From a bacterium (GTDB taxonomy: Bacteria; Sysuimicrobiota; Sysuimicrobiia; Sysuimicrobiales; Humicultoraceae), in contig JBGPNN010000003.1 of assembly GCA_041487495.1 (NCBI GenBank), forward strand, positions 1-38,130: a DNA stretch of 38,130 nucleotides, in the 5' to 3' direction. Positions 1 to 38,130 of the stretch are shown here, piece after piece; within the stretch, counting starts at the first letter, position 1; the number at the start of each line of letters is the position of its first letter. The translations under genes and the position numbers were made by a program. The notes beneath the pieces are model-generated. The model did not search any database. It was not told the origin of the DNA and worked only from the letters and a program-made list of their open reading frames with translations.

Positions 1-1194
1 ATGTACCGTTCCGGGGCGTTCGATGCCGCGATCCGTGTCGCGCTCGACCGGGCCGGCGAGATCATTGAACTAGATCGCGCGATCAGCGGGAGCCGAAAGG
101 CCGAACGCCATCCCGTGCAGGTGATCTGCGAGGCCTGCGGCAAGATCGGGACGACCGTGATCACCGGATGGGACGGAACGCTCGTGTCCTACGAGTGCCG
201 ACCGGACAAGGTGCCGTGGGCGATGGGGTGCGGACACACGGGCCGGCGGTCGCCGTTTGCGGGCGGGAGCAAACTACAGTACATCACAGAGTGGGCGGCC
301 AAGTGGAAGATCCTGGGCGTGACCATCGAGGCCGCCGGCAAGGACCACATGACGCGCGGAGGCAGTCACGACCGTGCCGTGGCAATCGTCGAACCGATCT
401 ATCAGACGGGGCCGCCCTTCTCGTTCTCGTACGAGTGGTTCTTAGTCGGCGGGAAGAAGATGCGATCGAGCACGGGGTTCGGCACCCCGGCCGCGGAGTA
501 CGCTGACCTGCTGCAGCCCGACCTCGGACGTTTTGGCATCGTGCGACCCCACTATCGCCAGCACGTGAATTTCGATCCGGGGGGGGAGACCATCCCCTTG
601 CTCTATGACGAGTTTGATCGAGCCGCCGCCGCGTTCTTCGGTCACGAGGAAGACCCCGATCTTTCCCGGACCTATTACTACTCCGCGGTTGGGGGGATTC
701 TGCCCGATGCGTTCCGGATGCGGTTTGCGCGGCTCGTGCACTTGAGCCAGATCCCCGAGGCCGATCTGGAAGCGGAGGCCGAACGGGAGAAAGGGACGCC
801 GTTGAACGACGCCGACCGCCGGGAACTGGCGGCGCGTCTGGAGGACGCTCGACGGTGGCTGCAGACGTACGCGCCGCCCGCGTACCGGTTTGAGATCCAG
901 CCGCAGTTGCCTGAGATCGCGCGGAGTCTGACGCCCGAGCAGCGTCAATTCCTGAGGGATCTGGTGCCACTGGTTGAGCGGGTGGCCGGAGGGGAGGCGC
1001 TGCATGCCGAGATCCACGCGTTAAAGGGACAGCACAACCTGTCGCCGAAGGCGGCGTTCGGCGCGATCTACCTGGCGTTCCTCGGGAAGGACTCCGGCCC
1101 GCAGGCGGGATGGTTCCTCGCGGCCCTTGACCGGGACTTTGTTGTCCGGCGCCTGCAGGACGCCGCATCGTTGCCAGAAGGGTCGCGTACGTGA
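1..1194 (+). CDS. lysS: Lysine--tRNA ligase, class I (5' part outside the window)
   Basis: Zn-knuckle CEACG...CGH, WAAKW, AGKDH..RGGS, KMSKS-like KMRSS motif and C-terminal anticodon-binding GKDSGPQAGWF, all typical of class I LysRS. The N-terminal HIGH motif is absent, so the gene starts upstream. Confidence 0.9.
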   Translation: MYRSGAFDAAIRVALDRAGEIIELDRAISGSRKAERHPVQVICEACGKIGTTVITGWDGTLVSYECRPDKVPWAMGCGHTGRRSPFAGGSKLQYITEWAAKWKILGVTIEAAGKDHMTRGGSHDRAVAIVEPIYQTGPPFSFSYEWFLVGGKKMRSSTGFGTPAAEYADLLQPDLGRFGIVRPHYRQHVNFDPGGETIPLLYDEFDRAAAAFFGHEEDPDLSRTYYYSAVGGILPDAFRMRFARLVHLSQIPEADLEAEAEREKGTPLNDADRRELAARLEDARRWLQTYAPPAYRFEIQPQLPEIARSLTPEQRQFLRDLVPLVERVAGGEALHAEIHALKGQHNLSPKAAFGAIYLAFLGKDSGPQAGWFLAALDRDFVVRRLQDAASLPEGSRT

Positions 1195-2150
1195 GGAGTG
1201 AGGCGCTGGACATCCTCGTCCTGGCCCGGATCGAGGATCGCCACGTGGCGCAAATCCGGGCCGTCGATCCGCAGATTCGCGTCCAGGTCACAACCGACGG
1301 GGAGCGCGCGCAAGCGCTGGCCGAGACGGCGGAGGTCATCGTCGCCTGGCAGATCCCGGAAGCGATGATGGAACGGGCGAAGCGACTGAAATGGATTCAC
1401 GCTGTCGCGGCGGGTGTCGACACGCTCTTCTTCCCCGCCGTATTGGACGGCCGGGTGATCTTGACGAGCAGTGTCGGGATCCACGCGGTCGCCTTACCGG
1501 AGCACGTGATGGCGTTGGTCCTGGCGTTTGCTAAGCGGCTGCACCGCGCGATCCGGAGCCAGATGGCCCATCGTTGGGACCGCCCGGGCACGATCGGCGA
1601 GGAGCTGGAAGGAAAGGTCCTGGGCGTCCTGGGTCTGGGGGCGATAGGACGGGCCCTCGCGGTCCGGGCCTCGGCATTTGGGATGCGTGTCATCGGGACG
1701 AAACGGACGCCAGAACCCGTTTCACAGGTTGAACGGGTCTATCCACCCGAAGGGACCGACGAGGTGTTGCGGCAGGCGGATTTTGTCGCGGTCATCCTGC
1801 CGCTGACGCCGGCCACGCGTGGGCTGATCGACGCGCGGGCCCTCGCGCTGATGAAGTCGACCGCCGTCCTGATCAATGTCGGCCGCGGAGCGGTCGTCCA
1901 GGAAGCGGCCCTGGTGGACGCGTTGCGCGCACACAGGATCGCCGGCGCAGGCCTGGACGTGTTCGAACGTGAGCCGCTACCGGCCGACAGTCCGCTGTTC
2001 GACATGGAGCACGTGATTATCACCCCGCACGTGTCGGGGGCATCGCCCACCTACTTCGACCGGGCCATGCCGCTGTTTTGCGAGAACCTGCGCCTCTACC
2101 GGGCCGGGCAGCCCCTGGTCAACGTCGTGGACCCGGCGCGAGGGTATTAG
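1191..2150 (+). CDS. D-2-hydroxyacid dehydrogenase
   Basis: GLGAIG Rossmann motif, INVGRG, LDVFEREPL and TPHVSG catalytic His. GTG start overlaps the lysS stop (GTGA). Confidence 0.92.
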   Translation: MRSEALDILVLARIEDRHVAQIRAVDPQIRVQVTTDGERAQALAETAEVIVAWQIPEAMMERAKRLKWIHAVAAGVDTLFFPAVLDGRVILTSSVGIHAVALPEHVMALVLAFAKRLHRAIRSQMAHRWDRPGTIGEELEGKVLGVLGLGAIGRALAVRASAFGMRVIGTKRTPEPVSQVERVYPPEGTDEVLRQADFVAVILPLTPATRGLIDARALALMKSTAVLINVGRGAVVQEAALVDALRAHRIAGAGLDVFEREPLPADSPLFDMEHVIITPHVSGASPTYFDRAMPLFCENLRLYRAGQPLVNVVDPARGY

Positions 2151-2166
2151 GGGACGTGGAGGAGGC

Positions 2167-4263
2167 ATGCCGTTGAAAGCGTACCCACCCGAGCACATCC
2201 GCAACATTGCCGTGGCCGGCCACGGCGGGACCGGGAAGACGTCGCTGGTGGAGGCGATGCTCTTTCAGGCCAAGGCCATCGACCGGATGGGGAAGGTGGA
2301 CGACGGCACGACGACGACGGACTTCGACCCCGAGGAGATCCGCCGGCGGCACACGATCAATGCATCACTCGCACCCCTGGAGTGGGACGGGATCAAGATC
2401 AACTTGATCGACACACCCGGCTACCCGGACTTCGTTGCGGAGATGGTCGGCGCGCTACGGGTGGTGGAGGGCGTCCTGATCGTGGTGGATGCCGTCGCCG
2501 GGGTCGAAGTGCAGACGGAGCAGGCCTGGTCCCGCGCGGATGCCCACGGTCTCGCCCGGATAGTCGCGGTGAACCGTGTCGACCGAGAAAACGCCAACTT
2601 CGACCGCACGGTCGACGCGTTGCGCGAGAGGTTTGGGACCGGCGTCATCCCCATCCAGGTTCCCATTGGGGCCGAAGCGGGCTTCAAGGGCGTCGTGGAC
2701 CTGCTCGCGATGAAGGCCTACCTGGAGGGTGAGGACAAACCGCAAGAGATCCCGGCGGATCTGCGGGACGGCGCGACCGCGGCGCGGGAGCGCCTCACGG
2801 AGGTCGCGGCCGAAAGCGACGACGCCCTGGTGGAGAAGTACCTGGAAGCCGGCTCCTTGACCGACGAGGAGCTGCAGCGCGGGCTCGTCACGGGCGCGCA
2901 GGCCGGGAAGATCATCCCGGTGGTGGCCGCAGCCGCCACCAAGCGCATCGGCATCGCGCAGGCCCTGCACGCTATCGCCGGCCTGACGCCGTCGCCGGCG
3001 CACGCCGGCGCGGTGACCGGCACCCACCCTCGCAACGATGCCGAAGTCACAGTCGAACCGACCGACCGCGGGCCCTTTGCCGCGCTCGTCTTCAAGACCC
3101 TGGCCGATCCCTATGTCGGGCGGCTGTCGTACTTCCGCGTGTACGGCGGGTCCTTCGCGTCAGATTCGCAGGTGTTGAACTCGACGCGCGATAAGGCCGA
3201 GCGGGTCGGCCAGCTGTTCTGCCTGAGGGGCAAGCATCAGGAGCCCACATCCAGGGTCGGACCGGGCGATCTCGGCGCCGTGGCCAAGCTGGCCGAGACG
3301 CAGACAGGCGATACGCTCTGCGGAAAAGACCACCCGCTGCGTCTGGCGCCCATCGAATTTCCCAGCACCGCGATCTCGATGGCGATCGAGCCGAAGAGCA
3401 AGGCGGATGAAGACAAGATGGGCAACGCGCTGCACCGGCTGGCCGAGGAAGACCCGACCTTCACCGTGCGCCGTGATCCGGAGTTGAAGCAGACGGTGAT
3501 CTCCGGCATGGGCGAGTCTCACCTGGAGATCATGGCCGACCGGCTCCGGCGTAAGTTTGGCGTCGAGGTGCTTCTGTCGGTGCCGCGCGTTCCATACCGT
3601 GAAACGGTCAGAGGCAAGGCCCAGGCCCAGGGCCGGCACGTCAAACAGAGCGGCGGCCGGGGCCAGTATGCAGTCTGCTCCCTCGAAGTGGAGCCGTTGG
3701 CGCGCGGGGGCGGATTCGAGTTCGTCGACAAGATCCACGGCGGCGCCATTCCCAACCAGTTCATCCCATCTGTCGAGAAGGGCGTCAGGAAGGCCCTGGA
3801 GGAAGGCACGCTGGCCGGCTATCCGGTGCTGGACTTGCGTGTGACCCTCTTCGACGGAAAGTACCACGATGTCGACTCTTCGGATATCGCCTTCCAGCTC
3901 GCCGGGGGCGTGGGGTTCAGGGAGGCGAGCGCGAAGGCCGGGATCGTCCTCCTGGAACCAATCCTGGATATTGCCGTCAGAGTGCCTGAGGAACAGATGG
4001 GCGATATCATCGGTGACCTCAACGCCAAGCGGGCGCGGATCCTGGGCATGGAATCCCAGGGCGACAGTACGACGATCGTCCGGGCGCAGGTCCCACAGGG
4101 CGAAGTCCTGCGCTATGCGTCCGATCTCCGATCGATCACGGGCGGCCGCGGGACGTTTACAGCGACGTTCTCCCACTACGATCCGGTACCGGCGCACATC
4201 GCCGACAAGGTGGCCGCCGAGGCCCGCCGGCAGAAAGAGGAGGCCGAGAGCCAGCGGGCATAG
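2167..4263 (+). CDS. fusA: Elongation factor G paralog (EF-G2-like)
   Basis: GHGGTGKT, DTPG, NRVD, GMGESHLEI, KQSGGRGQY and HDVDSS motifs; strong SD GGAGGAGG. Confidence 0.92.
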   Translation: MPLKAYPPEHIRNIAVAGHGGTGKTSLVEAMLFQAKAIDRMGKVDDGTTTTDFDPEEIRRRHTINASLAPLEWDGIKINLIDTPGYPDFVAEMVGALRVVEGVLIVVDAVAGVEVQTEQAWSRADAHGLARIVAVNRVDRENANFDRTVDALRERFGTGVIPIQVPIGAEAGFKGVVDLLAMKAYLEGEDKPQEIPADLRDGATAARERLTEVAAESDDALVEKYLEAGSLTDEELQRGLVTGAQAGKIIPVVAAAATKRIGIAQALHAIAGLTPSPAHAGAVTGTHPRNDAEVTVEPTDRGPFAALVFKTLADPYVGRLSYFRVYGGSFASDSQVLNSTRDKAERVGQLFCLRGKHQEPTSRVGPGDLGAVAKLAETQTGDTLCGKDHPLRLAPIEFPSTAISMAIEPKSKADEDKMGNALHRLAEEDPTFTVRRDPELKQTVISGMGESHLEIMADRLRRKFGVEVLLSVPRVPYRETVRGKAQAQGRHVKQSGGRGQYAVCSLEVEPLARGGGFEFVDKIHGGAIPNQFIPSVEKGVRKALEEGTLAGYPVLDLRVTLFDGKYHDVDSSDIAFQLAGGVGFREASAKAGIVLLEPILDIAVRVPEEQMGDIIGDLNAKRARILGMESQGDSTTIVRAQVPQGEVLRYASDLRSITGGRGTFTATFSHYDPVPAHIADKVAAEARRQKEEAESQRA

Positions 4264-4296
4264 AACGTCGGTCCCGCTGGTTATAGGAGTAGCCGC

Positions 4297-6063
4297 GTGA
4301 TGAGCCGGGGTTTTGTATCCAGCGAACTCAAAGAAGAGATCCGCCGGCGTATCGACGTGGTCGCCTTGATCTCGACCCAGGCGTCGCTGAAGAAGTCTGG
4401 TCGTTATTACAAGGGACTGTGCCCATTCCATCAGGAGAAGACCCCGTCGTTCCATGTCGATCCTGAACGGGGTCTGTTCCACTGCTTCGGTTGTGGCCGC
4501 GGCGGGGACATCTTCGATTTCGTCATGCAGACGGCCAACCTGACGTTCAACGAGGCCGCCGAGGATCTGGCCCGGCGGGCCGGCGTGCCGTTCGATACCT
4601 CCCCGCAGGCGGCGCAGCGGGCCTCGGAGCGCGAGCAGTTGATGCGCGCGCTGGATGCCGCGCGGGCGCACTTCCGGGCGATGTTGAAAGTGGGAAGGAA
4701 GGCGCAGACCTATCTGGCGACCAGGGGCGTGAGCCCAGAGATCGCCGAGCAGTTCCATCTGGGATACGCCCCACCTGGGTGGGACGGCCTCTTGAACGGT
4801 CTGGGAGCCAAGGGCTACGCACCGGCGCTGCTGGAGAATGCGGGTGTGGTCCAGGCCAGATCGGCTGGCGAGGGATACTTCGACATTTTTCGGGATCGCC
4901 TGATGTTCTCGATCCTTGATTTACAGGATCGGGCTGTGGCGTTCGGAGGACGGGCGCTCGACGGGTCGGAGCCGTCGTACCTGAACTCCCGCGAAACACC
5001 GGCTTTTGCCAAGGGCCGCACGCTCTACGCTCTGAACGTGGCTCGAGAAGTCATACGGGAGCAAGGGGAAGCCCTGATCGTCGAGGGATACATGGACGTG
5101 CTGGCGGCGCATCAATTCGGGTTCCGGAACGCGGTGGCGTCGCTGGGGACCGCATTGACCGCCGACCACGTGGTCCTGCTGCGCCGCTTCGCGCCGAGGG
5201 TCGTGTTGATCTACGACTCGGACGAAGCGGGTGAGCTGGCCACCGAGCGGGGGCTGACGCTCTTCGAAGAAGCGGAAGTGACGGCTCGGGTGGCGGTGCT
5301 GCCGGCGGGGGAGGACCCGGATGACTTCCTGCGCAAGCGGGGGCCGGAGGCCTTTGCGCGGGTCCTGCGGGATGCTCTGCCCATGTTCGAGTACCGGGTC
5401 GAGCGCGCCGTCCGGAAGCACAGCCCGGCGACCCGGGAAGGGAAGATTGCCCTGGCCGACGAAGTTCTTTCTGTTATACAATCGGTGGCGAACCCTGTCC
5501 GGAAGGCCGAGTACCTTCGGGCGCTGGCCGAACGGTTTGATTTGCCGGAAGACGCACTTCGGCAGCGGCTGCGCGCCCGGCAGCGGTCGGGCCGAGCAAC
5601 GGCGACCGACGGCGGGACGGTGGCCCTGAGTGGGGACCGGGCCCGCGAGACGGCGGAACGGCTGCTCTTGCACATGATGGTACGGGAGCCCGGCCGCCGG
5701 AAAGAGATCGCTCGCTGGCTTTCGGCCGAGTCGTTCGTCACCCCCTCACATCAGAAGCTGGCGACAGCGCTCCTCTCGGCACCCGACGCGGAGGCCGAGG
5801 CGCTTCGCGAGCGGCTGGACGATGACGCCGCGGGCCTGCTCATGCACTTCGTGTTCGCGGAGCCGCCCGTGAGCGAGCGGGACAAGGAGCGCGCAGTCGC
5901 CGACGCGCTGCGATACCTGACGCACACCGAGCCGGCCGAACTCGAACGCCGGCGGCTCTGGGAGGCGCTGCAGGCAGCACAGGTGCGCGGGGACGACGGG
6001 GAAGTGATGCGGCTACAGGCATTGTACGCGGAGTTGGTCATGACCGCCAGGCGCGGCGGGTAG
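4297..6063 (+). CDS. dnaG: DNA primase
   Basis: CPFHQEKTPSF...CFGC zinc finger, TOPRIM motifs EGYMDV, YDSD and DPDD; lies directly upstream of rpoD. Confidence 0.97.
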   Translation: MMSRGFVSSELKEEIRRRIDVVALISTQASLKKSGRYYKGLCPFHQEKTPSFHVDPERGLFHCFGCGRGGDIFDFVMQTANLTFNEAAEDLARRAGVPFDTSPQAAQRASEREQLMRALDAARAHFRAMLKVGRKAQTYLATRGVSPEIAEQFHLGYAPPGWDGLLNGLGAKGYAPALLENAGVVQARSAGEGYFDIFRDRLMFSILDLQDRAVAFGGRALDGSEPSYLNSRETPAFAKGRTLYALNVAREVIREQGEALIVEGYMDVLAAHQFGFRNAVASLGTALTADHVVLLRRFAPRVVLIYDSDEAGELATERGLTLFEEAEVTARVAVLPAGEDPDDFLRKRGPEAFARVLRDALPMFEYRVERAVRKHSPATREGKIALADEVLSVIQSVANPVRKAEYLRALAERFDLPEDALRQRLRARQRSGRATATDGGTVALSGDRARETAERLLLHMMVREPGRRKEIARWLSAESFVTPSHQKLATALLSAPDAEAEALRERLDDDAAGLLMHFVFAEPPVSERDKERAVADALRYLTHTEPAELERRRLWEALQAAQVRGDDGEVMRLQALYAELVMTARRGG

Positions 6064-6085
6064 AGCAGGCGCCGGGTAGACGACG

Positions 6086-7195
<1,110 letters not shown>

Positions 7196-7243
7196 GCGGG
7201 CGTCGGCGGCCGCCATCCTCGTCGAGAGATCGCGGGGTGGTCC

Positions 7244-7936
7244 ATGGCTATGGTGCGGTGGCTCGCGGGAGTCGCCGCGTTTCTTGTCGCAGGGAGCGTC
7301 GTCGCCGTGTTGCCGACGGCGGCGGGCCCTTCCACGCTTACGCTGTTTCCTACGCGAGGATGCCGGTGGGACAAGATCCCGACGGTTACGATTGCGGGCT
7401 CCGAAACCGACCCGCGGGTCCCCCTGGTCCACGACGCCATTGCGTTTTGGAATCGTCTGCTGGAGGATATCGGTACACCATTTCGGATCGGCGCGGCCGC
7501 GGTAACCCAGCAGACGGTCGCGAACGACTACCTCATCGGGGTGAGCGAAGGCATCGTTGGCGGGGGCAGCCAGCCGAACTTCCCCGAGGAGATCAAGCAA
7601 ATGAGCGGAGACCTGATCGTGGCGCTGTCGTCTGCCGACTTGATTTCGTTCTCGACGTGCCCGTGGCCAGGACAGCGTGTGCTGGTGGGCATCAGGTACC
7701 ATCGGCTGCCGCCGCTTACGCTTCCGAACGTTCCGCGCAACGTCATCGCTCATGAGCTCGGTCACGCGATCGGCCTAGGGCACAATAACGATCCAACCAA
7801 GCTGATGTGCGGGCGGCCGGCGCCGTGCCGGCCGGCCGCTTTCGCCTCGCCGGCCGATCGGTATTTCCCCGTCGCCGATGAGGAAAAGGCCTATCTCTTG
7901 CGACTCTATCCGAGGAACTGGCAGCCGTCTCGCTGA
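7244..7936 (+). CDS. Secreted matrixin/M10-like zinc metalloprotease
   Basis: N-terminal signal peptide; [11 protein letters not shown] metzincin motif followed by a Met-turn (KLM). Confidence 0.85.
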
Positions 7937-7964
7937 CGGCAAATTGGGCCAACATACGTGCGAG

Positions 7965-9260
7965 GTGAGCGAATTGGCGGGGCCGAAGACGGCGCAGAAT
8001 TCCACAGCACATGATGTGCGTGACTTAAACCTGGCGTCCGAAGGTCTGCGGCGAATCGCCTGGGCCGAGCGCGAGATGCCGGTCCTGCGGCGCATCCGTG
8101 AGCGGTTCACGCGCGAGCAGCCCCTTCGGAACCAACGCATCGCGGCCTGTCTCCACGTCACAACAGAGACCGCGGCGCTCATCCTCACACTGCGGGCCGC
8201 CGGCGCGCAGGTGACGTTGTGTGCCAGCAACCCGCTGTCCACGCAGGACGACGTGGCCGCGGCGCTGGCCGCCGAGTACGGGATTGGCGTCTACGCGATC
8301 CGGGGCGAGGACCGCGACACCTACTACAAGCATATCCACCAGGCCTTGAGCCTGCGGCCGCACGTGACCATGGACGACGGCGCCGATCTGGTGTCGACGG
8401 TCCATTCGGAGCGGACAGAACTGATCGAAGACGTGATCGGTGGCACCGAAGAGACAACCACGGGTGTGATCCGGCTGCGGGCGATGGCACGCGATGGCGC
8501 GCTGCGGTATCCGATCATCGCGGTCAACGACGCGAAGACCAAGCATCTGTTTGACAACCGCTACGGTACCGGGCAGTCGACGCTCGACGGGTTGCTGCGC
8601 GCGACCAATGTCCTGCTGGCGGGCAAGACAATGGTGGTTTGTGGCTACGGGTCGTGCGGGCGCGGCCTGGCGATGCGGGCACGAGGCATGGGCGCGCGGG
8701 TCATCGTGACCGAGGTGTCGCCGCTCCACGCGCTGGAAGCGGTGATGGAGGGCTACCAGGTCCTGCCGATCGGCGAGGCGGCGCGCCTGGGCGACATCTT
8801 CATCACGGTCACCGGGAACCGCGGGGTGATCCGCCGTGAGCACTTCGACGTGATGCACGACGGCGCGATCCTGGCCAACAGCGGGCACTTCAACGTCGAG
8901 ATCGATATCCCGATGCTCGAGACGATGGCCACGAGGCGCCGGAAGGCGCGCGAAAACGTCGAGGAGTTCGTGCTACCCGATGGCCGCCGGATCTACCTGC
9001 TGGCCGAAGGGCGGTTGCTCAACTTGGCGGCGGCCGAGGGGCACCCCGCAGCCGTCATGGACATGTCGTTTGCCAACCAGGCGCTGTCGGTGGCACACAT
9101 CGTGCACTCGGTCGGGCAGATGGAACGGACCGTGTACTCCGTGCCGCAGACGATTGACGAGGCGGTGGCGGTGCTGAAGCTTGAAGCCATGGGCGTCGGG
9201 ATCGACACGCTCACCGAGGAGCAGCGGAAGTACCTGGAGTCCTGGCAAGAAGGGACGTAG
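7965..9260 (+). CDS. ahcY: Adenosylhomocysteinase
   Basis: [40 protein letters not shown] and MDMSFANQ motifs. Start placed at an in-frame GTG (7965) after the upstream gene ends. Confidence 0.95.
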
Positions 9261-9290
9261 CCGGCCGAGCCGCGAGTCCCATAAAGTCTG

Positions 9291-9329
9291 AGAAGACCGG
9301 TCGATGGAATGAGTGTGGACCGGTCTTCT
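9291..9329 (+). repeat. Perfect 12-bp inverted repeat spanning the comF start
   Basis: AGAAGACCGGTC (9291-9302) / GACCGGTCTTCT (9318-9329), 15-nt loop, followed by a T-rich tract. Confidence 0.7.
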
Positions 9330-10101
9330 TGATTTGTTGTTTCCTCCGCGCTGCGCGGGCTGCGGCGCGCGTGGAGCCCTGTTCTGCGACCAGTGCGTGG
9401 GTGGACTGCACTGGATCCGGCCGCCGATCTGCGCGCGGTGCGGCGACCCCTTGCCCGCCTGCGTGGTCAGCCGGCCCCGGGGTGGGCCGGGTGCGCCACG
9501 GGAACCCGCCTGGCTGGACCTGTGCCGGTCGTGCGTTCGCCGGCCTCCGGCATTCGCGCTGGCGCGATCGATTGCCGTCTACGGTGGGTCGCTACGCGAG
9601 GCCATCCACGGCTTCAAGTACCGGGGCAGGCGGCCGCTCGCGGATCCCCTGGGGCGTCTGCTGGCGGCTGCGGCGCCCCCGGAGACCTTGCGGGCCGTGC
9701 GCGCCGTGGTTCCGGTGCCCCTGCACGCCCGGCGGCTTGCCGAACGCGGGTTCAACCAGGCCGCCCTGCTTGCCGAGGCTGTGGCTCGCGCCGCGGCCGT
9801 CCCCTGCCTGCCGGACGCTCTCCGGCGGCTGCGGCAGGAAGTCCCACAGGCAAAACTGGGCGCCGCGGACCGGCACCGCAACGTACGCGGGGCCTTCGCG
9901 CCCGGACGGTCGCAGATCTCCGGGACGGTGCTCCTCATCGACGACGTCTTCTCGACGGGCGCGACCGCTGAGGCCTGCGCCCAAGCGCTTCTGGAAGGGG
10001 GTAGCGGCCGCGTGGTGGTGTTGACGCTGGCCCGGGCGGTCCCTGGGGCGTTGGTCGGGACGGCGCTGGCCAGCCTCCTGAGAGGGACGGGAGAGACATG
10101 A
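9313..10101 (+). CDS. comF: ComF family protein (double zinc ribbon + phosphoribosyltransferase)
   Basis: LFPPRCAGC..CxxC..CxxC..CxxC, VPVPLH..R..ERGFNQA, LLIDDVFSTGAT. Confidence 0.92.
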   Translation: MWTGLLDLLFPPRCAGCGARGALFCDQCVGGLHWIRPPICARCGDPLPACVVSRPRGGPGAPREPAWLDLCRSCVRRPPAFALARSIAVYGGSLREAIHGFKYRGRRPLADPLGRLLAAAAPPETLRAVRAVVPVPLHARRLAERGFNQAALLAEAVARAAAVPCLPDALRRLRQEVPQAKLGAADRHRNVRGAFAPGRSQISGTVLLIDDVFSTGATAEACAQALLEGGSGRVVVLTLARAVPGALVGTALASLLRGTGET

Positions 10102-10835
10102 GCGGTTACAACGCATCGTCCGCAGCGCGGGCACGGGCCGCCCGTGATGGTCTCTCGGCGGCGGGACTCTGGGTCCTGATCGAATTCGCCGTCCGGGATA
10201 TCGCGGGGGAGGGATTGCTGCGTCTGCTCAGGCTCTTTGGGTGGATGAAAGATCCGGGCGACGCGTTCCGGCTCGACGCCGTGATGCTCTGGCCGGCCAT
10301 GTTGATGCTGGCCTTCGTGTTTTATCGGCGCATCGGGCGCGACAGATTGAACCTGCGTGACCTGGGTTATCGGTCCTGGCGATCGTCGATTGTCATTGGT
10401 CTGGCCGCCAGCGTGGTGCAGGTAGGGCTCTACGCGGCAGCGGCGCACATCGACACGGCGCTGTTTGGCGTGAGCACGGTCGAACGATTCCGTGAGGCGG
10501 CACGCCGCGCCGGCGCATGGACGGCAGTCGTCGTCTTGCCTGCAAACGGCGTGCTCGGCCCGGTCATTGAGGAACTTGCCTGGCGAGGCTACATCCAAAC
10601 CCGTCTGATTCAGGGGTGGGGACCGGTCCGCGGTATCGCCGCCGCGTCCTTCCTGTTCGCGCTGAAGCACATCATCGTGGACCGCTCGGCCTTTCGCACC
10701 GCATCCCTTCTCGCTGGAGGACTGGCGAAAGGCGTGGTCGCGTTCTACTGGGGAACGTCGGCCTCAACGGTGATGCATGTGCTCCTCAACTTCCTCACCA
10801 CGGGTTCCTTCTATCTGGAGCTCTTCCACCAGTAG
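10098..10835 (+). CDS. CPBP/Abi family intramembrane glutamic endopeptidase
   Basis: Multiple hydrophobic segments; EELAWRG, FALKH and HxxxN (MHVLLN) motifs. Confidence 0.85.
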   Translation: MSGYNASSAARARAARDGLSAAGLWVLIEFAVRDIAGEGLLRLLRLFGWMKDPGDAFRLDAVMLWPAMLMLAFVFYRRIGRDRLNLRDLGYRSWRSSIVIGLAASVVQVGLYAAAAHIDTALFGVSTVERFREAARRAGAWTAVVVLPANGVLGPVIEELAWRGYIQTRLIQGWGPVRGIAAASFLFALKHIIVDRSAFRTASLLAGGLAKGVVAFYWGTSASTVMHVLLNFLTTGSFYLELFHQ

Positions 10836-10955
10836 TGTCCGGTTTTCGCGCTCACCCCCCCAACTGCTGCACACGGAGGTCGATAGGTAGTGTGAACGCG
10901 GACCGCCGGAGGGACTTCCCCGTGTTGTCCCTCTGAGCACAGGAGGGGATGAGAG

Positions 10956-11351
10956 ATGAAGACGATCGGTACGGTTGTACTCCTCATGTTGGTGGTGGCC
11001 GGTGTGGCCGCCGGAGGGTCGTTCGCGCAGGCGGGGCCCGCGATGAGCGTCGCCCTCGCCCAGTGTCATGCGTCTGAGGGGAGTTCGCGTTGCCGGCCGC
11101 TCACCGAGCGCCTGGCCATGATGCTTGAAGAAGGCGCGGACTTCGCCAACGGCTACGGCAGCGTCGGTGCCAATGAGGTCGGCCAGGCGGCGACGCCCGA
11201 GCATGGTCTCACAGAGCACGTCGGGGCTGTGCTGTACGGGCTCGCGGAACTGGTGGTGCGGGAAGTGTACAACCACTTTCTGCAGGGCGGCGGTCTTCCG
11301 CTGGTGCTCGACACGCCCGCCGACTCACGGTTCTTCGATCCGGCCAGGTAG
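10956..11351 (+). CDS. Secreted small protein; candidate precursor for the adjacent SdpAB-like enzymes
   Basis: SD AGGAGG, Sec-type signal peptide (MKT + hydrophobic stretch + SFA|QA), one Cys pair, position upstream of sdpA/sdpB-like genes. The precursor role is inferred from context. Confidence 0.7.
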   Translation: MKTIGTVVLLMLVVAGVAAGGSFAQAGPAMSVALAQCHASEGSSRCRPLTERLAMMLEEGADFANGYGSVGANEVGQAATPEHGLTEHVGAVLYGLAELVVREVYNHFLQGGGLPLVLDTPADSRFFDPAR

Positions 11352-11360
11352 CGGCAGGCT

Positions 11361-11391
11361 GGGGGAGGGGAGGAGCGTCATCCCCTCCCCC
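11361..11391 (+). terminator. Strong hairpin (mRNA stabiliser or leaky terminator) after the precursor gene
   Basis: GGGGGAGGGGA / TCCCCTCCCCC, perfect 11-bp stem with a 9-nt loop and no long U tract. Confidence 0.65.
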
Positions 11392-11410
11392 GTTCCTGGG
11401 GAGGAAGACC

Positions 11411-12043
11411 ATGCTACGGGTCACCGTGTTCTGGGCCATCTCGGGGCTGATAGGTATGGCGGCCGCGGTCTACATCGCGGATACCGTCCTGTACCTCACG
11501 CCTCCGAATCCGCTGAAGGCGGACCTTGTCCCGGCGATCAACCGCCTCATGTACCCCTTGTTCGCTCAGAACTGGCACCTCTTCGCACCCAACCCGGTCC
11601 GGACAAACTTCGTCGTGACGGCCCGGTGCCGGACCAGAGGAATCATCTCCCCGTGGCTGGATCTCACGCAACCCATGCTGGCCCTACATCACCGGCATCG
11701 GAACTCGCCGGTTGGCCGCGTGCTGCGGGTGCGACAAAATGCCGCCCGCATGGCCCTCGGGTCGACGTTTGACGAGTGGCGTGAACTCGCCTGTCGGCGT
11801 GATCCCCACCAACTGATGTGTCGACCCGGTCGGGCCGCGGAGCGGGCTCAGGAAATCGGGATGTATCTCCTCGGCAGGATTGCCACGTCGGCGTGCAACG
11901 AGGTCTCCGAAACCAGGGGTGCGGAGGCCATACAGGTTCGCATCCTCATCCATCAGCCGCCGTTCTGGTCCCGCCGACATCTTTCGGATCATGAAGGTGT
12001 CACCCGGTACGTGGTGCTGCCGTGGGTCCCCGTCGAGCGATGA
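11411..12043 (+). CDS. SdpA-like / DUF5819 family protein
   Basis: N-terminal TM segment, signature PLFAQNWHLFAPNP, four Cys; SD GAGGA. Confidence 0.8.
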   Translation: MLRVTVFWAISGLIGMAAAVYIADTVLYLTPPNPLKADLVPAINRLMYPLFAQNWHLFAPNPVRTNFVVTARCRTRGIISPWLDLTQPMLALHHRHRNSPVGRVLRVRQNAARMALGSTFDEWRELACRRDPHQLMCRPGRAAERAQEIGMYLLGRIATSACNEVSETRGAEAIQVRILIHQPPFWSRRHLSDHEGVTRYVVLPWVPVER

Positions 12044-13335
12044 TGGGGCGGCTCGCGGACTGGCTGTCCCAGGAACACTGGCTGGTCGGCGCGAGCCTCA
12101 TGCGCGTGTCGTTAGGGGCGTGGGCCGTCTACTTCTACGCCCTGCACTTCCCGGTCCGGAGGGTGCTGTGGGGCCCGGAGGGCGTATGGTCCTACGAGCG
12201 GTTCGCCGCAACCATGCCGTTGCTCAATATCTGGCAGCTGGGCCGCTCGCCGTGGTCTTTTGAGGTGGTCTACGCAGCCGCCATTCTTATCGCCGTGGGC
12301 TTCACTCTGGGGTGGGCGCCGCGTGTGACCGGCGCCCTGCACTGGCTGATGATCTGGTCGGTGCAGGAGCGCAACCCGTTCATCACCGACGGTGGCGACA
12401 ACATCATGCGAATCGTGCTGCTGTTCCTGGTCCTGGTGAACACCGGCGAATACTTCTCGGTTGGCGCGTTGCGGGCGAAGACACGTGGATCCCTCCTTTC
12501 GATCCGAGAGATTCTCCGGCCGGCGCGTGCGGCGGTCCACAACGTCGGCGTGCTGCTGATCGTGGCGCAGCTTGGGCTGCTCTACATGAGCACCGGGCTG
12601 TATAAAGCGATGGGGGAACTGTGGCAGACTGGTACCGCACTGTACTACATCCTGCGGGTCGACGAGTTCTCGTGGCCCGGTGTGGCCGAGCATATCTACC
12701 GGAACTCGTACTTGGTTGTCCTTGGGACGTACGGGACCGTGCTGTTTGAAGTCTCGTTCTTGCCAACCCTCTTCAATCGATGGACCAGGTATGCGACGAT
12801 CGGATCGGGGATAGCGCTCCATACGGGGATCGCCCTAGTGATGGGGCTCGTGAGCTTCTCGTGGAGCATGCTGAGCATCTACCCGCTGGTGGTGAGCGAT
12901 GAGGAGTATGGCATGATGGCGGGCTGGTTTCGCCGGCGATTTGGGCTGAAGGCCTTCTATGACGGCTGGTGCCCGGCGTGCACGCGCAGCGCGCGGTGGT
13001 TATCCGCGCTCGATCTTGTGTCGCTCGTGGAGTTCGTCTCATTCCGCGAGCCCGGTGTTATCGAGCGGCACGGACTCGATGCGGGCCGCGCCGCTCGACG
13101 GATCCAAATCATCGATGCGGCGGGCACGGTGCGGGAAGGCATTGACGCGATGATGGCCATCGCGGGGCGGACGGTTGTTCTCTGGCCGCTGATCCCGCTC
13201 TTCTGGGCAGGCCGCCTCGTCGCCGGCCAACGATTCTATGACGCGGTCGCCGCCCGGCGCGTCATCCTTATCCCAGGCGCGTGCGGGGAACACTGCGCTG
13301 TCGGAACGGAGCCAGCAACCAAGCCCCGCGCGTAG
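12040..13335 (+). CDS. SdpB-like HTTM-domain membrane protein with C-terminal DCC1-like thiol-disulfide oxidoreductase domain
   Basis: RNP..DGGDN, QL..LY..TGLYK..G..W..GTALYY and H.GIA..MGL..FS HTTM motifs; C-terminal FYDGWCPAC and CGEHC. ATGA overlap with the sdpA-like gene. Confidence 0.85.
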   Translation: MMGRLADWLSQEHWLVGASLMRVSLGAWAVYFYALHFPVRRVLWGPEGVWSYERFAATMPLLNIWQLGRSPWSFEVVYAAAILIAVGFTLGWAPRVTGALHWLMIWSVQERNPFITDGGDNIMRIVLLFLVLVNTGEYFSVGALRAKTRGSLLSIREILRPARAAVHNVGVLLIVAQLGLLYMSTGLYKAMGELWQTGTALYYILRVDEFSWPGVAEHIYRNSYLVVLGTYGTVLFEVSFLPTLFNRWTRYATIGSGIALHTGIALVMGLVSFSWSMLSIYPLVVSDEEYGMMAGWFRRRFGLKAFYDGWCPACTRSARWLSALDLVSLVEFVSFREPGVIERHGLDAGRAARRIQIIDAAGTVREGIDAMMAIAGRTVVLWPLIPLFWAGRLVAGQRFYDAVAARRVILIPGACGEHCAVGTEPATKPRA

Positions 13336-13347
13336 AAGGCATTCCCG

Positions 13348-14295
13348 CTATCGGTGGATCGCCGGCAGCCGGTGGACGGTTGTCAGACCGGACGGTGCCG
13401 CGACAACCGTGGAGGCCGCGTTGACCGCGAGCGCACAGGTCGCCACGTCTCCGTGAATCCCGCCGGCGACCGTCATCTCGATCGGCGGCTCGCCGTCGAT
13501 CGTCACGATATCGCGCGGATTTGACGCGCCCACAGCCATCGTGAGGTCTAGTGTGACGATCGCCCGACCCTTGCTGCGGGCGGTGGCGACCTGATGCAGG
13601 CCCTTCACGGTTGTCCCGTCCATGACCGGCTCGATCTGCTCGTCGATGGTCTCCGGTGCCCAGCCAAGCGCATCCGCGATCATCGCGATGGATTCCTTGA
13701 GCCCCACGTGTCCGATCCGGCCGTCCGCCACGCCCAGCTCGAAAGTGCGGCGGTCCAGGCCGGCGCCGACCTTTCGCTGGAGTGGCACCCGGCGGAGCCC
13801 GGCGTCGACGACGCGGGTCACCTGGACGGCGTGGATCGTCCGGCACGGTGCGGTCAGGACGATCGGCAGCAGATCCATCACGTAGCCTGGATTGACGCCT
13901 AGTCCCACCACCGTCACACCCTTGGCTTTTGCCGCTTCGTCGATCTGGCGCGCCTCGTCGGGGTGGTGGTTCCACGGGAACGCAAGTTCCTCGCACGTCG
14001 AGATGATGTTGGCGCCCGCCTCGATGATTCCCAACAGTTGCGGGAGGACACGGGTGAGCTGTGATTGGGTCGTGTGGAACACGACCCGGGGGGCCCCCGC
14101 AAGCGCGGCGGCGACGTCCGTGGACACCCGAACCCCAAGGGGATCGCGGCCCAGCAGTGTCCCCAGGTCCTTGCCGGTCTTCTCGGGGTCGATGTCGACG
14201 GCGCCGACGATTCGGTATCCTCGTTCCAGGGCAACGCCGGCGATCCCCAGCCCGATGGGGCCCAGCCCGTAGTGAGCGGCGGTCATCGCAGTCAT
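13348..14295 (-). CDS. NAD(P)-dependent amine dehydrogenase, 2,4-diaminopentanoate dehydrogenase (Ord)-like / DapB-like
   Basis: YGLGPIG Rossmann motif, STCEELAFP, GVNPGYVMD, GHVGLKES, GDVAT. Start moved to ATG 14295 because the longer ORF overlaps arcC. Confidence 0.8.
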   Translation of the reverse strand: MTAMTAAHYGLGPIGLGIAGVALERGYRIVGAVDIDPEKTGKDLGTLLGRDPLGVRVSTDVAAALAGAPRVVFHTTQSQLTRVLPQLLGIIEAGANIISTCEELAFPWNHHPDEARQIDEAAKAKGVTVVGLGVNPGYVMDLLPIVLTAPCRTIHAVQVTRVVDAGLRRVPLQRKVGAGLDRRTFELGVADGRIGHVGLKESIAMIADALGWAPETIDEQIEPVMDGTTVKGLHQVATARSKGRAIVTLDLTMAVGASNPRDIVTIDGEPPIEMTVAGGIHGDVATCALAVNAASTVVAAPSGLTTVHRLPAIHR

Positions 14296-14361
14296 GATGC
14301 TGAGTCTAGCAGAGGGGTCTTGGCAGGCCAAGCGGCAGGGCTCGCCGAAACTCCTCCGTGC

Positions 14362-15303
14362 ATGTGCTCCCTCGCCGTCGTTGCCATCGGGGGTAACTCG
14401 CTGGTCCGCGGGCATGACGCATCTGTTGAAGCCGCCCGCGCGGCGCTGGCGGAGACAGCCGAGCATCTGGCCGATATGGTCCGCGCGGGATGGCGGGTGG
14501 CGATCAGCCACGGCAACGGCCCCCAGGTTGGGTTTGGATTGCTGCGATCGGAGGCCGGCGCGCAGGTGGCGCCGCGGCAACCGCTTGACGTCCTCGGCGC
14601 CGAGACCCAGGGCTCGATTGGCTATCTGTTGCAGCAGGCGCTGGGGGCTGCGATGGCCCAGAGGGGGATCACGCGCCCCGTCGTGACGATTGTGACGCAG
14701 GTCGTCGTGGATCCTGACGATTTCGCCTTTACGCGCCCGACCAAGCCGGTCGGTCCGTTCTACGAGCGGGCCGACGCCGAAGCGCGAATGCGCGAGGAGC
14801 ACTGGACGATGGTGGAGGACGCGGGCCGCGGTTGGCGGCGCGTGGTCCCGTCGCCGGAGCCGCTGGAGATCGTCGAAACCCCGGTGATCCGGTCGCTTGT
14901 CGACGAGGGCGTGGTGGTCATCGCGGCGGGAGGCGGAGGCATTCCTGTGGTCCGCCGCGAAGCCCGGTATGAAGGCGTCGAGGCCGTTATCGACAAGGAT
15001 CTCGCGTCCGCCTTGTTGGCGCGCGACCTGCGGGCCAGCGTGATGGTGGCGTCGACGGCCGTCGAGCGCGTGGCTTTGGATTATGGGACGCCGCGGGAAC
15101 GCCCGATCTCAGTCATGTCGGTCGACGAGGCGCGCCGCTACCTGGGCGATGGGCAATTCCCGCCGGGCAGCATGGGGCCAAAGATCACCGCGGCCATTCG
15201 CTTCCTCGAGGCGGGCGGGGAGACGGTCATCATTACGACGCCGCCGCTGATTGGTGCGGCGTTAGAGGGTCAGGCCGGCACGCGGATTGTCGCGAACAGG
15301 TGA
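14362..15303 (+). CDS. arcC: Carbamate kinase
   Basis: VAIGGNSL, SHGNGPQVG, PTKPVGPFY, GWRRVVPSP, EAVIDKD, GSMGPK. Confidence 0.95.
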   Translation: MCSLAVVAIGGNSLVRGHDASVEAARAALAETAEHLADMVRAGWRVAISHGNGPQVGFGLLRSEAGAQVAPRQPLDVLGAETQGSIGYLLQQALGAAMAQRGITRPVVTIVTQVVVDPDDFAFTRPTKPVGPFYERADAEARMREEHWTMVEDAGRGWRRVVPSPEPLEIVETPVIRSLVDEGVVVIAAGGGGIPVVRREARYEGVEAVIDKDLASALLARDLRASVMVASTAVERVALDYGTPRERPISVMSVDEARRYLGDGQFPPGSMGPKITAAIRFLEAGGETVIITTPPLIGAALEGQAGTRIVANR

Positions 15304-15316
15304 GGGAGGGCAGATC

Positions 15317-16504
15317 GTGAACATCGAGTGGGCGCAGCGAATGAGCACGTTAGGGACAGAGACGGCGTTTGAGGTGTTGGCGAAGGCCCGCGGCCTCGAA
15401 CGGCAAGGGAAGCACATCGTCCACCTGGAAATCGGCGAGCCCGACTTCAATACCCCGGCCCACGTCATCGAGGCCGCGATGAAGGCGCTGCGCGACGGCT
15501 ACACACACTACACGCCGGCGGCCGGTATCCTTGAGGCGCGGCAGGCCGTGGCGGACTACGTGGCCCGGACACGCCGGATACCGGTGAAGGCCGAACACGT
15601 CGTCATCGTGCCAGGCTCGAAGAACGTGCTGCTGTTCGCCATGTTGGCCCTGGTCAATCCGGGTGACGAGGTCATCTATCCCGACCCCGGGTATCCGATC
15701 TACGAATCCATTGCGCGATTCATTGGCGCGACGCCACGGCCCATCCGATTGGAGGAACAGAACGACTTCCGATTCGACCTTGATGAATTTCGGTCGCTGA
15801 TAAGCCCGCGGACCCGGCTGGTGGTCCTCAACTCTCCTCACAACCCTTGCGGGTCGATGCTCGGACGGGCTGACATCGAGGCCGTAGCGGCAGCAGTGTT
15901 GCCGACCCGTGCCTTCGTGCTGTCTGACGAGATCTACGATCGGGTCGTATACGAGGGCGCGGCGTTCAGCATCGCCTCGGTTCCCGGGATGCAGGATCGG
16001 ACCATTATCCTCGATGGCATGTCAAAGACGTATGCGATGACCGGCTGGCGGATCGGGTTCGGCATCATGCGGCCCGAGCTGATCGAACGGATGGCGCAGT
16101 TGATGATCAATTCGAGCTCGTGCGCGGCCGCCTTCTCGCAGATGGCGACGATCGCAGCGCTCAGCGGGCCACAGGACGCGGTCGACGCGATGGTCGCGGA
16201 GTTCCGGGCCCGCCGCCAGATCATCGTGGACGAGCTCAACCGCATGGACGGGGTACGGTGCCGGATGCCGCGTGGCGCGTTCTATGCGTTCCCCAACGTC
16301 TCGGCGATTGAGCCGGAGTCCAAACCGCTGGCGGATTTCCTGCTCGAACAGGGCGGGGTGGCGTGCCTGTCGGGTACGTCGTTCGGCCAGGGCGGCCGGG
16401 GGTTCCTGCGGTTCTCCTACGCCAACAGCCAGGAGAACATCCGCGAAGGCATGCGCCGGGTGAAGGACGCCCTGCAGCGCTACCGGCCCGCCGTCAGGCG
16501 GTGA
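15317..16504 (+). CDS. PLP-dependent aminotransferase class I/II (aspartate aminotransferase-like)
   Basis: IGEPDF, NSPHNPCG, SDEIY, SKTYAMTGWRIG with the PLP lysine; GTG start after SD GAGGGAGG. Confidence 0.93.
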   Translation: MNIEWAQRMSTLGTETAFEVLAKARGLERQGKHIVHLEIGEPDFNTPAHVIEAAMKALRDGYTHYTPAAGILEARQAVADYVARTRRIPVKAEHVVIVPGSKNVLLFAMLALVNPGDEVIYPDPGYPIYESIARFIGATPRPIRLEEQNDFRFDLDEFRSLISPRTRLVVLNSPHNPCGSMLGRADIEAVAAAVLPTRAFVLSDEIYDRVVYEGAAFSIASVPGMQDRTIILDGMSKTYAMTGWRIGFGIMRPELIERMAQLMINSSSCAAAFSQMATIAALSGPQDAVDAMVAEFRARRQIIVDELNRMDGVRCRMPRGAFYAFPNVSAIEPESKPLADFLLEQGGVACLSGTSFGQGGRGFLRFSYANSQENIREGMRRVKDALQRYRPAVRR

Positions 16505-16545
16505 TTTTCGCACATTGCGCGGGTCCTGGAAGGGTTTGCGGAGTG

Positions 16546-17247
16546 ATGAGGGGGACGGTGTGGCTCCTGATCGTCCTCATCGTGGGCGGAACGGCCGCGG
16601 AGGTCTCCTCGCAGGCCGCGAGTGAAGACCAGGCCATCATGGAAATCGTCGTCTCCAGCGGGCAGGAGTTCATCAGGCGCGGTACCGCGTTTCACGTGGG
16701 AAACGGTGTGTTCTACACGAACGTGCACGTGGTCAAGGATCGCATGCCGGACGGATTTACCGACTGGTACCTGGTCGGCCCAACCGCGACGCGCTCCACT
16801 GACACATGGTTGGGGCCGTTTTCGATCACCTGCGTCCACCCGCTGTATCGCGGTCGACCCGAGACAAGCGAAGCGTTTCCGTACGATGTCGCGCGGCTCC
16901 TGGTGCCTGGCGCGGAAAACCTCCCCTTCGTCAAGTTGTCCACGGGGTTCCCCAACACGGGGATGCGGGTTCGGACCAGGGGGTTTCCGGCGGCTTCCAG
17001 GGCATGGCCCCCTGTGCTCTATACTGCCCTGGGGCGCATCGCGAAGGTCGATACAGGCAACCAGACGTTCCAGGTCGACGTCGAGTCCGGTTTCGCCCTC
17101 GGCGGATCGAGCGGCTCTCCGGTGATCGCGCCCGATAACACGGTCCTGGGCATTCACTACGCGAGTTACAGGGTTGACAGGACGGCGGCAGACGTCACGT
17201 TTGCCATATCCGTTCAGGCTGTCCGGTCTGGTTGCCCACCGCCGTAA
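16546..17247 (+). CDS. Secreted trypsin-like serine protease
   Basis: Signal peptide; triad candidates TNVHVV, YDVA and GGSSGSPV. Confidence 0.8.
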   Translation: MRGTVWLLIVLIVGGTAAEVSSQAASEDQAIMEIVVSSGQEFIRRGTAFHVGNGVFYTNVHVVKDRMPDGFTDWYLVGPTATRSTDTWLGPFSITCVHPLYRGRPETSEAFPYDVARLLVPGAENLPFVKLSTGFPNTGMRVRTRGFPAASRAWPPVLYTALGRIAKVDTGNQTFQVDVESGFALGGSSGSPVIAPDNTVLGIHYASYRVDRTAADVTFAISVQAVRSGCPPP

Positions 17248-18317
17248 GGCGTGGGGGACGCGAAGATCATGCCTCGGCGGATCCCAACCACGACGGCAGC
17301 GCCCTCATCATAGGGAGCCGACGGCGGGGCCTGGACCCGCACCGCGCCGCCCCCGGCCAGACTCACCTTGTACTCGACGAGATTCCCCAGGAAGTTACAA
17401 ACCTCGATGCGGGCGCTCAAGCCGATCCCAGCGCCAAGTTCCAGATCTTCGGGCCGCACGGCGAGCATCACGTGTCCGGAGAGGCCCGCCGGGTTCTCGG
17501 CGCGCACTTCGTAGCCATCGACCGTGACGCGCGCGGCCCCGGGTTCCTGCGCAATGACAGTGGCCTGGAGGAAGTTCATCTGGCCGATGAAGTCGGCGAC
17601 AAACCGGGAAGCGGGCAGCCGGTAGATGTCTGATGGGCGGCCGATCTGCGCAATGCGGCCGGCCGACATGACGGCCAGCCGGTCGGACAGCGCCATGGCT
17701 TCGGCCTGATCGTGTGTGACGTAGAGGACGGGGATGCGCATCCGGCGCTGGAGCTCTTTCAACTCAAAGCGCATCTGCTCGCGGAGCTTTGCGTCGAGGT
17801 TGGACAGCGGCTCGTCGAGGAGCAGGATCTCGGGCCGGCCGGACAGCGCCCGACCCAGCGCGACCCGCTGCTGCTGGCCGCCGGACAACTGGTGAGGGTA
17901 GCGGTCACCCAGACCGCGGAGGGCGACAAGGTCCAGGGTCTCGCTGATCCGCGAGGCCATGATGTCGCCCCGTTCGCGGGCGACCCGCAACGGGTACCCG
18001 ATGTTGTCGGACACGGTCATGTGCGGCCAGACGGCGTAGTTTTGGAAGACCATGCCCAGCCGGCGCCGTTCCGGTGGCACGAAGGTCCGCGATGCGGGGG
18101 CGCTGACCAGACGGCCATTGATCGAGATCTCTCCCCGGGTCGGCAGTTCGAGGCCGGCAATGCACCGCAGCGTGGTGGTCTTGCCGCAGCCGCTCGGACC
18201 CAGCAGGGTGAAGAACTCCTCCGGCCCAATGGAGAACGAGACGTCCTCGACTGCGACGGTACCATCGAACTGCTTCCAGAGGTTAGAGACGACGACCGTG
18301 TCCACCGAGAATCCCAC
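17214..18317 (-). CDS. ABC transporter ATP-binding protein (PotA/FbpC-like, C-terminal TOBE)
   Basis: GPSGCGKT, LSGGQQQRV, LLLDEP, VTHDQ. Confidence 0.93.
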   Translation of the reverse strand: MGFSVDTVVVSNLWKQFDGTVAVEDVSFSIGPEEFFTLLGPSGCGKTTTLRCIAGLELPTRGEISINGRLVSAPASRTFVPPERRRLGMVFQNYAVWPHMTVSDNIGYPLRVARERGDIMASRISETLDLVALRGLGDRYPHQLSGGQQQRVALGRALSGRPEILLLDEPLSNLDAKLREQMRFELKELQRRMRIPVLYVTHDQAEAMALSDRLAVMSAGRIAQIGRPSDIYRLPASRFVADFIGQMNFLQATVIAQEPGAARVTVDGYEVRAENPAGLSGHVMLAVRPEDLELGAGIGLSARIEVCNFLGNLVEYKVSLAGGGAVRVQAPPSAPYDEGAAVVVGIRRGMIFASPTPYGGGQPDRTA

Positions 18318-18396
18318 CCGCCGGTCTCACGATTCAGCGATACCGCGAAGCTCCCCTGCAGGATGGGTATGCTCGGCGCAGAACAGTGGGGCCGAG

Positions 18397-18810
18397 GTTG
18401 TTGCGATACTCCAAAGCTTCAAGATCGTACGGACCCTGTGGCTGGCCGAGACCGTAGCGATGATGGTCCTCTGGCTCGGGTTGCCTATGCTGATCCCACG
18501 CCCGGCGACGACCGGCGGACCGACCGTATTGATTGCGCGGATCTTCTACGCGGTCAGCCTTGTTGATCTGGCCCTCGGGTGGTGGATGAAGAATCGGACG
18601 ATGGCCGCGGCCCGCCAGAACCCGCCGATACTGGCGGGGGGGTCGATCGTCGCCGTGACCTTGGCGACGACGCCCGGAATCCTGGGCGCGGTACTGTACC
18701 TGGGGTTCGGGGACGTGGACGGGCAACGTCTCATGGGTTTGATGAGCCTGATCGGTCTGTGGCTGCTTCGACCTCGAGCGGACGAATGGGAGGAGGTCCT
18801 CAGGCGGTAG
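18397..18810 (+). CDS. Hypothetical membrane protein (start uncertain; first in-frame ATG at 18460)
   Basis: About four hydrophobic segments; ends just before the next GTG start. No clear start codon where the coding-like sequence begins. Confidence 0.5.
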   Translation, partial: VVAILQSFKIVRTLWLAETVAMMVLWLGLPMLIPRPATTGGPTVLIARIFYAVSLVDLALGWWMKNRTMAAARQNPPILAGGSIVAVTLATTPGILGAVLYLGFGDVDGQRLMGLMSLIGLWLLRPRADEWEEVLRR

Positions 18811-18812
18811 AC

Positions 18813-19892
18813 GTGCCGATCCGCATCATGCTCCTCGAAGGCGATCAGACCGGGCAGGAACTCCTCCACGACGCGGTCCGGGTCCTCGACCCGTCCGTGG
18901 TTGGGCTTCCGCTTGTGTTCGAACGCTTCGACCTCAGCCTGGAGAACCGTCGCCGGACGAAGAACGGCGTGGTGCGAGAAGCCGCCGACGCGCTGCGCGA
19001 CGCGCGCTATGGCATCAAAGCCGCCACGATCACCCCTGAGGGCTCCGGCGACGTCGGCAGCCCGAACGCGCTCCTGCGTGAGTGGATCGACGCCACCGTG
19101 ATCCTCCGGACAGGACGGCGCATACCCGGCGTGCGCCCCGTCGCGGGCGTCGTCGCACCAATCGCCGTCGTGCGGATGGGTGTGGGCGACGCGTACAACG
19201 CCCGTGAGTGGAGGGAAGGGACCGGCGAGGACGTGGTGGCGTATCGCACAACGAGCGTCACCCGCCGGCACTGCCGGGCGGTCGCGGAGTTCTCGTTCCG
19301 CCACGCGCGGCAACTCGGCGCGAAGGTGTTCGGCGGACCGAAGTACACGGTCAGCCCGATCTATGAAGGGCTGCTGAAAGAAGAAGTCGACGCCGCGTCA
19401 ACGCGGCACCCCGACGTGCCCTACGATCCCCAGTTGATCGACGCGGTGTACGCGTTGCTGCTGCAGTCCACCGGGGAGGGGCTGGTCATCCCGGCGCTCA
19501 ATCGCGACGGCGACACGCTCAGCGACTTCGTCCTCCAGATGTTCGGTAGCATCGCCGGTGCCGAATCGGTGATCCTCAGCTTCGACGATCAGTACAACCC
19601 GAAGGTCGTGCTGGCTGAGGCCCCACACGGCACCGCGCCCAGGCTGTTTGGGAAGAACCTGGCCAACCCCATGGCGATGATCCTGGCCTGCGCGGCGGTC
19701 GTGTCGTACGTGCCACATACGCCGGCCGCGGCGGTCGCGCGCGCGATCTATGAAGCCACGTTCGAAACGGTCCAGGGCGGCGTCCGGACGCTCGACCTTG
19801 GCGGTGACGCGACGACGACGGAGTTTACCGACGAAGTCATCCGGCGTCTGCGGATAAAGCTCGAGATCTGGCGAAGCCTCGGCCGCTCTTAG
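18813..19892 (+). CDS. Isocitrate/isopropylmalate dehydrogenase family protein (divergent)
   Basis: EGDQTGQE, IKAATITP, SPN..LR, NRDGDTLSD, EAPHGTAP..GKNLANP. Confidence 0.85.
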   Translation: MPIRIMLLEGDQTGQELLHDAVRVLDPSVVGLPLVFERFDLSLENRRRTKNGVVREAADALRDARYGIKAATITPEGSGDVGSPNALLREWIDATVILRTGRRIPGVRPVAGVVAPIAVVRMGVGDAYNAREWREGTGEDVVAYRTTSVTRRHCRAVAEFSFRHARQLGAKVFGGPKYTVSPIYEGLLKEEVDAASTRHPDVPYDPQLIDAVYALLLQSTGEGLVIPALNRDGDTLSDFVLQMFGSIAGAESVILSFDDQYNPKVVLAEAPHGTAPRLFGKNLANPMAMILACAAVVSYVPHTPAAAVARAIYEATFETVQGGVRTLDLGGDATTTEFTDEVIRRLRIKLEIWRSLGRS

Positions 19893-19994
19893 CGCACGCC
19901 CGGGGCCGGACTAGGCCCACCCTCGGAGGGGCACATCCTGGATGAAACGCCTCGAAGCCGGGCAGCCGCATTGTCGCCTCCCGGGAGAGGAAGG

Positions 19995-20633
19995 ATGGGA
20001 CCGCAGATGCGCATGATGTCGAGGTTCGGGGTAGTTGTGGGCATCGTGGCATTGATGGCCGTTGCCGCTGCGAATGCTGCGGCCGCGCCACCGTTCGCCA
20101 CGTACTTCCCGCTCTCGGCCGGCACGATGTGGACCTATCGTACCAACGTGAGCGGCGATATCGTGATGAAGGTCGGTCCGCCGGCGCGGGTCGGGTCGTT
20201 TGGATGCCGGATCATCGAGACCGTGGTGGGGGGAAATACGACCCAGCGCGAGTGCTACGGCGTCGAAAGTGACGGTGTGTACGCGTACGAGCGGAGTTAT
20301 CCGGCCGGCACCCTTCGGCTGGATCCTCCGCAGCGCGTGCTGGCGCGACCCGTGGAAGTCGGCCAGGTGTGGGTGTGGAACGGACGGATCGGGGACCAGG
20401 AAGTGACCCTCAAGTACACATGGGCACGCCGCGAAGTGATAGAGGTCCCCGCCGGGAAATTCGACGCCATGCAGCTCTATTTTGAGGGTACTATCCCGCC
20501 AAATATCCAGATCCAGACCTGGCGCTGGTTCGCGGCGGGTGTGGGGATGGTAAAAGAGGACTCGCTGGTGATGCAGGCGGGCCAGCAGATGAGAGTCTAC
20601 GCTGCACTCGTGAGCGCGAAGATCGGGAAGTGA
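19995..20633 (+). CDS. Hypothetical secreted beta-rich protein
   Basis: Signal peptide (ANA|AA), YFPL..G..WTY, EVPAGKF and WFAAGVGMVK motifs common to a widespread uncharacterised exported family. Confidence 0.75.
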   Translation: MGPQMRMMSRFGVVVGIVALMAVAAANAAAAPPFATYFPLSAGTMWTYRTNVSGDIVMKVGPPARVGSFGCRIIETVVGGNTTQRECYGVESDGVYAYERSYPAGTLRLDPPQRVLARPVEVGQVWVWNGRIGDQEVTLKYTWARREVIEVPAGKFDAMQLYFEGTIPPNIQIQTWRWFAAGVGMVKEDSLVMQAGQQMRVYAALVSAKIGK

Positions 20634-20637
20634 ACGG

Positions 20638-21093
20638 CTAACGCCCACCACCACGGTGCAGCAGGTGGCGCGCAATCTGCAGTAGCGCCTGTCGGTCTGC
20701 GGCGGCCAGCCGGCGCGTGATGACCAGCAGTTCGCTAATCACAAGATCGCTCCGATCGCTGGTTCCGCTCGACGGCGCCATGGCCTGATCACCTGAAAAC
20801 AGCGACAAGGGCTTACTGCGCTTGAGGGGCAGCTGCACCGCCGCCAGGGGCTTCATGTCGTCGGGGAGCGGTGCCGAAAGTTCTTCGACGTACTGAAGGA
20901 ATGCGCTGCCCTTCATGCCAAAGGCCCGCGCGATGCGCGCGACGATATCACTGGACGGCCGCTTCAAACCTCTCTCGATCTCGGACAAGTAAGAATACGA
21001 AATGCTCGCGAGCCTCGCAACCTCTTCACGCGTGAGGTTGTTCGATGCCCGCAGCGTCTCGATGGCCCGCCCATAATCGAGTCGTGACCGCAT
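20638..21093 (-). CDS. XRE-family helix-turn-helix regulator
   Basis: LR...LTREEVARLASISYSYLSEIERG.KRPS HTH_3 pattern. Confidence 0.85.
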   Translation of the reverse strand: MRSRLDYGRAIETLRASNNLTREEVARLASISYSYLSEIERGLKRPSSDIVARIARAFGMKGSAFLQYVEELSAPLPDDMKPLAAVQLPLKRSKPLSLFSGDQAMAPSSGTSDRSDLVISELLVITRRLAAADRQALLQIARHLLHRGGGR

Positions 21094-21172
21094 GGACACA
21101 TCGCCAAAAGTTCGCCATCGGCGCATCGGACGCCTGCGGCGGGCGGGAAGCGGCCGGGAGGGTCGGTGCCGG

Positions 21173-22366
21173 CTACCGCACGACGGCGAAGTGGTCCCGG
21201 TCCACCGTCTGAATGGAGTGTCCGTTCGACGCTGCGTGGGTCAGTTTGTCGCGGAGTGTGGCCCACGTATCGCCAGCCCGCTGGAGCGCCTGGCGGATCC
21301 ATTCCTTGTCGCCTTCGTTGAGCGGTACGGCCGCCGCGATCTTCGCCCAGACCATCGTGTGGTAGAAGCGAAGCGCCGTCGCCGCGACCCAGACCTCGCT
21401 CCGGACGCTGCCGTCACCGTTGGGGATGAAGATGTCACCAATATTGTCGGTGCCGATTTGCACAGACACACCGGCCACCATCATGTCGAGGATGCGCGCG
21501 ATCGAATTATGCACAGGTGTGAGCATCGGCCGCAACTGCAACATCGACAGCGCCGCGGTGGGGCAGCAGATGACCCCGACGTTGTAGGCGCGTAGATTGT
21601 CGACGAGGCGCTGGAATCGCACTTCGTCATAGCAGGCCGGTGAGATGCCGTGAACCGCCCAGACCGTCGGTCCAGTCTCGCCCGGCACTGCCGGCGACCC
21701 GAGCCAGCGAACTGCCTGCACCAGTTGTTCCGTCTCGTCTTCGCGCGGGTCGTTGTCCTGATCGACCTGGAGGTGCACCGGTTTTCCAAGGTCCTTCGCC
21801 AGTTCCAGGATCATGCGCACGTGTCCGTCGAACCCGACCCGTCCTTCGGCGCGATCTTTGACCGGCAACCCACCGAGAATATCAGCGACCCGGGCGGCCT
21901 GCTTGTAGACATCCCAGCGGTCCGGATTGATGGCAGGGTTCTTGAAGCCGAAGATCGGCGAGACCGCAATCTTCAAGGCGAGCCGGTCTTTGAACTCTTC
22001 GCGCAGCCGGGCGGCCTGCTCGATGGCCACCAGGCCGATGTCGGGCGTCGCGTCAATGAAGGAGACGACCTCGCGCACGCTGGTGGCTGCCATGCGTTCC
22101 AGCTCGGCACGCATGCGGACGTAGAGGCTGTCTGGCCGGTAGGCGAGTCCTTTGTGGAGTTCGCCGACCAGGATCTGCTTGACCGGCAGCGACAGACCCG
22201 CGGCGCCCACCGGATCAATGTTGGCATGCTGCAGGTACTCGGGCGCGAAGGTGTTGGCTCGGTCGAGGTGGGTGTGGGCATTCACCCAGCCGCCGAACTC
22301 TCTAACCGTCTGCTCCAGCGTGCGGCTCCACGCGCCTTGCTCGGTCCCTTCCAAAATGGGATCCAT
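21173..22366 (-). CDS. Metal-dependent amidohydrolase, cytosine deaminase (CodA)-like
   Basis: NAHTHLDRA, VHLQVDQ, AVHGIS, CPTAA, GTDNIGD; SD GGAGG upstream. Confidence 0.8.
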   Translation of the reverse strand: MDPILEGTEQGAWSRTLEQTVREFGGWVNAHTHLDRANTFAPEYLQHANIDPVGAAGLSLPVKQILVGELHKGLAYRPDSLYVRMRAELERMAATSVREVVSFIDATPDIGLVAIEQAARLREEFKDRLALKIAVSPIFGFKNPAINPDRWDVYKQAARVADILGGLPVKDRAEGRVGFDGHVRMILELAKDLGKPVHLQVDQDNDPREDETEQLVQAVRWLGSPAVPGETGPTVWAVHGISPACYDEVRFQRLVDNLRAYNVGVICCPTAALSMLQLRPMLTPVHNSIARILDMMVAGVSVQIGTDNIGDIFIPNGDGSVRSEVWVAATALRFYHTMVWAKIAAAVPLNEGDKEWIRQALQRAGDTWATLRDKLTHAASNGHSIQTVDRDHFAVVR

Positions 22367-22400
22367 GATCAGCGCCACACCTCCCCCCAGAGATTGAGAC

Positions 22401-22426
22401 AACAAAAAACCCGCCGTCGCGGCGGG
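22401..22426 (-). terminator. Intrinsic terminator (attenuator) in the amidohydrolase leader
   Basis: Minus strand CCCGCC-GCGAC-GGCGGG-TTTTTTGTT. Confidence 0.85.
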
Positions 22427-22461
22427 CCCACCCATACTGCACAGCATGTGCTGTTCACGAC

Positions 22462-22503
22462 GACCTCCTTGTCCGCCTCGCGGGGCGGCACTTAAAGGGG
22501 TCC
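22462..22503 (-). promoter_or_regulatory. PyrR-binding RNA element (anti-antiterminator)
   Basis: Minus strand CCCCTTTAAGTG-CCGCCCCGCGAGGCGG-ACAAGGAGG resembles the PyrR consensus (CUUUAA internal segment, CCNGNGAGG terminal loop). It lies between a promoter and a terminator. Confidence 0.78.
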
Positions 22504-22515
22504 GATCCATCGGAG

Positions 22516-22544
22516 AAGATAGCACGCGTCCCAGATTTCGTCAA
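22516..22544 (-). promoter_or_regulatory. Sigma70 promoter for the amidohydrolase leader
   Basis: TTGACG - 17 nt - TATCTT, with an extended -10 TG. Confidence 0.7.
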
Positions 22545-22558
22545 GCGAAAATGCCCGG

Positions 22559-22587
22559 CAGACAGGACGCCGCCTCGTGCGTATACT
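22559..22587 (+). promoter_or_regulatory. Possible sigma70 promoter for the GNAT-C45 pair
   Basis: CAGACA - 17 nt - TATACT upstream of SD GGAGGAG. Confidence 0.45.
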
Positions 22588-22625
22588 GAATGGTCGAGTG
22601 CCGAACCCGATCTGCGGAGGAGACT

Positions 22626-23627
22626 GTGCCAACGCTGCCTGAAAGGCAGACTGCGCTCGTCACGATCCGCGCCACTGTTCCAGGCGACGAGACGCAGATC
22701 CTGGCGATCGGGAACACGCTCTTTCCCGAGGACTATCAGGAGACCCTCAAGCAGTTTCGCTACCATCGCAAGCGCCTCCGGGCAGGTGGCTACGCAGATG
22801 TCTTTGCCGTGGCTGCGACCCCGCGCGGTCAGGTGGTCGGCTACTCACACCACCAGCAAATGCCTGGCCAGGCGGATCCCGATCGTTTTCGGGTGATTGT
22901 CGGTGTTGCGCCGGAGTGGCGTGGTCAGGGCGTCGGTCGCGCGCTGTTTGCGCATGTGGCCGCACAGTTGATCGGGCGAGGCGCCCGAGCGGCAGAAACG
23001 TTTGCCCGCGAACATGACATGCGCGTGATCGACTTTCTCGTCCGGCGCGGCTTTAGGGAAGCGATGCGCGCATGGGAGAACCGACTCGACCCTTCGCGAT
23101 TTGATCCCGCGCCGTTTGCACCCTACCTTGAACGAGTTGCCACCGCCGGGATCACCATCACCACGCTGGCCGACGAACAAAACCGGGATCCCGACGCGCT
23201 GTCAAAGGCCTACGAGTTGCACAATGCCGTCGAGGCGGATATTCCGTCGACGAGTCCGTTTGAAGCCCAGCCGTTCGAACGCTATGTCGAACACAACGTG
23301 CGCGGGCCGAACGCGCTACTCGACGCCTACTTTTTGGCGAAAGCGGGTGAGGCATACGTCGGCGAAGCGGTCCTCCGCACGTCGGCGCTCGGTACGTACC
23401 TGACGCACGACACCACCGGCGTGCGGCGGGCCTACCGCGGGCGGGGGATCGCGATGGCGTTGAAGCTGGCCACGATCGAGTACGCCCGGGCCCACGGCTA
23501 CACGCAGATCCGCACGTGGAACGAGGTGAACAACGCGGGGATGTTGGCCATCAACGAACAGCTGGGGTTCGCGCGCCAGCCGGCCTGGATTACCTTCGAA
23601 AAGACGCTGGCGGCGGGGAACCGGTGA
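22626..23627 (+). CDS. Tandem GNAT family N-acetyltransferase
   Basis: Two acetyl-CoA motifs (VAPEWRGQGVG; TGVRRAYRGRGIA) and N..MLAINEQLGF; GTG start after GGAGGAG. Confidence 0.88.
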   Translation: MPTLPERQTALVTIRATVPGDETQILAIGNTLFPEDYQETLKQFRYHRKRLRAGGYADVFAVAATPRGQVVGYSHHQQMPGQADPDRFRVIVGVAPEWRGQGVGRALFAHVAAQLIGRGARAAETFAREHDMRVIDFLVRRGFREAMRAWENRLDPSRFDPAPFAPYLERVATAGITITTLADEQNRDPDALSKAYELHNAVEADIPSTSPFEAQPFERYVEHNVRGPNALLDAYFLAKAGEAYVGEAVLRTSALGTYLTHDTTGVRRAYRGRGIAMALKLATIEYARAHGYTQIRTWNEVNNAGMLAINEQLGFARQPAWITFEKTLAAGNR

Positions 23628-24751
23628 GCCACTTTCGTTTCGTCCGCCTCGCCGGGGCGCCGTTGGAAGCCGGCCGGGCGTTCGGGCGCGCGACGGCCGA
23701 TCTGGTGGCCCGCAATCTGGCGATCTACTTCAGGCGGTTTCTAGACGAGACCCAGTTGGATCGAGATGAGGTTCTGCGGCGGACCGGTCTGTATTGGCCC
23801 GTGGTCCAGGCCCAGAGCCCGGAGTTCGCGGCCATGGTCGAGGGGATCGCGCAGGGCGCCGGACAGCCGCTGCCCGACGTCGCCGCGGTCAACCTGCGCT
23901 ACGAACTGCTCTATTCGGAATTCTCACGCATCGGGCAGATGGAACACGGCGGTATCCACACGCCGGCGGGGGAATGTACGGCGTTTGCTCTGATGGCGGA
24001 GACGTCCACTGATGGACACCTGCGGATCGGGCAGAACTGGGACTGGATCCCCGATGTCGCCGGTGTCCTGACACACGTGACCCGTCCCGACGGGCTGCGC
24101 ATCTGCTGCTTCACGGAGGCCGGCATCGCCGGCGGCAAGATCGGTCTCAACAGCGCAGGGCTGGGGTTGGTCGTCAACGGGCTCGTCTCGGCCGACGACG
24201 ACTGGTCACGGCTCGGCCGGCCGTTCCACGCGCGGACCTGGGAGATCCTCTGCAGCACCCGTCTGGACGCGGCCGTTGAGGTCGTGTCCCGCGGGGAGCG
24301 GTCCTGTTCGTCCAATTTTCTGATCGCGCAGGCGGGTGCGCCCGGGCGCGGTGAAGTGGCAGACGTCGAGGCAGCCCCCCTCGGCGTGTGTGTGCAGCAC
24401 CCGCGGGGAGGGGTCTTCGCCCACGCCAATCACTTCCTCGACCCGGGCCGGCTGGGCATCTGGCAGCCCCTGCGCGAGGAACGCACGTCGACGTATCATC
24501 GCTGCGGTCGCATGGAGCAGATGCTGGTGGGGGCTGCCGCGCGCGGACCGGTGGGGCCCGAGGATCTGCAGGCGATGCTCCGCGACCACGACGGCATGCC
24601 GGAGTCGGTCTGCCGGCACCCCAATCCCGATCTGCCTGAGCCCGAGCGCTACCAGAGCGTCGTGTCGATGATCGTGGACCTGCACGCCGGACGGGCGCTG
24701 GTCGCAGCGGGTCCGCCGTGCCTGCACGAGTTCGTCGAATACGAGGTTTGA
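23624..24751 (+). CDS. Peptidase C45 / acyl-CoA:6-APA acyltransferase-like Ntn hydrolase
   Basis: N.RYE, E|CTAF autoprocessing Cys, GQNWDW, TEAG..GKIGLNSAG, HANHF; GTGA overlap with the GNAT gene. Confidence 0.88.
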   Translation: MSHFRFVRLAGAPLEAGRAFGRATADLVARNLAIYFRRFLDETQLDRDEVLRRTGLYWPVVQAQSPEFAAMVEGIAQGAGQPLPDVAAVNLRYELLYSEFSRIGQMEHGGIHTPAGECTAFALMAETSTDGHLRIGQNWDWIPDVAGVLTHVTRPDGLRICCFTEAGIAGGKIGLNSAGLGLVVNGLVSADDDWSRLGRPFHARTWEILCSTRLDAAVEVVSRGERSCSSNFLIAQAGAPGRGEVADVEAAPLGVCVQHPRGGVFAHANHFLDPGRLGIWQPLREERTSTYHRCGRMEQMLVGAAARGPVGPEDLQAMLRDHDGMPESVCRHPNPDLPEPERYQSVVSMIVDLHAGRALVAAGPPCLHEFVEYEV

Positions 24752-24762
24752 TGGTGCCGCAC

Positions 24763-25473
24763 CTACCTCGGTTCTGGCGGCAGCCGCGGGACCACGGGGC
24801 TAATGCGTCCCGGTGGCACGGGATCGCGGGGGCCTCGCACGGGTGGCCTCCACGTGGGCCATGGAGTGGGTGGGGCAAGGGTCGTCGAGGAGGGCGCGCG
24901 CCGATTCCGCAGCCCGACCTCGCTCTCGACAGTCACCGCGGCCCCGTCGCGATGCCGCACCTGCATGACGATGTGGATCTTCGCCACGTCTGCGGCCGAT
25001 GTCGCCGCGGTCCCGGCAGACGTCACATACGTGAAGGTGACGCCGTCGACGTTTGCGGCCAAGTTGTTCACCCCGAGCCCGACCCGACGTTCGACTTCTC
25101 GCTGCCGTGGATTGTGTTGAAACGTCACATCGTAGCCCAGGCTCTGCCGATAGGGGTTTCCCCGCGGCACCCGCACCCTGACGCGGCTGGGACACAGGCT
25201 GCTTGGGGGGCAGGCCGGGTCGTCCACGACGGTCTCGGCCCATCGCAGTTCTTCGGTGACGCGTTCGATCGCGCGGCGGGCGCCCTGATTGACTTCCAGC
25301 CGGCTCTCGGTGAGGGCGACAGCACGCATCGTCGTCCGCGCGAGGCCCGCCGCCGCCGTCACGACCGCCGCGGCGAGGCTCAGAGACAGGACCAACTCGA
25401 GCATCGTCCAACCGCCTCGGCCGTCGATCGACCAGGCGGCGATGGCCCTGACCAGAGGACATCGTCGTGGCAT
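24763..25473 (-). CDS. Type IV pilin-like protein (PilW/PulJ-like minor pilin)
   Basis: Class III signal G|WTMLELVLSLSLAAAV with Glu5, then Q..RRA.ER..EELR.A; Pro-rich C-tail. Confidence 0.72.
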   Translation of the reverse strand: MPRRCPLVRAIAAWSIDGRGGWTMLELVLSLSLAAAVVTAAAGLARTTMRAVALTESRLEVNQGARRAIERVTEELRWAETVVDDPACPPSSLCPSRVRVRVPRGNPYRQSLGYDVTFQHNPRQREVERRVGLGVNNLAANVDGVTFTYVTSAGTAATSAADVAKIHIVMQVRHRDGAAVTVESEVGLRNRRAPSSTTLAPPTPWPTWRPPVRGPRDPVPPGRISPVVPRLPPEPR

Positions 25474-25565
25474 TCCGGTCCCCCCGCCATGCGTTCTGCT
25501 GCACCATTGCCATCGGCACGGCGCGCCCGCGTCTTCGGGGGGTCCGCGCATCCGGCGCGTCGGCC

Positions 25566-26468
25566 ATGACGGGGGAACTCGCGGCACTGGCGGCCGCGCT
25601 CGCGTTCGGTCTCAGCACGGTGATGGCCCGACGATTCATGGACACGGTCGCGCCAGAAGCCGGGGTGCTGGTCAGCATCGTGACCAACGTGGCCGTGTTC
25701 GCCGCGCTGACGGTCGCGACGGCGCTCCGCCACGGCCTGCCGACCGTGACGTTGCCCGCGGTGGCGCTATTCATCCTGGGGGGATTGGCTGGGACCCTGT
25801 TGGGACGGAATCTCTCCTACCGGAGCATCGAGCGCCTCGGTCCCTCACTCCTGACCACGATCCGGTTCAGCCAGACCATTTTCACCCTGCTGCTCGGGCT
25901 GTTCCTACTCCACGAACTCCCACGGCCTTGGCAACTTGCGGGGCTGGCGGTGCTTATGCTGGGCTTGTGGATCAGCCTGTCGGGCGCGCCGGCCTCGCCT
26001 CGTAGCGTAAGTTCGCAGGCACCGGCCCCCGCGCGCAGAGACCTGGCCGCGCTCATGATCGCCTTTGCAAGCGCGGCGGCATTCGCACTCGGCGACACGG
26101 TGCGCCGGGCGGCGCTGGGCCTCCTGCCATCACCGGTCCTCGGTGCGGCGATTGGCGCCTCGTCGGCGCTCGCCGCGCATCTGCTCTGGTCGATCATACA
26201 TCGCTCTGCACGATGGCCGGCCCGCCCGGCGCTGCGTCGGTTCGATCTCTGGATCAGCGCGATCTTCAATACGATCGCGATCCTGCTGTTGTACACGGGG
26301 CTGCGGTACGCGCCCGTGGCGATCGTCTCGGTGCTCTACAATCTGCAGGTGTTCGTCGTGCTGGCGGGCAGCCGCGTCTTGCTGCGTGGTCAGGAGGCGA
26401 TTGGCCGGGGGCTCGTGGCCGGATCGATCCTGGCCCTGACCGGGACGGCCATGATCCTCATGGGATGA
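25566..26468 (+). CDS. EamA/DMT family transporter
   Basis: About ten TM segments in two repeats, FLLHE and LLRGQE junctions. Confidence 0.85.
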   Translation: MTGELAALAAALAFGLSTVMARRFMDTVAPEAGVLVSIVTNVAVFAALTVATALRHGLPTVTLPAVALFILGGLAGTLLGRNLSYRSIERLGPSLLTTIRFSQTIFTLLLGLFLLHELPRPWQLAGLAVLMLGLWISLSGAPASPRSVSSQAPAPARRDLAALMIAFASAAAFALGDTVRRAALGLLPSPVLGAAIGASSALAAHLLWSIIHRSARWPARPALRRFDLWISAIFNTIAILLLYTGLRYAPVAIVSVLYNLQVFVVLAGSRVLLRGQEAIGRGLVAGSILALTGTAMILMG

Positions 26469-27561
26469 GGGCTGCGTCGGGTTCGCGGGAGGCCATCTCT
26501 TCGACGAGCCGCTCGGCCATAAGGCTGTGCCACTGCCGCATCGCCCCTTGGAACGTTTCGCGATACGCTTCCCATGCTTCCCGCTGCTTGCGGTTGCGGA
26601 ACTTCCCCACGCGGAAAACCAACCGCGTTCCACCGTCCGCCGGCGAAAGCTCGAACGTGTACTTCGTGAGGCCCAGCCCAGGGACCATCGCCTGGATCGT
26701 GAAATAGTGGAAGGGTCGCCAGTCCTGGATGTCCTCGATGACCGTTCCTGGGCCGTGGACGCAGTGGTTGGTCGTCCCGATCCCGCGGCGGCCCCTGGCG
26801 TTGGTTTGGTCAAGCCGGTCGGTCCCGACCTGATACAACATGCGCTTGGCCGGATCGGTCAGATACTCCCATACCACCGCGGGAGGAGCAGGCTGCAACG
26901 ACTCCATCACGATCGCCGCGTTCTCCGGCGTCACGATCACCCGGCGGTGGTCCTGCTCGTGCTTCCAGCCGGCCTCGAGGTCATGGACGAATGTCGCGAC
27001 CTCCCCGATGTGCTCGTAGGTCTCGAGATGAGGGCGCATGCCGAGCACCGCAGGGTCCGCGCCCATCGCCGCGACGCAGGCCTGGGTGACCAACGCGTAA
27101 CCGTTGAGGTGAAAGGTCTCGGCCACGGAGTTCTTCGACAGGCGGTGAACCAAGATCACGTCGGTGCCGGCCAACTCCTCGCGGCCAGCGATCCGATGCC
27201 GTACGAACTCGCCATAGTGAGCGAAGAACTTAAGGTTGAGGCTGGGGATCAGGACGCAGGCGTTGCAGAGGCACGTGGTGGCCTGACGGATGTTCTGGAG
27301 GCGGCGCCGGAACGCAAAGTAGCAGCCTTCTATGATATCCAGCAGCATCGACCCATCGATCTTGCCTTCGGGCGCGTAGGCGAAGGCGGCGTCGCCCTCG
27401 AGCTTGGCCAGACGAAACACCGGGCGGAGCGCGCCGACGACGGTCTCGACCAGGTCGGCGAGCACGTCGTGGGCGTGCTCGAGCTCGCTCCCGGCCAGGT
27501 AGCCGGTGTAGCCTGAGATGTCCGCGATAATGAGACAGCCGTGTTCGGCGCGAGTCAGCAT
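26458..27561 (-). CDS. DUF2652 (class III cyclase-like) domain fused to SRPBCC/START-like domain
   Basis: IADISGYT, KLEGDA, CLCNAC, LKFFAHYG, L.G.DVILVHRL.KN; C-terminal PPAVVWEYLTDP...NHCVHG...DWRPFHYFT. Confidence 0.82.
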   Translation of the reverse strand: MLTRAEHGCLIIADISGYTGYLAGSELEHAHDVLADLVETVVGALRPVFRLAKLEGDAAFAYAPEGKIDGSMLLDIIEGCYFAFRRRLQNIRQATTCLCNACVLIPSLNLKFFAHYGEFVRHRIAGREELAGTDVILVHRLSKNSVAETFHLNGYALVTQACVAAMGADPAVLGMRPHLETYEHIGEVATFVHDLEAGWKHEQDHRRVIVTPENAAIVMESLQPAPPAVVWEYLTDPAKRMLYQVGTDRLDQTNARGRRGIGTTNHCVHGPGTVIEDIQDWRPFHYFTIQAMVPGLGLTKYTFELSPADGGTRLVFRVGKFRNRKQREAWEAYRETFQGAMRQWHSLMAERLVEEMASREPDAALIP

Positions 27562-27664
27562 CTGACTATTCTTCGCCTCTCCCCTGGAATTTGGATGGCC
27601 CGACCGTCGATTCCTGGCTCCCGGCAGGACCGCGCATGAGGCGCGGCGCATAAGTCAGCCAGGG

Positions 27665-28372
27665 TTGTGGACGCATCTGGGGGAATTCGGTCTGTCTGCT
27701 TGGCTGTACCTGCTGCTGGCGCACCTCGTGGCCGACTTCCTTTTGCAACCGTACGAACTGGTCAAACTGAAGGGCCAGCCGCTCGGACTGGCGATCCACT
27801 CGGGTGTTCACGCGATCGTCACCGCGGTCCTGGTCGCCCCGTTTCTCCCCCGCTGGTGGCTCATCGTGCCGGTGCTGTCGGTGGTGCACTATTTCATCGA
27901 CTGGATGAAGGTCGCCGGCGGCCACACGGATGGACCGCGGTCGCTGGTGGCCTTCCTCGGTGACCAGGTCTTACACTTGATCGCGCTGACGCTCGCAGTC
28001 CTGGCCGCCGGGCTGGCGCCCGACGCGCACGTCACCTACGTGTCGCCGCGAATCACCTCGGTGTTATACTACGCGATTCCCTACCTGACCGCGACGTTTG
28101 CCGGCGCGATCCTCCTGTATCAGATCGCTCTGGCGTTTCATACTCGACCGAACCCGGCGCAGGCGCTTACGCTGGCGCCGCGCTTTGCGGGCATTATCGA
28201 GCGCGGCTTGGCGTTGACCGTGGTCCTGTTCCTGCCGCCGTCACTGTGGTGGGTGGCCGCAGTGCCCGCTGCGGTGATCTTGTGGCCGGACCGCACTGAG
28301 CGGGGGCGCTGGGTGGAAACGGCGGGCGGGCTCGGCTTCGCGTTCATCTTGGGGCTGGTGTTCCGCCAGTGA
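27665..28372 (+). CDS. DUF3307 family membrane protein
   Basis: AHLVADFLLQP, HSGVH, HYFIDWMK and DQVLH His motifs in TM helices. Confidence 0.8.
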   Translation: MWTHLGEFGLSAWLYLLLAHLVADFLLQPYELVKLKGQPLGLAIHSGVHAIVTAVLVAPFLPRWWLIVPVLSVVHYFIDWMKVAGGHTDGPRSLVAFLGDQVLHLIALTLAVLAAGLAPDAHVTYVSPRITSVLYYAIPYLTATFAGAILLYQIALAFHTRPNPAQALTLAPRFAGIIERGLALTVVLFLPPSLWWVAAVPAAVILWPDRTERGRWVETAGGLGFAFILGLVFRQ

Positions 28373-31300
28373 CACCGGGACCGAGCGAGAGTGGCGGGGC
28401 CGGCCCGAGCGAGCGCCGTGTCGTCACGGTGTTGTTCGCGGACATCGCCGGCTTCACGGCCATGGCGGAGCGCCTCGATCCCGAAACGGTTACCGACGCG
28501 ATGAACGTGATCTTCGCGCTGCTGGGCGCCGAGGTCGAGGCCGTCGGCGGCACCGTGGACAAGGTGATCGGCGACAATCTCATGGCGCTCTTTGGCGCCC
28601 CGGTCGCCCACGAAGATGACGCCCTGCGCGCGGTACGGGCGGCACGCGCCATGCAGCGGGGGATCGCGGCGCAACAGTCCGATCTGCAAAGGACCCTGGG
28701 TGGAGCGGTCCGCTTGCGCATCGGCATCCACACCGGACAGGTGGTCTGGGGTGCCGTGGGCCCTCCGGGGCAGACGCGGCCGACGGTCATGGGTGACACG
28801 GTGAACCTGGCCTCGCGGTTGCAGCGGGCGTCGCCGGAAGGCGGAGTGGTAGTCTCGGAGGCCGTGTGGCGTCAGGTGCGCGCGCACTACGAGGGGACAG
28901 CCTGGGAGCCGCTAGCGGTAAGGGGTAGGGCCGACGCCGTCGCCGTCTACGAAATCACCGGCGATCGGACGGGCGCCGAACCGTTGGAGCGGCCGCCGTT
29001 TGTGGATCGTCATGAAGAACTTGACCAACTGGATGACCTGTTTGCCCGTGCAACCCGGGGACGGGCGCAGGTGGCCATCATCACCGGCGATCCGGGCATC
29101 GGGAAGACCCGGCTGGTGGAGGAGTTCCTGTCGCGGCTGGCCGGTGATATCTCGATCCTGAGCACCACGTGCCTGCCGTATGGCGGGCAGAGTCTGAGCC
29201 CGCTGTCCGATCTGTTCCGCCAGTTCGCCGGGTTGTCGGGGCCGGTCACCCTACAGGATGTCGAGGCGCGGGTCGCGATGGGCGAACGAACCGCCCAGGC
29301 GGCCGTCATCCTCAGCCGGCTGTTCAATCTGGTTGAGATCCCGAGCGGCACGGACGTCAGTCAGGAGACCGCACTCTTGGTCGCGGCCGAAGCCATTCGC
29401 GGGATGATGAGGCGGGCGACAGTCGTCTGGATCGAAGACCTCCAGTGGGCCGATACCGGGACGCGCGAAGTCCTGCCGTTTGTCGTCGAACGCCTGGGTG
29501 AAACGCCTCTGCTCCTGATCGGGACGATACGCACCGGTGAGGCGCCACCGGTCTGGGGTCGACGGACGTCGGTCCGGACGTTGCCGCTCGACCCGTTGTC
29601 CGCCGACGATGCCGCCGCGCTGATCGCGGGGATCCTGGGCGAACGCCTCCCGGCCACCGTCGAGCACGCGCTCGTGGCCAAGGCCGCCGGTAATCCGTTC
29701 TACCTTAGCGAGATGTTGGCCACGTTGCGCGGTCGGGGGATCCTGGCGCTGGATGATCGCGGCCGATGGCGCGTCACCGGTTCCGTGGAAGATGTGTTGC
29801 CCGATACCGTGCATGCAGCGGTACTGGCGCGGCTCGACCGGTTGGCGCCCGATCTTCGGGCGCTGGTGCAGCGCGCATCGGTTGTAGGCACCGTGTTCCG
29901 GCAGTCCCTTGTTGCCGCGCTGGGTCGAGAGGTCGATATCGCTGGAGCGCTCGGCCAACTCGAGGACGCCGGTTTGATACGGCGCGCGGATCCGCTGGCC
30001 CCCGATCCCGAGTACGCGTTCGCACACCCGCTCCTGCGCGAGGTGGCATACGCCAGTTTGCTGACGAAGCACCAAACCGGTCTGCACCGAGAGATCGCGG
30101 AGATGACAGAGCGCCTCTACCCAGAGGCGCGTGATGAACAGGCGAAGGCCATCGCCACGCACTTCGTCCAGGCGGGCGATCCGCAGCGGGCGCTGCCGTA
30201 CCTGGTGACAGCGGGCGAGCGAGCTGCGAGACAATACGCGACCGGTGAGGCGATCCAGCTGCTCGAGCAGGCGCGGCGTCTGGCGGAAGACGCCGGCCAT
30301 GCCGAGTTGTGCGTGCCTGCATGTGAGCTGCTCGGTGATCTGTATCTGCACGTGCATGAGCGTGGTCCGAAGGACTGGCGCAGCGTCTGGGAGTTCGTGT
30401 ACGCGCACGTCGACCCGGCAGCAGATCCGATCCGGCGGGCTCGGGCGGCAATCCGGATCGCCCATGCCCTGTTCCACGAGAATCGGGCGGGGGAGACCGG
30501 CCCATACTTGGACGAGGCCGAGATGCTCATCCCCGCCGGCCACGTCCTCGAGAGCGACCTGCGCCGCGTCAGGGCGTTGACGCAGATCATGGCCACACGC
30601 TATCGGGACGCATTGGAGAACGCGGTGGAGGCCGTGCGCATTGCCGAGCGAGCGGGGACTATGGTGGATCGTTCGCGCGCGTATGCCGTGGTTGCGCATC
30701 CAGCCATCCTTCCGCTGCTGGGCGACGAGGGGCGCCGCATGATGAGTGCGTGGGTGAATCAGGTCGAGGCGACGGGCGACGAGCGGCTCTTGATCGAGGC
30801 CCGGCACCTCCTGCTCACCGACATCTGGACACGCGGAATCGTGGACACGGATCTGCTCAAGACGGTCGACGAAGCGCTGGGCAAGGCAGAGGACTACGGG
30901 TGGACGCGTGATGAGGCCGCGCTCAAAATGCTGCGGGGCTGGGCAGAGTTCCTGACGGGCGACTGGGTCGCGGCCGGCCGGTCCCTCGCCCGCGCGAAGG
31001 AGCTGATCGACCGCCAGGCGGGTGTCTTGCAGGGCTACTTGCACATCCTGCTGCCGCACTTCCGCGCCAACCTGGCCATGGCCCTGGGGCACCTGGAGGA
31101 GGCACAGCGGATCTTCGAGGAAGCGCTGGCCAAGCCGGGCCTCCACTCACCCATCTGGTTGAATCATGACCTGGCCCGGTGTCTGTTGATGCTGGGTGGT
31201 GAGCCGGCGGCCCGCGCGGCCATGCGGCTGTCGCTTGAGGCCAGGGATCGATTCGGCTGCATCATCTGTGGCTGTCAGGCGAACGGGGTGGCCGCGGAGT

Positions 31301-31674
31301 TCTATGCCACATTGGGCGACGCCGGTCCCGCGGAGACGCTGGCGCTTGAGGCTGAAGCGACCGCGCGGCGTCTCGGGCATGTGGCGACGCTCGTCCGCGC
31401 CCAACGGGCCCGCTCACGCCTGGCGCTGTATCGAGGCACCGCCCAGGATGCCCTCACAATGGCCAGGGCAGCCATCGATGTCGGTGCATCGTTCCCGATC
31501 GCGCAGCCCTATGAGTCGGGTCAGTCGCTGGCACTGCTCGGGCATGCGTACAAGGCGGCCGGAGACCGAGCGGCGGCAGTCGAGACATGGACCGCGGCGC
31601 GTGAGATCTTCAGCCGACTCGGCGCCGCGTGGCACATGGCGAGGACCGAAGAGGTACTGCAGGAGGTACAGTAG
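28369..31674 (+). CDS. Adenylate cyclase (class III) - STAND/AAA ATPase - TPR multidomain protein
   Basis: FADIAGFT, DKVIGD, TVMGDTVNLASRLQ; Walker A GDPGIGKT, Walker B WIEDLQWAD, GNP, FAHPLLREVAY; helical-repeat C-terminus. Confidence 0.92.
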   Translation: MTPGPSESGGAGPSERRVVTVLFADIAGFTAMAERLDPETVTDAMNVIFALLGAEVEAVGGTVDKVIGDNLMALFGAPVAHEDDALRAVRAARAMQRGIAAQQSDLQRTLGGAVRLRIGIHTGQVVWGAVGPPGQTRPTVMGDTVNLASRLQRASPEGGVVVSEAVWRQVRAHYEGTAWEPLAVRGRADAVAVYEITGDRTGAEPLERPPFVDRHEELDQLDDLFARATRGRAQVAIITGDPGIGKTRLVEEFLSRLAGDISILSTTCLPYGGQSLSPLSDLFRQFAGLSGPVTLQDVEARVAMGERTAQAAVILSRLFNLVEIPSGTDVSQETALLVAAEAIRGMMRRATVVWIEDLQWADTGTREVLPFVVERLGETPLLLIGTIRTGEAPPVWGRRTSVRTLPLDPLSADDAAALIAGILGERLPATVEHALVAKAAGNPFYLSEMLATLRGRGILALDDRGRWRVTGSVEDVLPDTVHAAVLARLDRLAPDLRALVQRASVVGTVFRQSLVAALGREVDIAGALGQLEDAGLIRRADPLAPDPEYAFAHPLLREVAYASLLTKHQTGLHREIAEMTERLYPEARDEQAKAIATHFVQAGDPQRALPYLVTAGERAARQYATGEAIQLLEQARRLAEDAGHAELCVPACELLGDLYLHVHERGPKDWRSVWEFVYAHVDPAADPIRRARAAIRIAHALFHENRAGETGPYLDEAEMLIPAGHVLESDLRRVRALTQIMATRYRDALENAVEAVRIAERAGTMVDRSRAYAVVAHPAILPLLGDEGRRMMSAWVNQVEATGDERLLIEARHLLLTDIWTRGIVDTDLLKTVDEALGKAEDYGWTRDEAALKMLRGWAEFLTGDWVAAGRSLARAKELIDRQAGVLQGYLHILLPHFRANLAMALGHLEEAQRIFEEALAKPGLHSPIWLNHDLARCLLMLGGEPAARAAMRLSLEARDRFGCIICGCQANGVAAEFYATLGDAGPAETLALEAEATARRLGHVATLVRAQRARSRLALYRGTAQDALTMARAAIDVGASFPIAQPYESGQSLALLGHAYKAAGDRAAAVETWTAAREIFSRLGAAWHMARTEEVLQEVQ

Positions 31675-31677
31675 ACG

Positions 31678-32115
31678 ATGGAGGGTCACGCGATGCCGGA
31701 ACGGGATGACATCGTCAACAGCATGGCCTCACTGGCGATGTTCGCCGATCTCTCGAAGCCGCAGCTGGAGGCCACGGCGCACATTTTCGAAGAGGAATGG
31801 TTTGCCGAAGGCCAGCGGATCCTCAGGCAAGGGTTCTCCGGGTCCAACTTCTATGTGATCCTCGAGGGCGAGGCGGCCATCCGGATCAACGACGAGACGC
31901 GGGCGGTCCTGGCGCGCGGCGAGTTCTTCGGTGAGGTGTCGGTGCTGCTCGGCGAGGCCCCGACCGCCGATGTGGTCGCGCTCCGGCCGCTGCGCTGCAT
32001 CGTGCTGCCGGGTGCCGAGGTCGAATCGTTCCTGGTGTCCTATCCGCATGTGATGTACCGGATGCTGCAGGCGCAGGCTCGGCGCTTGCGTAGCGCCAAC
32101 CTATGGCGAGGCTGA
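31678..32115 (+). CDS. Stand-alone cyclic nucleotide-binding domain protein (alternative start 31693)
   Basis: ILRQG...FYVILEGEA...GEFFGEVSVL fold motifs; no HTH domain. Confidence 0.88.
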   Translation: MEGHAMPERDDIVNSMASLAMFADLSKPQLEATAHIFEEEWFAEGQRILRQGFSGSNFYVILEGEAAIRINDETRAVLARGEFFGEVSVLLGEAPTADVVALRPLRCIVLPGAEVESFLVSYPHVMYRMLQAQARRLRSANLWRG

Positions 32116-33596
32116 TGGAACGGCCCTTCCCGCCGGGCCGCTACCCGCTGATCGTTGTCGGCAGCGGTCCGGGCGGTCTCCAGCTCAGTTACGTCCTCCG
32201 CCGGCTGGGCGTAGACCACGCGCTCCTCTCGCAAGATCCCGGTCCGGGCGGCATGTTCCTGCGGTACCCGCTGTTCCAACGGCTTAACACCTGGTCGAAA
32301 CCGTACGCACCGGCTGAGCGCGGCACGCGACCGTACGAGTGGTACGACTGGAACAGCCTGGTGGGGGATGTTCCCGAGCACGGGTCGACCGTCAGCGAGT
32401 TCATGGACGGGGTGTCATACTTCCCGGCCCGGACCGAAATGTGTCGAGGGCTATCGACGTTCGCTGCGCGGGGGCAAGTCCAGGCTCGGTACGATTGCCG
32501 TTGGGAGGGGACGCGTCGCGACGGCGACGGGTTCGTGTTACACACCTCTGACGGCGAGTATCAGTGTCAGGCGGTCGTCTTCGCCGTTGGCATGGCCCAG
32601 CCGTGGAAACCTCCGATCTCTGGCTTGGAGGACGTCCCACACTACGTTGAGACAAAGCCCGCCCGCGAGTATGCGGGCAAGCGCATCTTCATTATCGGCA
32701 AGCGGAACTCGGGGTTCGAAATCGCCGACGCCTTGTTGCCCTGGGCGAAGCAGATCATCCTGGGGTCGCCACGGCCGCCGATCATCTCAGTGTTCCATTC
32801 CGGCGCGGGTGTACGGGCCAAATACCTGATTCCGTACGAGGATTACGTGATGGGCGGCGGCGTGACCATCCTGGACGCATCTATCGAACGGGTTGAGCGA
32901 GAGGGAGAGGGGTTTCGGGTCTTCACGTCCGGCCCGGCGATCGGGCCGGTGCAGTTTGTTGTCGATTGCGCGATTGCGGCTACCGGGTTCACCTCGCCGC
33001 TCGGCGACCTCCCGGCGCTGGGCGTCGCGACCTTCAATCATGGTCGGCTCCCCCGCATGACGCACTACTGGGAGAGCGCCTCCGTCCCGGGCATCTACTT
33101 CGCCGGCACCGTGACCCAGGGCGCCCCTGGTCTTCGCAAGCACGGAGCCGCCGGCAACTCGGCCGCCGTCGGGGGGTTCCGTCACAATGCCAGGGTCCTG
33201 GCCCGGCATCTCGCGCACGAGCGCTTCGGCATCCGCCTGCCGGGGCAGCCGCTGCGCCGGGATGAGGTCACATCCTATCTGCTGTCCGAAGCGACCCGAG
33301 CGCCGGAGTTGTGGAATCAGCAGGCCTACCTGGCACGCGTCATCACGTTCGATCCCGGCGCGGGTATTGTCGACGATGGGATCCAGCCGCTGGCGGCGTT
33401 CGTGGACTCACCGGGCCTGGATGCCGTGGCCGTGAGCGTAGAACTCGATGCCAACGGCGCGATGCATCCAGGTATCTACCTGCGACGCGGCGGCCATGTC
33501 AGCGAGCATGCGCTGCCCGGCGATCCTCTGCTGAACTTCGAACGTGACCGGCACAAGACGGAGTTGGAGAGCCTGCTGAAAGACATCCCCGCTTAG
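32115..33596 (+). CDS. FAD/NAD(P)-dependent oxidoreductase (FOXRED2-like)
   Basis: VGSGPGG, PGGMF, YDWNSL, IIGKRNSGFE, ATGF, GIYFAGT, VGGFRHN; TGATG coupling to the cNMP gene. Confidence 0.82.
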   Translation: MERPFPPGRYPLIVVGSGPGGLQLSYVLRRLGVDHALLSQDPGPGGMFLRYPLFQRLNTWSKPYAPAERGTRPYEWYDWNSLVGDVPEHGSTVSEFMDGVSYFPARTEMCRGLSTFAARGQVQARYDCRWEGTRRDGDGFVLHTSDGEYQCQAVVFAVGMAQPWKPPISGLEDVPHYVETKPAREYAGKRIFIIGKRNSGFEIADALLPWAKQIILGSPRPPIISVFHSGAGVRAKYLIPYEDYVMGGGVTILDASIERVEREGEGFRVFTSGPAIGPVQFVVDCAIAATGFTSPLGDLPALGVATFNHGRLPRMTHYWESASVPGIYFAGTVTQGAPGLRKHGAAGNSAAVGGFRHNARVLARHLAHERFGIRLPGQPLRRDEVTSYLLSEATRAPELWNQQAYLARVITFDPGAGIVDDGIQPLAAFVDSPGLDAVAVSVELDANGAMHPGIYLRRGGHVSEHALPGDPLLNFERDRHKTELESLLKDIPA

Positions 33597-34021
33597 TGGC
33601 GGTGCGTGTCCTCCGCCGCGCGCAGACGCCGGGCCATCACGCGGAGCATGCCGACGGCGATCTTTGGATTGCGCTCGACCAGCTTGGTGAAGTCCCAGGA
33701 GGCCAGGGCCAGGCACACGGTCGGTTCAGCGGCGAGGATATGCGCCATCCGCGGCGACTGGTCCAGGACCGAGAGCTCCCCAAAGAAATCTCCCGGGCCG
33801 AGCACCGCGAGTTCATCGCTGCCCCGCAGCACGCGTGCGCGGCCGCTGACGATGAGATAGAATCCGGTACCGACTTGGTTCTGCCGCACGATGTATTGGC
33901 CAGGGGTGTAGGCGAGGACTTCGGCTTTGGAGGCGATGGTGCCGAGCGCGCGATCGGTCAGACCGGAGAACAACGCTACGCTACGCAGGTGCTCGATCTT
34001 GGCTTTTCTCGTCAGCGTCAT
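33593..34021 (-). CDS. Stand-alone cyclic nucleotide-binding domain protein
   Basis: IVRQ...FYLIVSG...GDFFGELSVLDQSPRMA canonical phosphate-binding cassette. Confidence 0.9.
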   Translation of the reverse strand: MTLTRKAKIEHLRSVALFSGLTDRALGTIASKAEVLAYTPGQYIVRQNQVGTGFYLIVSGRARVLRGSDELAVLGPGDFFGELSVLDQSPRMAHILAAEPTVCLALASWDFTKLVERNPKIAVGMLRVMARRLRAAEDTHRH

Positions 34022-34057
34022 CGCTCGTCCGGTTCGACGGGATGTCGATCGGTCCTC

Positions 34058-34603
34058 CTATTTGGAGAGATCACCGGGCTTGAAGGAACGCAACACGCTA
34101 TCGCAAAGTCGCTGACGCGTGCGCCACTCCGTCAGCGGCGCGGCGCAGATGAGATAGTGCAGGCGCTGCGGCCCGGTGATCAGCAGCCCTACCGATGCCC
34201 ACTCACGACCCCGCGTCGATCCGGTCAGCTCAAAGCGATACCATACGACCTGCTCCGTACTGGCATCGGTGCGCTGGAAACCGGAGACGCCGTGCATCGG
34301 CAGGAGGTTCATGGCCAGACGCCGGACTTCATATTCGGGCAGCGGTCCGGCGTCCGCGCGGGTCATCACGACGATGAACTCGGTCGCGCTGACCTCCGGG
34401 GCGTCGCCCTGTGGCAACGCCCGCGGCAGGAACCAGACGCGCCTGGCGTCGTCGGTCTCCACCGTCTGCCACGAGGCGGGCCGTTCGATCGCGAACCCGT
34501 GACGATCGCTGGTGTAGACCTGGGAGGACTCCCCGCCCGGCGCGCGGCCGCAGCCGGCCGCGAGGATAACGGCCAGAACGGCGAGCACGGTGGCAATCCT
34601 CAC
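34058..34603 (-). CDS. Lipoprotein, PsbP/Mog1-like
   Basis: Lipobox LAAG|C, Y.S..HGFAIERPASW and terminal SFKP patterns. Confidence 0.7.
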   Translation of the reverse strand: MRIATVLAVLAVILAAGCGRAPGGESSQVYTSDRHGFAIERPASWQTVETDDARRVWFLPRALPQGDAPEVSATEFIVVMTRADAGPLPEYEVRRLAMNLLPMHGVSGFQRTDASTEQVVWYRFELTGSTRGREWASVGLLITGPQRLHYLICAAPLTEWRTRQRLCDSVLRSFKPGDLSK

Positions 34604-34723
34604 GGTCGTTCTCTACGCCGCGTGGGCAACCGGCGCCTGCCGCCGTGCCGGGTGGCCGGCGGCGAGGGCGTGCCTTGCCGGAATGCCGGCGCCGCGGCAT
34701 GATGACCGCAGGAGGCTCGCCGG

Positions 34724-35383
34724 ATGATCGATGTGCACATCGACAGCTCTGCAGCGCCGCATCTGAGCGTAGCGGTCGTGGAGGCGGAGGGCCTCACCGT
34801 TACCGAGTACGATCCAGCGCTCCGGAGCGAAATTGATGCGGTGACCGCGCGAGTGCGATTGGCCTACGCGGGCCGGCAGCCCTCCGAGATCGCCGGCCTG
34901 CGGCCGGCGCGTGACCTCTATCATCGCATCGGAGTCGATCCCACGAAGCTCCGGCCGTCATCCGAAGCGTTGCTGAGGCGCGTGCTGCGGGGCGACGGCC
35001 TGCCGAAGATCAACTCACTGGTGGATATCAACAACCTGTGCTCGTTGGAGTTCCTGCTGCCAATCGGTCTGCACGATCTGGACCAGGTGCGGGGCAAGCT
35101 GGTGCTGCGGGTCGGCCGCTCCGGCGAAGGATACGAGGCCATCGGAAAGGGCGCGTACAGTGTCGACGGTCGTATCACGGCCGCCGACGACCAAGGGCCG
35201 TGTGGCAGCCCGACCAGTGACTCGCAGCGCACGATGATTACGCCGGTCACCCGGCGCTGCCTCATGATCGTCTACGCGCCGGTCGGGTATGAGCCCCGCA
35301 CGCTCGAGTCACACGCGGCGTTGGCGGCGTCGCGCCTCAGCCGGTTCGCCGGCGGCACCGTCGTGCAGACCCGGATCTTGTGA
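34724..35383 (+). CDS. Stand-alone B3/B4 domain protein (PheT-like tRNA editing domain)
   Basis: GVDPTKLRPSSEALLRR, INSLVDINN, PIGLHDLD, GSPTSDS. Confidence 0.88.
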   Translation: MIDVHIDSSAAPHLSVAVVEAEGLTVTEYDPALRSEIDAVTARVRLAYAGRQPSEIAGLRPARDLYHRIGVDPTKLRPSSEALLRRVLRGDGLPKINSLVDINNLCSLEFLLPIGLHDLDQVRGKLVLRVGRSGEGYEAIGKGAYSVDGRITAADDQGPCGSPTSDSQRTMITPVTRRCLMIVYAPVGYEPRTLESHAALAASRLSRFAGGTVVQTRIL

Positions 35384-35388
35384 CCAGA

Positions 35389-35922
35389 TCACGGTTTCCA
35401 CTTGATACCGCAACCCTTCGGCGGCGTCGCCGTGCTCGCAGGATCTCGGCCCGCCAACAGTGCGTCGACCGCGTCGCGCACGTAGTGATGGGTCACGGCG
35501 GTCGGATCCTCAAAGTTGTCATCCGGCGCGCCGTGGTAGCGCAGCACCCGTGCGCGGTCAAAGAGGAAGACCTCGGGCGTGCGGGTGGCGCCGAACCGCC
35601 GCGCCACTTCCTGTGTCTCATCGAACAGATAGGGGAAGGGATAGGCTTTCTCACGCACGCGGGTGGCCATCGCCTCGAAGGAGTCGTCGGGATACGCGGC
35701 CGGATCGTTGCTGCTGATCATGATGAGCTGAACCCCTCGGCCGGCATACGCGCGCTGCAACGCGATCATCCGGTCCTCCCAGGCCTTCACGTAAGGGCAG
35801 TGATTGCACCAGAAGACGACGCCCACCACCGGGCTGCTCGCGAACTGGTCCGATGAAACCGTGGTCCCGTCGGTTGCCGGTAGGCTGAACGACACGAGCC
35901 GTTCGTGCAGTGCGAGTGGCAT
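35389..35922 (-). CDS. Thioredoxin/AhpC-TSA family protein
   Basis: FWCNHCPYV, ISSND..YPDDSF, FPYLFDETQEVA, TPEVF, GCGIKW. Confidence 0.9.
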   Translation of the reverse strand: MPLALHERLVSFSLPATDGTTVSSDQFASSPVVGVVFWCNHCPYVKAWEDRMIALQRAYAGRGVQLIMISSNDPAAYPDDSFEAMATRVREKAYPFPYLFDETQEVARRFGATRTPEVFLFDRARVLRYHGAPDDNFEDPTAVTHHYVRDAVDALLAGRDPASTATPPKGCGIKWKP

Positions 35923-36254
35923 CAGCACTCTCCTTGTGCGGGATCCTGTCGCGCTCGCACCGCCTGCCTGATCATCGTGGCCGTCGGCAGCGGTGAGAGG
36001 CGGCCGGTCTCTGTACGATACGTCCGGCACGTGAGCATCGCGGTACCCTGTACGCCTTCGGGCTGCAGGTCGACCCCATTGAGGCGGATCGTCGGCGATC
36101 CCGGGAACCGGTGACGCTCCGCATCTGCTTGCGAGTCGATGCGGACGATCTCCACCGGATCCACGACGCCCTCTTCACGCAAGATCGCACGCAGCCGGGC
36201 CAGCGCGTCCGGATGTGAAGGACAATCTTCCCAGTACAGGAATTCAATCTTCAT
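35922..36254 (-). CDS. Small thioredoxin-like protein (DUF2703 / DF-family-like)
   Basis: LYWEDCPSH, FPGSPTIRLNGVD, CRTY; stop overlaps the next ATG. Confidence 0.8.
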   Translation of the reverse strand: MKIEFLYWEDCPSHPDALARLRAILREEGVVDPVEIVRIDSQADAERHRFPGSPTIRLNGVDLQPEGVQGTAMLTCRTYRTETGRLSPLPTATMIRQAVRARQDPAQGEC

Positions 36255-36316
36255 TGATCGGGGACGCCTCGTCCCGCGTACTTTTTAACGATCAGGACCC
36301 CGATCCTCTTCCCAGT

Positions 36317-36607
36317 ATGGCTCCGGATCGCCCGCGAGGAGGGGAACGCATCGCTATCGTCAGGAGCCGGTGGTTCGGGGTCGTGGTCACGACGGACTAC
36401 CGGCCGCGCACCGATGTCGAACGCTGGCAGATCCAGGACCGGTTGGCGCTGCGGCTTCAGCGGATGGGACATGCGGCACGGCCGCGTTTCTACGAGGGGC
36501 CGGGCGGCCGGCTCGCGTTTCGCATTCGGTTGGGCTGGAGGCCTGCGGCGGCCATGCTGCGCGGCCTGGACTCGAGCGACGAACCGGACGGCGCCTCAAG
36601 CGCATGA
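36317..36607 (+). CDS. Hypothetical protein
   Basis: Fills the gap and has an ATGA overlap with the next gene; no recognisable motif. Confidence 0.5.
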   Translation: MAPDRPRGGERIAIVRSRWFGVVVTTDYRPRTDVERWQIQDRLALRLQRMGHAARPRFYEGPGGRLAFRIRLGWRPAAAMLRGLDSSDEPDGASSA

Positions 36608-36897
36608 GCGGCGGGCCATCGGCCGTTGCGGGTGTCCTGGGACTGGCGGGTGCCGTCCTGGTGTTCACGGCCAGCGCCGCGATCGGCGCGCTCGTGGCCG
36701 CCCTCATCGCGGCGAGGGAGCGCCTGCGCGGCCCCAAGCGCTTGGCGATCTACGGTGCAGCCTGCGGCACCCTGCTGGTCTCGGGGGCCGTCCTCACGCG
36801 AAGCGAGGCCCGCACGGTAGTCCTTGGCTTCGCCCTGGTGCCGTTCGTTGTGGGGTTTGTGATCGCGCGGGTCGATCTCCGGCGGACGCCGAAGTGA
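36604..36897 (+). CDS. Hypothetical small membrane protein
   Basis: Three hydrophobic segments, coupled start. Confidence 0.6.
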   Translation: MSGGPSAVAGVLGLAGAVLVFTASAAIGALVAALIAARERLRGPKRLAIYGAACGTLLVSGAVLTRSEARTVVLGFALVPFVVGFVIARVDLRRTPK

Positions 36898-36906
36898 TCG
36901 ACGCGT

Positions 36907-37710
36907 TCAGCGCGGCTGGCAGTTCAGGCAGTGATTGGTGACCTGGAGGACCATGACGCCATCGACCCGACCGAGGCCGGGGATGTCGGTCAAGCCGTCG
37001 CCGATAAGCTCTCGCCAGAAGGGCCGGCCACCGACCATCACAAAGGTCAACCGGCTGCCCACCTTGCCCCAGTCGTACCACAGCGTCACCTGGTGGACCA
37101 GGCCGGTGTCGTCCACCATCGCCTGAAGGGAGTAGGGGCCCGGCGCCGGGCGCACGATCTGGTGCCGCTGGCTCGGCGCGAAGAGCCACTTGGCGAATGC
37201 GCGCCGAGCGGTGGCGTCCTTTAAGAACACCTGCTGGTTGTACTTCGTCATGAACTCGGTGACGATGTCCTGCCGCACGCCGCCCAGCACATAGCGGCCG
37301 TCGCTGCGCTCTTCCAGGATAAAGATATCCTGGGTCGGGATGAACTCCCCGGGCTTCTGTTCGGACTCGATCAGATTTGTCAGGATGGTCCGCATCGAGT
37401 TGCTGAACGGCCGCAGGAGCAGCGGTATGTCCAGCCTGGTAATCGTGGCTTTGCGTGTGCGCGGGTCGCCGTTGGCCGCGCGCGACTCGAACAGCGTGCC
37501 GACAGCGACGATCGGGATCCTCCCCGTAGAGAGGTTGACGGTAAGGCGGGAGTTGAAGTCCGCGGTCAGCGTGTACGGCTGCGGGTGGGGTTCGGTGATG
37601 ACCTTTGCGATCAGCGCATCGACAGTGACCGTTTGGCCAGTCGCGGCCGCGGCAAACGTCAGCACACACGCCAGAACAAGCGTCGCCCTCGGGCGGGCGA
37701 TTGAGTACAT
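36907..37710 (-). CDS. Hypothetical secreted protein
   Basis: Signal peptide (ATLVLACVLTFAAAATG|Q), GC3-biased codons, C-terminal CLNC. Confidence 0.7.
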   Translation of the reverse strand: MYSIARPRATLVLACVLTFAAAATGQTVTVDALIAKVITEPHPQPYTLTADFNSRLTVNLSTGRIPIVAVGTLFESRAANGDPRTRKATITRLDIPLLLRPFSNSMRTILTNLIESEQKPGEFIPTQDIFILEERSDGRYVLGGVRQDIVTEFMTKYNQQVFLKDATARRAFAKWLFAPSQRHQIVRPAPGPYSLQAMVDDTGLVHQVTLWYDWGKVGSRLTFVMVGGRPFWRELIGDGLTDIPGLGRVDGVMVLQVTNHCLNCQPR

Positions 37711-37791
37711 GGCAGAACTATTATAGTTGCAGTCTCCGTAGAGGGGAAGGGAGGATCGCCGGGGCGCATGGGCATATAGGAGGGAGAGGCC

Positions 37792-38130
37792 ATGGCGTAC
37801 ACGGACGCGGATCTCAGGTTTCTGGCGGAAGTGTTTTGGGGCGACGATTCCGGGGCCGCCGCCACCCACCTGCACCAGTGGCGCGCCGATCGGTCGAGCC
37901 TGGACCCTTGGCTCGACGACGACCGGGTGATCGAGTTGCTGATGGCCGACGATCGGGCTGTGATCGAACTTTCACCGCGGTTTCTCTTCACCCTCCTGTT
38001 GCGCCGGATCCGAGGCGATCTGGCTGTGATCCCCTATACCGTGGAACGGATCGACCGGGATGGCCGGGTGGTGGTGTTCGATGCCGGCGTCGTCCGGCAC
38101 ATGCTGGAGAACGACGCGATGTTTGGATAC
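37792..38130 (+). CDS. Hypothetical protein, 3' truncated by the window end
   Basis: SD AGGAGG, then ATG and an open frame MAYTDADLRFLAEVFW...SPRFLFTLLLRR to the window edge. Absent from the ORF track because it has no stop. Confidence 0.7.
   Translation, partial: MAYTDADLRFLAEVFWGDDSGAAATHLHQWRADRSSLDPWLDDDRVIELLMADDRAVIELSPRFLFTLLLRRIRGDLAVIPYTVERIDRDGRVVVFDAGVVRHMLENDAMFGY

Follow-up and report, generated by a model that had tools for sequence, protein, structure and literature searches.

A conserved bacterial cassette that pairs a small putative peptide precursor with carboxylase-like DUF5819 and HTTM-DCC1 proteins

Organization of the locus

The window analysed here is a 38,130-nucleotide stretch of bacterial DNA. 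Between positions 10098 and 13335 it contains, all on the + strand, a CPBP gene, an ORF encoding 131 aa, a hairpin, a DUF5819 gene and an HTTM-DCC1 gene. A first-pass annotation had reported these five co-oriented features, and all of them were found at these positions and on this strand. The features and the evidence for each are as follows.

9313-10101, +: comF/gntX-type gene (NF008616 E 1.3e-29 and TIGR00201 E 1.3e-25, both under cut-off; PF18912 E 3.7e-11)
10098-10835, +: gene for a CPBP (Rce1-like) glutamic intramembrane protease, 245 aa (PF02517 E 6.4e-12)
10941-10949, +: Shine-Dalgarno sequence of the small gene, AGGAGGGGA, read directly, 7 nt before the small ORF
10956-11351, +: small putative precursor gene, 131 aa (A1 alignment of homologues; hydrophobic N-terminus)
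11334-11348, +: codons of the tail Phe-Asp-Pro-Ala-Arg (A1 alignment; enrichment of FD endings)
11361-11391, +: stem-loop GGGGGAGGGGA ... TCCCCTCCCCC, with an 11-bp G/C stem (folding)
11411-12043, +: DUF5819 gene, 210 aa (PF19136 E 7.4e-25)
11561-11596, +: DUF5819 motif FAQNWHLFAPNP, conserved in the A5 alignment
12022-13335, +: HTTM-DCC1 gene (PF05090 E 2.4e-7; PF04134 E 7.2e-12)
12604-12606, +: Lys195 codon of HTTM, invariant in the A2 alignment
12970-12981, +: CPAC (CxxC) of the DCC1-like domain, read in the sequence

The stop codon of comF and the start codon of the CPBP gene share an ATGA overlap, and comF is the conserved 5' neighbor of the cassette in relatives. The stop codon of the DUF5819 gene overlaps an ATG at 12040, leaving the start of HTTM ambiguous (GTG 12022, ATG 12040 or ATG 12043).

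The same arrangement was found again at 17 loci in 16 related genomes, with the order small ORF, DUF5819, HTTM in 17/17. This recurrence is far beyond chance and supports the earlier description of the locus as a secreted-peptide maturation cassette. Within family f1, to which the window belongs, synteny extends over the whole block, comF included, and part of the shared gene order could reflect descent instead of selection. That the adjacency is inherited synteny with no functional link is already disfavored and seems to us highly improbable, because the small ORF and DUF5819 are jointly present or absent within genera (4/6 in genus g6 and 0/8 in genus g4 for both), because CPBP is repositioned yet kept, and because analogous ORFs with a Phe-Asp (FD) tail lie beside the enzyme pair in other phyla.

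The small ORF is a conserved gene

The 131-aa product has a hydrophobic N-terminus (residues 6-24) and matched no family in Pfam or NCBIfam. It is comprised of a predicted signal peptide (1-24), Cys37 and Cys46, an acidic EEG (58-60), a predicted amphipathic helix (82-108) and Phe127-Asp128, which are invariant and followed by Pro-Ala-Arg. Alignment of 18 homologues (A1) showed that M1, A18, G21, S22, A24, C37, C46, F127 and D128 are invariant, and GGAGG-type sites precede the homologous small ORFs. A profile search with A1 matched 69 cluster representatives among 1.84 billion; among the full-length matches, 50/53 end in FD plus 1-4 residues and 50/53 contain the Cys pair.

The A1 profile matched 17/33 genomes of family f1 in addition to the window's own, and 0/60 genomes in other families of the order. 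PF19136 matched 18/33 and the window's own; in the one extra genome (G002, 59% complete) DUF5819 sits 17 nt from a contig end. Within the family, all genomes with DUF5819 thus have the small ORF, contig ends permitting, and all genomes without DUF5819 lack it. The ORF is a genuine gene. The first-pass annotation had staked its reading on the conservation of this ORF beside the enzyme pair; it is kept in relatives, and analogous ORFs occur in other phyla.

The AF2 model of the small protein contains helices at 2-23 and 82-108, with low confidence elsewhere. A protein predicted to be mostly disordered with one long helix is as expected for a precursor and not for an enzyme. Strict co-occurrence fits an accessory subunit or regulator of DUF5819/HTTM as well as it fits a substrate, and the true substrate could then be encoded elsewhere or be something other than a protein. 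A carboxylase relative from Leptospira, which epoxidizes vitamin K and is not known to carboxylate proteins, lends this idea some support. We nonetheless consider it quite unlikely because the small protein diverges fast (26-46% identity within the same lineage, versus 45-55% for DUF5819 and 53-69% for HTTM), varies from 1 to 4 copies, is predicted to be mostly disordered, and is followed by a stem-loop that implies expression above that of the enzymes.

A stem-loop follows the small gene

Folding of a 71-nt segment containing the hairpin gave -36.1 kcal/mol (z -1.8 versus dinucleotide shuffles), and the 59-nt spacer that holds it gave z -2.3 versus mononucleotide shuffles. The hairpin has no T-run, and a terminator scan gave no call there. 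A stem of 9-17 uninterrupted pairs occurs in the same place in 15/15 related loci with unrelated sequences, and the spacer has z < -2 in 12/15 of these and in 26/32 loci from other phyla. We propose that the stem-loop is a partial terminator or transcript stabilizer that raises the precursor-to-enzyme ratio.

The DUF5819 and HTTM-DCC1 proteins resemble a carboxylase system

DUF5819, present in one copy in the genome, is predicted to have an N-terminal membrane helix and a globular domain (AF2 pLDDT 90.8). Residues Q53, W55, F58, P60 and P62 are invariant among the 51 sequences of A5. The second protein has an HTTM domain at about residues 61-292 (PF05090, 31 bits versus a cut-off of 27.7) and a DCC1-like thiol-disulfide oxidoreductase domain at 312-414. 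The first-pass annotation mentions neither the fusion to DCC1 at the C-terminus nor a relationship to vitamin K-dependent carboxylases.

Residues K195, W201, H267 and F279 of HTTM are invariant in A2. The A2 profile matches human GGCX chains (E 9.3e-6), with K195 aligned on the last residue of GVKK, numbered Lys218 by the offset of the same alignment table, and W201 on Trp223. Lys218 of GGCX is described in the passages cited as the general base, stacking on Trp223 (PMC12647623). According to passages of a preprint, DUF5819 and HTTM-DCC1 are predicted to form a GGCX-like complex in which Lys189, Trp195 and Phe273 are conserved, spaced exactly as K195, W201 and F279 are here; the same passages note that this predicted bacterial complex seems to have a blocked substrate channel and probably differs from GGCX in function (10.64898/2026.08.19.745780). 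The prediction there that DUF5819 replaces the lumenal clamp was not reproduced by our fold searches.

PF04134 (DCC1) is carried by 105/112 HTTM homologues, and four loci with an unfused HTTM have DCC1 as a gene of its own, 1.1-1.4 kb downstream of the HTTM gene. Beside fused enzymes, 24/25 FD proteins have no Cys after residue 25. DCC1 is therefore tied to HTTM and not to precursor cysteines. The genome contains menA (196 bits versus a cut-off of 102), making a quinone cofactor plausible, and a separate VKOR homologue, so that DCC1 is not needed as the sole quinone reductase.

FD-tail proteins lie beside enzyme pairs in other phyla

The comparison across phyla covered 80 HTTM loci, drawn from about seven phyla. 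DUF5819 is directly 5' of HTTM in 76/80. An automatic rule found an FD-tail ORF at 64/80 and inspection added 6 more. One of the 64 automatic loci, L141, looks spurious. At least 69 of the 80 loci have 1-4 small ORFs that encode a signal peptide and end 0-4 residues past Phe-Asp, and a stem-loop usually comes after them; the maximum of four tandem copies occurs in L095 and L097. ORFs ending in FD plus 0-4 residues make up 78/425 of those just 5' of enzyme pairs versus 27/3397 in the background. Because the members of alignment A4 were picked by their FD ending, the invariance of FD within A4 is circular. No FD-tail ORF was present at five loci with intact upstream DNA (L088, L107, L112, L139 and L146) or in the stretches inspected of four DUF5819 genomes of family f4.

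None of nine FD-tail small proteins (0/9) matched Pfam or NCBIfam models. When the A1 family was compared with the FD-tail proteins of other phyla using hhalign, only the last 21 columns aligned (probability 25%). We therefore treat these ORFs as analogous to the A1 family, with sequence homology not established.

CPBP and other fourth genes

The catalytic motifs of CPBP are EELAWR (10569-10586), FALKH (10656-10670) and HVLLN (10776-10790), and EExxxR, FxxxH and HxxxN are kept in 13 relatives. CPBP is 5' of the small gene in 7 loci and the window and 3' of HTTM in 5; contig ends cut off the other 6 of the 18 loci. CPBP switches sides yet stays in the cassette. CPBP/Abi proteins of bacteriocin loci function in immunity or processing, and Mrt-type proteases cleave C-terminal signals. 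CPBP here has the Pfam family and catalytic motifs in common with both, although no NCBIfam equivalog model reaches its cut-off. We propose that it is a tail or propeptide protease or an immunity protein. The fourth gene in other phyla carries PF01841 in 23 loci, and among 87 neighbors scanned PF00144 occurs in 8 and PF01551 in 5.

The weak matches of CPBP to sorting proteases (MrtS E 2.4e-10, MrtP E 6.4e-7, both far under cut-offs), together with the fact that PF01841, PF00144 and PF01551 proteins often act on the cell wall, could suggest that the small proteins are cell-envelope proteins. Phe-Asp would then be a sorting signal cut by a peptidase (CPBP, elsewhere a transglutaminase-like, beta-lactamase-family or M23 protein), with DUF5819/HTTM attaching the protein to an envelope component. 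Known C-terminal sorting signals consist of a motif followed by a transmembrane helix and a basic cluster, and the signal of Mrt-type systems is tripartite. By contrast, the tail here is 4-6 residues, lacks both helix and basic cluster, and places FD among the last 5 residues. Peptide precursors typically have diverging tandem copies and a stem-loop after the gene, and each genome has only one substrate-like gene family. Envelope sorting is thus an improbable explanation.

The cassette is distantly related to SdpABC/YitPOM

The first-pass annotation likened the cassette to the SdpABC/YitPOM family, which in Bacillus subtilis matures cannibalism and biofilm toxins, while noting that the precursor is unlike SdpC. 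The second point holds, as the SdpC model (TIGR04032) has no match in the genome. The evidence speaks against family membership: the SdpA model (TIGR04034) also has no match in the genome, although the B. subtilis control is matched by both models, SdpB reaches 69.6 bits with its model versus a cut-off of 178.4, PF19136 has no match in B. subtilis, and the precursor is on the other side of the pair, upstream here and downstream in the sole YitPOM-like operon inspected (L151).

There are likenesses to this family. The YitO-like protein of L151 is a clear homologue of HTTM (hhalign probability 99%, E 1.9e-18, 274 columns). In both systems a membrane protein with an HTTM domain is accompanied by a small partner bearing a Q-x-W-x-x-F...P motif, and the precursor carries a signal peptide, is hydrophobic or amphipathic toward its C-terminus and ends in an acidic tail (...LVDELN in the YitM-like protein of L151). 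DUF5819 aligns with the YitP-like protein over a 28-column motif only (probability 40%). Judging from these alignments, the relation to Sdp is distant. Further differences are the Phe-Asp ending, the fusion of HTTM to DCC1 and the presence of a CPBP protease. In B. spizizenii an FD-type operon (L115) coexists with a YitPOM-like one (L151), indicating that these are parallel systems.

Both partners of SdpABC/YitPOM are required for precursor processing, and the passages cited describe SDP, the SdpAB product, in terms of processing and without carboxylation, so HTTM may serve processing rather than carboxylation (PMC6818787). An ordinary cannibalism toxin system, in which the SdpA and SdpB homologues do no redox chemistry and only cut a hydrophobic peptide out of its pro-toxin while CPBP provides Abi-type immunity, is unlikely in our view given the model scores, the short DUF5819 alignment and the upstream precursor. 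In addition, the DCC1 fusion and the conserved Lys and Trp argue for redox catalysis.

A candidate substrate for a carboxylase-like complex

The explanation we favor, with a probability of about 0.6, is that the small protein is the precursor of a ribosomal peptide, that its C-terminal tail serves for recognition, and that a carboxylase-like, menaquinone-dependent complex of DUF5819 and HTTM matures it outside the cytoplasm, with DCC1 recycling the cofactor and CPBP acting as tail protease or immunity protein. We infer that the 131-aa product is exported via its signal peptide and cleaved after Ala24. Outside the cytoplasmic membrane, DUF5819 and the HTTM domain would act as a complex that recognizes the invariant ...Phe-Asp tail and modifies the precursor with menaquinol and O2, most likely by Asp/Glu carboxylation at the invariant Asp128 or the conserved Glu58-Glu59; it may also license cleavage of the precursor. 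The CxxC domain of DCC1 would return the used quinone to its reduced form, the role that VKOR has for GGCX. CPBP would trim the 2-4 residues past Phe-Asp or another piece of the propeptide, or else shield the producer, and the stem-loop would keep precursor mRNA above enzyme mRNA. By analogy with SDP, the amphipathic helix region (about 82-108) is probably what is released, acting as a membrane-active peptide.

We know of no Gla-type substrate in bacteria. The proposed system resembles animal GGCX in having the general-base Lys and stacking Trp in HTTM, exported substrates recognized through a separate peptide element, and a thiol-based quinone reductase, VKOR in animals and, we propose, DCC1 here. 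It differs in that the profile match reaches no better than E about 1e-5, the element recognized would lie at the C-terminus, and the lumenal clamp would, according to the preprint's prediction, be replaced by a separate DUF5819 protein (10.64898/2026.08.19.745780). In passages including those of the same preprint, MloH of malonomycin biosynthesis, a bacterial HTTM relative, carboxylates an aspartyl residue (10.64898/2026.08.19.745780), making the invariant tail Asp a credible target. MloH has HTTM fused to a DUF5819-like region in one protein and acts on a PKS-NRPS intermediate, whereas here there are two separate proteins and the proposed substrate is a ribosomal peptide.

The FD-tail small protein is a candidate natural substrate for the bacterial carboxylase-like enzyme pairs beside which it is encoded.

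Gene content of the cassette

The cassette at 10098-13335 on the forward strand encodes, with a probability that we place at about 0.6, an exported ribosomal peptide precursor together with its maturases. The first-pass annotation had described four co-oriented ORFs between comF and a convergent gene, and both their positions and their shared orientation proved to be exact:

9313-10101, comF, the upstream flank, overlapping the CPBP gene by ATGA
10098-10835, + strand, CPBP/Rce1-like protease (PF02517, E 6.4e-12)
10956-11351, + strand, small ORF of 131 aa, the proposed precursor, with a strong Shine-Dalgarno site and no Pfam or NCBIfam family
11361-11391, hairpin with an 11-bp G/C stem and no T-run
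11411-12043, + strand, DUF5819 gene (PF19136, E 7.4e-25)
12022-13335, + strand, HTTM-DCC1 gene, 437 aa (PF05090 and PF04134), with a start at GTG 12022, ATG 12040 or ATG 12043
13348-14802, - strand, convergent gene, the downstream flank

The stop codon of the DUF5819 gene shares bases with an ATG of the HTTM gene. Scanning 9200-14000 for promoters and terminators gave no promoter-like site. Among the 24 sequencing runs listed with this locus, all of them apparently DNA, there was no RNA run. The source genome is metagenome-assembled (349 contigs, 91.6% complete, 6.8% contaminated) and contains one DUF5819 gene. In public records, close homologues are named Armatimonadota, Candidatus Fervidifonticultor and Candidatus Geohabitans. 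In the genome collection used, the phylum and the order of the organism comprise the same 94 species genomes; thus, its lineage is a small phylum-level group, though public records name members Armatimonadota.

Two genes upstream of the cassette, ahead of a gene for S-adenosylhomocysteine hydrolase (7878-9260), is a 230-aa ORF (7244-7936, + strand) with a hydrophobic N-terminus and a zinc-binding motif; the ORF scores E 6.3e-5 with matrixin PF00413, slightly under the cut-off. It probably encodes a secreted metalloprotease.

A small protein co-inherited with DUF5819 and HTTM

A protein search with the small ORF gave matches in 19 of 61 related genomes, the two weakest of which (loci L019 and L020) were dropped as false after reading. 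By tblastn, DUF5819 and HTTM genes directly follow the small ORF in all 17 remaining loci, from 16 genomes. The first-pass annotation had named a lack of conservation beside the enzyme pair as one observation that would speak against its reading; conservation is what these loci contain. A profile built from 18 homologues of the lineage (A1) matched 17 of the 33 genomes of the organism's family in addition to the window's own, and none of the 60 genomes from the other families of the order. PF19136 matched 18 of the 33 and the window's own. The two are concordant within genera (4 of 6 genomes for both in genus g6, 0 of 8 for both in g4), and the sole discordant genome, G002, is 59% complete and has its DUF5819 at a contig end. 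The family counts take in two genomes flagged as unpublished (G010 and G019), and no claim depends on these two alone. The small ORF is a real gene, co-inherited with DUF5819 and HTTM.

Only 69 proteins among 1.84 billion cluster representatives matched A1 at E <= 1e-3; the family is small and confined to one lineage. Residues M1, A18, G21, S22, A24, C37, C46, F127 and D128 are invariant in A1, and P129 is nearly so. Among the 53 full-length representatives from the profile search, Phe-Asp plus 1-4 residues forms the C-terminus of 50, and a Cys-x(n)-Cys pair is present in 50. Gly21 and Ala24 presumably agree with the -3/-1 rule of signal peptidase I, and the signal peptide would be cleaved after Ala24. 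The interior has an acidic [ED][ED]G motif (Glu58-Glu59-Gly60) followed by a variable Gly/Asp-rich stretch, and the mature part as a whole is acidic (13 Asp/Glu versus 6 Lys/Arg). The AF2 model has a mean pLDDT of 63.7, too low for a fold search; besides the signal helix, its sole confident part is an amphipathic helix at residues 82-108. The best score in an ESM Atlas search, 0.78, was under the useful range. The family appears to be undescribed: searches of open-access papers and preprints found no description of it.

The A1 profile also matched two giant proteins, P0150 (1567 aa) in four separate stretches and P0175 (4032 aa) in six, the best covering profile positions 7-47 and 27-91, respectively. 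The small protein's N-terminal part may recur there as a repeat, or the matches may be of low complexity.

Relationship to SdpABC and to vitamin K-dependent carboxylase

The cassette had been annotated as SdpABC/YitPOM-like with a precursor unlike SdpC, and HMM searches had been proposed. These succeeded for both enzymes, with PF19136 matching the full length (1-169) of the DUF5819 protein at 88.9 bits (gathering score 27.1) and PF05090 matching the HTTM protein at 31 bits (gathering score 27.7), and gave no match to the SdpC family. The SdpA model TIGR04034 (cut-off 53.1 bits) matched neither the DUF5819 protein nor any protein of the genome, and the SdpC model TIGR04032 had no match in the genome; Bacillus subtilis controls were positive for both. 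The SdpB model TIGR04033 scored 69.6 bits (E 3.1e-19) on HTTM, which is related but under the cut-off of 178.4. PF19136 was found in 0 of 14 control genomes, B. subtilis among them. In the YitPOM-like operon of Bacillus spizizenii (L151), the HTTM protein is homologous to the cassette's HTTM family (hhalign probability 99%, E 1.9e-18), whereas the SdpA-like protein has only a Q-x-W-x-x-F...P motif in common with DUF5819 (28 columns, probability 40%). The YitM-like precursor of L151 lies downstream of the enzyme pair and ends in ...LVDELN, unlike that of the cassette, which lies upstream. Thus, the cassette is a distant cousin of SdpABC and not a member: the homology of the HTTM proteins upholds the kinship, the results with the three Sdp models count against membership, and the noted unlikeness to SdpC holds in both profile and gene order.

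The B. spizizenii genome contains two parallel systems. The YitPOM-like one (L151:2664-4737) has the order SdpA-like gene, HTTM and a 194-aa precursor downstream. The other (L115:4900-8128) encodes a 117-aa protein with a Phe-Asp tail, DUF5819, HTTM and a transglutaminase-like membrane protein.

Across 18 diverse HTTM(-DCC1) proteins aligned as A2, residues K195, W201, H267 and F279 are invariant. The A2 profile matched human GGCX chains at E 9.3e-6; GGCX was found by this profile only, and phmmer with the HTTM protein gave 0 matches in the PDB. K195 pairs with Lys218, the second Lys of GVKK (offset from the same table). A study on GGCX describes Lys218 as the general base, stacking on Trp223 (PMC12647623). 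The HTTM protein has the general-base Lys and stacking Trp of this superfamily in K195 and W201. An August 2026 preprint, in its accessible part, presents a predicted GGCX-like complex of DUF5819 with a 447-aa HTTM-DCC1 of Melghirimyces, centred on Lys189, Trp195 and Phe273, which are spaced as K195, W201 and F279 are; that part points to a likeness with MloH, an aspartyl carboxylase, and names no substrate (10.64898/2026.08.19.745780).

The AF2 model of DUF5819 has a pLDDT of 90.8. Foldseek against the PDB returned nothing at E <= 1e-3, and in a wide VIA-align search the best Z was 5.2, for the N-terminal helix only, with GGCX absent from the list; a likeness of DUF5819 to the GGCX clamp domain was not reproduced by these fold searches. 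Control-free predictions of a complex of HTTM-DCC1, DUF5819 and small-protein residues 25-131, with alignments for each, scored 0.25 and 0.29 relative to a mark of 0.32, which speaks neither for nor against the complex. As to cofactor supply, menA is present. A search of the genome (91.6% complete) for MqnA (PF02621) gave no match. Away from the cassette, a separate VKOR homologue is encoded at G000:C154:3431-3790 (L147; PF07884, 86 bits).

The C-terminus of the HTTM protein forms a DCC1-like domain (PF04134, E 7.2e-12, 47 bits versus 27.8) with the DxxCxxC motif as YDGWCPAC and its Cys pair (CPAC) at residues 317-320. The first-pass annotation made no mention of this domain. PF04134 is found in 105 of 112 homologues of the HTTM protein, and where HTTM is unfused, a separate DCC1 gene lies 1.1-1.4 kb downstream of the HTTM gene in four loci. 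Outside the window's lineage, 24 of 25 Phe-Asp-tailed proteins beside fused enzymes have no Cys after residue 25. Thus, the CxxC domain cannot generally serve to oxidise the precursor, and cofactor recycling is favoured.

Phe-Asp-tailed proteins beside DUF5819/HTTM pairs in other phyla

A scan with the HTTM alignment, using one genome per species, confirmed 174 places, and we kept the best 80. These 80 come from Armatimonadota-named MAGs, Bacillota (Brevibacillus, Paenibacillus, Thermoactinomyces, Melghirimyces, Virgibacillus, Bacillus and others), Chloroflexota, Actinomycetota (Streptomyces and others), Sorangium, Acidobacteriota and Eremiobacterota. DUF5819 is immediately 5' of HTTM in 76 of the best 80; in three of the other four, a contig start truncates the locus. 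An automatic rule (same-strand ORF of <= 260 aa, <= 2.5 kb away, C-terminus Phe-Asp plus 0-4 residues) was positive in 64 of these 80 loci; in one of the 64, L141, the ORF looks spurious. We inspected 12 loci by eye, including 11 of the 16 missed by the rule. This added six loci with a Phe-Asp-tailed protein (L069, L071, L094, L121, L131 and L135), and on inspection no such ORF was present in five (L088, L107, L112, L139 and L146). Another five loci missed by the rule are cut by contig ends (L067, L082, L083, L099 and L110). Among mechanical ORFs, the ending occurs in 78 of 425 just upstream of the pairs versus 27 of 3397 elsewhere in the same loci.

The tailed proteins have a signal peptide, a Gly/Ala-rich hydrophobic core and an acidic tail, and as many as four diverging copies stand in tandem (L095 and L097). 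None of eight tested matched a Pfam or NCBIfam family. Outside the window's lineage, the tail is Phe-Asp plus 0-1 residue in 38 of the 39 sequences of alignment A4, which were picked by this ending, and FDLNN in the other (L092). In the window's lineage it is Phe-Asp plus 1-4 residues, with Pro usually first. Sequence comparison does not establish that all these small proteins share an ancestor, because hhalign of A1 with A4 aligned the last 21 columns only (probability 25%). In the sister family f4, no A1-type or Phe-Asp-tailed ORF was found in the stretches inspected beside four DUF5819/HTTM pairs (L059-L062, from genomes G047, G083, G050 and G059). Three of the four DUF5819 matches in f4 are partial, and L061 and L062 instead have, upstream of the pair, a secreted protein of 207-261 aa with a Gly/His-rich end.

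CPBP and the fourth gene

The CPBP protein matches PF02517 and has all three catalytic motifs of CPBP/Rce1-like proteases (EExxxR, FxxxH and HxxxN) intact, conserved in 13 relatives. None of the models for Mrt-type sorting proteases reached its cut-off on this protein, the best being MrtS (40.8 bits versus 130). Across 18 loci of the lineage from public genomes, the CPBP gene is flanked by comF and the small gene in seven, as in the window, and directly downstream of HTTM in five; six have a contig end on the side where it could be. It switches side yet stays in the cassette, which is good evidence for a functional tie. In Candidatus Geohabitans tengchongensis (L080:7300-9205), two CPBP paralogues follow HTTM.

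Among the best 80 of the 174 HTTM places, CPBP is in the cassette in the window's lineage only, and the fourth gene often encodes a putative peptidase, being transglutaminase-like in 23 of these 80 loci. We scanned 87 of 111 downstream mechanical ORFs, leaving out the transglutaminase-like ones, and found eight of the beta-lactamase family and five of M23. This variety may reflect non-orthologous replacement of a processing peptidase. The transglutaminase-core (PF01841) proteins after HTTM, in loci between L084 and L142, are 387-503 aa long and mostly have predicted membrane helices (for example L115:6953-8128, L085:7435-8781 and L088:7444-8802). The same slot holds the beta-lactamase-family protein in eight Streptomyces-type loci and the M23 peptidase in five loci.

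A stem-loop after the proposed precursor gene

The hairpin at 11361-11391 was not called by a terminator scan of 9200-14000, because it has no T-run. All 15 related loci analysed have an uninterrupted stem of 9-17 pairs, unrelated in sequence, 3' of the small gene, a count that leaves out L080 with its unusually long spacer of 324 nt between the small gene and DUF5819; 12 of the 15 have z < -2 relative to 30 mononucleotide shuffles. For other phyla, z is below -2 in 26 of 32 spacers, and many resemble intrinsic terminators.

Proposed maturation of the precursor

The cassette has the features of a ribosomal peptide locus: a small conserved precursor gene beside modifying enzymes, a conserved recognition element, a variable core and a stem-loop after the precursor gene. 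From these gene-level facts we infer export, binding, chemistry, cleavage sites and activity. The precursor would be exported, and its C-terminal Phe-Asp tail would direct it to a carboxylase-like DUF5819/HTTM complex with DCC1 as the putative redox partner. The chemistry there could be a carboxylation, with Asp128 or Glu58/Glu59 as the target, or no more than processing, as happens in Sdp; carboxylation specifically is a tentative proposal. CPBP may be a tail protease or an immunity factor, and the stem-loop may set the stoichiometry of precursor to enzymes. A bolder joint reading, which we consider doubtful, is that Phe-Asp-tailed proteins are the natural substrates of bacterial homologues of vitamin K-dependent carboxylase and are carboxylated at Asp/Glu with menaquinol, that DCC1 is a new, non-VKOR quinone-epoxide reductase, and that a lineage-specific peptidase (CPBP here) trims the tail.

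This system is SdpAB-like and GGCX-like but has an undescribed precursor family. To our knowledge, bacterial homologues of HTTM and vitamin K-dependent carboxylase are widespread and a reaction is known for MloH only; we likewise know of no mechanism for the processing of SdpC by SdpA and SdpB. The partner protein is conserved, easy to recognise and invariant in its Phe-Asp tail; as a concrete candidate substrate, it makes the question testable, and strains of Bacillus, Brevibacillus, Paenibacillus, Streptomyces and Sorangium are culturable carriers for such tests. The HTTM-DCC1 fusion hints at a role for the uncharacterised DCC1/YuxK family. If the joint reading about substrates were true, these proteins would constitute a new class of ribosomal carboxylated peptides in at least seven phyla, and the working of SdpAB would also be explained.

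Follow-up and report, generated by a model that had tools for sequence, protein, structure and literature searches.

The window (the whole stretch of DNA analyzed, 38,130 nt) carries six genes between positions 26458 and 34021 that had been recognized in a preliminary description, and all six, together with their junctions, were confirmed by open reading frame analysis, Pfam searches and direct reading of the sequence; third-position GC is high in the open reading frames at all six positions. The first gene, on the minus strand (26458–27651), encodes a 397-aa protein with a DUF2652 domain (Pfam, 98.6 bits) and a Polyketide_cyc2/SRPBCC domain (38.7 bits). It is followed on the plus strand by a gene with a TTG start (27665–28372) for a 235-aa DUF3307 protein (PF11750, 62.1 bits), whose translation displays the hydrophobic segments of a polytopic membrane protein; homologues align from residue 28 only, and the true start may therefore lie further in than the annotated TTG. 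A GTGA overlap (28369–28372) joins it to a gene for an 1101-aa protein (28369–31674, plus strand), in which a class III adenylate cyclase domain at approximately residues 13–200 (Guanylate_cyc, 86.5 bits) precedes an AAA_16 STAND NTPase (75.4 bits) and a TPR-like region whose TPR matches fall below Pfam cut-offs. Three nucleotides (31675–31677) separate this cyclase from the gene for the 145-aa protein cNMP1, which has a cyclic-nucleotide-binding (CNB) fold (31678–32115, plus strand; cNMP_binding PF00027, 55.1 bits). The cNMP1 gene meets the plus-strand gene of a Pyr_redox_3 flavoprotein (89.4 bits) at TGATG (32113–32117). The flavoprotein gene ends at 33596 and would encode 497 aa from an ATG at 32103 or 493 aa from an ATG at 32115; since the N-terminus obtained from 32103 is the better match to the homologue consensus (MAxLxxRPFPPG), an overlap of 13 nt with cNMP1 is probable. 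The database gene call (P0001) starts at 32115. Convergent to the flavoprotein gene, with the stops overlapping at 33593–33596, lies a second gene for a CNB protein, cNMP2 (33593–34021, minus strand; 142 aa, PF00027 at 71.2 bits), and 36 nt upstream of it, on the same strand, a predicted lipoprotein gene, orf181 (34058–34603), the N-terminus of whose product ends in a lipobox-like LAAGC. The orf181 product had no Pfam match above cut-off (PsbP at E 0.0031), and its gene is kept beside cNMP2 in loci L001–L004, L007–L009, L037 and L041–L044.

The conserved core of this locus consists of two genes only, those for the 145-aa cNMP1 and the approximately 495-aa Pyr_redox_3 flavoprotein. In the distinct loci that have upstream DNA, drawn from Armatimonadota, Actinomycetota and Chloroflexota, cNMP1 lies immediately 5′ of the flavoprotein gene and on the same strand without exception (50/50). 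These comprise 31/31 loci of a first set (33 examined, two of which start within the flavoprotein gene), 11/11 further loci from a set of relatives (20 regions fetched, nine being DNA already counted) and 8/8 further loci from Actinomycetota (four duplicates dropped, one of them also cut at its 5′ side); three loci of unpublished genomes were also excluded from the last set, and cNMP1 is present there too. The preliminary description had treated the oxidoreductase and the small protein of cNMP fold as a unit and had proposed a check of their co-occurrence across genomes, and this invariant adjacency bears the pairing out. In a sister flavoprotein family (GKGNS[GA] motif, 31–32% identity), a CNB gene was found within 1.5 kb in 0/5 loci, and a Nonomuraea locus of that family has none within 5 kb. 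No true CNB-flavoprotein fusion was found, the 11 apparent ones among library representatives being frameshift-ridden gene calls, a verdict judged from seven of them; P0281 is likewise such a call. The wider, self-contained module that had been drawn around the pair was not recovered, as only 6/44 other loci (L003, L008, L009, L041, L042, and L043) have a STAND cyclase orthologue immediately before cNMP1 and the DUF2652-SRPBCC gene is found, divergently adjoining the pair, in just 4/44 (L004, L008, L010, and L037).

The flavoprotein is present in single copy in its own genome. Its AF2 model (pLDDT 80.7) displays a fold with two dinucleotide-binding domains and a C-terminal domain of approximately 120 aa (pLDDT 92.7), for which Foldseek returned no structural match (best E 0.17). 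An FAD motif (GSGPGG) is present and the second nucleotide motif reads GKRNSG; throughout the subfamily, R/Q/M stands where the NAD(P)H GxGxxG motif has its second Gly, and in Rossmann folds such a loss speaks against NAD(P)H being bound in the ordinary way. A single Cys is invariant, CxxC is absent, and residues ~339–349 hold a subfamily-specific insertion of five residues. On these sequence features the subfamily is a derived one that has lost the second NAD(P)H-motif Gly and gained a loop. Of the earlier label of a FOXRED2-like redox enzyme, the Pyr_redox_3 flavoprotein fold stands, the redox role itself is unproven because the NAD(P)H motif is degenerate, and FOXRED2 is a lead only, the eukaryotic FOXRED2 cluster appearing at rank 13 of a feature-based Atlas search.

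Modeling of the complex between the cNMP protein and the oxidoreductase, also proposed in the preliminary description, predicts that cNMP1 binds the flavoprotein physically. The median ipSAE, which expresses model confidence and is no measurement, was 0.75 (runs of 0.77, 0.75, and 0.65), against 0.00 for the best of three controls, with a partner pLDDT of at least 80 and at least 79% of contacts agreeing between runs. The ipSAE mark that was passed is reached by 58/80 solved complexes and 2/110 mismatched pairs, counts that are approximate here because our own alignments were used. The model places the loop gained by the subfamily at the interface, where residues 338 and 340–346 of the flavoprotein coincide with the insertion, and cNMP1 contributes residues 92 and 94 of its cassette. 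Conservation was not enriched at the interface on either side (9/28 residues invariant vs 31% overall in the flavoprotein, 6/26 vs 30% in cNMP1).

cNMP1 is predicted to be a regulatory subunit of the flavoprotein, and the two form a real and apparently undescribed regulator-flavoenzyme pair. We consider it moderately probable that this stand-alone CNB protein binds to members of a distinctive FOXRED2/Pyr_redox_3-type flavoprotein subfamily, serves there as a ligand-controlled regulatory subunit, and in this genome is wired to a sensor cyclase and to cNMP2. Here the pair follows, with translational coupling, the gene of a soluble sensor adenylate cyclase, the cyclase-STAND-TPR protein, and cNMP2 flanks it as a canonical cAMP/cGMP-type receptor. 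The most likely flow would run from a signal through the STAND-TPR cyclase to cAMP, from cAMP to the CNB protein or proteins, and from these to a changed flavoprotein activity. The output would be post-translational signaling, neither transcriptional nor defensive. We infer the control of the complex by a nucleotide ligand, as well as the identity of the sensing CNB protein and the action of the flavoprotein in the proposed pathway.

The cassette of cNMP1 bears directly on this scheme. The cassette Arg of the CNB fold neutralizes the cyclic phosphate. The cNMP2 cassette is canonical (FGE...PRMA), with its Arg aligned to the Arg of PKG, and in cNMP1 the position is occupied by Pro95, as it is in 24/24 aligned orthologues; in the alignment to Plasmodium PKG (5dyk), P-T-A stands over R-S-A. 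The Arg was also never seen in 11 cassettes picked by regular expression from 15 cNMP1 hits beside subfamily loci of the Actinomycetota survey. With the phosphate-binding Arg missing, direct binding of cAMP or cGMP by cNMP1 is doubtful, and its earlier description as a cNMP receptor is weakened. In an alternative that we hold to be the less probable, though a serious one, cNMP1 keeps its CNB homology but has stopped sensing cyclic nucleotides. Its ligand would be some other small molecule (a nucleoside, a different nucleotide, or a metabolite), or it would serve the flavoprotein as a permanent structural subunit, the cyclases and the second CNB gene not acting on the pair and belonging to the general cNMP network of the genome. 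Besides the change from Arg to Pro, this is favored by an Asp found invariantly after the cassette in the 24 orthologues and by P0285, a class II DAHP synthase that carries a fused cNMP1-like domain (41% identity) without the Arg; no cNMP regulation of this enzyme is known. The genome of the window encodes 17 cyclase domains and 11 CNB domains, consistent with such a general network; it holds no close cNMP1 paralogue, the next best protein being cNMP2 at 33% identity. A precedent exists in trypanosomatid PKA regulatory subunits, which, as described in the relevant part of one report, bind nucleosides instead of cAMP where the cassette Arg is lacking (PMC10959531).

Against this alternative stands the company that the pair keeps. 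A gene with a class III cyclase domain lies near the pair in 19/44 loci with kb-scale flanks, whereas roughly 5% per locus would be expected by chance (4–19 cyclase domains per 1.5–4 Mb genome), and four architectures, several of them unrelated, have been recruited in different lineages: STAND-TPR, polytopic membrane, stand-alone (194 aa), and degenerate STAND. The 19 loci reduce to about 4–5 independent events. The polytopic membrane cyclase lies downstream of the pair in nine loci, whose titles name Gaiellales/Gaiellaceae (five), Thermoleophilia (one), and Actinomycetota/Actinomycetes (three). A second, canonical CNB gene is found beside the pair in 26/52 distinct loci, in two arrangements (downstream and convergent where the locus is of Armatimonadota type, upstream and divergent in Actinomycetota), and in the window the cyclase is just 3 nt from cNMP1. 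All six catalytic residues of this cyclase (the two metal Asp residues, Lys, Thr, Asn, and Arg) align with those of CyaB (3r5g) and Cya2 (2w01), which upholds its earlier identification as a cyclase; as judged from this alignment, its specificity residues, Lys/Thr, are of the adenylate cyclase type. No cyclase is found in 25/44 loci, including that of the closest relative (L001, 80% identity), a count that favors a cNMP1 which no longer senses cyclic nucleotides, and the genomes concerned are rich in cyclases. The cyclase linkage of the pair is facultative but recurrent.

The DUF2652 domain represents a fifth cyclase-like type near the pair. Its alignment to cyclase domains by hhalign (probability 77%, E 2e-5) superimposes both metal-Asp motifs, and DUF2652 has been published as cyclase-like in the passages of PMC4886424 that treat it; together these support its earlier assignment as a cyclase-like domain. 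On visual inspection, the window protein seems to have another residue in place of the VNxASR Asn. The DUF3307 gene lies upstream of the pair in 9/44 loci (L001, L003, L005, L007, L008, L009, L041, L042, and L044) and, in those without the STAND cyclase, is the gene immediately before cNMP1. That such accessory genes are in the minority, and that L001 lacks both cyclase-type genes, would fit a reading in which only cNMP1 and the flavoprotein are functionally tied, the DUF2652-SRPBCC, DUF3307, STAND cyclase, cNMP2, and lipoprotein genes being neighbors by descent in one Armatimonadota lineage. We think this improbable, as the cyclase is coupled to DUF3307 by the GTGA overlap and to cNMP1 by the 3-nt gap, nothing lies between cNMP1 and the divergent DUF2652-SRPBCC gene in L004 and L010, and both the Gaiellales-type loci and L012 have acquired unrelated cyclases.

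A Pycsar-type anti-phage system, in which infection leads to a cyclic nucleotide and a CNB effector kills or arrests the cell, resembles the locus in the adjacency of a class III-type cyclase gene and a CNB-protein gene and in PADLOC matches (PycC models to the cyclase domain, best E 2.4e-25; effector models to both CNB proteins, best E 2.8e-18), and STAND NTPases occur widely in defense. Such a system is very improbable here, since the matches cover generic cyclase and CNB regions only (~12–146 of the 288–306 positions of the effector models), neither a TIR nor a membrane-toxin domain is detected by Pfam or PADLOC, no PADLOC model matches the flavoprotein, the specificity residues are as in adenylate cyclases, and the locus is single-copy in conserved chromosomal synteny, with housekeeping genes as neighbors and the same EamA and B3_4 genes flanking it in many relatives. 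Among 50,697 phage records there was no match, and the sole match among 72,556 plasmid records was to one of 11.85 Mb, at 33% identity. The defense role entertained earlier is thus not borne out, and cNMP1 and the flavoprotein look like an undescribed signaling pair rather than a phage defense.

Each component has relatives in described systems. The window cyclase shares its order of cyclase, AAA_16 NTPase, and helical repeats with the cyclase-ATPase(STAND) class III cyclases of Actinobacteria, such as mycobacterial Rv0386-type proteins, and in its cyclase-NTPase part it matches the TOMM kinase/cyclase fusion TIGR03903 at 219 bits, well short of the cut-off of 705.75; unlike these types, it has no detected kinase domain or C-terminal HTH and is operon-coupled to a CNB-flavoprotein pair. 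A C-terminal polyketide-cyclase/SRPBCC domain like that of the window DUF2652 protein occurs in a single Bradyrhizobium protein in PMC4886424 (Biol Direct 2016); in its treatment of DUF2652 no link to a CNB-flavoprotein pair is drawn, and the window protein differs from the DUF2652 proteins described there in the seeming replacement of the transition-state Asn. Over ~375 residues the flavoprotein has, at Foldseek E values of 1e-19 to 1e-17, the fold of the bacillithiol disulfide reductase YpdA/Bdr (7a76, E 1.5e-19), type II flavin monooxygenases (4a9w, 4c5o, and 4usr), and TrxR-like ferredoxin-NADP reductases (2zbw), and the eukaryotic FOXRED2 cluster scores 0.98 in the Atlas, as a lead only. 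It differs from those structures in its identity of only 18–20%, the lack of CxxC and of a Cys in the FAD motif, a second nucleotide motif of the form GK[R/Q/M]NSG, the extra C-terminal domain, and an obligate CNB partner.

The predicted complex itself recalls the PKA holoenzyme, in which a stand-alone regulatory CNB subunit likewise sits on a catalytic partner. In PKA the cassette contacts the catalytic subunit, and the placement of cassette residues 92 and 94 of cNMP1 at the predicted interface is a likeness to this; the partner here is a flavoprotein rather than a kinase, and there is one CNB domain per protein rather than a tandem. The loss of the cassette Arg in trypanosomatid R subunits, which switched ligand, parallels that in cNMP1, although cNMP1 has Pro in place of a polar residue and does not carry the Ala-to-Glu change (Ser88), as far as the part of PMC10959531 on these subunits describes them. 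Among NCBIfam families, the CNB domains are similar to that of the acetyltransferase Pat (E 7.6e-12 for cNMP2, 4.7e-9 for cNMP1), and the structure matches of cNMP2 include 4ava/4oll, the mycobacterial cAMP-dependent lysine acetyltransferase. The latter enzyme is regulated by cAMP, so that a CNB fold likewise controls an enzyme and not a transcription factor. There the CNB domain acts in cis, whereas here it is a separate polypeptide, the obligate partner of a flavoprotein, and has dispensed with the phosphate-binding Arg.

The conserved core of this region is a pair of adjacent plus-strand genes, the first encoding a 145-aa cNMP_binding protein with a cyclic-nucleotide-binding (CNB) fold (cNMP1; 31678-32115) and the second a Pyr_redox_3 flavoprotein (32103 or 32115-33596; 497 or 493 aa). 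Upstream on the same strand lie a DUF3307 gene (27665-28372; 235 aa), the product of which is a polytopic membrane protein, and the gene for a 1101-aa STAND cyclase (28369-31674) that carries Guanylate_cyc and AAA_16 domains (the latter at 75.4 bits against a cut-off of 32.6) and a TPR-like region for which all models fell below cut-off (17.5-18.4 bits). The minus strand encodes a 397-aa DUF2652-SRPBCC protein (26458-27651), a second cNMP_binding protein (cNMP2; 33593-34021; 142 aa) and a predicted lipoprotein of 181 aa with a lipobox-like N-terminus (orf181; 34058-34603), a seventh gene that the ORF listing and codon-position GC place with the six recognized earlier. Pfam confirmed all of the domains named in the preliminary description, and the junctions were likewise as it reported: a GTGA overlap, a 3-nt gap and TGATG, with the stops of the flavoprotein and cNMP2 genes overlapping convergently. 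The ATG at 32103 is the likelier flavoprotein start because the N-terminal consensus of its homologs is reproduced from there, and the gene would therefore overlap cNMP1 by 13 nt. NCBIfam provided no equivalog for any gene, all matches being far under the cut-offs, and a promoter and terminator scan of 26000-35500 was uninformative (0 promoter-like sites; 6 terminator-like sites vs 3.2 +/- 1.9 in shuffles). Beyond orf181 are a stand-alone B3_4 domain protein (34724-35383, plus strand), the gene for which keeps its place beside the module in many relatives, and an AhpC/TSA-Redoxin protein (35389-36030, minus strand). The assembly (3.38 Mb, 349 contigs, 91.6% complete) has relatives labeled Armatimonadota.

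Scanning one genome per species with the flavoprotein recovered 33 loci at 53-80% identity in Armatimonadota, Actinomycetota (Gaiellales, Thermoleophilia, and others) and Chloroflexota. In tblastn searches with the window proteins, cNMP1 was found directly upstream on the same strand in all 31 loci with upstream DNA; L002 and L028, which both begin within the flavoprotein gene, were left out of this count. Among 61 genomes of relatives, including the present one, the flavoprotein was found as a single copy in 28 (26/59 minus two unpublished genomes); 20 of these places were compared, nine proving to be DNA of loci already counted and 11 new, and cNMP1 was upstream in 11/11. An even sample of 201 Actinomycetota genomes, queried with a sister-family flavoprotein, gave 20 places, of which 15 belonged to the window's subfamily (50-65% identity) and five to the sister family (31-32%; motif GKGNS[GA]). 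Once four duplicates (one also cut at its 5' end) and three loci from unpublished genomes had been dropped from the 15, cNMP1 was upstream in 8/8, as it was in the three uncounted ones. No CNB gene was present within 1.5-kb flanks at any of the five sister-family places, nor within 5 kb at a Nonomuraea sister-family locus. The co-occurrence of oxidoreductase and cNMP genes that had been put forward as a check on the original proposal is thus borne out, with a cNMP1 neighbor at 50/50 subfamily loci vs a CNB gene at 0/6 sister-family loci. No close paralog of cNMP1 was found within the genome.

Eleven representatives matched both proteins as apparent fusions, but the seven inspected consisted of patches of homology amid Arg/Pro/Ala-rich out-of-frame stretches, a pattern also seen in P0281, and these are taken, from their sequences, as frameshifted gene calls spanning adjacent genes. 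In L032 (Actinomycetes label; a complete-chromosome MAG) the flavoprotein gene (8001-9459) is split between two reading frames, a stop falling near residue 371, and is either frameshifted or a pseudogene. In a Chloroflexota locus (L024:3877-6152), downstream of the pair come a small TPR protein and an MFS transporter that ends in a cNMP_binding domain. In a locus with a Gaiellales label (L022:2771-7542) two proteins are encoded ahead of it, a Proton_antipo_M (NuoL/Mrp-like) membrane protein and an 814-aa Pyr_redox_2 protein that is much extended at its N-terminus, and L032 has ORFs of similar size in the same positions. A literature search, with most subscription journals and supplements outside its reach, found no published description of the pair and no papers on CNB-flavoprotein or CNB-oxidoreductase pairing. 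The titles and abstract openings of papers on stand-alone cNMP-binding proteins and STAND cyclases included none about it, and for DUF3307 only a phage genome paper, unrelated to the pair, was listed.

Modeling of the complex between the two proteins, also suggested at the outset, gave a positive result. With alignments of our own making (17 rows for the flavoprotein and 24 for cNMP1), three runs returned ipSAE values of 0.77, 0.75, and 0.65 (median 0.75) against 0.00, 0.00, and 0.00 for controls, with partner pLDDT >= 80 and contact agreement between runs of >= 79%. The pass mark is reached by 58/80 solved complexes and 2/110 mismatched pairs, counts which hold only roughly here because our own alignments were used. 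No comparable solved complex is known to us, and it therefore seems unlikely that the model merely reproduced one from its training. The predicted interface involves residues 218-220, 254-256, 305-308, 314, 322, 338, and 340-346 of the flavoprotein together with 430-431, 445-446, and 462-466 of its C-terminal domain, and residues 27-57, 92, 94, and 106-113 of cNMP1. Flavoprotein residues 340-346 lie inside a five-residue insertion found only in the CNB-paired subfamily. By our own count from the alignments and model, interface residues are not enriched in invariance, and conservation therefore adds nothing to the case for the interface. Residues 222-250 of the flavoprotein contain many invariants (R234, Y237, P240, E242, D243, and G249), yet were modeled at pLDDT < 50; bordering the predicted interface at 218-220 and 254-256, this segment may become ordered only in the complex.

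The AF2 model of the flavoprotein (pLDDT 80.7, pTM 0.83) matched YpdA/Bdr (7a76, E 1.5e-19) in a structure search and also resembled type II flavin monooxygenases (4c5o, 4a9w, 4usr) and TrxR-like proteins, in each case with 18-20% identity across some 375 residues; the best PDB sequence match was 4usr (E 2.6e-9). YpdA-type reductases carry a Cys within the FAD-binding motif. Here that motif is intact as GSGPGG, there is a single invariant cysteine (C128) and no CxxC, and a TrxR/YpdA-type disulfide reductase was rejected. The source annotation "thioredoxin reductase" is therefore unlikely to be right. A whole-library search returned 1605 representatives at E <= 0.001 and 237 at E <= 1e-30; the latter, those of the subfamily, are annotated just as "NAD(P)-binding domain-containing protein" or "thioredoxin reductase", the latter probably a misnomer. 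Class B (FMO-type) monooxygenases have two GxGxxG/A motifs, and this assignment was also rejected, the first motif being present and the second degenerate. The second dinucleotide motif reads GK[R/Q/M]NSG in the five intact full-length subfamily sequences (26 aligned) and GKGNS[A/G] in the sister family, and all 17 rows of the alignment used for modeling conform to GK[R/Q]NS[G/A]; loss of that glycine normally disfavors canonical NAD(P)H binding. The C-terminal domain folded alone with a pLDDT of 92.7 and had no PDB match at E <= 0.001 in Foldseek (best E 0.17). The FOXRED2 likeness reported initially is a lead from an Atlas feature match only (rank 13, score 0.98). In the wider family, P0225 is fused to an adenylation-carrier module and P0260 to an IDO domain, so relatives of the flavoprotein probably act on small molecules.

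The two small proteins had been described as stand-alone cNMP receptors, and both do have the CNB fold: PF00027 scores were 55.1 bits for cNMP1 and 71.2 bits for cNMP2 (cut-off 27.5), and PKG/PKA CNB domains in the PDB were matched at E 1e-31 and 1e-40, respectively. The cassette of cNMP2 is canonical, with P-R-M-A aligned over P-R-S-A, but cNMP1 is without the phosphate-binding Arg. Its cassette keeps the Glu (FGE) and has Pro95 in the Arg position, P-T-A lying over the R-S-A of Plasmodium PKG in the HMMER alignment. The Pro is shared by cNMP1 and all orthologs aligned (24/24) and is followed by T/V-A-D, the Asp being invariant among the 24 aligned orthologs. On this cassette, cNMP1 is not a canonical receptor. 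The role of the Arg in the R-[ST/A]-A of canonical CNB domains, and the switch to nucleoside ligands in trypanosomatid PKA regulatory subunits that are without it, are described in PMC10959531. A second CNB gene stands beside the pair in 26/52 distinct loci, convergent downstream in those of Armatimonadota type and divergent upstream in Actinomycetota. Elsewhere, a 605-aa protein (P0285; one contig, clean sequence) carries an Arg-less cNMP1-like domain (41% identity) at the N-terminus of a class II DAHP synthase (PF01474), a hint that metabolic enzymes can be fitted with a CNB domain of this clade as an allosteric module. Two flavin reductase domain (PF01613) proteins, P0287 (320 aa) and P0289 (307 aa), end in a CNB domain, 39-40% identical to cNMP1, in which the cassette Arg is retained; as a lead, this architecture connects CNB domains to flavin enzymes independently.

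The roles of the catalytic residues in class III cyclases are established. All six are present in the window cyclase when compared with CyaB (3r5g) and Cya2 (2w01), namely the two metal-binding Asp, the Lys and Thr specificity pair, Asn and Arg, and the residue pattern is that of an adenylate cyclase. The same six occur in the cyclases of L003, L008, L012, L022, L030, and L032, and the STAND cyclases of L004 and L007 are without Lys and Asn. The region is not the self-contained module of the preliminary description: the conserved core is the cNMP1-flavoprotein pair, and a cyclase-domain gene is found in 19/44 loci (those with kb-scale flanks). A STAND-TPR ortholog is directly upstream of cNMP1 in L003, L008, L009, L041, L042, and L043; a degenerate STAND cyclase is on the other strand in L004, L007, and L037 and also in L041 and L042; L012 has a stand-alone 194-aa cyclase upstream; and in nine loci a cyclase is directly downstream, that of L022 being a 470-aa polytopic membrane protein. 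By label, five of these nine are Gaiellales/Gaiellaceae, one Thermoleophilia, and three only Actinomycetota/Actinomycetes. Since these genomes carry 4-19 cyclase domains in 1.5-4 Mb, a cyclase would be expected by chance within about 5 kb of roughly 5% of loci; the 19 loci with a cyclase come down to no more than about four or five independent events, and the linkage is therefore support and not proof. In the closest relative, L001, the order is DUF3307-cNMP1-flavoprotein with no cyclase, so the STAND cyclase appears to have been inserted between the first two of these genes. In L043, a short stretch (3079-3186) immediately ahead of the STAND cyclase gene is similar to residues 1 to ~37 of cNMP1 (53% identity) and may be a scar left when the cyclase was inserted before cNMP1. 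The genome as a whole has 17 class III cyclase-domain and 11 cNMP_binding matches, several of the former in open frames of 1000-1180 aa like that of the window cyclase, and this cNMP network is unusually dense for the genome size.

The DUF2652 gene, which divergently adjoins the pair in L004, L008, L010, and L037, had been called cyclase-like, and this designation is upheld. PF10851 scored 98.6 bits (cut-off 22.1), and alignment to cyclase domains spanned the two metal-Asp motifs (hhalign probability 77%, E 2e-5; the profile was shallow, at three sequences). PMC4886424 also treats DUF2652 as a predicted cyclase-like family and includes one DUF2652 protein with a polyketide-cyclase domain. A sequence search of the PDB with the DUF2652-SRPBCC protein gave 0 matches at E <= 1.

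We lean, at a little better than even chances, toward a reading in which cNMP1 is a CNB-fold regulatory subunit on a derived flavoprotein, wired to a STAND cyclase that makes cAMP, cNMP2 being the canonical sensor close by; this reading is least secure on what cNMP1 binds and on what chemistry the flavoprotein performs. The chief alternative, that the complex has been kept and the cyclic nucleotide dropped, is less likely but would sit easily with the Pro of cNMP1 and with loci such as L001; the recruitment of cyclases beside the pair, recurrent and independent, and the canonical cNMP2 favor the reading with a cyclic nucleotide. Defense, the other role that had been entertained, is unlikely, and a Pycsar-type anti-phage system was rejected, because PADLOC gave generic cyclase and CNB-domain matches only, with none to the flavoprotein; Pfam identified no TIR or membrane-toxin domain of the sort fused to the CNB domain in Pycsar effectors; the locus is single-copy; its neighbors are of housekeeping type (isocitrate dehydrogenase, ABC ATPase, EamA, B3_4, and peroxiredoxin-type proteins), the EamA and B3_4 flanks being syntenic in relatives instead of patchy, mobile or defense-island-like; and phage records contained no match and plasmid records no real one. 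cNMP1 and cNMP2 (142-145 aa) cover just the CNB part of the PADLOC effector models (~12-146 of 288-306) and have no further Pfam domain. Pycsar uses a pyrimidine (cCMP/cUMP) cyclase; the Lys/Thr specificity residues of the window cyclase are adenylate-cyclase-like.

An obligate pairing of a CNB-fold protein with a distinctive flavoprotein has been defined in at least three phyla and given a predicted interface, and cNMP1 is a natural CNB domain that is without the phosphate-binding Arg yet strongly conserved. Under the favored regulatory-subunit reading, the pair is a candidate, open to direct test, for a redox enzyme that a second messenger controls post-translationally. A more specific and rather improbable form of it resembles the PKA holoenzyme, with the flavoprotein in place of the kinase. 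Arg-less cNMP1 would be the permanent docking subunit, cNMP2 would join it to complete a split tandem-CNB regulator, supplying the half that senses cAMP, and cAMP from locally recruited cyclases would switch the flavoprotein on or off; in a bolder variant, the degenerate second nucleotide site of the flavoprotein and the cNMP1 cassette would form a composite ligand site. To our knowledge, few bacterial cAMP/cGMP effectors are known beyond CRP-type transcription factors, and the PKA-like arrangement, if true, would constitute a new class of bacterial cAMP effector that carries a second messenger directly into redox chemistry.
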